From: Bispira polyomma
Lineage: Eukaryota
Length of the DNA stretch: 64,000 bases
Direction: 5' to 3'
Assembly (NCBI GenBank): GCA_965649765.1
Contig: OZ287755.1
Location: 29,326,001-29,390,000 of the forward strand
This document shows, piece after piece, positions 1 to 64,000 of the stretch. How positions within the stretch are numbered: position 1 is the first letter of the stretch; every line of letters begins with the position of its first letter. Under the pieces are notes generated by a model. That model had not been told where the DNA came from, searched no databases, and saw only the letters and a list, made by a program, of their open reading frames with translations. The position numbers and the translations under genes were made by a program.

Positions 1-215
1 AGCAGAGTATACTTGATTGAGGGACAGCCGGCTTAGGGGCGAGTTGAGCCTTGACCGTGTCGCGTTCGGTTCCTGCTTCCATAAACTTGCCCTTGGCCTG
101 GCTGCCAAGGGAATTCGGAGCTCTGCGAGCAGGGACCGGCCGAGGCTAGGCGAGTCGGTGCCGCAGGTCTGGGGCTCAATCCGTTCCGGGCTGGTTCATT
201 GCCTTCCAATATTGT
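1..215 (-). repeat. GC-rich dispersed repeat, inverted homolog of 17540-17720
   Basis: acttgcccttggcctggctgccaagggaattcggagctctg at about 86-126 is the reverse complement, with one mismatch, of about 17610-17651; similarity extends on both sides. Confidence 0.8.
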
Positions 216-429
216 AGTTGGAATTTGGTATGGTTTATCATAGTTCGTTTGTACACTTCTTTGAAAAATTTTGAATTTCCAGAGGGATCTTACTCATTCC
301 ATTGTTACAATAAGGCCAAGTCACCCATTGCTTGACCTTGTGAATTAGGGATAAGTAAGTTAGGGGTATGGCTATGTTAACGGTAAAATTACTGGTTTAG
401 TTACATCTTATCCCTTCCTTAAGGTTACT

Positions 430-720
430 CCTCACCTACAGGACGTAGAGTAATATAGACTGACTCTAGGGTAGCTGGGCACCCTTAGGCTGTCGCTAAT
501 GTCAGAAGTTCGCTTCAAGTACTTCAATAAATGATAAAATATATTTATAAACTGCAGTGCACTAGTATTGCTAAATAACAAAAATTTAATAATTTAGATT
601 CTTACACCATTTACTTTCCCTTTTCCCCACCTACAGGATGTAGAGTAATATAGACCGGCTCCAAGGGAGCTGGGCACTCTTGGGCAGTCGCCATTATTTG
701 AAGCTTGCTTCAAGTATTTA
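430..720. repeat. Two diverged copies of a ~100 bp repeat (about 430-530 and 625-720)
   Basis: cacctacagga(c/t)gtagagtaatatagac...agctgggcac...gtcgc...gcttcaagta present twice. Confidence 0.85.
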
Positions 721-2164
721 AAAATTGCTGGATATGTAGATGATGTATGTGATTATAAATATGTGTATTAGTTGTCTTAGTAAGGCAACTTTATTTGAAT
801 GGCCATGATTATGGCTTGATTATTGCCCAGTACAGGGGTAATAGTGTTTATTCTAACAATCAGTTTATGCCAGGTTTATGGCCATGTACTGGGTTAGGAA
901 CTAGTTCGCTAGTATGTTCAGGGGAAAGATTCAGTTAGGCATTGCCTTATGGATATATAACACACCCTATGCTTCTGTTATGTCAAAGTCGAGTTAAAAT
1001 GGGGCTAGTCCCTCAGATTATAATGAAGTTATTTTAATTATCTTAGTATACTATTATTATGTATGTTGCTGGTAGTAATTACTTGTATAAACACTATACA
1101 ACATTATAGTATTATGTCTTGCATACATGATCCTACTGTATTATTTGATGAAGGGATCTTAATGTTAATATTCTATGTTATTGGTATGGCACTTGTTAGT
1201 GGGTGTCAAAAAAATTTCAAAATAATTTTAAAATTTTTATTACTTTACATCTTATCTGTACATGTACATATATACTAACGTGTAAAAAATAAAATCCTCA
1301 AACAGAGTTTTACTGACTTATAAACTTTTTCCAACAAACTTCTTTGGGAATCATCTTAACTTATTGCTTTCACATCTTAGAACTTGGACTGTTAGATGTT
1401 GTTGTTCTATACGCTATATTTCAAAAATCTTAACTATTCCTAAACAACCATGTAATTTTTTCCAGGTCCTAATTTGATTGTTTTGCTCCTGGACCTAAAT
1501 TTTTGAACACGTACGCCGGATGTTACAAATCATATATATAAACATGAGAACAAACAGGGATAATTTATACAAAGACATAAAATAAATTTCACATATCGGC
1601 CATCGTTTGTCACAAATCACGAACATAAAAATGTAGGCTCAGGGCTAGATTTTAAATTTGGGCAAACATTAAAAAAAAAATCAGTTGAGTTTAAAAATGT
1701 ACTATTAAAAATGAGTACTGCTGTCTCTTTGATGTTTATCAATAAAGGTTGAAATTTCTAAACTAGTTCTGATGACATAACCTTTCCATGCAATAAGAAA
1801 TTGTATAAAAGTTATGATGTAACTAGAATACGATATATATATATAAATCTTATCGAAGCTAAGTTTACAAAGATTATATTTTATCTTTAGTAATAAAATA
1901 TATCTTATGTTATAGGTGTTCGCAAAAAAAAAAAACCAATAGCTATTTTAATTTAAGTTACTTTAATTATATATATCACAGCTAATACAAATATTTAATT
2001 TATGCCTCTCCATTTTTAACATAAAGTATGAAAATATACTATTTGTACGTCAAAAGTAATTTTCTTAATTCAGCATCTGTACTCTTAAACTCTATACATA
2101 TGCAGTCAATCCCCTTTAAGTAGAACAAAGACATACTTAGTCTTACAGAGTTATTTCGTGTAAG

Positions 2165-2380
2165 AGTTGTTTATTTTTTATTTTATGGCAAAAATAGATC
2201 TTCAAGCTTAACACTACCAAATTATACAGTAGAAAAAAAACAAAACAAGTATGACTCATAGTTGTTTATTTTTATTTTATGGTAAAAAATAGATCTTTAA
2301 GCTTAACACTACCAAATTATTCATGAGGTATAAATAATGAAGAAAGAACAAACATGACTCATAGCTGTTTATTTTTATGA
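2165..2380. repeat. Tandem ~96 bp duplication
   Basis: gttgtttattttttattttatgg..aaaatagatctt.aagcttaacactaccaaattat at 2165 and 2261, with a partial third copy near 2355. Confidence 0.8.
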
Positions 2381-2828
2381 AATGTTTGTTTCCACAGACG
2401 ATAATCGTTATCATATCTCACGATTTATGGCAGCTGAAAAAATAGATTGAACAGTTTGATGTTTAGATTGGTTATTTCTGTGTGTACCTGTATGTGTGTC
2501 TGTGTGGGTGGGTAAGTCAGCTTTTAGCTATCAGCAGTAGACATAGATCTACACACACAGTCATCTGGGGATAGTAGCCTCGCTCGGCATATTATTATTA
2601 TTATTATTATTAAAATATTTATAAAATATGTACATAGAGTTTATATATTGTGCTTACAATAGTCCCGATATTAAAATATGTAGGTAATAAGTTTTAGAAA
2701 GGGCATATTTTAATGTAAATTTTTTTTTTCATTTTTATGCCTTTTTATATATATAAATAATTTAATGTATGACAAATGTAAGCCTGCACCAGGCTAATGG
2801 TTTGTACTGCCACCTTTGGCTGTCCAAC

Positions 2829-2832
<4 letters not shown>

Positions 2833-2864
<32 letters not shown>
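2833..2864. repeat. (CA)n microsatellite
   Basis: Direct reading. Confidence 0.95.
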
Positions 2865-2870
<6 letters not shown>

Positions 2871-5179
2871 CCTCTAAACTGTCTCTACCCATGGATACCA
2901 GTCTGTGTTTTCTCAGGATACCAGTCCACTTCCTGCTCTCTGGATCTCTGGATCTCTGTCTCTCATTCTTTCTTCATACTTTTCTTCAGACACATATGGA
3001 TTGGTTGCTAATAGTCAAAAGTTGGATGCAAGATAATGTGGGATATATAATAACATTTATATAATGTCAAAACACTGTCTAACATCAAGGCAGACATTTT
3101 TTCACTATCAATTAATGTTAGCAATATCATAGCTGCTCAGTTGGGATTGTAAAAACTAATTCCTAGTGACAATTTGATATTAAACTGACTAATAGTGAAA
3201 ATTAATGCCAGAAAATTTTCCTCAAATTTATAAATTAGTGCAATTTTGGTTGCATCTGAAATGCATCTGAAATGATTTATGAATAATACCTATATAAGAG
3301 GTGTTGGGATCATTTGGATGACAATTTCAAGGATTTAATGTTAATTTCTTAATATGTGGATATAATATATATTACCAGCATATGAATCTAATCTATACAC
3401 CTGTGGATATAGTTATATTACACTGTGTTGGTTGATAAAATGGTGTAAAACTAGCATAACTACACACTTAATGATAAAAAAAAAACAATATCTAAACGGC
3501 AATTAAATGTGTAAAACTAGGCAGACAGTTATATTTTTTTTATAAAACTTGAAGCCATTGCTTCCTGCAAGATTTGAACGTGAAACAGATTCAGTTTTTT
3601 TAGCATACAGCCTTTGCAATGAAGACGAGTCGATATTCACGAATGAATGACATTGTAAGTATAGAACTGTGTCTTTTATTTGATAACAAACATACAACTC
3701 ATTTAGTGCTGTGTCAATGTCATTTGTTATAAGTTTTTCTTGTAAAACATGCTGTCCAAGTTCCCTCTATACTGTACACTTTGTCATGAAGTTTAGATCT
3801 ATCGTTATTATAGAGAGAACTGATCTTTGTGTTTTGTTAACTTGAAAACTCTATATATATATATATAAACTATAGCACCCAATTGATGGCAATGTATACT
3901 GTAAGGTGCTTGCTCCGTAAGTCCTGCAACATTGGCTTGTTATCAGATGGAAATTGTGTGTTGACATCGCATATTGTAACTCGTAGTCTCATTTTTTTAC
4001 GCCGCACATGTGTCCACCTTCATCTGGTATTTGGAGCGCTAAATTAATGTTTTCCTGACTGTAACAGTCCACTGCACCAGTTAATGTCATTCCTAACTGA
4101 AAAGAGAATTCAACCAAAGAATATTTATAATTGGGAGGTCTATTGTACAAGATGTGACTGTGTTTACAAGGAAAAATATAACATTGGTGAAATTTGGATA
4201 TAATATTGTAACTATACAGTATGACCAAACATGTTACAGATAGAATTTTACCATCACATCACAAGTGTTACCTCAGCTGACACAGCCTCTAAAGCTAACC
4301 TTTGGTTTGTCCAGAAAAATTGTACCCATCTTTACTGCAATTTATTATGCTTATAATCTAGACAAAAACCAACGCCAAGAACTGAAGCAATAGGTTACAC
4401 TGTTACACTGATAGCAGGAGTCACTAAAACTCACAACAAAACTACTTCCGGTATCAAACAACTAGCATCAAACAACTAGCTCGCGTATAAATTTTTACAC
4501 AGAGAAGTCTGCTTTTCTAACAGTTTCTTACTACGAGACACTAAAGGAAAACAAAAATATATTAATATATTTGGGGTGTTGACTGCTTGCCGACAGATGT
4601 AGGTCATGGGAATTGCAGTGAAAAACGTCTTTCTCGACAAAAATTGCCATCTAGTACTTCTACTGTGTCATAGCCAGCATTATATTTTATTTCCCCCCTC
4701 CACCCCACCCCACCCACCCTCACTATTTATTTCTGTCACAGTCAACACAGTCAACACAGTCAACACAGTCAACAACTTGTTATTGTTACCTTTTTGCTAA
4801 GAGTGTAAAAAATGTATATACATTACTTGTAGCATAACCGTACTCAACACAAGTAACTTTAAATCTTCTTTTGGCAGATTAATCTCCCACTCCCCCATAT
4901 CAGGATGGCAAAGAGTATTTCCTCTTTTTAGAAAGTTTAATTATTTTTCAAACAAGCCTTTTCTAACATATAGCTTTCTGTCCCCTTGGCTGAATGCTAA
5001 TATTTTGTCGACCACCTTGGCTATATAATACGATTTTGTCTATGACTAGGATGACACTTTGAGTTCTCCTTGAGGCAAAATTTAGCACCTAAAAGGGTGA
5101 GAGAGTAGGAATTCAAAATAGCACATTCAGACGCACATTTATTTGATTTTAAATACAGTTGATCAATTTTAAGGAAACT

Positions 5180-5412
5180 AGGGGCCGTGGTAGCTTAGTG
5201 GTGATAAACATCTGCTTTAAAATCTCTATCCTTTCACCTCTAGGGATCGACAGATTGACAGATTTCTTCTTCATGAAAAAAGTCTGTCAAGTACTTGCCG
5301 TATGTCGGTGGTTTTCAGTGCTTCAGCACTGGTTTCCTGCGCCACTAATCGAAGCCGTCACGATATGACCAATGCTGTTGAAAGCGATGTAAGAACAAAA
5401 TAAACAAATAAA
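5180..5412 (+). mobile_element. tRNA-derived SINE with V-domain-like centre
   Basis: A-box-like ggtagcttagtggt; V-like ggtggttttc...ctggtttcct; A-rich tail. A related copy lies on the minus strand at about 30005-30180. Confidence 0.65.
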
Positions 5413-6336
5413 TTCTTAAGGATACTACAGCCTTAGTTATGGCTAATATAGAAGGTACACAATGAAGGGTTATCATCATCCAGTGCATGTTTGTTATAAA
5501 TTAGTCATATTTCCACCACATTTGCTTGCCAAAATTAGTCTCTTTTTGTGTCGTATGCAATTTTACACCATGGAGATGTATTATTACGACAGTGTGTTGA
5601 CACCAGATTACAGGATAACTGTGCAAATATATTTTCTCATTGTTAACATCTGTAAAGGAGGTTATGCCATTCTGTTGGTTTGTTTGACACCTAAAATAAA
5701 TGGTGAATATCACAACTTAGTTTTTGCCAATAATAGCAATCAGTACTTCTTTTGTCATATCTTGAATTGTTTCAGTAAGACATTGGGAAAATGTAAGCAC
5801 CACAGCTTCCTCATTATTCCACATTCACATCCTTGTCGTGATTTTGCTTGCAATGACCATGTGAGCAGCATGACCATTATGAAATCTTAATGCATCGCTT
5901 GAAGACAATACCACATGTGTTTAGACCAGCGGTGACCCAAAGGCAACCTTATTGAATACTTGTGTGTGAAGTAAGATTGCCCCCTCTGAGTGCTATCAAC
6001 AGAAAATGTGTACGAAGATCTATCGCAATTGCCATATGTTTGCAACAAGATTCAGTTCATACCTTGTACAATCTCTGTAATCATGCTCACCTTCTGAGGT
6101 TACAAAGGGGATTAATCCTGATGTAATAAGCATAATAATTCTCTTATTAAAATGACCATATCATATTTCTTCTTTGTCATTTGATGAGTAGGTATATATT
6201 ATGGCTTACAATTGTATGTGTATGTTTTAGCACTTACGATTGATGTAGAGTCAGTCAGAGCACACAAAAACTACAGTGCCTATCTGTGGTACACATGGTA
6301 CGGCAGAAGAAGTCCATGGAGGAGTGTTTAAGGAGA

Positions 6337-6641
6337 ATACCCGTATATGAGTGGTAGGCAAGATACCGGTATATGTGTGGTAGGCAAGATACCAGTATAT
6401 GAGTGGTAGGCAGGATACCTGTCTATAGGCGTTAGAGAGAATACCCATATATGGGCGTTAGGGAGGATACCCATATATTGGCAGTAGGGAGGATACACGT
6501 ATGTGGGTGGTAGGCAGAATACCTGTATAAGGGCAGTAGGGAGGATGCCCCGTATACGGGTGGTAGGCAGAATACCCGTTTTGGGGCAGTAGGGAGGATA
6601 CCTATATATGGGCAGTAGGGCGGATACCTGTATATAGGCGG
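6337..6641. repeat. Minisatellite, 26-27 bp unit, about 12 copies
   Basis: Unit atacc.gtatatg.gtggtaggcagg with the variant atacc.atatatgggcagtagggagg. It explains the spurious minus-strand ORFs here. Confidence 0.92.
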
Positions 6642-7629
6642 TATCATACACTGCTGGCCAAGTCGGAATTTGTTTAACTCTTTCGACCCAGTAGGAATAG
6701 CAATAGGAAATTATTAGTACAGCAGACTCCTTTGTTTAAAAAATATATGTCAATCAACAAATAATACTCTTTAAATTTTACTTTGAGGTTGACAGGTTGA
6801 CCGATAATTTTTTTCGTTATAGGTGGACAGATAGATAGGGAGATATTATTTTTTTATTTTACTTTTAGGTAGACAGGTTCAAAGGTTGACAGTTAGACTG
6901 ATGATTTTTTTTATCTTATAGGTAGACAAGTTTACAGGAATAAGTCAGTGACTTCATCAGCTGACGTAATTAATTTTAGCAAACGAATATGTGACCGATT
7001 CATCCGTCACTGATTGCTTAGTGAATTCTGGATGTAGTCAGTGGGGTGTGATATATTGACTGCAACTGTACTTGTAACATTTCCTTCAGTTCCCGGTAAT
7101 GCTTTTTTCTTGGGGTTGATTGGGTTAAAGCATTAATAATTGTACAACAATTACTCTGCTTATGGATTGGTAATTCACACCATAGATTACAATAAGTTTA
7201 AACACCATTACAAACAGATTTGGGCGAGTAGCAATCATCTCTGACGCAGGTAGATAAGGTTTCCCTTTGTTCTCCCTGGACCCCCCCACCTAACTCCCTC
7301 ACCACTAGCCCCTCCTACCAGAGTCACTGTAGAAGAATGCTGAACATTTGTGTGAGGACTCTGCAATAACAATAGCTCTAATAACCTCTCTCACCAGAGG
7401 AAATCGTCTCTCCACCTCTCCACTATTTTTACTAATGAACTAACAAGTTTGAGATATCATTTTAAACAACTTCTGAATGAAATTGTCATCCTTCCAGTAT
7501 TCGTTTCATAACAAAAGGCTTTCGCAAAAGAAACTCTCGAAACCTTGTTTTCCGCCATAACATTTGTATTGCTAATTGTGACTTGACTCATTGATCACAC
7601 ACCTTTCGCCTTCTATCAGACTACTCATA

Positions 7630-7942
7630 CACAGTTGGATCTCGATTAAGAAGTAAGACACCAAGGAATTTCTGGACATGTTAGTGTTATAGAAGTTCAG
7701 CATTATTGTTATGTCTATCAGAAAGTCTCATTCTATTTAAAACTGCTTTAATTGATGAAGAACCTTTATTTTACCAACATCTTGGGAGGGCGAGAATTTG
7801 TTTGGATAATATAAGGTCTGTGAAATAGAAGTGGCATTTTAGTATAAAACAATAACAAGGAATAAGTTTGGGAGAGTGAAATTAACTCCGTAAAATCAAA
7901 TATCCGGATAATAGAGGGTTGGATAATAGAGGTTCTACTCTG
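7630..7942. mobile_element. Degraded Tc1/mariner/pogo-type MITE
   Basis: Right end ggataatagagggttggataatagaggttctact has the CAGT.GAACCTC..TTATCC TIR style; the left end cagttggatctcgattaa is a weak match. Confidence 0.45.
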
Positions 7943-8865
7943 AATTACTTCCAACTAGAATCAGTCTTTCTGATTCAGCTTGAACCTCAGACAAGGCTAT
8001 ACTTAACAATAGATGTTGTACAACTATTACTGAAGGATGATAACGTAAGAAACCAACTCACTCTAGAGCTGGACTGAGTCACAGTTGGGTAGCAGTGTCG
8101 GTCTATACAATAGCATAGGCTTTAGCATAGCCTTTGTGAAATATGTATCGACACCAGATTAAAGCTTGTGAGTGAATATCATTCCCCCCTTATTTATCAG
8201 TAATACACTGGTTGGTACTGGCTGATAATGTATTTATATGCCAAGAAGTAAAATATAGTGAGTACGATAAATATAGTACCTCTATTTATTTTTAAGGCAA
8301 TAGATTGTGCACAATATAGGAAGGAAGTGCACCTTCACTTTCATATGGTCCAAGTTGTTAAGGAGGTTGTCTGGTATTTGTGAAAGTGTTGTAGAGAGAC
8401 TATACCTCTTTAAATGATGAAGGGTAGTTTAATGGTGACCGAAACCAGTACTGATGAATTGGTCAAAAACTAAAACAATTCTGTTCTATGACAATCAGGA
8501 AATCTGCTGCTAAGTTTTTCCACATACTTGTCAGGACGGAGATTAGAACTCACTTCTACAGGGGAGTGTTTTAGAATTTCTATAGTGTAAGAAATTAGGT
8601 TATATCAAAAGAACAAAACTAGTGGTGGCACTTATATTATTACACCATTAAAGCCAAACCATATTCTACAGAACACCTGATGTATGTGTCACTTATTATT
8701 GTCAATGTTAACCTTGCTCAATGCTCAAGGCCTTGACGACAAAAGTAGTGTAGGTTCAAGACAGTTTTTTTTTTTCATAAGACGTGAAACGTGGTTGAGA
8801 TAGCGATCGTGTTATGTGTTTACGTTACTAATCCCTTAAGGAAAAATACTTTCTTTTTGCTGTGT

Positions 8866-9160
8866 TAAACCTACCAAGGGAGCTGGATCTAGAGCATTCT
8901 CAACCACTGTCCCACATGTTATGGAATAGTCTCTCAGTTGAGTTTAGATCACTAGAAACACTTTCTGTGTTTAGGAGAGAACTTACAGCCTATCTTTTCA
9001 AACTCGCTTATCCCCCTTCTTTCCCTCCATGTACACACCCACATCCTTCCTTACGACCTGGCTATGGTTTAATGACTTCTCAATTGATAATGTTGTTGGA
9101 CTTCAGAAGATGCCTCGTATCAACAACGAAGTTAGAAATCAAAATACAGTACAATATTCT
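8866..9160 (+). mobile_element. L2/CR1-group LINE 3' end fragment
   Basis: Encodes GSRAFS...LWNSL...R...L..F...L..YLF..AY, the typical L2 ORF2 C-terminus. Homologous to 29510-29830 on the minus strand. Confidence 0.75.
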
Positions 9161-9207
9161 TTGGTTGCTAAGACCAGACTCCTATGTGGGAACATAGAAA
9201 TTATAAA

Positions 9208-9575
9208 TGTCTCTGTGGCCTGCCTAATGGTTAGAAGATTCTACTCTGGGTTAGAGGGTAGCCAAGATTGATCTTATTTACAGGTCTTGAGATTCGCCCT
9301 TGGTTTGCAAGGTACCCCACAACAAAGTTGTCCTTTCTCTATCCAAATTTATAACTAGTACCTGGCCAGCTAAGGGGTGTTACTCTTTGCCTTGCATGTG
9401 GCAGCAGCATGACTAGTATGGAGCTTAGAGTGAACAATTGCTTCACACAGGGAACAAACTCAGGCTGGTGTGTAAATTGTAACTTCAGAACTGGTTTGTA
9501 AATTGTGAAAAGTCCTCATTTGTCGGTGTACAAGAGTCCCCATTCGTGGGTGATATCATATTAGGAACCTACATA
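9208..9575 (+). mobile_element. tRNA-derived SINE family A, degraded copy
   Basis: Shares gtctctgtggcct, aaagttgtcc and gtacctgg...gggtgtta.tctttg with the copies at 13580 and 50025. Confidence 0.65.
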
Positions 9576-9584
9576 CTTACATAT

Positions 9585-9925
9585 GTGATCCCCTGTGATC
9601 CAGTGGTTAGGGTGTTGATCTGATGATCAGAAGGTCCCCAGTTCAATTTCCGGTACCGGCCTCTAGTTTCTTTTGGTAGGATAATATCCCTGGGCAAGAT
9701 AGAAACACAAGTTTGCCTAATGGCTTAGATGATCACTTAAAATGGCGTTCCTCTGTCACTGAGTTATATCTCCAGTGGAAGATTAAAGATCCTTGGGGAC
9801 GTTATTAAATGGTCATCCTCAAGCCTCGGGGCCCATATTGGCAGCCCATGAGGAAACGCATTTGAACTGACCCTGTGTGGTACAAGTGCGCTATAACAAA
9901 TGTCATATTCATTTTTTTCATTTCA
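9585..9925 (+). mobile_element. tRNA-derived SINE, possibly with a Deu-like central domain
   Basis: A box tgatccagtggttag, B box agttcaatttcc, central ttaaagatcc block and LINE-type tail gcgctata with cattt repeats. Confidence 0.55.
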
Positions 9926-12900
9926 TATACAATGAGTAGAGCATATATGATATGTTCTTTTGCACGACTAGAACATTTGATCAGCTTATTAATATCTTTT
10001 GCAACAGAGCCTAGGTAAGACTGCCACAGTGTATATCACATTTTAGTTAATTAATATCAAGGACTCTGTTATCACCTGATAAACTATAACACTGGAAGAC
10101 CATCATAAACAGAGCAAATAGAGAAGGTTTGGGCATTTACCTTATCACTGGGCAAGTCTCTGATTGTAGGCACATTTTCGTGTTCTTAGCTTAAACATAG
10201 TTAAACTATCCTCTTTGTAAAACCATATGTTGTTATATGCATCAAGTTAAGTGGGGTCTAGTCTGAAGAAGATACCATTAAATGTTGAATCAGATAGGGT
10301 AAATGCAGGAGTGTTTCCCTTTTGGACACTGAGATACTTTGGCGGAGCTATGCATCAATCTAGTAAACTCAATATTCTGCGAACATGCTTCAAGTTTGGT
10401 CAGTTGAAATATGAATTTATACATTGCGATTAGAATTATATGCAATTCTATCTGCTGTGTAACTCACATTACCTGCATCTCAACAAGAATCCTACTTTTC
10501 CTACTAATACATATACATATGCTTTTAGAGTTGTATTTATATCAGGGATATTAGTCGTATACTTAAATTCAACTGAATACATATATATTCTCTGTGTATG
10601 TTTGTGTGAATAACCAAGACCTGCTATTTTCAAATTTTAATAGAGAAGCTTTTCTATGAGGAATTTAAATTATGAAGTCAGTTATTTTTATATATAATTC
10701 ATGTACACAATAAAGAGAAATCCATTAAGCCATGGCTTTGTGAGTTGAAGATACTTTATCATGATTTCAGGCCAGTGTTTATAGTTAACGGAGCCCAACT
10801 AATAAGTTGTACTCGGTCTGTGAGTATAAACACTTCCTCCTTCAGTATAAATAACAGGGGCTGCATACATCTATAAAACATCTCAAAGAGCTTTAACTTT
10901 AAACTAACAATATTCTCTCAAAAAGCATTCTTTAGCTTTGTGACCAATAGGGCTAGCTAGAATGTGACTATGTATTTGAGCTCCTCACTGACAGCTCTAA
11001 AATGAATGGTAACATGGTCTAGGTTAATTCCCATTAATAATGAATCACGTATATATGTTTTTTGTAGTTAAGTTTAAGGTTTTAGTAACGTAAACACATA
11101 AACGGGCCGTGAATAAAGCATGCTATTTTTACGAGAGCCATTCCTACTCTGTATATCAACTATGAGGACTTTAAAAGTACACTTTAGTAAGGGTTTTAAC
11201 CATTTTTATGTGTCCAGACAATTTAAAAGGTTAATAATATGCTACAAAATTATAAAAAAAAAACACCCATATAACCATCCTTGTGTTGTGACGTCACACA
11301 ATTTGAAAATCTATGTAGAACGTCATATTTGTAAACAAATCTCAGAGAGAGCCCTTTCTATTGTGACGTAATACGAGTATTGATCCAGCATATATCAGTA
11401 CAAGATATATGCTACACAACTTTATAAAACATCTATATTATTTCTAGTGATTTACATTTTTTCAATATGTTTCCCTATTTTATAAAAACAAAGAATACAA
11501 AACATCTTTCTGTTTGGAAGTGTGTAACCTAAATGTTTTTCTAAAATTATCCCCGTTTTTGTGCTTATTTTGAAAAACGAATTCATTCAAAATAATGCTA
11601 ATGTTTTTCTTTTTCTATTCATGTGCAATACTTTAGTATTGATCCCTTCTTGTTATATGAATTGTGTCACGTTTGTGAAGCATGTACTTTGAAAATATTA
11701 CCCATTTTAGTTAGAATTTTACACACTGCTATATTCATTGTATGTCTCAAGATACCTATTAAAATGATATATAAGATATATGAATTAGTATATTTTGTTA
11801 AAATATATTTCATTCTTTATTATTTCTACTTATGAAAATGTACATATGTTATCCATAAATCGAGTTTAATGCCACAAAGTAAAGGTTGTGCAGTTTCTGA
11901 GAAGCTCAAGCATACATACGTGGTTTAGCGGTGATAGTTTTTTGTGTTTACGTTACTAAAGCCTTAAGCACTTTAACATTTCTCAGATTGTATGCCGATA
12001 GCATGTCGAGATCAACTCTATCAAAGGCTTTTTTTATTTCTAGATTTGTAAATATTTGCATTTCTTTCGTTGTTTATAGTTGTATGATTAAAATAAACTA
12101 TTCTTATTTTTAGCATATATTTAAGGTTAGAACACCAAGGTTAAAACACAAATAATAAAGTAGATAACTGATATAACTTATTAACTTAATATCATTGGCC
12201 TCGATGATTGTTTCATATATAAATATACATCTCATAATTCCTGGTGACTCTCACTATTTATTTTGCAACTAAATATATTTAAGCGTACTTCACTATACTG
12301 TATAAAATAAGGCTGATTTTACAATTTCAAAAAGTTAATATCAGATGTTTCAGTAAAGAGTTTGCCTAGACATCTCCACCTGTCAATACTGGCCAGAGAC
12401 AAACCACTGGATGCATGTTATTTAAAATTATTGTTACTGTCAATTGTTTAATATAAAATATGTTTAAATCTACTTAATATGTAAGTGATGTCCTGTATGT
12501 TAAATGTTACTGGTACAGGGGTGAACAGTATAGCGGACATTAACTTAAATTAAAATCAGTATATACATTTAACAAGTAATCCGACCCTTTTGGATGCAAA
12601 GTCTGTATTTACAATGAAATTAGTGGGTTGAGTACTTTATATTTTACCGATGGCTTTTTAAATGCAACAAATTTAATGTTTTAAGTTACTGTCTGCTATT
12701 GTTGCCCCGTCCGCTCAGCTGTCCTGTCCGCTAAGCTGTCCACCCCTATGTATGATAACTTTCTATAAATAGATACATACATATCCGTACAATATTATGC
12801 TTTTCTTTCTATTTTTAACTTAGTATAAAACAAGTAAGTATAAAAATTTTGATGGTTTATCAATACGAGTATATATTGATATTTGTTTTCAAAACATGGA

Positions 12901-13579
12901 ATCTCATACAGTCGACTCCATTATCCGAACTGAAATTAGATGAATGTTTAATTTTAGGAACTCATTTTCATGTCTCCCAAACCTAAATGTTGTCACTGTT
13001 TCATACTAAAGTTCCTCTTCTGCTTTATGCAATGATCTTTTAAATTTGGTAGGAACAGGTCAGCACACCTACCCCCATGGAACAGAATCCGAACAAAAAG
13101 CGAAATGAATCACTCCCTTGTTGTTTATTTCTTTGTTTACCAGAGAAGTGTGATATATTGGTGCCCAACTAAATAGCTACCATAAATAACTTTCATTTCA
13201 GACATCTAGTTTGGTCCACATGAATAACATACACATGTATGCGTAGTTTAATGATTGGACATGGCTTATTAGGGTATCATACATGTGTAGTGCTTCATTC
13301 CAAAGAGCCATTACCTCCAAATACTTAATATTTAAAGTGATAGTAATTTACAGTTTAAGATTTTTCTGATGAAGTGACTTTTATCAGGCTCAGCCTAATA
13401 TATATTTCATTCTGTAAAAAGGTGTCGACATCTTGGAAATATTAAAGATCTTAATGGATTGGTTGGAAACAATCGACATGGCCAAACTTAGGGTTATCAG
13501 ATATAATTTTTCTCATACTGTGCGTTGGTGTCTTTAAAAAAAGGATAACACTTCTTACCTAAGTATTACTAAATAAAGT

Positions 13580-13928
13580 GGTCTCTGTGGCCTAGCGGTT
13601 AGTGTGTCGGAATTTGAATCTTAGGGATCTTTTGTGTCCATGTTTGGTCCTCGCTGCAGGCCTGGAGATGGAACCCTTGGACATAAGGTGCTTTACGCAA
13701 AGTTGTCCCTCTCTACCCAGGTGTATAAATAGGTACCTGGCTGCTAGTGGGTGTTAGTCTTTGTGTGCCCTATATGGCTGCATGGATAATATGCTTCCTG
13801 AGGGAGCTGAGACGGAACAATTGGTTGACAAGTAAAAGAACCCATGTTGGGGATGCAAACTGTAAAGTCGGTTAAGACCACCAGAGCGGTGATATCAGAC
13901 TATAAACCTACACACATTTACATTTACA
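13580..13928 (+). mobile_element. tRNA-derived SINE family A
   Basis: A box tggcctagcggttag; conserved central ctctctacccaggtgtataaataggtacc (CORE/Meta-like); tail gactataaacctacacacatttacatttaca. Confidence 0.75.
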
Positions 13929-16900
13929 AAATGTAGTGAAAGGTGTAAAAAAAGATTCGCCATCCAACACCAACTTCCGTTCCTCTCATCTGTAAGATAT
14001 TTATATCAATAGACACACACACAGACACACAGACCTACTCACTTCGTGTTTATAAAGGCTACACAGCATGTTTATATTCATATAAATATACTCTTCATAC
14101 AGAGTGTTTACACCTGAGAAAAAAACCTGATGAATCACCTTGCTCAGGTATAGGGGGATATCAGTCCGCCCACATGTTGGGGAGCACATATTACAACCTT
14201 TTTGCTGTGAGTTATAACAGCAGCATGGCTGGATCAATCATCTTGGAGTCTGTGTTCCAAAAAAAACCATAGCCATGGCTTTTTGGTTATAAACAAGTTC
14301 AGCTCAATCTTTAAAACTCTGGTATTATAAGTGGTTCTAGATAAGAGGATTAAAGAACACACGAGGTTTTTGTGTTGTGAAACAAGAAGGAATTTAGATG
14401 TATAAAGTTTCTATTTTTCTTGTTGGGATAACATTAACTGTCAAACCGACACCAGTTTTCGTTAGAAATTCAGTGGTGTTTTGTGTCAAAATCAAATTTT
14501 TGAAATGAACACAAGTCTAGCTCCGAATGAGGATACGGTAGGTGTTTAATATATTTCTTAAGTAGGTTTGTATAGCTTTGTTGGTTAACATACATGCGGA
14601 AATGAGACTATTAATTAAGTGTAGTCAGAGGAGTATTATTGTAACATATATTATTTGTCGATTTTCCAACATTCAAATTTAGCATTGTATGAAGTATTTG
14701 GCGTCGATAACCTTTAATTTTTTTTATGAAATTCTCTACCGCAAATAATATTGAGTTTGATCTAATTTTGGCACCGAGTGTTAATTGGTAATAACTTATC
14801 GTACAGATATGATTATATACTTACTTACCCTGAGCCTCGTGTATTTTCTCTGGTTACCAGAATTATACAGAACAATGCAATGCACCAGTTTACAATAGCA
14901 TTTGGTGGAGAGGAGGGATCAAAAAAGAATCCATTAAAATTTTCCAGGAGGGGATCCCGGTAGGATGGTGGACCCAGGATTAGTTTTATACACCACTGTG
15001 GTGCCTTGGCGTTGGTATATGCTCTCTGGAGTGTGCCTTCTAGTTTACATAGATGTGTTTAAAAAGCAAGGGAAGTGTGCTGAGTAGTAAATTAACTTAC
15101 AACAATAAAATTATACAAATGACATAGTAGTCCAGGTATACTTTTAACATGAACTGCCTTGTTGGAATTTACTTGGTTTACCAGTATTTTATATACATTA
15201 TAATGAATAACACGTGTTATAAGATATATTAGAAATTACTTTTGTGTTAATTATTGGTATACAAGTAGTCCTGTGTTCTATATGCTATGACTGACTATAT
15301 ACACTATTAAACAGGTATTTTGCAAAGTAGTTGAAACAGAACAAAGAAGTATTTTGAGTTTTACCTGCTATATATAGAACCTGGATTATTAAGTCTCAGA
15401 GGATCCCTCTGCAAGAATACAAATCCCAAGAATACTTGCTGTTCTGAGCAGCTTTCTCTTCAGGTTTTTAGTATCTCACTAGCCTAGCTTAAGGATCTAA
15501 TGTTTGCCACAAAGTCTCAATTAGTTTGGAAGTTGAGTTATATGACAAATGTCCTCATATACATAAAAAGCAGTTTATTTCCTGACCAAAAGAAGAATGA
15601 TTAAAACACAAACTATATCTCAATGCTACAATGCAATCATTCATTTAGTATGAAACAAGCTGTGGTAGGCCCAGTTCTGTAGACTAGATTGCCTGCTTTA
15701 GATGACTGGAAAGGGTAGGTGGGGCTGGGTTAGACAAAATCGGCAAGTCGGCAAGGCTCTACTTTATGTCTAGAATGCATAAGCTGTTAACTTATATGAC
15801 TACTTTATGCCAAGTGAAATGTATACATTTTTAAAATTAGTTCCAAAATTAATCAGATTTTCTGTCAAATATGAGCCTGAGCCAAGGTTAGTACCCGACT
15901 GGCTAAGAGTTTCTTCCCCCTAGAGCTTTACTCAGGAAATAGGTACCGAGTCACGTGGTCTACGGTTGTGTGCAAGTACAAATGTTATCACCATAAATAT
16001 ACATAATATGTGCCAAGAAATTAAACCAAAGGGTCAAACTGACACAAGAGTTAAAATATACTCAATATTTCTAGGAAAATTCATTGTATTCAGCCAAAAA
16101 TAATCAATAATATATCAGAAGTTGTCTATCAAATTCTTGATGCTTGTTACTGCCATAATCCGGGCACATAAATGAATGTATTAGTGAGAATTAATGCATA
16201 CTCAGAGATGCAGTTTGTAAGGTGTATTATTAACCAGGTGTACGGACAAATGCTATGTTTGAGTTATGAAAAACCGGCAGATATTACCTAAATTGTTACC
16301 AAACAGGAGTAATGCCCCCTGCAAATATAAAACTATCATAATGACTTCAGATATTAAGCAATATGTTTTTTGTGTTACAATAAATCAGTTTAGTATCAGT
16401 TTTATAGGATGCACACATCACTGGTCAACTAATATGGATATCACATATAAACTTACACTTAATCCATAAGAAACATAGCTCATCTGCCACTCATACTAAG
16501 GAAGCAAGAACCGGGCTTGGGTCCAATCCCTAATTTCAACCTTTAAATCTTTGTTTTCATTTGTCCTATACATAGCATATATGAGCTCATTATGAATCCA
16601 ACAGGCAGTAGAAATGTATTATTGTGTCAACTGAAATACAGTTTTTGGTGAGACCAGAAAATGCTCTCATATAGTACATAAGGCAAAAGGACTTAAATGT
16701 CCAGTTGCTTAAATGGCCCCCTCCTACTTATACCAGTTAAAAAGCGATGCCTGTGCCTTTATGGCCATTAGCTGGTCGCATAAACATCCTCCTACGCCCG
16801 ATAATATTATGAACCCACAGTGATTTCTTTCTGAAACCCTGGGTAAGCATAGATCTCCACGACCATTGCAGAAATTTTGGATTTTTCTCAATTTTCTCAA

Positions 16901-18556
16901 TGAACGTGGATACAAGCAAAACTGTCCTTCCTATGTGATATGACCATATTAGGAAAACTGACCGTTAAATAAATACATGAATTACATGGCAATGAACGGC
17001 CCAGTCTCACAAGATAGCTGGTGGTAAATAATGGTCAAAATAGTATGCTTATGTCCAGAGATTTTGACCTTTATTTGGAGGTAAAGATGAGGTGGTAGTG
17101 ATATGTTGGATGTTGGAAAATCTGATGCTAGTTTGGAGAAATTTTATTTACAGATAATTTTTGTACATCTATACAAAAGTTTTAAAATATATGATTTTTA
17201 AAACTTTAAAAAGCCATACGGCTTACTTGTAAGGCATAAAAAACCATTAAAAATAAACCAGTGTAACAAGCGACAAACCTTGTAACATTAAGGTAGTCAA
17301 CAAATAATCCCACAATATACGCAGGTTCTAACACATGTAATTCTAATATAGTTCACATAAAATATAAACTAGTGTAATAAAGTCATCACATAATATATAA
17401 TCCCACAGTATACGCGGGTTCTAACAACTGTAAACCTAGTATAGTTCACACTTTAAACCTGTTCATCTCAAAAGAAGTTACCATAGGTGTTTAAACATGA
17501 TCCAATTAATAAATCAATATATATACTTAAATCATGCAATCCAAACAAGGATGGATTCAAAATCGGAACCTGCGGCACCAACACGCCTAGCAATGGCCAA
17601 TCCTTCCCCACAGAGCTCCGAATTCCCTTGGCAGCCACGCCAAGGGCAAGTATATGGAGGAAAGGATCGCACCACTACACGGTTCCAACGTCGACTCCGC
17701 CCAAGTTCGAATTGCATGACTTTTCAAGAAGCAAATAATATCACTCAACACAGGGAGGGTGGGTGAGGTTAATTTTTAAAACTTGTATACCCTTTGGCTG
17801 TGGGTTTAATAATGAAGAGAAAGAGAAATAGACGGGGCATGTGTATTGAACCCTAACGACCCTGAATGCATATTGGTCGCTAGGAAGGTTAGAGTAAAGT
17901 GGCTAATTTGTGCGACTGACAAGACATGCCTTGAGGCAGTGACTCCGAATTTTAAACATGCAAGATAAGTGCCAGGTAGGCATTCACACTGTCCACAATC
18001 TATAGGGCTGTTTACTCCCGATGTGAAAACCTTAGTGATCTGGAGAAAACGTCCAACATCTGTGCAGAAACTGGTTGCATCAGTAAGAACGGGGGGCAGA
18101 GCCGGAAATTTTAAACATGTTTAAAACTTCCCTGGGTCGTCGGCTCTGAAAGCACATCTTGAGAGAACTGAAAAAAGTGTGTGATTAGGGCTTAAACGGT
18201 GTATAAACGGGACTTAAACTGCTCAGAACTTGTGTAAATGGGGCTTAAACTACTTAATCTGAAGCAATCTGAAGCAAACGTTACATTAACGTGTGATGAA
18301 CTGCTTAGATCTGGTCTGGTCTGGACATAAATTTGTCATAAACTGGTGAGATCTCTTCACAACCGGCCATATCCTAGACATAAACTAGACTAAACTTGGA
18401 CAATGTGACTGCCACATAGCGAAGAAAATTGCAAAATAAACGTGAAAGTGGGAGGCTCCCATAATAAACGTATTATGTTTTAGCATGAATACTAATAACC
18501 ATTATCTACCTTATGTATAATCACATGCCATCTGACTGTGCTTTTCCCAATAGGGT

Positions 18557-18783
18557 ATGTCGGGGCGGTCGCCCAGCCCCCAGCGCCGGAACCGGCCGTT
18601 TGAAATGCAGACGCCGGGCAAGAAACTGGTAGAAGAGATCCATGATGAGTTCCTGGTGTGTAAGATCTGCCTGGAAGGTTACAAAAACCCGAAGTGTCTC
18701 AACTGTCTGCACACATTCTGTGAGGAGTGCATAGAGAACCATGTGATGTCAGAGAGTACATACAAGAAGTACAGTGATTACAG
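18557..18783 (+). CDS. TRIM/RBCC E3 ubiquitin ligase, coding exon 1 (most of the RING finger)
   Basis: Encodes CKIC...CLHTFCEEC (C3HC4 RING, completed by CPLC in exon 2). Preceded by acceptor cttttcccaatag (ends 18553), so a 5'UTR exon lies upstream. Donor AG|GTAAGT at 18783, phase 2. Confidence 0.95.
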
Positions 18784-19658
18784 GTAAGTAGTTAGAGCTG
18801 ATGAGCAAGTGGTTTAAATTTCTGCAGTTATAAAATGTTAAGTTACATATAAAGCATTGATCATTTGCAAAATTAAATCAAGTGAAAATACAAGGAACAA
18901 AGGATGTGGCATAGAATAATTTTAATCAAAAATAAATTTAATGATCGATGGTATTTGTGGGAAAATATTTTCAACTCAGGAATCTGAGATGACATTGCTA
19001 TATAATTATTATGTTTCCTCGTTTATCTTTTAGATTCTAATTTTTGTTTTTGGTTTGTACAAGCAAAATACAATATTTCCTTTTGTAATGTATGCCGTAT
19101 ATTACTGTCAAAAAGTTTTATAATGGAAAAGTACCATTACTCTGTCAAAGAATTGTATATACTGTGGAGGGAAAAAAATATTAAGCTGCAAACTGTGGCT
19201 TAGTAGGTACCACACTTGCTAAGGAAACACATTCGTATCAATGACAGTTGTGTATTTAAGCGTACCACATTTAACCAGAATCCTTTTCTGGAATTACATA
19301 TTAATCTTGAAGGGTTCACCAAACAACCAATTTTAAATTGTATAATATAATTGAATATTCCACTCATTAAAAAAATATTGGTAATCGGTACTCTGAAGCT
19401 GAAAATGATTGTATCTTGCTGTCATATGTTATCGCAGAAAATTGTTATCAGGTGTAATTCTTATATTTTGTAAATCCCAGTGTGATAATGGTTACAAAGG
19501 AATACTAAAAGTAATAATTGTAATCTGTACTTACAAACAAAATTAAAATAGGGCTTATATATTTATGTGTTTCATGTGTTTCTTTGAATTAGTATTTAAA
19601 AAAAACACTGCTTCATTAAAACCACATGTAAGCTGGTGATGTGTTATTTTGTTTACAG

Positions 19659-20666
19659 AGACTTCACCTGTCCTCTGTGTCGAAAGAGAACAACCCTTCC
19701 AATAGGAGGAGTAAAGAAACTTCCAGACAACTTCCTAGTGTCCAGTCTGACAGAAGTGGTTTCTAGGCAAAAACCCTCTAAATACCCATTTTGCGACATA
19801 TGTAAGATGATCAACAAGAAGCACAAAGATGCGGCTTCAAAGTGTTTGGACTGTGCCAAGCTCCTCTGTTCACAATGTGTCCAGATGCATAAAGAAACCA
19901 AGGTCACGGCCAACCACTCCATCTTCGACATTGAGATTGAGAAGGACATAGAATGCAAGGAGCATCAGGATGAAGTGGTCAGATTCTACTGCGAGGTCTG
20001 CGAGACCTGTATCTGTGTTCTGTGTACCTTTAATGAACACAAAGACCACGAGATCACACAGTTCAAGGATGCAGTGGCCAAGTACAAAGAGAACATACAG
20101 CATCTTCTGAAGAAGTGTGAAGGCAAGATCATGGTCTTTGATTCTCATCTGGAGTCCCTGAACAAGTGTGAGGAGAATATCAAAGAAGCCGAGCAAAGGA
20201 TCCACGATACTGCTATACAGTACATTGCCGATATCCGCAACCGGGAGAAGCAACTCGTTGAAGAGATCCAGAATATCTACGGGGCTGAACTGATGAGGCA
20301 GATAGAGAACAAGAAAGAGCTGGGATTACAGATAGATGGACTGCGTAGTACATGCAGTCTCACAGAGGTGATACTCAAGGGCAAGGACATTGAACTCTTG
20401 TTGCTAAAAAAGGATGTCCAAGAAAAGCTGACCGTGCTGAATGGTGTGGAGATCAAAACTCCCCCTCAAACTGTGACAAAGAGGGTGTCTTTCGAAAAAG
20501 GACAGATTGATCTAGGATTCATCCACGACAAAGACAGACCATTGCTCACCAAAATGAGGCTAAATAAATCAGCAACCAACCAGGAGGAACAACATTTCGT
20601 GGAAAGTAAAGAAAGAAGTACCCAAACTGACCAACAGCAGAGGTATAGGAAAAATACCAAAACAAG
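19659..20666 (+). CDS. TRIM exon 2 (RING end, B-box1, B-box2, coiled coil)
   Basis: Acceptor ttttgtttacag, phase 2 matching exon 1 (AG+A = Arg, then DFTCPLCR). B-box1 CDIC...CLDC...LCSQC...H...H; B-box2 CKEH...YCEVC...CVLC...H..H; helical K/E/L-rich coiled coil. Donor AG|GTAAGA at 20666; an alternative same-phase donor AG|GTATAG at 20642. Confidence 0.93.
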
Positions 20667-21495
20667 GTAAGAGTTACAACTAATCTGCCACACAAATTCA
20701 CAGCCAATATCTTATCAGCCCATTTGATACTTATTATTACCTCTGCCATGAAGGTTTATGGTTTCTACTTGTTTATTTGGTCCCATAATACCACAAAATA
20801 CTACCGAGCCTGTATATATGAAGTTTTGTGGAGGGATCACGCATGGGAAAAGAGAAAATCTTTCAATTTTAGAAATCCAGGATTGTTGTTCTTTTCATTT
20901 TTTGGCCCACTTTAAAAGAGATATCTGCTCTATTAAGCCTAGGCTTCCTTTTAGGCAACCCCAACATCCACCGATTTATTTGAAATGAGCCGAGCCAACA
21001 TCAGCCGATGTAGCACTTGCTTATGTCCGATATCTACTAAACATTTTAATATAATTTTTTTTTAAATTCTTATTTTCGTTGGAAAATCGGGCACACCTCC
21101 CCACTTTTTGCTCCCTGACCAATAAATTATGATGGGCAAAAAGACATCGCCTAACGTCTGATATAATCTGAAGGAAATATGTTGACAGGAAGCACATCCT
21201 AATATTAAATAATGACTGATAAAATCGGCCAACATTGAAAAATATACCTAGGCTAAGTTTCTTTCAAGTTTAAAGAATAATTATCTTAGTTCATCTACTA
21301 AATAATATAACTTTTATATGATTTTGTTCTCAAGCTTATCAACAATTTATATTAATTAATTAATAAATGATCAAATAATTTTAATTGCTACTAATGTATA
21401 CCTTCAGCTGCACCACAGCCACAGACATTTTTTTTTAAATATACTAAAATTGTCAGTCAGTAACATTATTCTTGATTTTGTAATCGTGTTGCCAG

Positions 21496-21691
21496 GAACC
21501 ATGAGGACAGTGAGACAGACAGTGACCTTGACACCGAAGACAGTGAGGAAAGTGATGATGAAGAAGACAGGCCTGAACTGGTGGACTCTGGTGTTCAGAC
21601 AGAACAGAAAGAGACCACTGAATCCAGTTCAGGAAGTGATGCCGACGAGAGCGGTCCCGAGATGACCGACGATAGCACCATGACTGATAAG
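21496..21691 (+). CDS. TRIM exon 3 (acidic disordered segment)
   Basis: Acceptor gtgttgccag, phase 2. Open frame NHEDSETDSDLDTEDSEESDDEEDRPELVDSGVQTEQKETTESSSGSDADESGPEMTDDSTMTDK. Donor AAG|GTTAGG, phase 0. The ORF track shows another frame here. Confidence 0.85.
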
Positions 21692-24293
21692 GTTAGGAAG
21701 CCAAGAATGGGCTACTCTTTGAGGGTGCTTCATAGTTAGTAAAGGTGAGGTTCTGGTGAGGGGACTTAACATGTCTAGCTGCCTTGGTGCTGCTGTTGCT
21801 ACTACTAATAGATCCAACCTCCCTTTTCTGGCTTTCCTCTCTCTTTCATGGTCCTTTCTCCTTGTACATACCTTAAGCTCGCAGCCTAAGCTTGGACATA
21901 AATACATCTAAGTCTACAAGATAACAAGACGAAAAGGGTATTATTATCATGCAAAAGGTAAATACTCATTTTACTTCATTATTGGTCTATTTGAACTGAC
22001 CTTTAGCAGCTTTTAATATCAAATGATATGTATGCCACTACTGCAATAAGCATCCTTCTAAAGTTATTGTAATGATACGACAAATAAGTTCAGTCTTCAG
22101 TACGTAATTTAGACAAATGCCAATTCTGATATTACATTTTTAGGAGAGTAACACACATTTACAAACCAGAATTCCTTTATTTTTTACATTGTTTAAAGAT
22201 TCATACAAATATACATTGTTTGCCACACTATATGCCATAAAGAACACTTTCAATAAAGTAAAAATATAGTCTCATAGATGACTCATATATGTCAGAGAAA
22301 TCTATCCTATCCATATAGAGAAAAAGTGTAGTATGTAGTTGTAGTATCTTTCTAACAAGGCTCAGACAATATGCCTCTCTTAATTACTCATTGGTATGTC
22401 ACATTCATAGTGCTCTTTCCTTAAAATTTTAGGAAATTGTTTGAGTAAAACTTGCACAAAAATAAGTTAAAAACCCAGATATATGAGTGACGGTATATCT
22501 TACAAAGCTCTGGAATACACTTAGTCACTTCTAAATTACCCTCTTTGCTTGTAGTTTTCCAACTGTTACCTCCATGTAGTGGTAGATTAGATAAATGTCA
22601 ATTTGTTAAAACATACAGCAAAACCAAACCCATTCCAATACCACATTGTAACAGTGACAAAAAGATCAACATATTCAGGAGTTGCAGTTTATCAAACTTT
22701 ATTTCATATCATTAAACAAAATAACTAGATGAAATATGCTGTGAGTATAAGTTCCCAAAAATGTTGTTCTGTTTTAGTTTATTGATTGATTGACTCGTAT
22801 GTTTCTATAGCAGAACCATGTCTCAGCAAGCAAAGATTACATATGAGATTGTTATTTTGTAGGCTGGACATTTTAATTTAGTACAGCCTGATTTTGTGTT
22901 AAATGATTCCTTATCACAAGACTTAAATAGGTGTTGTTATTACTGCCCTAAATTCACGGAATTAATGTCTACCCAGGTAGATAAATCCGTTCTGCATCAT
23001 ACCATATTGATGTATAACAATCACATTGACTGACATTGTCAACGACAATGTTGCATAGGATTCAAATTATCAACATACATATTTGATGTTAGATTATAAT
23101 AGCTTTCTTATTAGAAGAGACAAGTCCCGACATGTCCCGAAATTGCCATTTCTTTTTGCTGTGGCCAGTTTAAAACCTACCCAAACCCCACCATGCCTCA
23201 CCTATACAAACATTGTGTGATTAACTAGTTAGTGGTTTACATTAATGAAGTAGTACATGCAGAGGAACCTCTATTAAATTGAATATTAATCACAGTTTCA
23301 TATTTGAGTACATGTTTAGCTTTATTGATATTATTATCTATTTCGGAAAGCATGTTTTTCTGTGTATTTTATAGAATGTTCATTAAAGCTACAAATGATT
23401 TTCTGTGTAGGTTTAAATATGTTATATCAATAGTTCATTTGTAAATACTTGATTAACAAGGGTTCACTTGGGTGAACAGTGTTTCAACCATCTGACGAAT
23501 TTGACTCATAAACAGTGTGTACATTATAAATTAGCCCACACCTTTGGCGAAGAACAAAGAAAAATACTTGAATGGTGGTATGAAATTGTCTATACTTATT
23601 GTTTAAGTAATAAGTGGAATTAAATGAAGGAAATGTAGATTAAATACAACATTTCCAGTGATTGAACACAAAATCTTACTTTTCTGAATTGTCACTCCTC
23701 CTCTGTTGGGTTATTTATTGACAATAAAATATGATAAGCCTCTTTTCCCTTTGCAAATTCCACATGAATTTGGAACTTTCAATAATAATAATGACTTCAT
23801 TTCAATTAATTGAGGTTCTTTTGTTACAATTTGGCAGATTTTTATTACCTTTGCCCAAACTATGTAAAGTCTCCATTTGACACACAACTTATTACATATA
23901 CAAATTTGAACAACTAAATAATGTTGCATTTAAATTTACATGCAATTGTTCATAGAATAAACTTATATAAGTCATTTGTGCTGATATGCTGTTATATATT
24001 TATATATATGTGTATGGAATTCTGCATGTGAACCTTTTTCCTTTTAGTATTATTTGTTAATATTAATAAACTGATATTTAATATTGTTAAGTTTTAACTT
24101 TTTTGGTTAATTTTGTATATATTTTATCTTTATGATATAATCTCATCAGACAAATGATTTTGTTTCTTTTTTTTTGTTTTGTATGTTAATAATAAATTCT
24201 GCATGATATACATATTTACTGATTTAACATTCTACCGAAAAAAATAGTAACATGTTTAATATGGTCCCAATCTATGTTTTTATATACATACAG

Positions 24294-24596
24294 ATTGAAA
24301 CAGAGGAGAAAGCAGTTAACACCAGATCACGTAGTCTTCAAACTCTTCGCAGATCAGATGACACTGAGGAGACACTCGCTGCTAGGCGCCGCCGCCGTCG
24401 TGATCGAGCTCATACCACTTACATAGGCAACAATAACCAATCCTCCAATAGTGTGGATTACCCAGATTCTGATGAAAATGTCTCCAGCTACGACCGCCGT
24501 AAGGGGAGACCCCGATCTTTGTACCACCACAGTGTGGATGAGAATGAAGTCTTTTACGATGCCGATACGAGGCAGGCCTCGGGGCAGCGGGTTTAG
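24294..24596 (+). CDS. TRIM exon 4, frame 0 (short isoform C-terminus; about 577 aa in total)
   Basis: Acceptor tttttatatacatacag, phase 0. Reads IETEEKAVNTRSRSLQT...RRRRR...DENEVFYDADTRQASGQRV then TAG. Confidence 0.8.
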   Translation: METEEKAVNTRSRSLQTLRRSDDTEETLAARRRRRRDRAHTTYIGNNNQSSNSVDYPDSDENVSSYDRRKGRPRSLYHHSVDENEVFYDADTRQASGQRV

Positions 24597-27500
24597 CAGC
24601 GATAGGTTTGCACAGACAGATATATCCTCAGTTAGTAAGACTGCTCAGAACATGAGGCTGTCTTCTTCCAGTTGGTCGGAATTCTTCTTCTCTTCAGAAG
24701 AAGAGTATGACGAAGTACCTGAGGATGTCAATCATCACCACCATGATGATCAATCTGAAGTTTCAAGAGGGAAGGCAGGGAAGAAAGAGATATCAGTGGT
24801 GCAGCCTACACAAACATCTCCCCACCCACCTTCCCAGTCTGTGCAAACACCCAATAGTCCTGCCAGTAAAATGGATCCCATACCAAACCAGAAGGGACCC
24901 AAAAATAAAGATATAAACTCAAAGTTGGATGATTCAAACCAAGACATATGTTCCAAACCAGTTTTTAAATTGCAAGTAACACCTATTCCTAGTAAAGACA
25001 CTGTGCTAATAAAACCTCCAACGCCCAAATTGCAACCTGAAACTCAAATTTCAAATCAAAGTTCACAACAGGTTAAGCCAGAAATACATGTTTCACAAAA
25101 ACAAGAGGGCACAAAGCAGCCTGAAAAGCAACAACAGGTGACTAAACAACCTATACAGCAACAGAAGGGAATTATGCAACCTGAACAGCAACAGAAGGTA
25201 AATGTGCAACCTGTATCTCAACAGCAAGTACATAAGCCACCACCTATACAGCAACTGCAGAAACAGCAGGCCAGCAACCAACCTGTTCTGCAACAAGCAA
25301 CTAAGCAACCAGAACAACAGCTCGTAAACAACCAGTCATTACAGCAACAAAAATCACCTGAACAGCCTATTCAGCAACAGCATACCACTAAACAACTTGT
25401 ACAGCAACAACAGACAACTAAGAAGCCTATACAGCAACCACATGTTACTAAAGAGCCCATACAGCATCAGCAGGCCACTACACAACCTGTAAAGCAACAG
25501 CAGGTAACTGAACAGCAAAAACAGATAATTAAACAACCTGTACAGCAACAACAGGCTACCAACCAACTGGTACAGAAACCACAGGCAACTAAGCAATTTG
25601 TGGAGCAACAACAAGTCATTAATCAAGCAGTACAGCAGCCACAGACAACTAAGCAACCTCAACAACAACAACATGTAACTAAGCAAACTGAGCAACAACA
25701 CCAGGTAACTAAGCAACCTGTACAACAACAACAGTTAACTAAGCCACCTGTACAACAACAGGTAACTAAGCAATCTGTACAACAACACCAGGTAACTAAG
25801 CAACCTGTACAACAACAACAGGTAACTAAGCAACCTGTACAACAACAACAGCTAACTAAGCAGCCTGTACAACAACAACAGCTAACTAAGCAATCTGTAC
25901 AACAACAACAGACAACTAAGCAATCTGTACAACAACAGGTAACTAAGCATCCTCTACAACAACACCAGCAAGTAACTAAGCAAAATGTACAGCAACAACA
26001 GGTAACTAAGCAACCTGAACTACAACAACAGCAAGTAACTAAGCAATCTGTACAACAACAACAACAGGTAACTAAGCAACCTGTACAACAACAACAACAG
26101 GGAACTAAGCAACCTGTACAACAACAACAACAGGGAACTAAGCAACCTGTACAACAACAACAGCAGGCAACTAAGCAACCTGTAAAACAACAACAGGGAA
26201 CTAAGCAACCTGTACAACAACATATAACTATGCATCCTGTACAACAACAGCAGGTAACTAAGCAAAATGTACAGCAACAACAGGTAACTAAGCAACCTGT
26301 GCAACAACAACAGCAAGTAACTAAACAACCTGTACAACAACAGGTAACTAAGCAACCTGTACAAAAACAACAGGTAACTCAGCAGCCTGTAGAACAACAA
26401 CAGGTAACTAAGCAACCTGTACAACAACAACAGGTAACTAAACAACCTGTACAAAAACAACAGGTAACTAAGCAACCGGTACAACAACAACAGGTAACTA
26501 TGCAGCCTGTACAACAACAACAGACAACTAAACAACCTGTACAACAACAACAGACAACTAAACAACCTGTACAACAACAACAGGTAACTAAGCAACCTGT
26601 ACAACAACAACAGGTAACTAAGCAGCCTGTACAACAACAACAGCAGGCAACCAAACAAAATGTACAACAACAACAGATACTTAAACAGCCTGCACAAGAA
26701 CAACAGATAACTAAACCTGTACAACAACAATCTAGCAAACAGGAGGTGATAATAAGAAGTCAATATGTACAACAACCAGTAATCAACCAAGCTGTACACC
26801 AGCATCAAGGAACACAGCAACCTGTACCACAACAACAAACAAAGAATGTTGTACATGAGCAAAAGCCTGCCTGTAAAAGTCCAGAAACATTGACGTCAAG
26901 GGATACACCGCACCAGCAAAACAAACAGAACACCACATTGATGAAGGTCAATCTTTGTCCGCCAAATCATATGGCATTGGTTACTTGTAAAAATATTACA
27001 GCAGATTCGCCTTCACTAATAATTGCGGCCAATAGAAATTCTATTAACAGTATCAATGTTGAGAAATCAATTACACCACAACAAGAGGCATCTGTAAATT
27101 TGGTACAGTCAAGTCTGATGAATGAAGTTCAAGATAAGAGAAACAGCGACAGTCAGAAAGACAATTTGCCAAACCAATCACAAATGAAACTAACTACAGT
27201 TCCTGTGACATCAGCAAGGGGTTTATCTATGATCAGGCATATGTCTAAGTCAAGAGAAAATAATTCTACAAACAAAGACAAGCCAATTGGGTCAAAGGTG
27301 ACAAACTTCGGGAGAAGTGTTCCCGATATGGGTAGATGTTTTAAACCAAAGCCAGTTCCACAAGCATCCACTGAAGATGCTCCCAGCAAGAAGGAATCTG
27401 AGATACGGCGCAAGTCAGTTTCATCAAATGCTCCAGACTGGCAGAAGTCTAGATATTTTGATGTTGAAGAGATAGAGAGGATCAAATCTAAAGCTCTGTT

Positions 27501-27744
27501 GAGGAACGAACAAAACAAAGAGCTGCCAAAGTATGTGAAGGTCGCCAGGTCAGACACCAGTGAAGTTAAGAATGAGGTGGAACAGCCAGAGGCTTCTGGT
27601 AGAGTACAAACGTCTCATCCTTCACCCTCACTCTCACGTGGCTCTGCGACTGGATCAACCGATTCCAAAAGTGGCCTTGAGAAAGGTAAGAGGAAAAAAG
27701 CAGATTCTAAAAGTAAAGGTAAAGACGAGTGTGTAACAATGTAA
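24451..27744 (+). CDS. Long Q-rich repeat ORF with C-terminal polybasic CaaX; probable extension of the TRIM protein
   Basis: 1097 codons without a stop in AT-rich DNA (frame open from 24427; the listed start is GTG, so not a likely initiator). Repeat length changes are multiples of 3. Non-repeat flanks are also open. Ends KGKRKKADSKSKGKDECVTM-stop. Confidence 0.8.
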   Translation: MWITQILMKMSPATTAVRGDPDLCTTTVWMRMKSFTMPIRGRPRGSGFSSDRFAQTDISSVSKTAQNMRLSSSSWSEFFFSSEEEYDEVPEDVNHHHHDDQSEVSRGKAGKKEISVVQPTQTSPHPPSQSVQTPNSPASKMDPIPNQKGPKNKDINSKLDDSNQDICSKPVFKLQVTPIPSKDTVLIKPPTPKLQPETQISNQSSQQVKPEIHVSQKQEGTKQPEKQQQVTKQPIQQQKGIMQPEQQQKVNVQPVSQQQVHKPPPIQQLQKQQASNQPVLQQATKQPEQQLVNNQSLQQQKSPEQPIQQQHTTKQLVQQQQTTKKPIQQPHVTKEPIQHQQATTQPVKQQQVTEQQKQIIKQPVQQQQATNQLVQKPQATKQFVEQQQVINQAVQQPQTTKQPQQQQHVTKQTEQQHQVTKQPVQQQQLTKPPVQQQVTKQSVQQHQVTKQPVQQQQVTKQPVQQQQLTKQPVQQQQLTKQSVQQQQTTKQSVQQQVTKHPLQQHQQVTKQNVQQQQVTKQPELQQQQVTKQSVQQQQQVTKQPVQQQQQGTKQPVQQQQQGTKQPVQQQQQATKQPVKQQQGTKQPVQQHITMHPVQQQQVTKQNVQQQQVTKQPVQQQQQVTKQPVQQQVTKQPVQKQQVTQQPVEQQQVTKQPVQQQQVTKQPVQKQQVTKQPVQQQQVTMQPVQQQQTTKQPVQQQQTTKQPVQQQQVTKQPVQQQQVTKQPVQQQQQATKQNVQQQQILKQPAQEQQITKPVQQQSSKQEVIIRSQYVQQPVINQAVHQHQGTQQPVPQQQTKNVVHEQKPACKSPETLTSRDTPHQQNKQNTTLMKVNLCPPNHMALVTCKNITADSPSLIIAANRNSINSINVEKSITPQQEASVNLVQSSLMNEVQDKRNSDSQKDNLPNQSQMKLTTVPVTSARGLSMIRHMSKSRENNSTNKDKPIGSKVTNFGRSVPDMGRCFKPKPVPQASTEDAPSKKESEIRRKSVSSNAPDWQKSRYFDVEEIERIKSKALLRNEQNKELPKYVKVARSDTSEVKNEVEQPEASGRVQTSHPSPSLSRGSATGSTDSKSGLEKGKRKKADSKSKGKDECVTM
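25110..26850 (+). repeat. Coding minisatellite, unit about 30 nt (ACTAAGCAACCTGTACAACAACAACAGGTA = TKQPVQQQQV)
   Basis: Dozens of tandem 27-33 nt units; most homogeneous at about 25670-26730 and more diverged at the edges. Confidence 0.95.
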
Positions 27745-29509
27745 AGCCAAATATTGCCAGTCTTAGAAACAATTCTGCATGACACACACACAATCTGCAT
27801 GATACTCAGCCTTGCCTTGGAGACTATTCTTATTATTATCCTTGCATATTTTGCCCACATTTTTATGTTCTTTTATTTTTCTTTCATTTCAGGGGGATAT
27901 ATAGTTGGCAATGCTTAGTTGTTGTTGCTTTGAAGACAGTAATATGTTCTGTTGGTGCTTCTTGTATCTGCCCTGATGGTGACGTCATATGGTTATAATA
28001 ATGACTTTCTTCCACAAGATTGTGGTCAATGCTTCTTAGATATTTCTGGAAATATCAGAAACAAACAAACATGATTTATATAACATGATATTTATTGTAT
28101 ATTGCATATCCCATAGTGTTACACTAACAGAAATTGTTCTGGATACTTAAGATTAGTCAAATATAAGTGGTCTAGTTTATATTTCAATTTACAAAAAAAT
28201 AATTGTGTTCTTTACATTTCAATTTACCAAGAACGGTGTTGAGTTGTTTAAATTTCAATTTACCAAAAAAGGTGGTGTCATATCAAACGTCTGATAGTTG
28301 AACTATTTCAATATTTGCAAGTTCTATAATAGTTATTTATACAAGGACATCTGCCCTGCATTATTGCTGTATGTCAAATTAACAGTTATTTGTATACGAT
28401 ATGCTTTAAGTTATTTTATATGTGTTATAATTATTATTTTTTTTACACAGTAATGCCTATATTTATATGTGTAATTTAAAACTGGGATGTTTTAAGCATT
28501 GAAGTAATATGTTTAGGTTGAATTACTGAGTTGTAATTCTGAAATCTTGTGTGTTATAGTTTCATTAGTCATTAGTCTTATAAGATAAGAATCTCTCTAC
28601 TTCGAATATGTTATTGAAATGTATGTAGTTTTTTTGATAAAACTCTGGTGTGTTAATTGGAACGAAAATAGAATTTTCAAAATTAAGAGATAAATAAATC
28701 AAATTAAATAGTCTGTGGTGGCTTCTCCTCACTACTGCAGTAAATTGTATCTTGCCAGTAGGCTTCGGCGAGTAAAATAAAGACAGTTTCACTCTATTAA
28801 TTCCCTTTGCTGGTCTCTCAAAGGGAATGATAATGTAAATAAATATTTGTTTAAGCTTTTTTTTATTGCATCATTTTTTGTCAGGTTAATGGTAACTATT
28901 AACTTTGGCAACAAAATGAAAAAGCGTATCATTGATGATCAAAATGTCAATACTAATACTAAATACTAAAATATATTTGTTGCAATAAGTTTGAATTTTA
29001 ATAAAATTATTTATTGTAATTGATGCTGTCGTTTTCACAGATGATTGAGAATGATGCAGTTTACTGAATCTAATATAAAAGCTACAGGGCTTTCACAATA
29101 CATAAAAAGGAGAATTTTTGATCAACACTTCCATATAACAAGACTTACAGTGATTTGACTACAGTTATGCATAAATTGTCGCCGATATTTTTGGAATAGC
29201 CAAATCAAATAGGCATTTTTATTTAAAGATAGTTACAACATTAACAAAATTAACAATTTTTGGCAGGATCCCTATTTATTCAGGAGTAAGCTTAGCACTG
29301 ACCTCTAATTAAACTGATTCTGGTAGTCAAACATTAAAAGTAGGAACTCGATGTGATAAGATTTACAATACAAGTAAGTGTTTAAGAAATCTACTGATGG
29401 AGTGTAGATAACCACTACATCCATGTTGTTACTAAATATTGACAGTGTGCATATTTCAAAACCACCTGATATAATGTCTACATCAAATACCGCCAGGTTT
29501 AGGACATTA

Positions 29510-29830
29510 CTTATTATTTATTTGACCCAAGTTTATTGTTTTGTATTATGGATTTCTATTTGATGCTTTGTATGATGCAAGGCTTCTAAAACACAACAGC
29601 AGAATCGGTTAACCAATAGAGTGGTCCAAAAACATAGCAATGTTGTAAGGAAGGATGTGGGGATGTACAGGGAGGGAACTAAGGGAGGTAAGTGAGTTTG
29701 AAGAGGTGGGTTTTAAGCTTTTCCTGAAACCAGAAAGTGTTTCAAGTGATCTAAGCTCAACATGGAGACTGTTCCAGAACATAGGGGCAGCAATAGAGAA
29801 AGCTCTAGATCCAGCCCTCTTGGTAGGTTT
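29510..29830 (-). mobile_element. L2/CR1-group LINE 3' end fragment (same family as 8866)
   Basis: Reverse strand encodes KPTKRAGSRAFSIAAPMFWNSLHVELRSLETLSGFRKSLK. Confidence 0.75.
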
Positions 29831-32800
29831 TACACAGGGAAACAGAAAGTCTCATGGACACATTACCAATGGATACATCATAAACAACGCAATTTAGTAT
29901 TTTTTTGTCTAACATGCTTTCAACCAAGACTTTAAAAGATCATCTCTATATTTTTACATAGATTTCTCTCTTTCCCCTATGTATCTGAATAAAACCATAA
30001 CAGTGGGTTAGTTTGATTTTGAGTAGCTTGCAAAAACAGCTTAGGTCATATCACAACGACCAGAGTCAATGGTGTAACAATCTATTCCTGAAGCACTGTA
30101 AACCACTCTCGCTACAGCAAGTACCTGACAAACTTTTCAACCTAAAAAACGAACACGATTCGAACCTAGATTAATTAGAGACCGGGTTTGTGAAGTGCTT
30201 GTAAAGCTTGCCAGGCATCGGCTGTAGGACGATGCACTGGGTTTAACCAACACAAAATGACCAAAGATGTTCAATGCAGTGTAAAACTTAAATACATACA
30301 AATTTGTTTTTCCTTTTACCAGGCTAACTCAATCCAAAGTCATTCAACTTACCCTCACACGCACATGGTTCATGCGAGATACCATCATCTAAGTCTTCAA
30401 AATAGCCTGCGTTGACATCAGTACAGGGTCATATACCACCAATTAACCTAGCTGTATTTGCAGTCAAACTGGGGACATACTAATCACCAAACCAACTTCC
30501 ACAACTCTAAGTCGAACCGGAGACATCCCTACAAAAGTTATTAAGCATAGTTATAGTGCAGAAATAAAATTAATAGCCAATTTTGTGTTTCCTTATCTCT
30601 GGCTTCTGCACTGGGGTCATAAACATTAACTGGAGGTATGATGACACTTTCACACATTATACGTCTTCTAACGTGATTAAAAATGGTCAATTTATGGAGT
30701 TAGTAGTAGATTGTTTCCAGTAAATATGAGTTGTCATACGATACGATAAAGGATTTAAAACAGCACTTTTTCAGATTTTTCATGTTTAGACAGCACCAGA
30801 AATGTCTACTAATCAGGGTGAATTGTATCAATTTCTGCTCGAATATTTAATATATATTTACATATTATTATTATAATTTGTTTATGAATGTACTCATAGT
30901 ACACATGTTTACATATAAACATATAAATACAATTCAGAAAAAGAAAAAAAATAGATATATTACAAAGTTAGTTTACAGAAATTTATAACATAAACACGAA
31001 TTAAGTATACAAAATATTACGATGTACACATATATTTTCAGCATATGCTGTATCTCATCAAATGTAAATTCTGTTGAATCAGACTCTCTGACAAATATTA
31101 ACTCCAGTATGCTGCTTCAAGTTCTTGACTTTTCATCAGGAGAGTCATATGAGCACACAATGGTTGTGTACTTCTTGGAATGCCTTAGCAATTTGTACTT
31201 ATTTGTATTACATTTGTGTGCTATATATGTTATAGAACTAATCACACTAGAGAGGCTTCCCCCATTACAAGCCTACCACATAGATTTACGAGTATATTTG
31301 GACTACACAATGTCACACAATGTCAAACAATGCACATATATCACACAACGCACACAAGAAGCTTAACATGAAAAATTGCATATAAAAAGGGTCTGTTATT
31401 GACGTTGCCATACACAAACAATTTAAAGATTATGAACCATTCTCTGGTTTACGGTTCATCAAATAAAATTTTAAAAATCACTAGAATAATGCCCTGATGT
31501 AGTAAACAATTCCGATGTTGTTTATCATAACGTTCCCATATAAAGACCAATTAATACAGTTTAAAGAACCACTGTGCAACCACAATTATTTTCTAACTTT
31601 AAGAAATATGCGATATTCTCTACCAAACTTTTGTTCTCTTCCAAAATTTCGGCACCTCGAGGCACTGTGGTATATTTATAAACAAAAAATGTGTTGAATT
31701 GTGTTCTTTGTCCTATATCAGAACTTTTTGCAGAACACTCCTATGTATGTTATTTGATCAGGTTTATTTGTCATAGATAAACTCCACTTATAATAAGAAA
31801 ATACCTGTGGATTATCGGTTACAATGTTTGACTTGTGGCACACCCTGGGCTTATAATATTTTACACATACACACATCTGCGGCTCACTACCATGGTATTA
31901 TTTTCGACAGTCTCAAACCGAGTATAAGGACAACAATACAATGATTTAACAAATATAAGAAGGCCTTCGATAAGAATTGATGTTTTTCCCTTCTTTGTAT
32001 GTGAATTATGTCATTTACTTTGAAATAATACATGTATTAACCATTTGTTGCTATAATTTTGCACAATTTGGATTTTATTTTGTGTCCTAAGATACCTAGT
32101 AACATGACACTTGAAATGTATAAATCAGCACATACATAAAACACATGACACGCTTTATTATTTTCAACTTTCATATGTTCCCCATAAATTTAGTTCAAGG
32201 TCACACAAGTGAAGTGGTACAATTTAAAGAAATAGCTCTTCCACAACCCACAATATTGTGTTGGCGACGATTTTATGTGTTTACATTGCTCAAATCCATA
32301 TTTATTAGGCATTGTATATCAAAAGGCTAAAGTGACTTATGTATGCTGACATGGGAGGGGTTGGGGCATAAAAAGTAAAGATAGAGTAATCACACGAAAT
32401 GCACAATTTCAAGAAAGATTATTATTACAATTAATATTACTTTATAGCATGTATATAGTGCCAAACAGTCCTGAGAATATGGAGATATGTATTGGCATGC
32501 CCTAAGACTTTGTGAACACTCCATATATGACAGATTGCCATTTGTACATGTACGAGATCGTGTAAATGTATAGGACAACATAATTTAAAATACCCTGCAC
32601 ATGAACATGTGTCCATAAAGTACATTGCATACTCACACGACTTATACTAGTACTCAAATTGACGTGCATACAGGAGGTGTTGAAGTTTCCACAGTTAGTG
32701 TGGAAAGACACATCTCGTAGTATGTTAAACTTTCCATTATTCAATTCATCATTATGGCCATCATTACTTTGGCTACTTTTAGAATTTATACTATAACCAT

Positions 32801-32939
32801 AAGACATATTAGTTGTACAAAAACTTTGGTATCAAATATGACCACTATAATAGTGACTGTTACTTATTGCGTCACTATGTATTGCTAAATTTCATTCCAG
32901 AATAAAACAGTGTTTTTAAAACTATCCTTTCCACATATA

Positions 32940-35900
32940 TGTAGGTTACAACAAATGACAAGCAAGTCCACTTTAGGGGACTGCTATCTCAGTCCACGTA
33001 CCTCATTCAAAAATCTATTACACTCACCTAAACAATTATTAGGTATAGCTATCCTCAAGGCATTGTCTCCTGGCTACAGCTGGACCAATGAGATTGCTTA
33101 ATTTATTAGCTATTTCCCGGCTTTTTGGCTACACCTCCATATTGATCTCAAAATTTAACAAGCAACAACAAAAATTTTGTAACTTGGATGTTATTGAACA
33201 TTTGCATTTGTTTTTGTAAATGATTTCAAATTTATACATTTTATTTGCGGCTACATTATAGGTATCAAATTATTTGTGTGTGAACTGAAACAATGGGAAA
33301 AGCTAAAAAGACCCAGCTAGCTAGTCTGAATTATTACCTCAGAGAGAACTATCTCAAGGTAAGGCTAACCAGAGGGTCAAGTCAGGTAGATTTAACTCCA
33401 CAGATAAAGCCAAGGTTGATCCCAGATTTTGTTGGCCAAACGAAAGCTGTCTAGCAACTAATATCACCACCTCATTCCGCAAATGCCCAGCCTATGACAA
33501 CCTCTTGCTTCCGCAGTGGGCAGCAGGCAAGATTTCAAACGTGCTTCTAGTATCAGACAACGCAGCAATAAGAAACATGATGAACCAAATTGTTTCTGCG
33601 TTTCGGGATGCTTCATCGCTTCCCTGGCCGGTAGTGAGGATGGCGTGGGCATCTAACATGCACGAGATAGAAGCAGGTCGGTTGACGTGGAAAAATTACA
33701 CTCAGTGGGCGTTGAACTGAATGAGCGCTTCACAACGGACTGTGGTTAAGAATCACTCTCCGAATGCAACCAACGTCGCAAAACAAAGGACAATATGTAG
33801 GCTTTTCAACAACAGTAAATGTACTCATAAATCTGATCATGGAAATTACAAACCTAACTGTTGGTATTGTGCTAACGCTCTAGGCAAAGATTCAAGTCAC
33901 CATGAGTTTAAATGCTTTAAACCAAATTCCAGCAAGCAGTCTGACAGTCGAAATGTTAAAAGTAGCTAGTAAATTATTCAACAACCAGATAAAGGTCAAG
34001 GAACATTAATAAATACTGTGAATACCAGAGTAAGTGAGAACAATAACTTAAGTAGGAATAGCGTAAATAGTGTGAATAAGTATAATGATATCAATGTATC
34101 AAAAAATGAGATTACAGTAATGTCAAATTTTAATTGTGAAACTAATGTTATTCCAAATGTATTACATAAAAATGTTTCAGAAAACATGCTTGGTGATGTT
34201 ACTGCTGTTAAGAGACAGCAGCGAACACACCCAGATAACAGGGTCTAGGAGAAGGACAATATGGTTATAGGGGAGTATAGCTTGGCTAACTATGATAGAC
34301 CTAAAAATTATAAAATCAAAAATCATACAGGCCATATTTAAGATGGCCACCATGAGTTTGGGGAACAAAGGTAAAAATTAGTGTTACTAATTGGTGTTTT
34401 TCTGATTTTAATAGCAGAGAAAACCTTCCCATTATTTATATTGGCGGCCCGGCTAATTTTAAAGGTTTTTTATTCCAGTCTTATTGACAGCTTCACAGGC
34501 ATCAAAAGCTATACTCCTATTGATTTGAAACCTTATGGTTTGTTGACTATTATTGACACTTTCAACATAATGGTTGAAAAATTGGACAAAGTGGCTTATG
34601 TAAAATTTAACGAAATCAAACAACTATCATATGAACAGCAAAGTTAAGCCAGTAATGATCTTTACTAATATCAAACAGATATTAAATGTCTTAAGAATAA
34701 TGGCAAAAATTATACTTAGTACTTAGAGAATATAATTGATGAACTAATTAATTGTTGTAAAGAAAAAACCACAGGTTCTAACAAAAATTGTATATATACA
34801 AAAGAAAAGGCTGACCAGACTGGATGTAGAGACAATGACACTACTAAAGGTATAGTGAATTATTGTGATAAAAAATATACTCCCCCTGTGTCGTCCAAAC
34901 ACTTCTTCTAAATGTTCTACATGTTAAAGGGTCAGTGAACCTGTGAACAGGAATGTCACTGACAAAACTGATTTAAGTAAAACTGTTGGGTTCTTAGCAC
35001 TTTCAGAAACAAAATTTGACTTCCAAGGCCCTGATAGGCCAACAATATATATTAATACAGTAGAGAAAATAATTGAAATTACTGAAATAATAAAACAAAC
35101 TGGAGTTTCCAATTACAAGTAATCCAGAATACCAATAAGTTCTGGCGTAAACACATGCATGGCAAACCATGCTACAGGAATATCCTGACAAACTTTTACT
35201 TCAGTACACCAAGTTCGGCTTTCCTTTATGTTTGAGTACACCTGCTAAGTTAAACAATGCCGTTGTGAAAAATCGTTACTCTGCTTTGCAGTATCCCTAT
35301 GATGTTGGTGAATATCTCAAGAAAGAAACTGAATTAGGAGTCATGTTAGGTCCAGTTAAGGAGGTCAAAACCTCAGATTACCACTGTTCTCCACTTCTTA
35401 CAAGACCCAAAGATATCCACAAACGTCATGTAATCCTCAACTTGTCACACCCTTATAGTAACTGCTTAATGATAACATCGACAGAAACAAATTTGATAGT
35501 CTAGCGTTCATATTAAAGTTTCCAACAATTGATGATATCACACAAGCCTTACATGACACTACGAATGCTACTTTATTCCAAATTGACATGGCCAGGACTT
35601 TGAAAAACTTAAGAGTAGACCCTGTAGATGCAATAAAGGTAGGAATTTCCTGGCAAGGCGACTATTACCTGGGCCCGGTGATCGTGTTCGAGTTGGTACA
35701 TGGCATTGCTGCTTTTCAGCATTGCATGGACGCAATAACGATGCACATGTGTAAACTGAGCTTCAACGTCTTTAGGTACATTGACGATTAAGTCTGCGAT
35801 TAAGTATCAAGCAAAATGAAAAATTACCTGCAGTGGTTCACAAAATTCTTAGAAAAATATAATGCCGACAAACTACATTTGGAGGGGTGACTTACAGGAC

Positions 35901-37490
35901 TCAGGGGAGTTTGGAACCAGGAGGTGTATGTGACTCCCTTTCATGACCTATTCAACTGAAATCTAACAATAGTCTCGAAATGCTCAACATAATCATAGCA
36001 TTACGCGTATGGGCTGAGAAGTGGAGACTTAGTAGTTTAATGTTCAACTGTGATAACATGGCGGTGGTACTGGTTGTCAAGTTACAGAAATAGAGATAAT
36101 TTCCTGGTGTTATGTTTAAGGAACATCTGGCTGTTGACAGCTAATTATGACATTACTTTGAAAATTGGACATATACCTGGTAAGAAAAATGCCATTGGGA
36201 ATGCTCTGTCTAGACTGTATTCAGATAAAGCCTCAGACCAAGATCTTATAAACAAGATAGTATTTTCAAATGTACCAATGAAATACTTCAATTTGGATTT
36301 GTCTATATAATTTCAGGTCCCACCAACATTAGCCAAACACTGATATCATCTGCTTGAACTAGAATTGACTTATCACTGACACCAAAGACAACTACAGCTT
36401 ACAACTCACATTTCAAAACTTTTCTAGCTTTCCTTAAGTTTACAGGTATTGCCACTGTCAATGTACATGCAGTTGTAGCTTTCTTGGAATACCTGGATCA
36501 GAACCAGCTATCCCCATGGGGCTGTCAGCAATTACTTAGCAGCATTAAGATTCGTAGCTTCAAAATTAAGCTGGGATTTGTCCCATTTTACACATAATGC
36601 CGTGTCATTATTAAGAGGTCTTACACACAATTCTACATTTAGACCAAAACCAAAAGGTACCTTTGCAATTGAACAACTAATATTTATATCTAAAGGCATG
36701 TGATATCCTTGATACCCCTGTAGTTTTCAGGGCAGGTTTTCTACTTGCCTTCTTTTGTTTCTTAAGGTTATCTAACATAGCACCGCATTTTAGATCAGCA
36801 TTTGATTCTACCAGGCACTTTCTTAGGCAAGATGTTATTTTTGGCCACCCTGGAGCTCACATCATTTTAAAATGGGCCACAAATCTGAAAAATAGAACTG
36901 ACACCCAAAAATCCCAATGCTAGAAAATCCAGATATATGTCCTGTATTAGCCCTCAAGACACTTTTACTATTTAAACAACTCTCTGATACTGCAGCACTG
37001 TTTGCAGCTAAAAACCCAGCATATCATACAATCATTGACTCACACGTAAGGACAGCTTTACAAACAATTCTGCAGCACATTGGCATCCAATATAGTTTAC
37101 ATAGGTTTCATGCCTTCAAAAGATCAGAGACCTGCGTCATCTGTATTCAATATAAATGTCTTCCTTTAAAATATCATGGCTCATACATTATGGAAATCAT
37201 CTGCAGTCTGGACATATTTACAAAATATTTCCCAGGCTGCTTCAGCGGTACCTCTAGCCTTTGCCTCTGCTATCTTACATTCCTCTTAGGTTTGGCTTGG
37301 GGATTTAAAAATTGCGATGTTTAAACAATTTTTAAACATTTTACTTTATTACCTGTATTATAATGCCTCAAGGTGAAATCTTTTATTACCTCCCTTTTTC
37401 CATCAAATCATACTTTATTCAACATACACAATTTAACCTTGCTTATACACCTTTGACCTTTACTTCACTCATCTTAAACGGGGACTGAAC
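32940..37490 (+). mobile_element. Decayed tyrosine-recombinase retrotransposon 1 (DIRS order, Ngaro-like)
   Basis: gag remnants (VKSGR...WPNE; Cys/His-rich 33721-33969); RT (CSPLLTRPK, RHVILNLSHP, YIDD near 35780); RNase H (CDNMAVV, HIPGKKNAIGNALSR); YR (FFCFLRLSN, FHAFKRS). Many stops and frameshifts. Boundaries taken from the empty site in the duplicate at about 40460. Confidence 0.88.
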
Positions 37491-38527
37491 CGTCACACTG
37501 CTAATTTCCAGAATGATAATTTTAAAACGTTGAGTTCTTATAACGTTTAGATTTTGGCTTTTACTAATAGGACCCTACTATATTACTACTAGTTTTACAC
37601 ACGTAACTCTTTTATAATTTGCAGTGAATTTTCGACATTTTGGAAATGTTTCGGTTTTGTGTTCTATTTTCACCTGTGTCAGCATACATAATAATACCAT
37701 TTTACAAGCGTACTTGAACAAAATTTCTTTTCTCTGGCTATACATTTTTTTATGTACGCCACTTGAGTAGAATTACATTTTAGTTTTACTTTTGTATCTC
37801 AGAAACAATGCCTTATAGAGAAATTGCAATGCCTGTGTAGCACGTATACGATTCCGGTGTAACGTCAAAAATTACATCTCCATAAATAGTGTAGCTCCCT
37901 TCATACTTGTCAATGTAATACATATGTAATGTGGTAGTAGCCACGGGATACCTAATTATTTTTCTAGGGTATAGATTATTTTAAAAAGCGAAACAATATT
38001 TAGCAACCGATACAAAGTTAGGCAAACCCCTTCCTTGCCACATTTTGTATGCTACACACTTTTGGGGGAATACATTTTCGTGCACTACACTATTTTATGA
38101 AAATTTGAACAATGCTTCATTTTTAAAATTAATAAAGTGACATTTTTTAAGGATATATATTTATGTCTGTGTTTTATAAAACCTACTGAACCTACTGAGT
38201 GTAAGTTTGAAGATTATAGAAGACAGAAGATTATAGCCGACAATGTCAACAATTTACAGTTCTTTTTTTGCAGGTTTTTTCTTTGTATGTGTACGATGAA
38301 GCTCAAGTGGCAGACACATTGGCTGCAAACATGTAGTAACAAGCGTTGAGGTTGTTATGCAGAAAATATAGGTCAATTTCCCCACATTCATATATCTAAC
38401 GACAGTGAAGGCTCATAAAATACACACACATTGCACTTCTTGGCGGTGACAAGCTTGGCAGACGTTTTGAATAAATATTGTGTTCAGAGCTAAATTTTTG
38501 TTAAAGAAAGAAAAGAAAAATCAAATA

Positions 38528-38579
38528 ATGGAAACATTGTATTGTCTTGTAATAGTATTAGCTGTTTTTGCTGGAAAAG
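38528..38579 (+). CDS. Ly6/uPAR (three-finger) protein exon 1, signal peptide
   Basis: METLYCLVIVLAVFAGK-G with a hydrophobic core. Donor AAG|GTTAGT, phase 1, matches exon 2 and gives ...AGKGEA-IACYEC, a plausible cleavage site. Confidence 0.75.
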
Positions 38580-40078
38580 GTTAGTATAAAAAAACCAAAC
38601 AAAAAAAAAAACCATGTTAAAATCTGACTTTCTCAAAATGGAAAAAAAAGTTGTTGTCGTAACCAATTTTTGTTTTGAATTTTATTAATATTTTTAATTA
38701 AAATAGGCTATATCTGGTTATAATATAACTAGATGTATACAAACTAAATCAGCTTCTCTGAGACATGAATATGGAATATAATATGTAATATAATATTCAA
38801 TGTTTTTAGTGTCACTTTTACGTAAGTTGTTAAAAGTGTGATTACCATAAAAACGGAACATAAACAATGGAATGATATATTACACTCGATTTTTAGCTTT
38901 TTATAAATACTAGTTGGGAGTTAATTTGTCTTTTTTAATATTTTAGTTTTTTTCTCACTGTTTTGTGTTACATTTTGATCTATATAAACATAATAATTAC
39001 ATTTTATAAGTGAATAATAAAAGCAAAACAACCCTTGTGGTGTGTTTATAAAAAATTATGACTGAAGAAGATAAAATACACAACACTGCCCCTACCAGGC
39101 TTGTATTATATTGGTTATCTTCTTTCGTCATATGTATTTTTTAATAGACGCCACACAGGTAGTTTTGATTTTATATATATTTTTTGAATTTGAAGGAGTT
39201 TCTCAAAGTTTATGTATAGTTTTGATAAAACGCTTATTAAAGAGAGTGAATTCTGAGATTGATTTACTTTGTCTCTCTCAAAATCGTTTTCTGACAGTGA
39301 TGTCACAGACACCACTCGTTGGTGTATTAAGATGTCATATAATAAGATGTAAATGACATGATCAGTGACTTACACTTCTAAATAACGCAAAGCATCACCT
39401 TAATAAGTCAGATACCGAAGTCAGAAACGGACGATTGGGGTGCAATTGGATAGGAAGTATTCACCCTGCCAGGCCAGCACAGTTGGAATTGTTTACTCTT
39501 TTCTCTGTGTATGTTTAATAAACTGAAAAAATATACCAATGATCATCGAAATGAGTAAATTTGAGTGTTATAACTGTTTTCTTTTACGAATATGAGAATT
39601 ACAAAATATTTACTAAAATTAAATGGAACATTTACTGTAATATAATATTGAAAATAGAACTGTAACCAAAGTTAGCAAGCTTTATAAAGTATGTGATAAT
39701 ACTCATAATAACATGATTTTGTCAGCCCTGTAAAACAACTTCGTTGGTAATGATTAATGTTTGGTTGCTGAAAACATATATTGCCATAATACACACACCT
39801 CACGTTGTTGTACCAGTGAATTATTGCGAAGGCAAGGAAATGTGTATGTTCAAAAACTTTGCCAGAAAATTATTATTTTGTACTTCCCTGTTCCTAAAAT
39901 ACACATTTACATTTTACAGACATAAGGATAATTGTTTCCCAGTCTTACGAGTTTAAATACTTGTAAGTTCCTCAAAAATGCTTTTTCTTGAATAAAATGT
40001 AATATCTTGAAGGTACCCGTATCTGGGGTTACGTTATGTAATCATTCAAAAGTACCCTTTTAGAATTCCTATTAAAAC

Positions 40079-40322
40079 CAGGGGCGTAGCTACCATTAAC
40101 GCCAGTACGCCCAGGCGTACCAATTTAATGACAAGAAAGAGAAAAAAGAATGAAAAAAAAAAAAAAAAAAATTTGAAAAATAAAAATAATTATAAATTAA
40201 TTTAAATTTCTTTTTATTCTGTTTGTTTTATTAGTAACATAGATTCTTGTTGTAAAATAAAATTTTATTTGGTACTCCCCAATTAAACCACAACATTATA
40301 TTAATGACTGGCTACTCCCCTG
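40079..40322. mobile_element. MITE with CAGGGG termini (hAT-like)
   Basis: Inverted termini caggggcgtagc / gctactcccctg (11 of 12 match); A-rich interior; no clean 8 bp TSD. Confidence 0.65.
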
Positions 40323-40339
40323 AAAACCAACCACAAAAC

Positions 40340-43300
40340 ATATTAGTTGTACTAAAACTATGGTATCAAATATGACCACTATAATAGAAACTGTTCCTCT
40401 TGTCACTATTCATTGCTAAATTACATTCCCGAATAAAACAGTTTTTAAAACTTACCTTCCCACGTAAAAACGTCACACTGCTAATTTCCAGAATGATAAT
40501 TTTAAAACTTTGAGTTTTTATAACGTTTAGATTTTGACTTTCACTAATAGGACCCTACTATATTACTACTAGTTTTACACATGAACTCTTTTATAATTTG
40601 CTATGAATTTTCGATACTTTGAAAATGTTTCTGTTTGGTGTTATTTTTTCCACCTTTATTATCCACTGTGACGTCAGTATGACGTTTTCGTGGCTGGTAC
40701 GGGACGGGTGATACAATGAGCTGTATCACCCGGCATACGTGAAAAAGGATATAAAATTTGTAGTATTTACTAGATTTCCCAGGGTTTTAGTCTCAAGTTG
40801 AAGCAATATTTAAAATAGAAGGTGTGACTGACATGAAATATAGGCCTTAAACAACATACTGGTATATTTAACTCGATTTTTATTACCTTATAAATACATG
40901 TTTGAAATTAAATCTTTATGGTAACAACTCCACTTCTTGGCTTTTACGATTTCGATATATATAACATATAGGTATTATGTAAATGCCATTCTGTACAAAA
41001 TCGAATTTTTAGAGTGGTAGAAGTTTGAATTTGAAGTGAATTTTTTAAGGTAACAAATCAGTACTTTTTGTTTATTTTGCCGTGAATATTTCAATATTTT
41101 AGACCCTTTTTGGACTGTTTTGAGCTATATAAATTAATATAATTATATTTTATGAGTGAATAATAAATGTAAAAGCTATATAAATTAATATAATTATATT
41201 TTATGAGTGAGTGAATAATAAATGTAAAACAACCCTTGCGGTGTATATTAAACAAACATATGACTCAAGAAGATAAAACACACACAACTCGTCCAACCGG
41301 GGTTTGATCTGCTCTTGTTACACACTTTTTTAATGTACGCCACTCGAGTAGTTTTTCTAGAACTTCTTAAATGACAGCGAAAATGTAAAACCCTTGGTCT
41401 ATAAAAAGGTGGACAAGTTTATGACAAAAAGTAGCTAAAAAAGAATGCCTTATAGAGAAATTGGAATGCCGGGCACATATACTATTCCGGTGTAACGCAA
41501 TAAATGTATCCCAATAAATAGTGTAACCCACTCCATATCTATCAATGTAATGCATTTGTAATGTAGAAATAGTCAAGGGATACTTGATTGTTTTTCCAGG
41601 GGATAGATTATTTTGAAAGGGGACACATTAAGCAAGAGGGCGATATTTGGCAAGTCCCTCTCTTGCCATAGTTTGTATACCACACACCTTTTTGGGGGAT
41701 GCATTATCTTGCACAACACCTGGTTTCGATATCCTTTTTATCTTGGCGTGTATGGCTGGAACACTGAAACTATATTTATCATTTGTTAAATCAATAGTAT
41801 TTTTTTCTGGTATTACCAATCAGAGTCAATATGGAAATATCACGAACTACTCTGTGCTGATTTTCTCTGCTAATAAACCGTCAAAGCTCCAAGTGAAGTT
41901 TGTAATCTAATCTAACTTGTACAGTGCTTAATCTTCATACTAGTTGATTCAAATGAGCATAAGACAGGAAAATCATTTTCATAATTTTATATAGCCAGTG
42001 CATGTACAGGGGTCGTGACCATAGAGACATAGGACTATCCATACCTTAAAAACAAGTGTACTAGATGAGGCCTTGTTACCAATGTGTCAATATAGAAGTA
42101 CTAGTTGATATGGTCAAATTGAATGATATATTTACGGCCACTACTGGAAATAGTTAATTTTCGTTTATCAATCAGAATCATTAATATTTCATGAAATATT
42201 GAACAATGCAAATGCAATGCAAAGAACTGCAAATTGTTTACATTGTCGGCTATAATCTTCAACAAGTTTTGGGGTTTTTTGTATGTGTGCAATGAAGCTA
42301 AAATGGTGGTTACATTGATTGCAAACATGTAGTAGTAACAAGCGTTGAGGTTGTTATGCAGAAAATATAGGTCAATTTCCCCACATTCATATATTTAACA
42401 TCAGCGAAAGCTCTAATATATACACACATTGCACTCTTCGGCGTTGTCAAGTTTGGCAGACATTTATATTAAATACATTAGAACCTCTATTATCCAACCC
42501 TGTATTGTGTTCAGAGCTAAATTTATGGTTAACAGAGAAAAGAAAAAAGAAAATCATGGAAACATTGTAATGTCTTTTAATAGTATTGACAGCTTTTGCT
42601 GAGAAAGTAAGTATTAAACAAACAAAAAAAAAAACATGTTACAATCTGACTTTAACAAAATAGAAATACAATATTTTTTTTTAAATTTATAACTTTTAAG
42701 GATTGTCTTGTGTTGCAGACTATCATCTGCAATTCCATTTTTTTTTTTTTTTAATTTTTGAAATATAATTGACATTACATAAGTAATTAAAATTGTCTCT
42801 ACTTCATGTTGTTGTATACTAGTAAAGCATTTGATAAGATGCAGTGTTGTCGTAAACAGTTTTTGTTTTGAATTTTATTAATATTTGTAATTAAAATAGG
42901 CTATATCCTATTATGACTAGATGTCTACAAACTTCTTTGTTTGTAATTTGCCATTTTTAATATTTTGGTGTTTTTTTCACTGTTTTGTGTTACATTGTTA
43001 TCTATATAAACATAATAATTACATTTTATAAGTGGATAATAAATGTAAACCAACCCTTGTGCTGTGTTTATGAAAAATATTATGACTGAACAAGATAAAA
43101 CACACAACACTCGCCCTTCCGGGCTCGTATTGTATTGATTATCTTCTTTCGTCGTATATTTTTTTTAATATGCACCACACATGTAGTTTCAATTTTATAT
43201 CTAGTTTTTTTTTAATTTAAAGGAGTTTTTCAAAATTAAAGTATAGTTTTGATAAAACGCTAATTAAAGAGAGTACATTTGCTTTGTCTCTGCCCATACA

Positions 43301-43741
43301 TCTTGTTTTCTGACAGTGATATCATAAACATCACTCATCGGTTGATTAAGATGACATATAATAAGATGTAAATTACAGTTGGAATTGTTTAATCTTTTCT
43401 CCATGTATTTTTAATAAGCTAAAAATAATGTAGCAATGATCATCGAAATGAGTAAATTTGAGTGTTATAACTGTCTCCTTTAAGAATTTGAGAATTACTA
43501 AATATTTACTAAAATAAATGCAACGTTTACTGTAATATGATAAATATGATATTGGAATCTGCTGACCCTGTTGCTAAAAAAGGAAAATGTGTATGCTTAA
43601 AAACTTGAAATGTGTGCTTAAAAACTTAAAATTATTATTTTTGTACTTCCCTGTTACTAAAAATTATTTTTCTTGAATAAAATATAATATTTTGAAGGTA
43701 CCTATATCTGTGGTTACATTATATAATCATTTGAAAGTACC
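40340..43741 (+). repeat. Local tandem duplication, copy B (copy A = 32805-32935 plus 37491-40056)
   Basis: Collinear diverged matches: 32805/40340 (catattagttgtac), 37491/40471 (cgtcacactgctaatttccagaatg), 38340/42338 (caagcgttgaggttgttatgcag), ends 40056/43741 (aaagtacc). Confidence 0.9.
42556..42606 (+). pseudogene. Inactivated duplicate of Ly6/uPAR exon 1
   Basis: ATG GAA ACA TTG TAA TGT CTT TTA ATA GTA TTG ACA GCT TTT GCT GAG AAA then gtaagt. Homologous to 38528-38579 but TAT>TAA at codon 5 and the donor has moved to phase 0. Confidence 0.8.
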
Positions 43742-43769
43742 TAATACTATTGCAGAAGTAATTTTTTTT

Positions 43770-44420
43770 ACTGAAAGAAATAGATCATGACAACTACAAC
43801 AAAATATTAATAACGTTATTCCTAAAATTAATTTTTGAAAATGTATTAACAACAGAAAAATTGGAAAAAGACACTCGTCACCACTTGGTAAGGTAACAAT
43901 AAAAGCAACATTACCACTGTCTAAATTGAATTCCCTTTTTATTTCACTTCTGTTTAATTTGTGTGGAATGGGACGCCAGATACAATTAAAAGATCTATTA
44001 TTTCTCAGGATTTTCTTTGGAAAATGCCTCAAAATGATTAATGCATAAAATTTTATAAATGCATGGATCCGAACACAGAATGGGCAATTCTATTTGAAAT
44101 TTCGATCTCTCCAGTCGGTAAAATTCTCGATTTTGGTCCAGGTTGGTGTTATTTATTATATAACCAAACCAATCAATTCAGGAAAGAAATCTAATGAGAA
44201 ACAATGCAAAGATTTTTATACTTCACTAAATAAGAGTTTGGCAGATAGTAATTTTAAAACTAAATGGGGTCAAGACCTGAATATAATTATTGATTATACT
44301 TAGTGGAGACATATATTTAAAGCATGTAATCAATTTAAAATAACTGCTTAATAGGGCGTCAGTACTATGTTTTGCATCAAATATTAGGCACAAATAAATT
44401 GTTATATGATAGTAAAAGAC
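43770..44420 (+). mobile_element. L1/Tx1-type LINE ORF2 fragment
   Basis: Frameshifted SPLGKVTI...LSKL..LF, VWNGTPDTIKR, KWGQDL...WRHIF and LHQILGTN motifs of the post-RT region. Confidence 0.65.
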
Positions 44421-45370
44421 ACTACAAACTTTGATGTGGCAATTCAGTTTATTGTTCCCTTAAATGGTAGAGATAAACTGTCATGATTAGTGTTGTAGGT
44501 GGCACAGACAGTTAGTTTGCTGTTACGTGCATTTACTCAGCCATGTCAATCAACCAGAGAGCTTCATAGGGACAATTACACACGAAATCTATCATCTGTG
44601 AAGTTTTACAGTCTACCTACAAAATTAATCATAAACTATTATTTTCTACCAATTGTATATGTAAGATTGACCTCAGTTTGTCTGAACAGTATGACTTATG
44701 ATATGACTTATTATTATCATAACAAATTACACTTACACTGATAAAAGATGTGATGCAGACTACTTACCTCTACCTACATGCCACATGGCTAACAATGAAA
44801 AATTCATCATTCATCTGATCTCTTTCAAAATTTTATTGATCCTTTCTTGGCCAATGCCACAATCTATCCAAATTTCAAATGTAAATCGGTTCAGCCGTTT
44901 TGTGTAATCCTGGTAACAATCAACCACAGCACATGAACACAGCCAAAAACATAAGATCATTACAGGCAAAAATAAAAAGTACACATTTGACAAATAAAAT
45001 ATAACAAAAAATACACTCAAAAGCCCTAAAACATTGCTTACGTTTGAAAATCTTCTGTCTTTGTGACGTCAAAATGCAAGTTGGAAACGAAAGAACTAAA
45101 CAGTTGTTACCATAATAAATTCGCTTCAAAATCTAATTAAGAAAGGTGTAAAAAAAGGAGTTTTGTGTACCACAATATTGTTAGAGGTTGATATGTTATA
45201 TTAGACACTCTTTTTATGAACACATCAGAAATTCCTGTAACTACTGTTGTTTTGTAATACTTTTTCATGGGTGCCGTGTCATTTAAAACATGTATATAGA
45301 CAGTCCATATACCAGTGTAGTAGAGTGGGATAAGCAGTGTAGTGTGTAATAAAAACTTTATTTGACTCAG

Positions 45371-45501
45371 GTGAAGCCATCGCCTGCTACGAGTGCTTAC
45401 ACATAGACTACAGTTCTTCAAGCAGCCTTTTGCAGGAATTTCTCGAACAAATTGGTACCGTGGATCCCAACTGTCGAAGGCATGGAGATGAGTATATCAG
45501 G
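45371..45501 (+). CDS. Ly6/uPAR protein exon 2
   Basis: Acceptor tttattttgactcag. Reads (G)EAIACYECLHIDYSSSSSLLQEFLEQIGTVDPNCRRHGDEYIR with the LU-domain CYxC start. Donor AGG|GTAAGT, phase 0. Confidence 0.9.
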
Positions 45502-46027
45502 GTAAGTGTTCTGACATGTAATAAAGCTGTTCAAAGCTAGTGGTCTTAGTTTACAAATACATCAGTTCAAGTACAACAAAAGAGTTCAGTCTTTATTTAT
45601 CTTCTGCTAGAACCAGACTAAGTAATTCCATGCACTACAAATTTGTACTTAAAAGCCCCTGTTCCACTGAGCCAATCGATCAGGGCTAGGCCCGACGATT
45701 TGATTGTGGTCATTCGTGGGCATTGTGCCCCCGACATTTTCGCAGGCGCTGCCCGTACGTATTGAAAAATTATCTTCCACTCTGTATTCTCCGCTGTATT
45801 CCTCAAATACATAATTAAGTGGATAATAAAAAGCATATATTGAAAAGATATACATTTGCAAATTCAAACAACTTTACCTTATCCATGTTACGTTATTTCA
45901 CCATGAGGCTGTGGAGTTTCAGTAACTCCTATGCTACTTTTTGGTGTACTTTAATCAGTGTAAATGATGCCAAATGGTGGTCCTTTATTCATTTGTTTCT
46001 TCGTCTTCTTGTTGTTTTTTTTCATAG

Positions 46028-46094
46028 GATTATACTGTGTCATGTGCAAATACCTGCTTCAAGGAATATGGGACCATAGACATAAGTTACCTAG
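46028..46094 (+). CDS. Ly6/uPAR protein exon 3
   Basis: Acceptor with long T tract ending catag. Reads DYTVSCANTCFKEYGTIDISYL-G (C..CxK). Donor TAG|GTAAGT, phase 1. Confidence 0.9.
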
Positions 46095-47399
46095 GTAAGT
46101 CAAGGTTTTATATTTATAGTTTAGTTTGGATTATAACAGTGATTTCACACGTCTGGTGCCATATCAGAATGGGCAGTTCATTGGTGGAAGAAATCACAGC
46201 TGGGAAGTCCATCAAAGTGTTCTGCTTTGCCAACCACTGGCCTTTAGCATATACCCACCAGGGCAGAGGTTTGAACATACAAATGCAGAGGTGGAGGCAA
46301 ATATCTGCTACAAGGAACTTATAACTAGACCACCGAGTCACCCTCTACATTGATTGTAAGTGTAGTAAGTAACCCACAATGCATTCTAATAAATATAATA
46401 TGGTCCCTTACATAGAGATTTATATATTCACCTATATTTGGACCACAGATATGCTGTATTTGTTTGTACTTAAATTTTGGGTCAATGGACTTCTCTGGGT
46501 AGACTAAATATACATTCCTCCATAATGATATTATCTCAGAAAAAGATGTTCAAAACATCTGATATTTCCCATGCTATTTTATTCCCTGTGTACCATCAAA
46601 ACAAAACCTTGCTGCCACATATTTTACAATAACATTACAGTCATTTTTAGCTTTTATTTTAACTTCGGAGGCAACTGAAAAATCAGCAGCAAAATTAAAA
46701 TGAACAAATATTACATTTCACTTGTGACTGGATGTTTACCACAAACAGTCAAATTTGAACTCCTACTCTTTACTGTTCTTAAAACATTGATTTTCAGACA
46801 CGTCAATGAAAAGGCTTACTGTGCGTTTTCTATGTGTGCGAATCGTGGCTCTGACTTGCAGCTATATTTCAGTGGGACGTATGATACACTAAATATGGAA
46901 TTTTATTCCATCAAACTAGGCATTCTTATTTCTTCTCCAAATTATATATATATATATATAAAGGGTAAGGGGGCACTAGGGTAAGGGTGCCAGGTAAGAG
47001 GGCCTCATCACCCAAATTTATTAATCCCAGTGGGGGTAAGGGTTGGTAAAGCCCAAATGTAGTACAGTTCCTGACACCTGCATCGCACTGTATTATTTGC
47101 CTTATTATCCAAACCTAACCAATGGACAATACTGAACTCCATATTTTTAGCAGAGTGTTGTTTCTGACTAAAATGCCTTGATACTGGGGTATTCTCTTTA
47201 TAGGATTGGGTGAGGCTCCAGATTTATTGGATGCTCCCTCTAGTAGGCTAAGAGTCTCATTACTCAATCTGTTGCCAGGTATAAGTGTACCTGTCTATGG
47301 AGTATTGAAAGCTGAACTTCCTCCCACTTCTTAAGTGGTTAAGTGCTGGGATGAGAGCTGTGTCACTTACACTCATGGTTATATACCCAAGTGAATAAT

Positions 47400-47478
47400 A
47401 TAAGAGTTTATTTGAACCTGGTGTAGGTGACAGTCAGTTAACTCCTGTCACCTACACCAGGTTCAAATAAACTCTTAT
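47400..47478. repeat. Perfect 34 bp inverted repeat with 11 nt spacer
   Basis: ataagagtttatttgaacctggtgtaggtgacag / ctgtcacctacaccaggttcaaataaactcttat. Confidence 0.95.
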
Positions 47479-47646
47479 CAAATATATTCATGCGAGCCGT
47501 TACCCCATATCACATTCACAGAAACATCATCTATTTCTTACACATGATCAATTATATTGTTCCAAAACCCATATGCAAGCTGTGTACATGGAAACATACA
47601 CTTAAACGTAGAGAAGAGATTCTTACTGTGCGTCAATCTATTTCAG

Positions 47647-47729
47647 GTTCCTCTGTTACTGTGGATTTTGCTGGCCGGGGTTGCGCTCCTTTCTTTTTAT
47701 CGGACCAATGTCAAAGGGTGACAACTGAG
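47647..47729 (+). CDS. Ly6/uPAR protein exon 4
   Basis: Acceptor tctatttcag, phase 1. Reads SSVTVDFAGRGCAPFFLSDQCQRVTTE with the LU-typical RGC. Donor GAG|GTAAAT, phase 0. Confidence 0.9.
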
Positions 47730-48059
47730 GTAAATATGGGTTCTTGTTATTTGTTATATGGTGCTCATATATAGGATTATTAAAATAGTACGCTTCCTCA
47801 AGTAAAGTTGCTATTTATTTATTTTTTATTTATTGGAGATACGTACACAAAGTACAATTTAAAATGTTCAACAGCTACGCAAAATTCAAAACACGAATTA
47901 AATTAAGCAATATCAATGCAGAAAACAAGACTGTACCACTTCTTCTGTACACAAATATTCTAACATTGTCTCTATTTCTAAATCTATAAACTTAGTATTG
48001 GTTAATCTCTAATATTGATCAAATCCAGAATATTTTCTGCTATTCTAGTTTTATTCGTG

Positions 48060-48850
48060 GGAATGTCAATGCTAGATCATTTCACAATATGCTCTTTACA
48101 GGCTCTTAGAAGTGAGTATCTACTAGCATTATGCTTGTATGACATGTATTAGAACTGGACACTATATTGTCAATAAGTTTTATAAATTTGAAAAACCTAT
48201 TATCTAACTGTATCTCTACAGAGACATTATTAAATAGAAAGGGCAATAAATCACAATGAGTTGTGTATAATACTCGAAATATTCTACAAACACATTTTCT
48301 CAATTGATTGCAGAAGTATCTATTGCTGGTCAAATCTCATAGAACTGATCATATACAGTGGCATGAAATTGTTTTTAAACAGTTAGTACGTCAAATTACT
48401 TGTAAAGTGTAATACCCTATTAATTACAGCATCACAAGCGATACACAAATTAGAATCGATATGTTTCACATTGTGACAACGTAGATTAGTCCTATCATAT
48501 TTCAAAGATGATTGGTATAACACTTGGCCTCAATGAAGCTATTTTTGTACTTTGTCCCATCTAGCATATTGTTATCACCAGAAAAACATAACAATTGATA
48601 CTTGTTTGGATTACACGTTACATCAAACTCTTTTCCAAAGTTATCAGCTATTAAACCCAACAGCACCCCAAAATGCTTTACCAATATAACATCCTACATT
48701 TGAGTTATTTAATCTGAGAAATAATTCAACCATGTCAACTATAAACAAAAAAGAAGAGAGTATACCTCCGTGCTTCGCTCCATTGTTCACTTGAACTGGC
48801 TAAGAAAGAGAGAACTACCCCAGCTAACTCTAACATTTTGCATTATATAT
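48060..48850 (-). mobile_element. Non-LTR retrotransposon RT fragment
   Basis: Minus strand gives VKQGG-like (NGAKHGGILS), NVGCYIG, CNPNK and RKCV..I....YTTHCDLLP remnants. Confidence 0.6.
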
Positions 48851-48965
48851 AGATTTACAAGAAGTCAGGCAGTTACGGGGCACATTCGGTCCACTGTGAT
48901 TTAACAGTTTTTTACTTTGACAACTTGTTATCTATATGTGGATTTGACATACTGCTACTAATGTT

Positions 48966-50010
48966 CTGGTCACACCTAAATGTTCTAGAGCTACGTTTGT
49001 GTCACGTTGTGTTAATTTTAGAAACGTTTTGAAACTTAGTAGGAAGGGAGGATCCCTGGTACATTCGTTCTGTGATATTGATTAACGGATGGTATCGTTC
49101 CGGAAATGTCTCCGTTTCGTCTGCTGCGACGATTGTTTCAAATTGTTTGAAACAATTGTGTCACAGCTCCCGTTTCTCCCCATTTCACTGTTCGTTCCCG
49201 AAGGTTTCCGAAAGTAGCATAGACGTATCATTAAGTAGCTCTACGTAGTAGTTGGTAGCAAGGTAGTCCTAGTTAGTAGTGATATTGTCTCCACTCGTTG
49301 TATTCGTTTTAGTAGGTAGCAGAATGAAGCAGAATGCACCAGTAAGTAGCAGTACAGTAGCTCTACGTAGTAGTAGGTAGTGAGGTTCTACCAGTAAAGG
49401 GCCCTTTTTTGCCCCTGCTCGGCGTGTAAAAGTGCCAGCATCATCACGAAACGTCCCAAAAACGTCACGAAACAATCGAGTACCTCTTTACGGAAATGAT
49501 GTCACTTTGACATGGAACTACCACATTTTCAGTGTATATTGCTTGGGTACGTTGAGGGACGTTAACATATGTAGGTGTGACCAGGTCATTCAGCCCATTC
49601 ACACCTACACGTGCTTGAGCTACGTGTGTGACGTTTTTAACTGTTTGGAAACTTAGTATAAACGTAGTAGAAGGTAATGGCAAATTGAGGATCCCTTGTG
49701 CATTCATTCTGTGATGTTTCTAAATGGATGATGTCGTTCCAAAAACGTCTTTGTTTGATCGGCTGCAATAATTATTTTAAACTGTTTGAAATAGTCGTGG
49801 CAGAGCTCTCCGTTTCTCGAGGACGTCTCCACTCGTCTGTATAAGTAGCATAACAGCATAACATTGCATAATGTAGCCATAAGTAGCAGTAAGTAGTGAG
49901 CTCATCTTAACGCGTCTCCGTTAGTCAGGAAAAGTTTCACTAAGTAGGAGAAGGTATCAGAACGCACAAGTAAGGAATAAACAATAGATCTACGTAGTAG
50001 TAGGTAGTGC
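48966..50010. mobile_element. PIF/Harbinger-like MITE (48966-49584) followed by a second partial related copy
   Basis: Inverted termini ctggtcacaccta / taggtgtgaccag. The internal block gagctacgt...gaggatccct...cattc.ttctgtgat recurs from about 49617. Confidence 0.6.
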
Positions 50011-50024
50011 TATCATATCAGTAG

Positions 50025-50330
50025 AGTCTTTGCTCTGGTTAGAGTGACATTGGATTTGAGTGTCCAGGTTCTCACTGCTGGCCTAGAGATTGTATTTTTG
50101 GACAAGGTACTTCACACAAAGCTATGCCTCTCCACCCATGTGTATAAATGGGTACTGACCGCTAATGGGTGTTAGTCTTTGCACTGTATGTGCCAGCTTG
50201 GCCAGTATTCTTCCTGAGGGAGCTAGGACTGAACTGAAGTGGAAGAATGCAGACTGGGGGTTTAAGTTGTAAAGTCGGATAAGATTTCAATAGAGGTGAT
50301 ATCGGACTATAAACCTACACACATTTACAT
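50025..50330 (+). mobile_element. tRNA-derived SINE family A
   Basis: ctctccacccatgtgtataaatgggtac, ttcctgagggagct and the tail gactataaacctacacacatttacat match the 13580 copy. Confidence 0.75.
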
Positions 50331-50557
50331 AATTTTAGTCACACCACCAATGTAAACAAATAAGTCTTGTCTTGAGTTTTTAATGTAAAGAAGAATCCCA
50401 TATATTATTTTTTTAGAATAGATGTCAGGTTCTTATGAAGTAAGTGACATATATCAAAATTAAAACTTTGGACACTCTAGTAATACTGGAATTCTTTAAT
50501 AATTGGTATTATACTCTGCAATACTGTATCAAAAACCTTTCCACAAATGTGTTTTAG

Positions 50558-50710
50558 GAGTTGTTTGAAGAATATGGGGTGACTGTCACTAGTGAAAGTG
50601 TAGAAGGCTGCTACTGTAACACTGATGAGTGTAACTATGGTAACCATGTCCATGCCCACCTGCTGGGAGTCTTGTTCTTTGCCTTGATGGTCCTGAGGGC
50701 AGTTTATTGA
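50558..50710 (+). CDS. Ly6/uPAR protein exon 5 (CxCxxDxCN and GPI signal)
   Basis: Acceptor gtgttttag. Reads ELFEEYGVTVTSESVEGCYCNTDECNYGNHVHAHLLGVLFFALMVLRAVY-TGA. The assembled 161 aa protein has 10 Cys in the mature part and a hydrophobic tail. Confidence 0.92.
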   Translation, partial: ELFEEYGVTVTSESVEGCYCNTDECNYGNHVHAHLLGVLFFALMVLRAVY

Positions 50711-50876
50711 GCAAATGATGTTGATTTTGACATTAGACATGTTTGATTTTGTTGAACAAACATTTTTTTGTGAACTAGATTTTAATTACTCTGTTGAGAA
50801 ACGCCAAGCTGATTTTACAACTTAATATGGTGACAACTTTCCAGATATTTGCGTTTAGTCATGTGAGATTGTGTTA

Positions 50877-50882
50877 AATAAA
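50877..50882 (+). promoter_or_regulatory. Candidate polyadenylation signal of the Ly6/uPAR gene
   Basis: AATAAA about 170 nt after the stop; further copies lie downstream. Confidence 0.4.
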
Positions 50883-51976
50883 TGTCATTTCATCTTCCTA
50901 TTGCGACATCATTTAACATTTTTTAATAATGCTATTCGGATTAGCTAAGACTGTGAGACACCAATATGTCAATTATGCGAATATTGAAGATTTATTAACA
51001 AATTCAATGACAATATGCACGGATTGAGTAACCATTCGAACAATACAATGATATTTTTATTTGAATAAAACAATTTTGGTTGAGAGTTCATTAAGAACAC
51101 TAAATAGCACAGGTGAATTCAACAAGAGATTCTTAAGACTTTGTCACAGTAGATTGGTGTGTCAGAGAATCTCAAAATTCTCAAGTTCCTGCCATGAAAT
51201 TCTAGCAGTGGCAACTAGAGGTGACTGTTTCAAATAAACCACCATGTTACAAAATCTGGTAATGGTCAAAGCTTTCTGTGAGTCTAAACAAAGAACCATG
51301 TTGATTTAGTAAAGTGTGATGGGGCTCTTCTTAAATAGATATTACTAAATATTAACAAATTTCGTTTGTGCAGTATATCTGTTCTATGTAATAAAAAGGA
51401 CATATTTTGCATTACATTCAGTGTAGACCCTGTGTTAAAATTAGGTTAACACATTGATCCACGTAGATTTTGAAATTGTTAATACACTTTATTCCAGAGA
51501 TGGGCTTTAGAATCCTCGTTGTCTTTTTAACTTTGTCACTGCTTTTTGTCAGCTATTATCTGTATGTATGAGTCTGCATTATTATTTTCATAGGTGGATC
51601 CGGGGGTCCAGAGAATCAGGCCTTTTAACTTTTTTTTCTAGCTGCAGCAAACATGAGTCTAACAACCAAATGTTGACACTTATGTTCCCAAAATATTTTA
51701 AGAGTGGATCCCATCCCTTACCACAAATTCCTGGATCCATCAAACCGTATGTCACAAAAAATAAGATTTAACTTAGTGGTCTGGTTAAACAACTAATCAT
51801 TTTCTAAAACCCTGAAATAAAATTTGATTGTTTGTTTTTTATTTCTACAGGCATTAATATGCTGGGCCAATAAATAAAATAAAATAACATATACATATAT
51901 GAATGTGTGTGGTGTGGCTGACAATATTGATATAGTAAAATATAACATCATTTACAAAACTTTTTTTTTGAAATCA

Positions 51977-52020
51977 ATATTTCATTACCCGTCTATATAT
52001 ATAGACGGGTAATGAAATAT
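51977..52020. repeat. Perfect 44 bp palindrome
   Basis: atatttcattacccgtctatatatatagacgggtaatgaaatat, checked base by base. Confidence 0.95.
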
Positions 52021-54603
52021 ATATAGAGCATAAATATATATATATATATCGTTATGCTACTCTAATACATGATAATAGATTTAGTTCACATTTAAGATAG
52101 AATTTAACACTTGATATTCTATATGACCTGAAATAGCATGACAGTTTTTGTGAAGTAGCTCATATACTGTATGGCCTCTTGTACCATCTTAAACTACTAT
52201 TAAACTTAAAGGAATATTTTGTTTGATTGTAATTGTTGATTTGGCTATTCGTTTTCTTAAAAACTGCACAAAAGTCTATTTTTTTGATACTGACCCAGTG
52301 TTAAAAAATACATATTAAATTTTCTGTCTAAATTGAAAGATTTTAAGAAAGACAAGATTTTTTAATTAATTTAATTACACAATCTATTTGGTAAGAAGTG
52401 GAACTCTAAGCTTGATCGGTTTGACATTAGTAGTTTATAATGTTGGTTATTATTCTTTGAAGTAGTATATATGTACAGTTCGTGTGACTTATGTTTGTGA
52501 AATAAAAATTAACCACATTGGACATTCTATTCATTCTTGCCTTTCCAACCCCACAATAAATTAAAAAGAAGCTTAAAACCTACTTATTTAGCAAAGCTTT
52601 CCCACCTTACCCACCTTACCCCATTTTTCTGTCTCACGTACCTTAGAATCCACTAGCAAGGAGATTAGGTGCTATAAAGTTAGATTATATTAGTTTACCA
52701 GCAGCATTATACCAATATAATATGCACATGACCATACCAACTGGCAAACAGGGATAATAGTTTTCCTTTTTCCACTAACTATTTTAAAGAGGAAATATAT
52801 GCTGGAATACAATAATTCAAATTGTTTACACTTGAGAAATATAGTATTTAAGTTGAACGTCTACAGAACTACAATCAATCCCCATGCACCATCTGTGGTA
52901 CAATTCTAAATCAACTTTAAGGTTTTGAGGGTTTTTTTGGACAAACACCAGTAATCATTCTAGTATGTATATTACCAGGGAGATTATTCCATTCCCACCC
53001 CATGTAGAATCCGAGTATGACATTTAATCTGAATTTAATATGGACCTTCATTATTAGTCAGTGTATATTTTGACTAAGAGAAAGTGTGCCAACTTGATAT
53101 AGACTTTCTTCTTTATTGATTCTTCATTTTTAAATACAATTTGAAGTATTCACTTGGAACGTAATTTGCACCATTCAAAACTCATTTGTAAAACTGGCTA
53201 AAATAATGTTTAGTGAAAACTTATCAGTATTTACTACACTTACTGCATTACAAGTAAAATCAGTAGCCCACGTTCTGTGTTGGTGCTGAAAAAAGGTGTT
53301 ACCTTTATGGTATCATTAGTTTTATATGTTGACAGTCAGATACTAATAAAGAAATTGTCCCTGTAATAATGATCAAAGTTAGAATATTAATTATTTGTGT
53401 ACACACATTGACAATTTTACCTATAAATTTAAGTGTAGTTTTTATGTAAAATAAGGAAATTTTATTTCAAGCAAAAGTTTCAATTCTTGACAAGTTTGTT
53501 TTTTCTCTGTAATTGGTGTTTGCTTTTGGTATTCATATTGGTTTATTTTAAATAGGCATAGGTCACATAGTAGACATATCATAAAAAAAAAATAATATGT
53601 AGTATTCAAAACAATTCAAAATAAATTAGAATAAAGTTATACCATGTTGCAATATGTATGGATGCCAGATTAATTATATACTATTAACTGTTTTATTACA
53701 CTTTTAATGTTGTGACAATGATTCAAAATAAGCATTATGTTTATAAACCATGTTTTAAACAGGATGTTGAAAGCCATCAAGAGATATTTATTATTTATAT
53801 AAATTACAATATGAAACCATTTGTTTTTGTCTGGGATTTTACCCACTATTAACATTTATTCAATATCTCGACTGGGATACATGACCACAGTATCGTGTTG
53901 GAGGAAAATCAAAGCTGTTTATTTTCTTAAGTTTTTTCTTGGGTATTTTATTAAATACATGTTGGTAAAATGAACAGGTTTGGACTTTCGGTTTGATAGT
54001 GCAATAAGCAACCACTGACGTGTGTATCTTCATTTTCGAAAAAAGTAATTAATACAGCAACACGAAATACATTTTTTAAGCCTCACATCACTTTTGTAAG
54101 TGATATCAATATTATTTTGGGCATTAAGGGAACACAGGCATCAGATGTATTTTTGATCTTAGTTTTTAATATGTTTGATATTGTACTTTTTGATTTAACA
54201 AAATATGTATATACAAAACCGATTCTCAAAATGACGTGTGTGTATATCACAGAAGTCTCTTGTTTTTTACATCCTTCAGTATGTATGTTGATAGAAAAGA
54301 TCTTAACCAACTAATTCATTTCTTCATTGATCCTTAAATAACATATAGGCTATGTACTGTCTAAATATCTAGTAATACCAATTAGGTTAACACATTACAA
54401 CATTCCATTCAATGAATAGACAAAAAGATCAATTATAAACATCCTACTGCATATGTATCATAACGGCCTCCTGTGATACCATAGAGGTGTCATAATGACT
54501 GTCCATACAAAGTTGAGAACAAAGTGACTTTACTAATTAAACACTATTCATAAAGTATGGATATAATTAAGATATACTTAAAAAAGAGTTACCTTGTGAA
54601 GTT

Positions 54604-54691
54604 CATCTATCTAAGAACCAATCAGATTGCACCCCACCATAGTTACCACTTTTTCAGACTTCCATATTGCTTTCCGAGATAGAAGCAACAA
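54604..54691 (+). repeat. Direct repeat copy 1 of element 2 (partner at 59770-59860)
   Basis: catctatctaagaaccaatcagattgc...catattgc...agatagaagcaacaa recurs with divergence at 59770-59860. Confidence 0.8.
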
Positions 54692-54914
54692 GTGTATTTT
54701 TATTTTATTTTTATGGACATTTTATACAAGTTATTTTATTTTTACAACGGTTTAGTTCATGTTTATATAGATTCATCATATAGCAGCCATATAAAGGCAC
54801 ATATTGATCACAGGAAGATATGGGTTGACCAAAGTGTAAGGTAACACCACAGGCGATAGCGGCCTCAGTGCTGAGGTACCAGACTGATTAAAAGTTGAAG
54901 GGGCCTGGGTTTAC

Positions 54915-54953
54915 TATAAAAGGCATTTTCTCTTCAAATTTAACCGCCATTTT
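54915..54953 (+). promoter_or_regulatory. Candidate internal Pol II promoter of element 2
   Basis: TATAAAA (54915) followed by YY1-type CCGCCATTTT (54944), upstream of gag; a CCAAT box lies in the 5' direct repeat. Confidence 0.45.
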
Positions 54954-57900
54954 CGTTTGGGGTTTGTAGAAGGAAGAGCTTAGAATCAAAACGTGGCATT
55001 GCTGGAGTTCAATTTATTTGTTTTAAAAAGTTTTTACCATTTTACTTAAACTACTCCAGTGATGCCTCTGATTAGTGCTAAAAAAGTGGTGAATTGTTTA
55101 CGGTGAAAAAAAACAACATGAAAGACCCTCGGGTCGGAATTGTACAGCCATGCTAACTGAGGTTGCTCAGCCAGTTGTCGTCCCGAGTACCAGGACCCAG
55201 ATGGATTCCACTCCTGATGGACAGGCAGTGCTAGCTATATTAACACACATGCAATCAATAAACATCATGATGGAGAAAATCGACAGGCGGGTACAAGCAA
55301 CGGATGAGGCAGTGTTGAAGAATAAAGCAACAGAACAGGCTGGTAACATTGTATCAAATACCATTTTAAACTCTAGCTCTGAAAACTCCAACGAAGGCCA
55401 CACGGGTAGTAATAACACTATTGTTCCTGGGGTCAAGTTCCTAAAACATAATGTCAAAATTCAAACGCAAGTGGAGCAAAGACTCAAGGAATTACAAAAT
55501 CTCAATGAGGGTCCAACCCAAGGTAGAGTGAAGTCCCAAGGAGGGGGTGGCTCTAATAATCTGGTCAAAAAAGTGGTCACGGGGCCTCAAAATTATGTCC
55601 TATCAGGAAGTGCCAAAACTAGACCCAGTTCTCATGAACTTACTGTAGCTCAGTGGGTGTGTGGGTTTACCCGTATTATCCAGGACGAAAAAAGTGTCGA
55701 AGTCAGAGGGGCTATGTTAGACCACATGGGTAGCCTTATGGAGGACGCACAGGATTTTTCCTGGGAAGCGGCTAAGGCTTGTCATGCAGTCTTATTAACA
55801 AATATGGAAATGGACAAATTGGGGTGGTTAAAAATCGGAAAAGTTGACTGAATACGTAAAGCTCATGCTCAATGCCACGTGTCCAGTAGTAGTGTCTCTT
55901 CTAACAATGGCACATGTAGTACAATAAGTACCAAGAAAGGTAATACAGAATCAAATGCTGTTACATGTCGTTTCTTCCAAGAAAGAAATTGTAAATTCTC
56001 GACACAAAATGGGGGAAAAATTTTATAAACACATGTGAGACGTGTGAGGGCAGACATAGAACGAGTCTATGCACAAAAAAGGGGCAAAAAAACTAGGTGG
56101 CCACTACAACAATGCAGTGGTTCAATGAGTAAATAGCCAAAATGTTGTAAGTAGAATGGTGTTCAATTCCAGTTTTAAGGATTTCCATCTATTTAACAAA
56201 AATGTCGTAAATAAAATGTGTACATATATGAAGGTCACCAAAGGTGATGTCACTTATAGCAAGGTGGTAAAAAGTAAAAAAGAGGGAAACGTATTGAACC
56301 TTATTGTGCACAGGTGGACAAATTCCTGCCAGAAGGTGTCGCAGAGAACAATTGTAAATAAAAGTAAGGTAAATGTAGAGCTCTCGAGAGGGACACAATA
56401 ACAAAAATGTGCACAAATTAAAGAGAGAGATGGTAGAATGGAAAACACAATGGACAAACAAAGAACTGTTCCCAATGAGGCCAAAGGGTATGTAGAACAA
56501 TTCCCAGCAGTACTGCTGGAAAATAGGTTTTCTGCCTTTATGAAGTATGTACTGAGCTGTGAGGAGGTGTGAATAACACCAACCCCCAAACTATTGTGAA
56601 AGTCAAAAGTAGAAACAATAAGTCGAGAGAAGGATGTGTGAATAACACTAACCCCAGGTGTGAAACAAAAAAATCAAGCGGCTGTGTGAATAGGGCCAAC
56701 CATAATGAGTGAGCAAAAACAAAGTCAATTCGCGTATGGCTTCACACCTTTGTCTAGTTTAGGTAATAAAATCACAGATAGAAACAAGAACAAATCTGAA
56801 GTGAATATCTTGAAAGCCCATACTAAAATCGTGCAGGTGGAAGGCACAACTATGTTGGTTTACAAATTCCAGTGCAGTGTCAACTAAATGAAGAAAGGTG
56901 GAAACAGTATTTACACGACTATTGGAATTGGCCTCTGCTCATTAAATACAGTTTCCCCCTTGACTTTAACCGGAAGGAAACAGTTGAATCAAATGGTGAT
57001 AATCATAAATCCGTTGACGAGTTCCCTAGACAATTAGACTTGTATTTAAACGAAGAATATAAATTGGATGCCATATTGGGTCCCTTTAAACAAAATCTAA
57101 TTGAAAACCTCTCTTTCACCTCCCTAATGACCAGGGATAAATCTAGCTCAGCTAACCGACGTGTAATTGTGGATTTAAGTTGGCCCAAAGGGGCTTCCGT
57201 CAATGTGGGGGTTTGCCCCTCGTCGTACCTAGGAACAGACTTTCTATTGTCATATTCATCTATTGACAGTCTTACAAAGGAGCTTAATAAACTTGGAAAG
57301 GGTGAGTCGCGCCTTTCGCCACATTCCTATTGATCTGGGGGACATTGATTTGTTAGCGTTAAAATGGAACTCCTTTTATATAGACAAATCTTTACCGTTC
57401 GGATGCCAGAATGGGTCCACAATTTTTCAGCGTCTTTTGGACACAGTTTCCTTTATAATGAAATCTGAGGGACACAGCATCCACAACTATATTGATGATC
57501 TTCTTTGCGGCTCATTACCAAATAAATCAATCAAACATAAGACCGATTACAAGAACTCCTATCCGAACTTGGACTCACTGTTAGTTAAAAGACAATAGTG
57601 GCTCCAGCAACACAGGTTGTTTGCTCAGGCATAATAATTGATACAGTAGAAAGCACTACATGAATTCCTAGTGAAAAACTGATGGAAATAAAAAAAACTA
57701 TGCAAATTCTGGGAATTAAAAACTCATTGTACTAAGCGTGAATTGCAATCCTTTCTAGGTCTTCTACTATACGTTGCAAAGTGTATCAAATATGCTATAG
57801 TTTTTCTAAACAGAATGTTAGAATTGCTTAGAGACAATCATAGTAAATAAAGATTCAAAATTACTTTGCAGTAGCCTTAAAAATATGGGCAAAAATCTGG

Positions 57901-60900
57901 CAAGGTAAAAAAATTCGGGTCAAGTGTGATAATCAGGCTGTGGTGAGTGTTCTACAGAGTGGGCGAACTCGTGATCCCACACTTGCCATGTACACTAGAA
58001 ATATATACATGCTGGCTAGTCAAAATGATATAGAGCTAAATGTAGTACACATATTGGGGGCAAAGAACCAAATTGCAGATCTACTTTCCAGATGGACAGA
58101 AACCAATAGTAATCATGAATTACTTTTTCAGTTAACTGGTCCAGTGCAATGGGTGCAAACACACCCAACCATGCTAAAAGTAAATGACAATATTTAAAAT
58201 ATTTCTTGTAATGTTATGTTTCAGGCAAATTTGCCCTTGAGGTCTGGATCAATAGGAAGGCTCTTGAGAGACTGGAAGCTGTCTTAGCTCCTTCAACTGC
58301 AAAGGCTTATGACAGAATGTACAGATTGTTCCTGGCCTTTGGAATCTTTATGTCCTGGCCAGCATCCAAGGTGAACGTCTTTCAGTTACTAGCATATTTA
58401 TAGTTATTAAATTACAATTCTGTCTCAGTCTCCCATGTGGCTAACCATTTGTCTGCCATTAAGGCCAAGTGCAAGCCAAGCTAAAATCTGTTTGATATAC
58501 CTTAGTTAAAACAATTAATGAAAAAATGTGATGCTGCCTATATGGGGCAAATTTATTAAGTTTTTTCAGTTTCTTATGTCTAATCTATGTTCGCATGCAG
58601 TACATGGGGTTTTCCCCTGAAACAGCTAGCAAGAGCCGACGTTATATTCAAACCAGGCTATGTTGTAATAATGGAAAAGTGGTCCAAGACTTTTAAAAAC
58701 AATGATGTAGTAAAACTATTACCTATCCCGGCACTACTTCACTCAAAAATTTGCCCCATCAAGGCTATTAAAAACGTCATCAGTATCAGGCCAGTGGGAA
58801 AAGAACCTCCCACTTTTTCAATATAAGCTAAACCAAACTTGGATATCTATGACTGACAGAAGAGTCTGTCGTCACTGAATAAAACATTTTGCAAATGCTT
58901 GGCTTTGACAAAAGCGAATTGACGTTCCACGATTTTCAACATTCAGGTACAACGTTTGCATTCAACAGTAATGTGCCACTTGGACATCGGACTACGTCTG
59001 AAGCTACATTACAGACTCTGCCAATGCACGCTGTAATGTAGTCGACTGCTTCCGAAATGTTCTACTCACTACATAACTTGTGGTGTTGGTGGCCTGACAA
59101 TTCAAACGTGTCATGTCAGTACTAAATCACTAGATGATAAAAATATAATTGATACAAAGTACAGTAAATACAACTGATTACTGTCTTTTTGGCCATATAG
59201 TCACCCTATAAAACAGAGTACATAATTTATCATCATGCTGAACTTAAGAACAGCTAAATCAACATCAAAATTCATTTCGTCACCTTTGTTTTAATTTCTC
59301 ATAAACTTAAACTTAAGTTAGGGTAACCTCATCTTTAAACTTTAAGGTTACCTTTGTTTAAGCTCAAGCTATGGTGACATCATTTTCAATCCATATAGTT
59401 CACCTTTGTTTCTAATTCTTAAACTTAAACTTCAATTTATGGTGACCTTAAAAATCTTAAGGGTTACCTTAGGGACACCTTAAGGTGTATGAACGCCTTG
59501 CTTGAGGTGACCTTTTGCCCCAAAATATTACAACTGTACATAGTGAAATATTAGATATAACCTTGTCATAATAAATATTTAACCGCATTGCTATGTGTTT
59601 CTGTGTTACATTAATTGACTTCTAAAACTGCCCGAGGCACTGAAAACCCCATTACATAACGAGACGGGCCAAGGTGTTAAACATACAAGAGACACGGGTC
59701 ATCAGGTATCAGATTCACTAGTCACAAACCTTGAACATCCTAACACACGCTTTATCAATGCGATATGTCCATCCATCTAAGAACCAATCAGATCGCTAGC
59801 ACCACAGCAAAGTTCCCACTTTTTAGACTTTCATATTGCATCCCTAGATAGAAGCAACAACGAGTGCAACAGTTATGGAATTTATAAAGAACTTAAATAT
59901 AAAATGCGTGCAGAACGTCTGCTAGATGGAAACCTAGATACATATAACTTAATCAGCTGAAAATGTAAGGACATTTTCAGGTGTAAGAAAATGCACATAT
60001 TTGACTGTCATAGTATATAGGTAATTGATGGGCTTGCTCTAGGTACTTGGAGTCCAGACACTGTGGGAAGAGTTCTGGGTCCTATAGAGGGGGTCTTTTA
60101 ACTAACATTAAGAGTGCCAGAGTCGAATAGGAGCTCCGGGAGCCAGAACCCTCTGCAAGGCTTATGCTAGGCGATTAGGTGCCTCAGGTGTTTAACATGA
60201 CTCTTATTCAACATAAGATTCTTCTTTACTAATGCACAGCATTCTTTCTTATTGGAAAATCATGTTTATGGGCAGATTAGTGTGGCTTTTGGCCAATAAG
60301 GCGTTTCAAAAGTCACCAGGTTTATGCCTCAGTTATGGGCAAGCGACTTTCCCACCCCCGGTCAAGCTCTCCATCTCACTCTCAGACTGTGCCACAGAAT
60401 TAGCAGAGATTTTAGAGCACCAGGAGCAGCAGATGTAACTCCTCCAGGCCCTTCGCAATGACAGGGAGAGGCTCAGACACCCTCTTCTGCTTCTTCTTCG
60501 ACCTCACTACCAAAGACTTTTGAGGTTTCTTGAAATTCTAATCAAATCTTAAAATTCTAATCAAATTAAATCTCAAATATCAAAAAAGCCTAATAATACT
60601 ACAATTATCTTTCAATAATTCTCAAAGTCTAAAAAATAAAATCCTGTATTATATCTAAAATGTAGATGTTGACTCCTCAATGACACTGACTGAACTGAAT
60701 GAATTTATCAATTCAAAGTACAGCAGCTTTTACAGTAGAATCTGACATGCCAAACACATGCTACGATCTTGACACACAAGCAACACACATACTAGGTACG
60801 TATAGCACTCTCACGAGACACACAATAAATGGCGACACTAATAAAATATTTGACCATGATGTTTCTATAAGGATCACAATACACGCCCTCAGAAATTCTA

Positions 60901-63900
60901 GGTAAGCGCTAGACTCACTCATATGTATAAGATTCCCTAAAGCATACTCACTAAGGCTCACAGCAGGCTCACAGATGGATTTCATCAATGTATGCGGTGA
61001 TATGTATTTACCTTCTGGGCATCTCCTACGGGTGAAAATTGGGTTACATGTATGTTGTGAGAGTGTTGTGAGTTTATTGCGTATGACTAGGTATCAGCAT
61101 GATACCCCCTGCTGGGCGGCACGTATTGCAGTATTTTAATTTTTTTCTAATTTTTTACAATGGCCATGAAAATGTACGCTTACCCAGAATTTCAGATGGA
61201 AATCATTGTAGTTACCATTTTTAGTCCAGGGATCTCTTTGCAACTGGATAATTGTCATAGACGCACAAAGATCTTTTTCCTAACTCACTATAGTGGGAGC
61301 CCCACATAAGGTAGTATTGGATGTCCAAATTTGTCCTGAAGCAGGGAACCACAATTCTCTGTATTGCCCGTTTTGTTATTTATTTAATACATTGCAAAAA
61401 ATTTTCTGAAATACTCAGACATGTTAAAATCCATAATAGAATACCATACAAAAACTTATACTGTGACTTGTAAAAATCACTGATATTTGTGGCAAACCTT
61501 GTAATGCTGCTTACAATTTCCCAGGTGAAGCTATCAGATGCTTAGACTTGCTTACAAGTCTTTACTGTTGATGAAACACTGCATGACTGCATTTCACACA
61601 GTTCCCACTCTGTTCAAAAGGTGTCAGCACTGGTGTTTTTTTTAATTGGCAGCTACTTCATTTTATTCTAAAAGTAAAGACTTGTGTCAGCCAAGGGCTA
61701 GCAATTGCTAAGATTTTTATAGCAGGAGTAGAGTGCATCTTTTCAATACTACTGCTTCAACATAAATACCCTTGCTTACACTGTGTGTGTGTGGATTTAT
61801 ACAGCAGGTCATTTGAGCTGTACATCTTTTCTGCTGCTCCACTTATAAACCCCACTATTTACCAATCCCTGTGTGTTGATTATACTGTATGGGCCAGCTG
61901 AGCTCTACTTATTTACATATTTTAATCATTCAAAAACAATTTTATATAGAGTGGGCTTTAGTAGAAGCATACAACTTGATTGTTTGACATATTAAAATTT
62001 TTGTTTGAATTATTAAAATTATAATACATGTATACATATTATCAGCATACTTGTCTAAGCATTTTGATTTATTTGACTTTGTCATTTCCTTACTAACTGA
62101 ATTATGTATTTTTTACTACACTCACATGGAACATACAGTCGTTTTCCAGTAACATCTCCTAATATCATTCATGTGTATTACTAAGAAATTGGTCATTTTT
62201 TCTGTCACCTGCAGAGATTAAAAACTATTTCATTCAAAAAGCACTCCAGTAAAAATACCAGTTAAAATATGCTTTTAGTTAAGTCCTGTAACATCTGTAG
62301 AAATATGTTTAATTTGTGAAAAAACATAGATGTAAAAACTGGATACTGATTGTACGAGCCATCTCAATTAAAAACAAAGACTGAAATTTGCAGGTTATGC
62401 ACAGGTCCCACTGTGGCAACTTTTGATCGTGAATGCTGGCAAACACAAAATTTGTCCTAGTTGGTTGTCAATTCTTCATGATTTTTCCATAACAAATTCC
62501 CCATCCATTGAAGCGTATTATTTGACTCTTGTGGTAGATTTGACTCTGGCACCGTAATTTATTACCGGAAAGTCGCCAACATAAAAAATGAAAATTCTCC
62601 ACCATTCCCCAACATAGTCACATAACAATGTGGGACCCAGGTATGAGTTGAAAGTTTGAAAAAGTAACAAAATATTTAAAATTCATTGTAATTTTTATGG
62701 GCATTGGGTGATACAATCCACTGTATCAGCTGATACAGTCCATTGTATCAGCTGCTTATGTCAGCTTATGTCCATCAAATTCTCAATTATTCTCAATTGA
62801 ATACTAATAGCACCCTCTTATAGATGTGCCATTGATGTACATATACAATAGTTTTGGCCCTGTCACCTGGGTGTGTATTGTTTTACTGATTTGTTGACTT
62901 ACACAAATGATTTTTTAGCTAAAGTATTCTTTGTAGAGGTTCAACCTAACTGGGGTCATTGTGAAACAGCACCACAGGTTCATTTTAGAACTTGAGTCAG
63001 CAAGTTATTAAAATTTAATGTCACCATGCTCAATTGAAAAAGTTATATTGAAAACAAATGGCAAAAAGTTTAAGTGAGCAATATCGCATAACTTATGTAC
63101 CGTAAATTTGTATGTCTTCAGGAGAAAACTATGATTGTACAGGTATGTTATATGTGTATTTTACAAATGGAAAAAAATGCATCCTGCGAGATGTCACATA
63201 TTGTTAAAACCACAGTATGAGTTTTACAATTTCTTTGCTTAGCTGATGGCTAAGTTATTGTCTTACATGGGGAATAAACTAAATTATGAAATAGATTTAA
63301 AAATTTGATTTTCATATTTACAAACATAACTCCAGTTATTGATTGGGTGTCAACTATTTTAAACCGGACCAATGGTCAATACGCAATAATTTGGTGAAAA
63401 TTTGTCGAGTAGTTTGGTTTGTAGCAAGGCTCAGACAAAATATATGGAAAAAGTCGATTTAAAGATTTTGCCAACAATAACAATTTTCAGTGGATCCTGC
63501 CTAGAACCTAGTCAGATCTAGGTCTCACAGGGGTACACATTTTTCACAAACTTGGTGAAAATACGTCAAGGGGTTTGGCGACACATGCTGTTGTTCAAAC
63601 GGCGCTGCTGATGACAATAACCCTAGATGTTAATTAGTTGGGGTGTAAGCTCTACTTGGTTGAGCCTTCTTATACCATCCTACAAAATATTATCTCAGTA
63701 AGGATAGTGTTATTTACAAAAAAGCAATTCCAATTGTTTTAGTTGAAAATAACCTATCATATTACAAGCTTCAACCAACTGATACACAACAAGAAAAACA
63801 CAATGCTACATCATAGTTTGAAAGTGAATCACAAGGTCAACAAGATCAAAGTTTTGTATTGTCTCTGCAATAGGGAAAAGCCATGTATGAATAGTAATTC

Positions 63901-64000
63901 CACATCTATGTGCACTTTTAAATCAAAATAAATCATGTATAACAATGTGGATATTATGCATAGTCCTACACCGTAATTAAATGCTACTCATGACATTTGG

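Follow-up and report, generated by a model that had tools for sequence, protein, structure and literature searches.

The stretch of DNA analyzed here (the window, 64,000 nucleotides of Bispira polyomma contig OZ287755.1, positions 29,326,001 to 29,390,000) carries a TRIM gene, of the ubiquitin (E3) ligase family, on its + strand, to which all positions below refer. Coding exon 1 (18554..18783) encodes the RING finger, with Pfam RING families above the cut-off, and ends at the donor CAG|GTAAGT at 18784. Its acceptor lies at the same position in one relative, locus L011, and is spliced there in a second, L012; a further exon is probably present upstream. Coding exon 2 (19659..20666), delimited by its splice sites, contains the end of the RING, the B-boxes (zf-B_box, E 1.4e-13) and a predicted coiled coil, ends in phase 2, and was 58-71% identical to its 32 best ortholog matches. 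Coding exon 3 (21496..21691), identified by its sequence, its splice sites and the acidic linker also present in orthologs, ends in phase 0. The short TRIM frame (ORF1) finishes in exon 4 (24294..24596), its last coding exon, which encodes an Arg-rich motif and an FFAT-like motif and ends with the stop codon TAG at 24594-24596; counted from the ATG at 18605, ORF1 has a length of 561 aa. The Pfam scan showed the RING followed by B-box domains, the order of TRIM (RBCC) proteins, and a coiled coil after the B-boxes is predicted from the family architecture and the ortholog alignment. No NHL or other C-terminal domain was found by Pfam in the five coding stretches scanned, and exon 4 used alone as a query found one relative.

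Three DNA runs covered the locus. They were genomic, as judged by even depth across the introns, and contained no splice joints. Their contigs agreed with the assembly at 21236-25200, an agreement to be read in the light that the runs may come from the source sample. An assembly frameshift was ruled out by these contigs, which showed no difference over that interval, together with the recurrence of the layout in other species.

The FFAT-like motif of ORF1, E-V-F-Y-D-A-D-T, lies at 24546..24569. The FFAT consensus is given as EFFDAxE in PMC8306308, and the motif matches it at F2, D4 and A5, with V at position 1, Y at 3 and T at 7. An acidic flank is present beside it, and the motif is a putative VAP ligand. 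A similar motif was found in 9 of the 16 ortholog tails examined, and the short TRIM tail as a whole is conserved among annelid-like orthologs.

Downstream of the ORF1 stop, the +1 frame is open over 1,049 codons (ORF2, 24595..27744). Measured from stop to stop this frame extends from 24427 to 27744 (1,105 codons), so that it overlaps the stop of ORF1. ORF2 is of low complexity, with 27% Gln, and contains a Gln-rich tandem repeat (approximately 25400..26720) with 18 exact copies of TKQPVQ. It ends in the sequence C-V-T-M followed by a stop (27730..27744), preceded by a Lys/Asp-rich stretch. Two database proteins, P0296 (1,079 aa) and P0297 (1,161 aa), are positional homologs that represent the second frame annotated alone; their C-termini read E-C-S-M-M, again after a Lys/Asp-rich stretch. 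A CaaX prenylation motif has its Cys four residues from the C-terminus and, in the form considered here, Met as the last residue. Both the CVTM of the window and the CSMM of P0296 and P0297 have this form, and prenylation is therefore predicted for all three. The Gln-rich repeat is lineage-specific, P0296 and P0297 being Ser/Pro/Thr-rich instead. BLAST gave no significant match between the window ORF2 and P0296 or P0297 (best E 0.83), and their proposed homology is based on where the frames lie, how long they are, a single short motif and the CaaX end. P0297 is annotated as a gene of its own in Paralvinella, where adjacency to a TRIM frame was not seen for it, and no fusion of TRIM with ORF2 was present among 105 longer homologs.

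The short motif shared by these frames is an acidic Ser/Trp/aromatic sequence at 24652..24717, with its Trp codon at 24673-24675. When all 35,051 stop-free 22-mers of the window were scored against a profile built from four relatives, this motif ranked first, and its Trp lies 27 codons past the ORF1 stop site, the same distance as in L012. In a shuffle test its score was reached in 19 of 20,000 cases at the fixed offset and in 1,064 of 20,000 (5%) at any offset. Pfam assigned no convincing family to ORF2, giving two composition-driven matches below the cut-off. Its C-terminus had no second copy in the genome and no usable Atlas match (Atlas matches to the N-terminus of P0297, which lay under 0.8, were set aside), and no relatives turned up when prokaryotic and viral contigs were scanned. 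The low complexity and the lack of a convincing Pfam family or an Atlas match would suit a decayed tail or a sequencing artefact, with ORF2 not expressed with the TRIM frame or not expressed at all. However, 1,049 open codons finish exactly in a CaaX motif, homologous frames exist elsewhere with change biased to third positions, and the DNA contigs match the assembly, so that an unexpressed ORF2 is scarcely credible.

An earlier note on this DNA had proposed that a 199 nt intron, 24499-24697, deletes the stop and fuses the two frames. The sequence features that it described are present: a donor GCC|GTAAGG at 24498/24499, a pyrimidine-rich tract with an AG ending at 24697, and phase 1 on both sides. 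The spliced product would be stop-free, with 1,544 aa from the ATG at 18605, equal to the 1,560 aa counted from the ATG at 18557. It was also right that the short frame ends soon after the FFAT-like stretch and that the long frame carries a Q-rich tail with a CaaX end. The sites and the joinable frames thus exist; the intron itself was not confirmed. Splice-site scoring gave a divided result. The acceptor had a median score, higher than 23 of the 48 true acceptors, but the donor scored below all 40 true donors, in a matrix whose training set is small and non-independent, with many homologous introns and with exonic AG over-weighted. The weak exonic donor bases against which the note itself had cautioned were borne out, since C at -1 occurred in 0 of the 40 true donors. 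Exon 4 contains 14 GT sites, with many AGs nearby, and a phase-compatible pair is therefore expected by chance.

The second caution of the note, that the pyrimidine tract could simply be coding, was also well founded, for the tract encodes part of the Ser/Trp/Phe motif conserved in the long frame. The proposed intron contains 15 of the 22 codons of this motif; splicing would cut out its conserved Ser-Trp part, and whereas the whole motif scored 24.2, the remainder after 24700 scored 2.5. In each of the three loci with DNA (the window, L011 and L012), the stretch from the stop to 24697 or its equivalent behaves as +1 coding sequence, and an intron spanning the stop would not maintain an open, in-register +1 frame in each of them. 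The donor is absent from L012. In L011 the donor 9-mer is nearly the same, and a weak phase-1 AG lies 131 nt past the stop. L011 shares 12 nt around this donor with the window, including two Arg codons, whereas among aligned Arg codons elsewhere 2 of 24 match; we record this as a point against frameshifting. Spliced CaaX tails also have precedent in the family. With GT-AG ends, compatible phase and an open product in its favor, removal of 24499-24697, which would delete the FFAT-like motif with the stop and yield a 1,560-aa CaaX form, is nevertheless quite improbable as the way in which the frames are joined. That this intron is used at all, for example in a minor isoform beside a frameshift, is rather unlikely.

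The sequence at the ORF1 stop itself was more informative. The heptamer GTT TAG C (24591..24597), consisting of a Val codon, the stop and a C, is identical in the window, L011 and L012. All three loci with a long +1 frame have it; of 16 distinct orthologous loci that lack such a frame, none does. The +1 frame is open through the stop for 1,049, at least 176 and at least 104 codons in these three loci, while the longest +1 run among the 16 control loci was 81 codons. The control set was drawn from 77 orthologous loci, of which 22 contained the last exon, and 4 duplicate loci were dropped. L011 and L012 are sister rows in a quick tree (support 98), so that the three loci with DNA stand for roughly two separate lineages. 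The first residues of P0296 correspond to this ending of the short frame translated in +1, and the same site is thus implied, from protein, in a fourth sequence. Sixty-two four-fold columns were compared, and 10 had one codon in all three loci; two of these ten were the site's own codons for Gly and Val. Given Val, the chance of GTT in all three loci was 0.007 from the codon usage of each gene. L011 is genomic and has no intron from the RING to ORF2. In L012 the first intron is spliced out, both frames lie in one piece and no good donor is present near the site.

We also analyzed how conservation is distributed on either side of the site. On the 5' side, frame 0 was conserved better in all three pairs of loci, with 9, 9 and 11 of 14 residues matching, compared with 6, 7 and 8 of 14 in the +1 frame of the same pairs. 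On the 3' side, the differences between L011 and L012 were most numerous at the third codon position in the +1 frame (42/40/66). From the stop as far as the Trp codon the +1 frame is open over 26, 36 and 26 codons in the three loci (shuffle chance 0.20, 0.15 and 0.22); the other two frames carry stops, and the length differences are whole codons. These data, based on 14 codons per pair upstream, suggest that coding constraint switches from frame 0 to the +1 frame at the site. A shift of -2 leads to the same frame as +1 and is equal to it at the sequence level. Two other ways past the stop were ruled out: stop-codon readthrough would meet the next stop within 2, 10 and 6 codons in the three loci, and the -1 frame closes within 13-19 codons.

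Conserved nucleotides of the pattern GCCTC-GGG (24576..24590) precede the stop in the window and the two relatives and form a candidate 5' stimulator. The element is offset by one base in the window from its place in the two relatives, and the full pattern occurs once in the genome. Folding of the sequence on the 3' side was no better than that of shuffles in six segments (z 0.5 to 2.2) with a tool that does not treat pseudoknots. A stimulatory 3' structure is a feature of antizyme sites, whereas closteroviruses do not need one.

The same conserved stretch bears on whether ORF2 is a separate protein whose translation starts from an overlap AUG, either by ribosomes that have terminated on ORF1 and reinitiate or on a shorter transcript of its own, the letters before the stop then being dual-coding. 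All three loci have +1-frame AUGs 35-47 nt 5' of the stop, Met residues occur at the start of P0296, a G-x-x-F-S sequence is common to the +1 frame just 5' of the stop, and the annotation of P0297 as its own gene in Paralvinella points the same way. The conserved codons near the site could likewise reflect separate initiation, which we note as a point against frameshifting. However, the AUGs are unaligned between species and arise incidentally from the Asp/Asn codons that encode the FFAT-like stretch, and L011, L012 and P0296 lack any AUG from the stop to the Trp motif. Frame 0, moreover, is the better conserved of the two before the stop, and the movement of GCCTC by one base between species indicates that neither frame is held there. 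On this evidence we consider separate initiation unlikely.

ORF2 could instead be an alternative last exon, Trp motif included, reached by splicing of a donor further upstream to an acceptor that coincides with the stop or lies shortly past it (TTTAG|C at 24596, or 24605, 24615 or 24619). TTTAG is in itself a possible acceptor, a point against frameshifting, and its conservation would suit this role and account for the TAG stop. The phases also fit, 24596 and 24605 being in phase 2 as are the exon 1 and exon 2 donors and 24615 in phase 0 as is that of exon 3; 24605 scores well, and tails change by splicing in Patella and Tubulanus. However, TTTAG|C ranked very low at each of the three loci, with 1-2 of the 48 true acceptors below it, and the window has a second AG close upstream, as was seen in 1 of the 48 true acceptors. 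The acceptors at 24605, 24615 and 24619 are found in the window only. The coding region of L011 has no introns to provide donors, no phase-2 donor lies at a common position in L011 and L012, and no donor-acceptor pair common to the three loci was found. Splicing to an acceptor near the stop is accordingly hardly probable.

The gene structure, the overlap of the frames and the conservation of both the site and ORF2 are observed features of the locus. That both frames belong to one TRIM gene is very likely, given the conserved short tail, the conserved long CaaX frame and the RefSeq isoforms with lipidation tails in molluscs and nemerteans. In this respect the earlier note's pair of products, a short FFAT-like form and a long CaaX form, was supported, and their joining by the 24499-24697 intron was not. 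The occurrence of GTT TAG C and of the same layout in two distant relatives makes a ribosomal slip likelier than the proposed intron. We favor programmed +1 frameshifting at GUU UAG C as the event that joins the short TRIM frame to ORF2, with a probability of roughly 60%. In the proposed mechanism, the stop codon would be decoded slowly in the A site, the Val tRNA in the P site would slip from GUU to UUU, and decoding would restart at AGC, giving the junction ...Q-R-V-S-S-D-R.... A fraction of the ribosomes would thus slip one base forward, and one mRNA would give two products. The major form would have about 580 aa, with the FFAT-like motif near its end; the minor one, with roughly 1,630 aa, would carry the FFAT-like motif, a long disordered tail and a CaaX end with predicted prenylation. 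The note had expected the long form to lose the FFAT-like motif, which falls inside its intron, and hence a switch between ER and plasma membrane. The frameshift product would instead retain the motif and add the CaaX end, and the two in one product suggest a two-ended tether. Speculatively, dimers of long and short TRIM forms might bring the activity of the RING to contact sites between ER and membrane.

According to PMC12551717, the frameshifts of nuclear genes that are known to be phylogenetically conserved are very few, and no report of a frameshift in this TRIM gene was found in the openly accessible literature searched. If frameshifting occurs, an animal gene with a conserved GUU_UAG_C would join the rare cases beyond antizyme, and the GUU_stop_C mechanism could be tested in a cellular gene that is easy to clone. 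Annotations would then divide this gene into two, of which the separate Paralvinella entry is a hint, and within one protein family a lipid-anchored form would arise by splicing in some phyla (molluscs and nemerteans) and by recoding in another.

Orthologous and paralogous genes provide the closest comparison. Like lophotrochozoan TRIM45/56-like proteins, the window protein is an RBCC protein without a C-terminal NHL or SPRY domain. The RefSeq isoforms of the orthologous TRIM45/56-like genes of Patella vulgata (X1-X4 vs X5) and Tubulanus polymorphus (X1-X2 vs X3-X4) suggest that the same gene can give a short form and a longer one with a CaaX or Cys-rich end, and all four Tubulanus isoforms retain the FFAT-like stretch. 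Their tails, however, are about 130-240 aa long and are annotated splice isoforms, and no overlapping +1 frame was found in four mollusc-like loci with DNA. These isoform differences at mollusc and nemertean C-termini set a precedent for splicing in the family and are, as such, a point against frameshifting. A long-tailed paralog in this genome has a single frame of 1,678 codons, the size of the predicted frameshift product; its tail is in frame, and that frame has no CaaX end here.

Human PLEKHM2, as described in PMC12551717, resembles the reading proposed for the window: a nuclear gene in which a conserved +1 frameshift yields another proteoform, with a different C-terminus and altered localization. 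It differs in that the vertebrate frameshift has been shown experimentally and takes place at an internal CC_UUU_C core with no stop in the A site. Antizyme shares with the window conserved 5' sequence and a cellular shifty-stop +1 site, in the window a proposed one. In the account of PMC1874602, GUU-UGA is a natural antizyme site, UAG is nearly as effective as UGA, the antizyme 5' sequence is conserved and one of its modules can move in register by one base. GCCTC lies 11 nt 5' of the stop in the antizyme of this genome, which is on another contig, and 12-13 nt 5' of it in the TRIM loci; by this post hoc resemblance GCCTC is a putative element like antizyme module B. In contrast to antizyme, ORF1 of the window is itself a full protein, the stop is UAG rather than UGA and no pseudoknot was found; neither ORF1 nor ORF2 matched the ODC_AZ domain (PF02100).

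The likeness to the Closteroviridae is nearest at the site itself. GUU_stop_C is the conserved proposed +1 site of closterovirus ORF1a/1b (PMC3542737, PMC4227794, PMC10053543), whose mechanism is described in reviews as not fully resolved. As there, the stop of ORF1 in the window lies within the heptamer GUU UAG C, the frame of ORF2 is +1, a P-site slip from GUU to UUU is proposed and no 3' stimulator is evident. The closteroviruses are plant RNA viruses in which the downstream frame encodes the polymerase, whereas the window holds a nuclear animal gene with a disordered CaaX tail, and the comparison implies no descent from a virus. AUG initiation is excluded in the viruses by many genomes, while the three loci studied here retain +1 AUGs. 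Taking these systems together, we lean slightly toward an annelid TRIM gene in which a closterovirus-type GUU_UAG_C shift, possibly helped by an antizyme-like 5' element and hence sensitive to polyamines or to how efficiently termination proceeds, yields a minor form tethered to membrane by an ER-binding FFAT-like motif and a distant prenyl anchor; in this lineage recoding would have replaced the splicing by which molluscs and nemerteans make the equivalent form.

The RING/B-box gene in the window comprised exons at 18554-18783, 19659-20666, 21496-21691 and 24294 onward, separated by canonical introns of 875, 829 and 2,602 nt. Its best homologs were lophotrochozoan 'TRIM45/56-like' proteins of ~590-710 aa, and a quick tree grouped it with annelid-like sequences, so the source animal is probably an annelid. 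The short frame was closed by TAG at 24594-24596, and a second, +1 frame occupied 24427-27744 and ended in C-V-T-M. The assembly and contigs from three DNA runs, which may come from the source sample, agreed over 21236-25200 without listed difference. No AATAAA signal was found from the short-frame stop to 24904, which fits a single long last exon; the first AATAAA cluster 3' of the long-frame stop lay at 28693-29005. Intron 2 carried a high-copy repeat fragment (21000-21236) with a summed depth more than 100 times background. Several frames of 120-250 codons were seen at 55093-57598, presumably a decayed retroelement by its look; the two frames scanned there gave no Pfam match.

The two-frame gene behind the earlier note is real, and the compared sequences point to programmed, conserved +1 frameshifting at 24591-24597 (GTT TAG C), not the hidden intron which that note had proposed, as the likely joining device (probability about 0.6). 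A metagenome scan gave 77 orthologous loci; 22 of them contained the last coding exon as recognised by the pattern applied, or 18 after removal of four duplicates. In two of these, L011 and L012, the short frame ended GGG CAT CGN GTT TAG C (GGG CAG CGG GTT TAG C in the window), and the +1 frame stayed open past the stop as far as the contig reached, for at least 176 and at least 104 codons, respectively. GTT-stop-C occurred in none of the remaining 16 loci, where the +1 frame shut within 81 codons; in L033 it probably runs on into an intron. L011 is genomic, with no intron between the RING and the end of its contig. L012 carries both frames on one piece with the first intron already out, and its joined N-terminus makes it look like mature mRNA. 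A profile of the L011 and L012 +1 frames matched P0296 (ENA; 1,079 aa) and P0297 (Paralvinella palmiformis LSH36_12g22034; 1,161 aa), stand-alone low-complexity proteins, both compared as protein sequence, with an E-C-S-M-M end after a Lys/Asp-rich run. The N-terminus of P0296 corresponds to the short-frame ending read in the +1 frame. BLAST of the window's long frame against these two proteins gave no significant match. An annelid-like TRIM, P0001, is listed under a gregarine parasite (EukProt, Siedleckia nematoides transcriptome) and is likely host contamination.

Between the stop and a conserved Trp, the +1 frame was open in the window, L011 and L012 (26, 36 and 26 codons; shuffle chance 0.20, 0.15 and 0.22); both other frames were closed, and lengths differed between loci by whole codons. 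A 22-residue profile built from the four relatives ranked 24652-24717 first among 35,051 stop-free 22-mers of the window (score 24.2; next, 17.8), a score that 19 of 20,000 shuffles reached with the offset fixed and 1,064 of 20,000 with the offset free. Frame 0 was conserved better than +1 in all three pairs 5' of the stop, and 3' of it L011 and L012 differed mostly at +1-frame third positions, which places the switch at the stop or in its immediate vicinity.

The earlier note's intron (24499-24697) does have its GT and AG, 199 nt apart and in phase 1 at both ends, and its joined product does count 1,560 aa from ATG 18557. However, such an intron would free the stop-to-acceptor stretch for stops and frame drift, and the opposite was found in all three loci; the motif part remaining after this splice scored 2.5. 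A splice matrix was built from 40 donors and 48 acceptors (43 ortholog-locus junctions, the window's own sites and one L011 site). The acceptor was median and the donor fell under every true donor, although homology among some of the training introns exaggerates the penalty on a non-AG exon end. The donor was not found in L012. Its surrounding 12 nt are identical in L011, two Arg codons included, which counts against the frameshift reading; elsewhere only 2 of 24 aligned Arg positions match, and the two genes share 50 12-mers, so that such matches are otherwise common. We consider this intron improbable. Splicing into an acceptor at the stop or close by is also doubtful, since TTTAG there was near the bottom of the acceptor scores in all three loci. 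The window, L011 and L012 all have +1-frame AUGs 35-47 nt 5' of the stop, which makes separate initiation of the long frame the main rival, though an unlikely one.

Conservation of the letters at the stop extends to synonymous positions in the three aligned sequences. One codon was common to all three at 10 of 62 four-fold columns of the whole gene, and the site's Gly and Val codons are two of those ten; given Val, GTT would be shared by all three with a chance of 0.007. In the tree L011 and L012 pair as sister rows (support 98), with the window outside the pair across weak nodes (81-88), so this evidence rests on about two lineages. A GCCTC element lies 12-13 nt 5' of the stop in the three loci, in two registers, and the antizyme site of this genome has GCCTC 11 nt 5' of its stop, a likeness noticed post hoc. 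Several loci with a short-frame end of K-Q-L or a similar sequence share a conserved element starting CTAGGCAT, just 3' of the stop, that resembles GCCTCGGGCAT before the L011 and L012 stop. It was clear in L036, L045, L046, L055 and L058, whereas L034 and L042 did not show it clearly. Its frame varies between loci, so it looks non-coding, and it may be what is left of the frameshift cassette.

The short-frame and long-frame ends are both genuinely coding. Past the proposed donor, the short tail is conserved: 9 of 16 ortholog tails examined contained an FFAT-like stretch. Patella isoforms X1-X4 have a CaaX end and X5 is short; Tubulanus X1-X2 have a terminal Cys cluster and X3-X4 are short. 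Such alternative C-termini with lipidation signals in other phyla lend family support to the earlier note's idea of one short form and one long, anchored form. What the FFAT-like and CaaX motifs would do is predicted from consensus sequence, for the latter from the CaaX rule. A Littorina paralog has one isoform with a CaaX end and another without, and a paralogous TRIM in the window's own genome (L004, L091; C1:74811744 onward) is encoded as one 1,678-codon frame that includes a long tail.

The predicted frameshift product would be 1,610 aa from ATG 18605, or 1,626 aa from 18557. Unlike the spliced product, in which the FFAT-like motif was to be lost, it would retain that motif and gain the CaaX end. 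No prior report of this frameshift appeared in the literature listings searched, and folding found no 3' RNA structure downstream of the site. An antizyme gene with the canonical TGG TGT TCC TGA site lies on the minus strand of C3 near 61663313 (L089), and could provide a positive control when +1 frameshifting is assayed in this animal. Natural antizyme sites include GUU-UGA, and stimulation by UAG nearly equals that by UGA (PMC1874602). A review describes the closterovirus shift as inefficient and likely without a stimulator (PMC5009743). The heptamer proposed for the closterovirus shift matches that of the window exactly, and the site at 24591-24597 would probably act in the manner of the shifty-stop sites of closteroviruses and antizyme.

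Follow-up and report, generated by a model that had tools for sequence, protein, structure and literature searches.

A minority of ribosomes may shift into the +1 frame at GUU UAG C, the sequence that closes the reading frame of a TRIM gene in Bispira polyomma, and would thereby make a 1626-aa, likely farnesylated TRIM protein; from the sequence, we put the probability of this reading at about one half. The gene lies in a stretch of 64,000 nucleotides (contig OZ287755.1, positions 29,326,001 to 29,390,000 of the forward strand), which we call the window and whose own positions are used throughout. The features on which the argument turns are as follows.

18557 to 18783, forward strand: coding exon 1 of the TRIM gene, with the start codon and the first part of the RING (Pfam); its N-terminus matches the relative P0104 and a GT donor follows at 18784.
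19659 to 20666, forward strand: exon 2, with the end of the RING, B-box 1, B-box 2 and the coiled coil; donor in phase 2, with a second possible donor at 20643.
21496 to 21691, forward strand: exon 3, acidic and of low complexity; donor in phase 0, in-frame join, boundary common to P0104 and P0115.
24294 to 24596, forward strand: exon 4 in the zero frame, with a poly-Arg stretch, the FYDA motif and the stop TAG at 24594-24596.
24591 to 24597, forward strand: GTT TAG C, candidate +1 ribosomal frameshift site; a published motif, identical in the relatives L001 and L002.
24595 to 27744, forward strand: +1-frame extension of 1049 codons, rich in Gln, Val, Lys and Pro; its stop-to-stop ORF starts at 24427.
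25508 to 26730, forward strand: tandem array of 40.5 copies of a 30-base unit that encodes a 10-residue Gln-rich repeat; looser copies from 25361.
27682 to 27729, forward strand: basic patch of 16 residues, eight K/R and three D/E.
27730 to 27744, forward strand: CaaX box CVTM and stop TAA, from the translation; published prenylation data exist for CVTM.

Joined by its constitutive splices, the TRIM gene is read in the zero frame to 24594-24596 and gives a product of 577 aa. Pfam identified the RING in exon 1 (zf-C3HC4, E 4.9e-09; zf-RING_UBOX, E 1.3e-09) and the B-box in two stretches (zf-B_box, E 9.9e-14). The structural model (mean pLDDT 59.5) contains the coiled coil as an unbroken helix at residues 135-207 with a pLDDT of about 80-95, and comparison with solved structures matched TRIM28 RBCC chains to the RBCC region of the product, the nearest solved chains being the RING-B-box of TRIM3 and TRIM2, TRIM28, and the RING of TRIM56. 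From the intact RING we infer an E3 ligase activity. The family is spiralian and carries the automatic names TRIM45-like, TRIM56-like and TRIM2-like; the product shares with these spiralian proteins the RING, two B-boxes and coiled coil, but differs from the named TRIMs in that Pfam found no filamin, NHL or other C-terminal family in it, and the automatic names do not imply orthology to human TRIMs. Identity is 57-71% to mollusc, brachiopod, nemertean and annelid orthologues and 79-91% to two near relatives. The relatives P0106, P0107, P0108 and P0441 carry at their C-terminus an FYD motif followed by Gly-His-Arg-Val-stop, where the window has Gly-Gln-Arg-Val-stop; since both the motif and the end are shared, the zero-frame end at 24596 is real. 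The nearest named relative with that end is from the annelid Paralvinella palmiformis (KAK2169160.1).

Other ends were also observed in this gene and its family. P0105 terminates at the same intron read-through stop that exon 2 would reach, and reading on past the exon-3 donor of the window (21692-21739) adds 15 residues before a stop. P0104, P0112, P0115 and P0118 end in read-throughs of the exon-3 donor; a Trp-rich peptide at this place is common to P0112, P0115 and P0118 and may represent another alternative last exon in that group. Two AATAAA signals lie within the +1 ORF, at 24904 and 25008, and could give short mRNAs coding just the 577-aa form; the first AATAAA 3' of the CaaX stop is at 28693. 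Very high contig depth, the mark of interspersed repeats, was seen at 17500-18440 (5' of exon 1), 18890-19120 (intron 1) and 20990-21240 (intron 2). Elsewhere in the window, at 55093-58197 and 35151-37324, lie broken ORFs resembling those of retroelements: Pfam identified RVT_1 at 57233-57598 and RVT_3 at 57847-58197, whereas the ORFs at 35-37 kb are similar on inspection only and matched no Pfam family.

The earlier note on this DNA had described a basic terminus ending in CVTM-stop, and it is present as described: the forward-strand translation of 27682-27744 is KGKRKKADSKSKGKDECVTM-stop, the end of a stop-to-stop ORF of 1105 aa (24427-27744) that is the longest in the window. What had been overlooked is the frame of this ORF, which is +1 with respect to the TRIM zero frame. 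Since exon 4 is read in a different frame from the CaaX, a lipid-anchored TRIM is not the ordinary product, and because the main product ends at 24596 without a CaaX, a lipid anchor could be present only on a minor form made by recoding or alternative splicing. The lipid-anchored ligase of the earlier note is thus retained as a possibility for a minor form only.

As a background for chance, we took all 2065 stop-ended frames of at least 20 codons on both strands of the window. Cys stands at position -4 in 100 of them and a CaaX-type end in five, and a CaaX-type end preceded by at least six K/R within 16 residues was found once, in the CVTM ORF. The patch before CVTM, with a net charge of +5, is the most basic 16-mer in the entire 1049-aa extension. 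It had been likened to that of K-Ras4B, and a basic patch followed by a CaaX with X = Met is indeed common to both; the likeness is incomplete in the net charge, in a2 (Thr) and in the three acidic residues that break the patch, two of them adjoining the CaaX Cys, for which reason it would anchor less strongly than K-Ras4B does with its eight lysines (PMC6888304). That a CaaX with X = Met fits farnesyltransferase agrees with the published data on this tetrapeptide: CVTM belongs to a screen-derived positive prenylation set, and the prenylation predictors that the earlier note had called for return it as prenylated by three of four methods and as cleaved by two of two (PMC9231725). The same source estimates about 33% of all Cxxx sequences to be prenylatable and 12% to be cleaved, so that the motif alone is modest evidence. 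In a Ydj1 screen (PMC10320760), which gives yeast data on another protein, the enrichment of CVTM was 2.08 against 1.61 for the native CASQ, and its Ras-type heat-map score in that source is 8.0 against 19.4 for CVIM; CVTM has also been assayed with plant enzymes (PMC3017772). The tail of the 1626-aa form, if translated, would very likely be farnesylated.

The CaaX had been regarded as the best sign that the long ORF is translated; a better one is the open +1 frame together with its conservation in relatives. No stop occurs in the 183 non-repeat codons before the array or in the 337 after it (0 of 1000 dinucleotide shuffles for each part), and all 29 of the 29 anchor spacings in the array are multiples of three. 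On these sequence grounds the extension is very probably coding, as had been claimed. If the tail were instead an untranslated 3' UTR, with a repeat expanded in the window species and a CaaX present by chance or as a relic, then the missing homologues described below would be accounted for, CAA-based repeats would hold frame on their own, and either of the two internal AATAAA signals could end the mRNA early. We consider this very improbable in view of the 520 non-repeat codons without a stop, the same +1 frame open and conserved in relatives, and the position of the most basic 16-mer directly ahead of a good CaaX.

No Pfam family above cut-off and no folded domain was found in the extension, the last 147 aa of which are single-copy in the genome. 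No homologue of the tail was seen among the 1296 candidates listed of 440-1400 aa or among 442 retrieved proteins, the Atlas gave no usable match, and no relative was found in prokaryote genome contigs; a fused TRIM-tail protein of the annelid type with a CaaX was likewise absent from 76 matches of 624-2000 aa. The genome itself contains a paralogue (L081, G000:C1:74811744-74816780) in which a single frame of 1678 codons holds an RBCC and a long low-complexity tail. This is the architecture of the would-be frameshift product, and the paralogue ends without a CaaX.

The conservation of the +1 frame was seen in loci taken from metagenome contigs, 76 in number, among which L001 and L002 are the records of P0107- and P0108-type proteins. 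In both, a TRIM ORF without introns lies on one contig together with a +1 ORF, and the +1 frame is open from the stop to the contig end, for 175 codons in L001 (0 of 1000 shuffles) and 103 codons in L002 (3 of 1000); both contigs end inside this frame, before any tail end. The two +1 peptides are homologous (E 1e-10). Their alignment score of 144 compares with 36±6 for shuffled sequences (0 of 300) and with 31 and 35 in frames 0 and +2, and the likeness begins within four codons of the stop. Across three blocks picked for similarity, 12 codons differ synonymously, nine non-synonymously and 11 are identical. The extension of the window showed no significant similarity to either relative (shuffled sequences score as high in 17 of 300 cases for L001 and in 51 of 300 for L002; best E 4.2). 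The second ORF is thus open in all three sequences, with protein-level conservation detectable between L001 and L002 and undetectable with the window, and the path from the window to P0107 amounts to 0.96 changes per column. The window, L001 and L002 fall in a group of 10 rows with weak support (88/74, not starred); as members of one group, albeit a weakly supported one, they probably owe their shared motif to one old origin and not to three events.

The motif in question is GTT TAG C. It occurs at the stop in the window, L001 and L002, and GTT-stop-C is found in none of the 24 other loci, a count that kept every row, although three of them (L029, L041 and L014) probably do not represent genuine gene ends and seven are closely related. 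Synonymous sites are saturated at these distances: 30-32 of 92 four-fold sites are shared pairwise and 12 of 92 by all three sequences. The terminal Val is nevertheless the sole four-fold column of the 92 with T in all three, none of the 13 other invariant Val columns has GTT three times, and GTT makes up 12-23% of the Val codons in these genes. The +1 frame of the other 24 rows closes within 27 codons, except in L036 (58) and L055 (80); L055 has its 80 open codons without the motif, and its six sister rows close within 12. These figures concern a motif that was noticed post hoc and three sequences only. A shift at the stop would add 1049 residues, giving 1626 aa in total and the CVTM end.

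The two frames might instead be linked by read-through of the stop, by slippage of the polymerase or by an error of assembly, and a UAG with C after it is a weak stop. Read-through, however, cannot reach the tail, because the zero frame closes again two codons after the stop in the window, 10 in L001 and six in L002, and no long run of one base, on which a polymerase might slip, is present at 24591-24597. With regard to assembly, DNA-like contigs from three of three runs cover 26595-28500 with no other letters and no gaps, and the same runs cover the sequence from 21204 or 21621 to 25731, likewise with no differences and no gaps; the runs may be the source sample and are not independent. Since the contigs of all three are identical to the window over these spans, and the relatives share the same stop, faulty assembly accounts for neither the CaaX nor the change of frame at 24596, and we regard this group of explanations as scarcely credible. 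Inside the repeat array, at 26193-26360, the X1 and X2 contigs differ from the window by five letters and a 6-base insertion that keeps the frame, which may reflect an allele or a misplaced repeat unit.

Splicing could bring the TRIM exons into the +1 frame and give a CaaX isoform of 1435-1582 aa with no recoding. Such a route has parallels in the family: the CaaX isoforms of Mytilus, Patella and Octopus diverge from the shared sequence at the poly-Arg motif or shortly beyond it, and a mussel-like locus (L012) shows a splice donor (6252) and acceptor (6908) ahead of its CVVA exon. On paper, the window offers five in-frame splice routes, with candidate junctions into the +1 frame from exon 2 to 24597 or 24606, from exon 3 to 24427, and from 24499 to 24697, and the acceptors at +9 (7.5 bits), +101 (6.9) and +182 (7.8) score at the level of true sites (median 7.5). 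These stronger acceptors, however, have no counterpart in L001 or L002, and no strong acceptor is common to the three sequences. The only acceptor position that the three species share in phase with a constitutive donor is the stop itself, the TAG of which offers an AG at the same place and in the same phase, suits the phase-2 donor of exon 2 and is part of a shared, acceptor-like TTTAG. Against its use, the TAG scores -2.3, 1.1 and 1.3 where the median is 7.5 and just two of 43 true sites lie below 1.3, a C after TAG is seen at none of the 43 true acceptors, and G is the synonymous choice in five of the six Gly/Arg codons preceding the TAG. A candidate intron at 24499-24697 was marked down for its donor, which at -3.0 scores lower than any of the 43 true donors and is not present in L002. 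Our splice matrix is a weak judge, as its 43 introns come from one gene family and many stand at homologous places; given this weakness and the good acceptors private to the window, we consider splicing into the +1 frame unlikely, though by no means negligible.

The search for a CaaX in orthologues, proposed in the earlier note, found CaaX isoforms in three mollusc lineages; for the annelid relatives L001 and L002 the contigs stop short of the tail end. Strict CaaX ends were present in three of 26 orthologue clusters among the matches listed, where they account for four of seven Patella sequences (CVVA), seven of 15 from Mytilus (CVIA) and two of 15 from Octopus (CLLQ). The gastropod members of the paralogue, P0048 and P0329, terminate in CVIS and CTLS, and isoforms of scallops and Lineus have three-residue Cys-x-x ends; short CaX sequences have been reported as prenylated. 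Compared with distant TRIM ends, CaaX was not significantly enriched in the family (6 of 246 against 0 of 90 distinct ends, p 0.35; in a second count 4 of 154 against 2 of 182, p 0.42); compared with the window frames (5 of 2065) p is 6e-4, that background not being a proteome. Downstream CaaX-like ends in L003, L016, L019, L024, L027, L030 and L051 were treated as chance. Cys-rich ends that are not CaaX were observed in P0174 and P0238 (Lineus), in P0150, P0157, P0306, P0310 and P0312 (scallops), in P0203 and P0244 (Tubulanus) and in P0004 and P0008, the types in this set being Cys-Val-Ile, Cys-Met-Gln, a Cys cluster and a terminal Cys.

The +1 ORF could also have an ATG of its own, used from an internal promoter or by re-initiation, in which case it would encode a separate, disordered and farnesylated protein of about 1050-1090 aa and the TRIM would never be lipid-anchored. 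Upstream +1 ATGs lie at -125, -119, -59, -53 and -38 from the stop in the window, at -113, -98, -44 and -41 in L001 and at -50 in L002, and double coding near the stop could likewise fix GTT TAG C. These ATGs, however, stem from zero-frame Asp/Asn codons and have no one aligned place, and the FYDA codons differ freely at their third positions among the three sequences, which argues against double coding there. The presence of both ORFs on one intron-free contig in L001 and in L002 also speaks against a separate gene product, which would moreover have no folded domain. With a +1 ATG 38-53 bases 5' of the stop in all three, a separate start keeps some weight, but we rate it as improbable. The window contains both upstream +1 ATGs and in-frame splice routes as other possible means of access to the second ORF.

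The frameshift reading draws on a known pattern. GUU_stop_C is a conserved site in closteroviruses, where a slip from GUU to UUU has been proposed (PMC3542737, PMC4227794); the mechanism was itself proposed by comparing sequences (PMC3542737), and these viruses are placed among the inefficient shifts for which a stimulator seems unnecessary (PMC5009743). In closterovirus ORF1a/1b, as in the window, L001 and L002, the same seven bases stand at the ORF1 stop, ORF2 is in the +1 frame, and the site is conserved across divergent sequences. The TRIM differs in being a spliced nuclear animal gene, in having a disordered CaaX tail where the viruses have a polymerase, and in that its conservation is known from three sequences only. 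Among cellular genes the nearest comparison is ornithine decarboxylase antizyme, in which the +1 shift also occurs at the codon before the ORF1 stop and GUU is known in the P site, GUU-UGA being used in crab, fungal and algal antizymes (PMC1874602). Unlike antizyme, the three TRIM sequences have UAG and not UGA, and the zero-frame product is a full protein. They also differ in the lack of a detectable 3' stimulatory structure, as judged with a tool that leaves out pseudoknots: no stable RNA structure was found in the 80 bases 3' of the stop (z 0.09, 1.16 and 2.03) and no stimulatory fold in the 121 bases around it (z -0.78 to 0.61). UAG is reported to be nearly equal to UGA in mammalian antizyme, and annelid antizymes use UCC (PMC1874602).

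Two further systems resemble the proposed product more than the site. The +1 frameshift of vertebrate PLEKHM2 yields a minor transframe product, whose new C-terminus alters the behaviour of the protein; its site, UCC_UUU_CGG, lies within the ORF and the C-terminus is replaced, whereas the TRIM shift would take place at the stop and only extend the protein (PMC11451614). In ZAP-L and ZAP-S an isoform-specific CaaX moves the protein to membranes (PMC11414379). The restriction of the CaaX to one isoform would be the same here, with the difference that the choice of TRIM isoform would be translational.

In the mechanism that we propose for the frameshift, UAG-C would stand in the A site and the Val tRNA in the P site would slip from GUU to UUU, so that the next codon would be AGC at 24595 and translation would continue for 1049 codons to CVTM. 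The farnesyl group and the basic patch would hold the RING-B-box-coiled-coil head at the inner face of membranes through a long, disordered, Gln-rich tether, and pairing of the coiled coil with the abundant short form would carry the short form with it. Such pairing is usual for TRIMs and would add avidity. The rate of shifting would then determine the membrane-bound share of the ligase, and molluscs appear to gain the same end, a CaaX minor isoform, via splicing. Tentatively, we extend this to the lineage: in one lineage of annelids, a conserved closterovirus-type +1 frameshift at the TRIM stop may append a tether of 1000 residues tipped for farnesylation, with recoding setting the membrane-bound share, and in molluscs splicing may work the CaaX switch. 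In the annelid orthologues P0110, P0442 and P0122, a motif similar to that of the Gly-His-Arg-Val group is followed by a terminal His-Ile or His-Leu; NUU codons exist for Ile and Leu too, which makes these orthologues candidates for a related shift site. Their hydrophobic end could also be a PDZ-binding motif.

Conserved frameshifts in animal nuclear genes are listed as few, namely antizymes, retrovirus-derived genes, a predicted case in ASXL1, and PLEKHM2 (PMC11451614). In listings of the open-access literature, which was the part covered, we found neither a frameshifted TRIM nor a CaaX-bearing or prenylated one. The frameshift reading, if true, would make this gene a new cellular case of frameshifting and its long product a prenylated TRIM. 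GUU-stop-C in a cellular gene would then be an added case and would allow the closterovirus mechanism, which has been called "something of a mystery" (PMC3542737), to be approached outside viruses. Whatever the route by which they arise, CaaX minor isoforms recur in this TRIM family, in the Mytilus, Patella and Octopus orthologues and in two gastropod paralogues, and their recurrence suggests that some of the ligase is membrane-bound, in a pool overlooked by annotation.

Follow-up and report, generated by a model that had tools for sequence, protein, structure and literature searches.

The retrotransposon E2 and its class

The window, a stretch of 64,000 nucleotides from Bispira polyomma (contig OZ287755.1, positions 29,326,001 to 29,390,000), contains at 54833..59642 a degenerate Ngaro-like tyrosine recombinase (YR) retrotransposon, here named E2, with the layout A1-gag-pol-YR-B; all features described below lie on the forward strand. 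The alignments of its relatives begin at 54831-54841 and finish at 59642-59647. The pol region (56078..58197), recognised with tblastn and by the Pfam domains RVT_1 (2.3e-8) and RVT_3 (4.4e-5), encodes RT and RNase H and finishes with the RNase H stop codon TAA at 58195-58197. Its gag frame is disrupted near 55,100 and runs into a stop at 55,849, and many stops and frameshifts interrupt both pol and YR.

The 5' repeat A1 of E2 (54833..54989) matches a second A copy located 3' of the B repeat in the relatives L037 and L047, where the 3' repeat B (59100..59642 in E2, left edge approximate) occurs twice, as B1 and B2. Split direct repeats of the form A1..B1-A2..B2 are found in the relatives L057, L063, L064, L072, L076, L082, L083, and L087, and partly in L037 and L047. 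A self-comparison of 53500-60500 finds no A2 or B2 repeat in E2, which retains only A1 and a single B, while full-length relatives have both.

The domain content was read from E2 and from the relative L062, whose pol terminates about 30 residues past RNase H and gives no Pfam match to a methyltransferase (MT) domain, an integrase, or a protease. The Pfam match to Phage_integrase is weak, with an E value of 8e-4 that lies below the cut-off. RT/RNase H together with a tyrosine recombinase, without a DDE integrase or protease, is the combination of the Ngaro-like elements (order DIRS), as are the lack of an MT after RNase H and the split direct repeats A1-ORFs-B1-A2-B2 of the full-length relatives. 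A PAT-like identity was rejected, since it needs an MT domain in addition to split direct repeats, although the available text of PMC4157794 describes that the MT was also lost in one PAT lineage. A DIRS1-like identity was likewise rejected, since it needs inverted terminal repeats, an internal complementary region, and an MT, whereas the repeats here are direct and the MT is absent. Classified by domain content and repeat layout, E2 is a dead copy of a Ngaro-like retrotransposon family. In the parts of the literature available to us (PMC8547959, PMC4157794, PMC9210276, PMC6681497, PMC3783388, PMC13003380), such elements share with this family the order of gag, RT/RNase H, and YR on one strand, the split direct repeats A1..B1-A2..B2, here in full-length relatives, and the lack of a methyltransferase domain.

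Predicted splice sites and their conservation

The predicted splice donor of E2, AAG/GTAGAG (55520..55528, cut 55522/55523), closes an exon ending in ...CAAG at 55522, with GTAGAG running from 55523. It lies 430 nt from the start of the gag frame (55093-55851), in phase 1 within the Gly codon of Gln-Gly-Arg-Val-Lys-Ser, and the GT is present in 35/36 motif-anchored copies, with GC in the remaining one. The predicted exon 1 (55062..55522) comprises the N-terminal half of gag, about 152 codons in L062, and features a Cys/His motif, a long helix, and an IVP helix, an AF2 model of Gag being uninformative owing to its low confidence (pLDDT 44). The RNase H stop is followed by a T-rich spacer of 27 nt (58198..58224), which ends in TTTCAG, the final CAG closing at 58224; the AG is found in 46/50 mapped copies and ranks second among 321 AGs by an ad hoc pyrimidine score. 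A codon of the YR frame begins at 58224, so that the acceptor (58224/58225) is in phase 1, the same as the donor. Between the two cuts, the predicted intron of 2,702 nt (55523..58224) would hold the 3' half of gag and all of pol, and the predicted exon 2 (58225..59076), degenerate in E2, would encode the tyrosine recombinase, whose first helix is not preceded by an ATG.

The original prediction of a phase-1 donor and a phase-1 acceptor at these cuts is thus borne out by the sequence, and the phases agree. Its further claim of open reading across the join holds locally at the junction and fails beyond it, since gag, pol, and YR are all broken in this dead copy. The hallmarks of a spliceosomal GT-AG intron are present, namely, a conserved donor, a pyrimidine tract, a YAG, and matching phase. 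Counting against splicing, the donor of group A is a modest match to the consensus, with only 4/7 non-GT positions matching in E2, and other conserved GTs score equally within A; the E2 donor is not the top-scoring conserved GT of its own subfamily, and it stands out solely when the subfamilies are compared with each other. The closest matches to the donor consensus are those of groups C and D.

The second element of the window, E1 (32960-37365), belongs to subfamily C and has lost most of its exon 1 by deletion. Its sequence contains a phase-1 donor AAG/GTAAGG (33356..33364, cut 33358/33359) and a phase-1 acceptor (36300..36316, cut 36316/36317) located 6 nt 3' of the RNase H stop. E1 and E2 had been proposed to share the pair despite little nucleotide similarity, and indeed no blastn match between them is found at E<1e-3. 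That such sharing argues against chance, as also proposed, agrees with the conservation of donor and acceptor across the subfamilies. Within a single subfamily, shared descent dominates scans for conserved GT or AG.

For the donor, 13 cluster representatives were compared that share 47-81% identity across 420 aligned nt. The third base of the donor Gly codon is T in 13/13 clusters and is the sole invariant position among 24 four-fold sites, while the codon 5' of this Gly always ends in A and the codon 3' of it always starts with A. The GT is present in 36/39 A/B copies (1 with GC, 2 lost) and in 16/16 mapped C copies, and, in group D, the donor GT is found in 28/30 loci and the acceptor AG in 27/30 loci. 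The distance from the acceptor AG to the same Tyr of YR is 28 codons in all six subfamily references, although the spacer from the pol stop to the AG varies (6, 22-24, or 27-32 nt), as does the codon after the acceptor (Gly, Asp, Glu, Ala, or Val). Public YR proteins from other contigs show a Gly at -28 in 19 of the 31 that reach that far, and none at -27 or -29, with their called starts scattered from -3 to -46. Distant relatives, at 30-37% identity, have a phase-1 YAG in 8/8 loci with a YR N-terminus, although these acceptors were picked visually close to where they were expected and the loci L158 and L159, both among the eight, are near-identical; by score, the YAG ranks first among the AGs of its locus in 6/8 and second in 1/8. 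A phase-1 GT donor in gag is found in all 5 distant loci having gag. Subfamilies A, B1, B2, C, and D of this genome and the distant relatives, which come from other samples, all have the GT/AG pair in phase 1, so that neither a family without the pair nor disagreeing phases, which would have spoken against the original prediction, was encountered. As far as these sequences can be compared, the splice signals are conserved far beyond what descent accounts for.

The predicted recombinase exon and explanations for its expression

The predicted fold of exon 2 of L062 (pLDDT 94.8) places helix 1 at residues 3-17 and matches the whole of Cre recombinase (PDB IDs 1pvr and 1ma7) with a TM score of 0.76 and an E value of 8.8e-11, although identity is only 15% and the retroelement here is eukaryotic, with a predicted N-terminal Gag fusion. 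In the references of groups A and B1, the first Met of YR is at codon 31, which in the model would fall inside helix 2 of the Cre-like fold, and in D it comes at codon 79; helix 1 is not preceded by a Met in these three groups or in most of the distant loci. B2 and C, in contrast, have a Met at codons 7-9 from which YR could start without splicing.

In the literature, as far as the accessible text goes, YR expression in Ngaro elements is suggested to occur by a -1 frameshift in the RT/RNase H overlap, whereas many subfamilies here have no such overlap and all have a conserved, phase-matched donor and acceptor. We consider it highly improbable that such programmed -1 ribosomal frameshifting where RT/RNase H ends, a proposal of Poulter and Butler (2015) as quoted in the available part of PMC13003380, yields a Gag-Pol-YR protein in this family. 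YR does lie in the -1 frame in 33/50 copies, the overlap in group C measuring 25-79 nt, and the family does have a frameshift signal elsewhere, at gag-pol. However, YR stands in the RNase H frame behind at least one stop in 14/50 copies (including 6/7 of B1 and 5/6 of A2) and in the +1 frame in 3/50, the -1 overlap is just 4-7 nt or missing in A and B2 and missing in E2, and an XXXYYYZ site occurs in the overlap in 0/50 copies. In the distant loci L153-L155, the spacer is 253-334 nt long and the YR frame meets 3-7 stops there. Judged from these reading frames, the -1 frameshift is already contradicted as a general mechanism in this family. For fungal Ngaro elements, the accessible portion of PMC3783388 reports YR both in the same frame and shifted.

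The acceptor could be real and be used with another donor, either a 5' leader exon joined to a YR that starts at its own ATG or an RNase H donor giving Pol-YR, with the gag GT being kept for other reasons. The early Met of groups B2 and C (codons 7-9) would suit the leader exon, individual subfamilies have further conserved GTs, such as those at 54841 and 57905 in A, and a deletion in L059 that ends at the acceptor joins RNase H to YR. We regard this as unlikely: a Met before helix 1 is lacking in most of the distant loci as well as in A, B1, and D; neither the B2 nor the E1 protein has the Gly harbouring the 57905 GT; the relatives of L059 show no GT at the 5' boundary of its deletion; and the gag donor alone is found at the matching position in every group. 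Very unlikely, too, is an origin of YR from an internal transcript or re-initiation without any splicing, the GT and AG being owed to common descent and to constraint on the protein. GGTA does arise easily in Gly-Arg/Lys codons, but protein constraint cannot fix the four-fold third base of the donor because the 23 other such sites vary, nor can it fix the acceptor AG, because the spacer is non-coding and the next codon varies.

Also on the side of no splicing, junction-motif searches of the genome for spliced, internally deleted copies, a trace proposed in the original prediction, gave 0 matches in groups A, B1, C, and D, with exact motifs only for C; group C, the only one with a positive control, yielded 52 unspliced donors. 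Among 46 loci with both exon ends, the closest spacing is 969 nt, and none of 13 metagenome loci of distant relatives shows the two exons joined. Several loci with deletions were rejected as spliced copies: L121 has a small deletion at the donor, the L059 deletion described above and one in L021 ending near the acceptor do not start at a GT, and L040, L043, L067, L070, and L031 have internal deletions at unrelated points. No Gag-YR fusion is present among the 120+2 and 150 protein matches listed, which look like unspliced ORF calls, two longer ones being RT-YR gene calls. No relatives of the family were found in viral contigs. Contigs of runs X1-X3 compared with E2 and L082 show no donor-acceptor joint among the joints listed (15 of 58 and 15 of 28), which is uninformative either way.

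A probable spliced Gag-recombinase mRNA and its significance

The donor, the acceptor, their common phase and conservation, the missing slippery site, and, in several subfamilies, the want of an ATG at which YR could start make the join between the two exons likely. Most likely, the recombinase is made from a spliced mRNA in which the first ~150 codons of gag are placed in frame with the start-less YR exon and RT/RNase H is skipped. The unspliced RNA would be both the genome and the message for Gag and Gag-Pol; groups A and B would make Gag-Pol by a -1 frameshift at the gag stop, and group C past an in-frame stop. E2 contains a putative gag-pol -1 frameshift signal (56086..56122), composed of the slippery A-AAA-AAC, the gag stop (56094-56096), and a hairpin of -8.3 kcal/mol; a slippery run and stop at the end of gag are found in 25/41 A/B-type sequences, most of which then have a hairpin. 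A fraction of the RNA would be spliced to encode the Gag(N)-YR protein, and we speculate that the recombinase may enter the Gag particle by means of the N-terminal Gag helices and that the spliced RNA might be poorly copied back into DNA.

Retroviral env, gypsy env, and foamy virus pol are made from spliced subgenomic RNA. The proposed splice resembles these cases in that partial splicing expresses the 3' gene while the unspliced RNA is the genome, and differs from them in that the 3' gene encodes the integration enzyme and that ~150 Gag residues, not a short leader, would come from the upstream exon. Copia-type LTR retrotransposons, such as copia and BARE, produce a spliced gag RNA, where an intron inside the retrotransposon likewise removes pol sequence and tunes protein ratios, but their spliced product is Gag alone and not, as would be the case here, a Gag-recombinase fusion.

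Beyond this family, we think it probable that Ngaro retrotransposons widely make their recombinase by retrovirus-like partial splicing and not by frameshifting, as a Gag(N)-YR protein delivered to the particle via its Gag part, so that a single RNA would give three products along separate routes: Gag itself, Gag-Pol through recoding, and Gag-YR through splicing. The model predicts a protein of ~480-560 residues and one exact RNA junction. If true, the conserved splice would replace the frameshift proposed for Ngaro YR expression in review, and the annotation of many start-less YR ORFs would be corrected. It would also mean that balanced splicing of the retroviral type arose independently in a lineage that has neither integrase nor env.

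Element identity and splice-like sites

The tyrosine recombinase (YR) retrotransposon copy under study, E2 (window ~54833 to 59642, forward strand), encodes gag, RT, RNase H, and YR. Its full-length relatives in the 1.04-Gb, 75-contig host genome carry split direct repeats (A1..B1-A2..B2), and no methyltransferase domain was found in them, matching the Ngaro definition in PMC4157794 and PMC8547959; this structure fits an assignment of the family to Ngaro. We fetched 60 long loci and assigned each of them to group A (A2 included), B1, B2, or C; group D, a young one, was added later.

Many copies (L053, L056, L059, L060, L061, and E2 itself) keep only A1..B, with A2/B2 missing from the sequence retrieved. 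B1-B2 recombination would be expected to leave this pattern, much as solo LTRs form. In group D, at least four elements of 5,583 bp, nearly identical to one another, stand in tandem (G000:C8 ~46.52-46.54 Mb, L091-L096). E2 is flanked, outside the element, by a 95-nt direct repeat of 83% identity (54601-54691 and 59767-59860). Elsewhere, the window holds a 1,105-residue ORF (24427-27744, forward strand) in which 30-nt repeats form a long Gln-rich array (~25,000-26,700), a TRIM-like B-box zinc-finger coding exon (19600-20670, forward strand; Pfam zf-B_box, 9.9e-14), a 26-nt minisatellite (6314-6643), an inverted repeat of 34 bp, free of mismatches, around an 11-nt loop (47400-47478), and a degenerate tandem duplication (37488-43741, ~3-4 kb spacing), between whose copies a 40-nt segment is inverted (38226-38265 versus 42221-42260).

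The E2 sequence confirms the predicted donor CAAG/GTAGAG at 55522/55523, which lies 430 nt into the gag frame and splits a Gly codon after its first base (phase 1). The RNase H frame stop (58195-58197) is followed by a T-rich 27-nt spacer with the last bases CAG, and the acceptor ends at 58224, the first base of a YR-frame codon, again in phase 1. The second such element in the window, E1 of group C (32960-37365), has its donor at 33358/33359 and its acceptor at 36316/36317, both in phase 1, and blastn finds no nucleotide match between the two elements at E < 1e-3. Each is a dead copy: stops and frameshifts interrupt all three genes of E2, and most of gag exon 1 is missing from E1.

Conservation of donor and acceptor

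Across the groups, GT and AG are kept in phase 1. The A/B-type set comprises 41 sequences, 36 with a peptide anchor, 3 placed by alignment, and 2 lacking the region. The donor is GT in 35 and GC in 1 of the anchored sequences, and GT, CT, and AT in the aligned ones. Clustering the 36 at 85% identity gives 13 clusters. The 420 nt of gag compared contain 24 conserved sites with four-fold degeneracy, and of these only the donor T is identical in every cluster. A is invariably the last base of the codon before the donor Gly and the first base of the codon after it, bases that the donor consensus demands and the protein does not. GT is also present in 16/16 mapped group C copies (5 of 21 being unmapped) and in 28 of 30 group D loci, four of which are tandem duplicates. 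Counting from the upstream IVP motif, the split Gly stands at residue 35 in B2 and at 36 in C, while its distance to the downstream motif differs by 4 codons between them. As points against the donor, that of E2 matches only 4 of 7 non-GT consensus positions, and several other GTs within group A score equally well.

The acceptor AG is found in 46 of 50 mapped copies (62 sequences in total) and in 27/30 of group D, where two of the misses are truncated copies. In each of the six references it lies 28 codons upstream of one and the same helix-2 Tyr, with a variable spacer after the pol (RT plus RNase H) stop (6, 22-24, or 27-32 nt) and a split codon for Gly, Asp, Glu, Ala, or Val. Five elements together contain 1,631 AGs, of which just 31 qualify under the same simple criteria. 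Among 120 listed public YR proteins, 75 align at this Tyr and 31 extend to position -28; Gly occupies that position in 19 of the 31 and positions -27 and -29 in none, and their called starts are scattered.

Thirteen metagenome loci share 30-39% identity, and all eight that include the YR N-terminus, two being near-identical, have a phase-1 YAG there at positions picked by eye; by an ad hoc score it is the top AG in six, second in one, and 47th of 261 in one. A phase-1 GT is present in all five loci that include gag; in three it occupies the matching site, and in two it lies about 20 codons downstream.

Frameshifting or splicing as the route to YR

PMC13003380 cites Poulter and Butler 2015 for a Ngaro YR that overlaps RT/RH in the -1 frame, with frameshifting as the probable means of its expression. 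YR is in the -1 frame in 33 of 50 copies. In 14, the majority of B1 and A2 among them, it is in frame 0 with stops ahead of it, and the remaining 3 have it in +1; none of the 50 has a slippery heptamer in the RNase H-YR overlap. In E2, the stretch from the pol stop to the acceptor AG contains a stop in the YR frame, and the metagenome loci L153-L155 have pol-YR spacers of 253-334 nt with 3-7 in-frame stops. At the gag-pol boundary, by contrast, 25 of 41 A/B-type sequences have a slippery run where gag stops, followed in most of them by a hairpin, and in group C pol is in frame behind the gag stop. Recoding signals thus appear to serve pol, and splice signals YR.

The -1 signal at the gag stop is conserved in A/B (window 56086-56122; L033-L068), and group C apparently uses readthrough, suggesting two gag-pol recoding routes among related families.

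Splicing would also supply a start. Reading on from the acceptor, the A and B1 references reach their first Met at codon 31 and D at codon 79, but B2 and C at codons 7-9. The exon-2 model of the relative L062 (pLDDT 94.8) has helices at residues 3-17 and 22-41 and matches whole Cre with a TM score of 0.76; translation from codon 31 would truncate the DNA-binding domain. The late Met in A, B1, and D and this fold suggest that YR needs the upstream exon.

A predicted Gag-YR fusion

The spliced, internally deleted genomic copies raised in the original prediction did not appear: junction-motif searches of the genome for groups A, B1, C, and D returned no processed copy, compared with 52 unspliced group C donors, and none of 46 loci holding both exon ends has them closer than 969 nt. 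This lack is compatible with poor copying of spliced RNA and lends no support to splicing. No Gag-YR fusion protein was among the matches listed in protein databases either, so the pairing of the gag donor with the YR acceptor is inferred rather than seen. One candidate, L059, was rejected: its ~90-nt deletion (~4,690, element strand) ends at the acceptor and leaves RNase H and YR joined in one reading frame, and the 5' end of the deletion is not GT in relatives.

Expression of 3' genes by splicing is familiar in retroviruses and LTR elements. We found no report of a spliced Gag-YR in the full-text literature covered, including the accessible parts of PMC7192593, PMC9341512, PMC6681497, PMC8547959, PMC3783388, PMC13003380, PMC9210276, PMC12477816, and PMC4157794; key reviews or Repbase may hold an earlier mention.

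The sites, their phases and conservation, the missing starts, and the missing slippery sites are observed directly, and comparison among copies gives good support for the splice-site pair as real, with the spliced RNA as its predicted product. Partial splicing would yield an mRNA joining the N-terminal half of gag to YR beside the unspliced genome RNA. The Gag structure model is of poor quality, and we can only speculate that the Gag part would bring YR to the particle.
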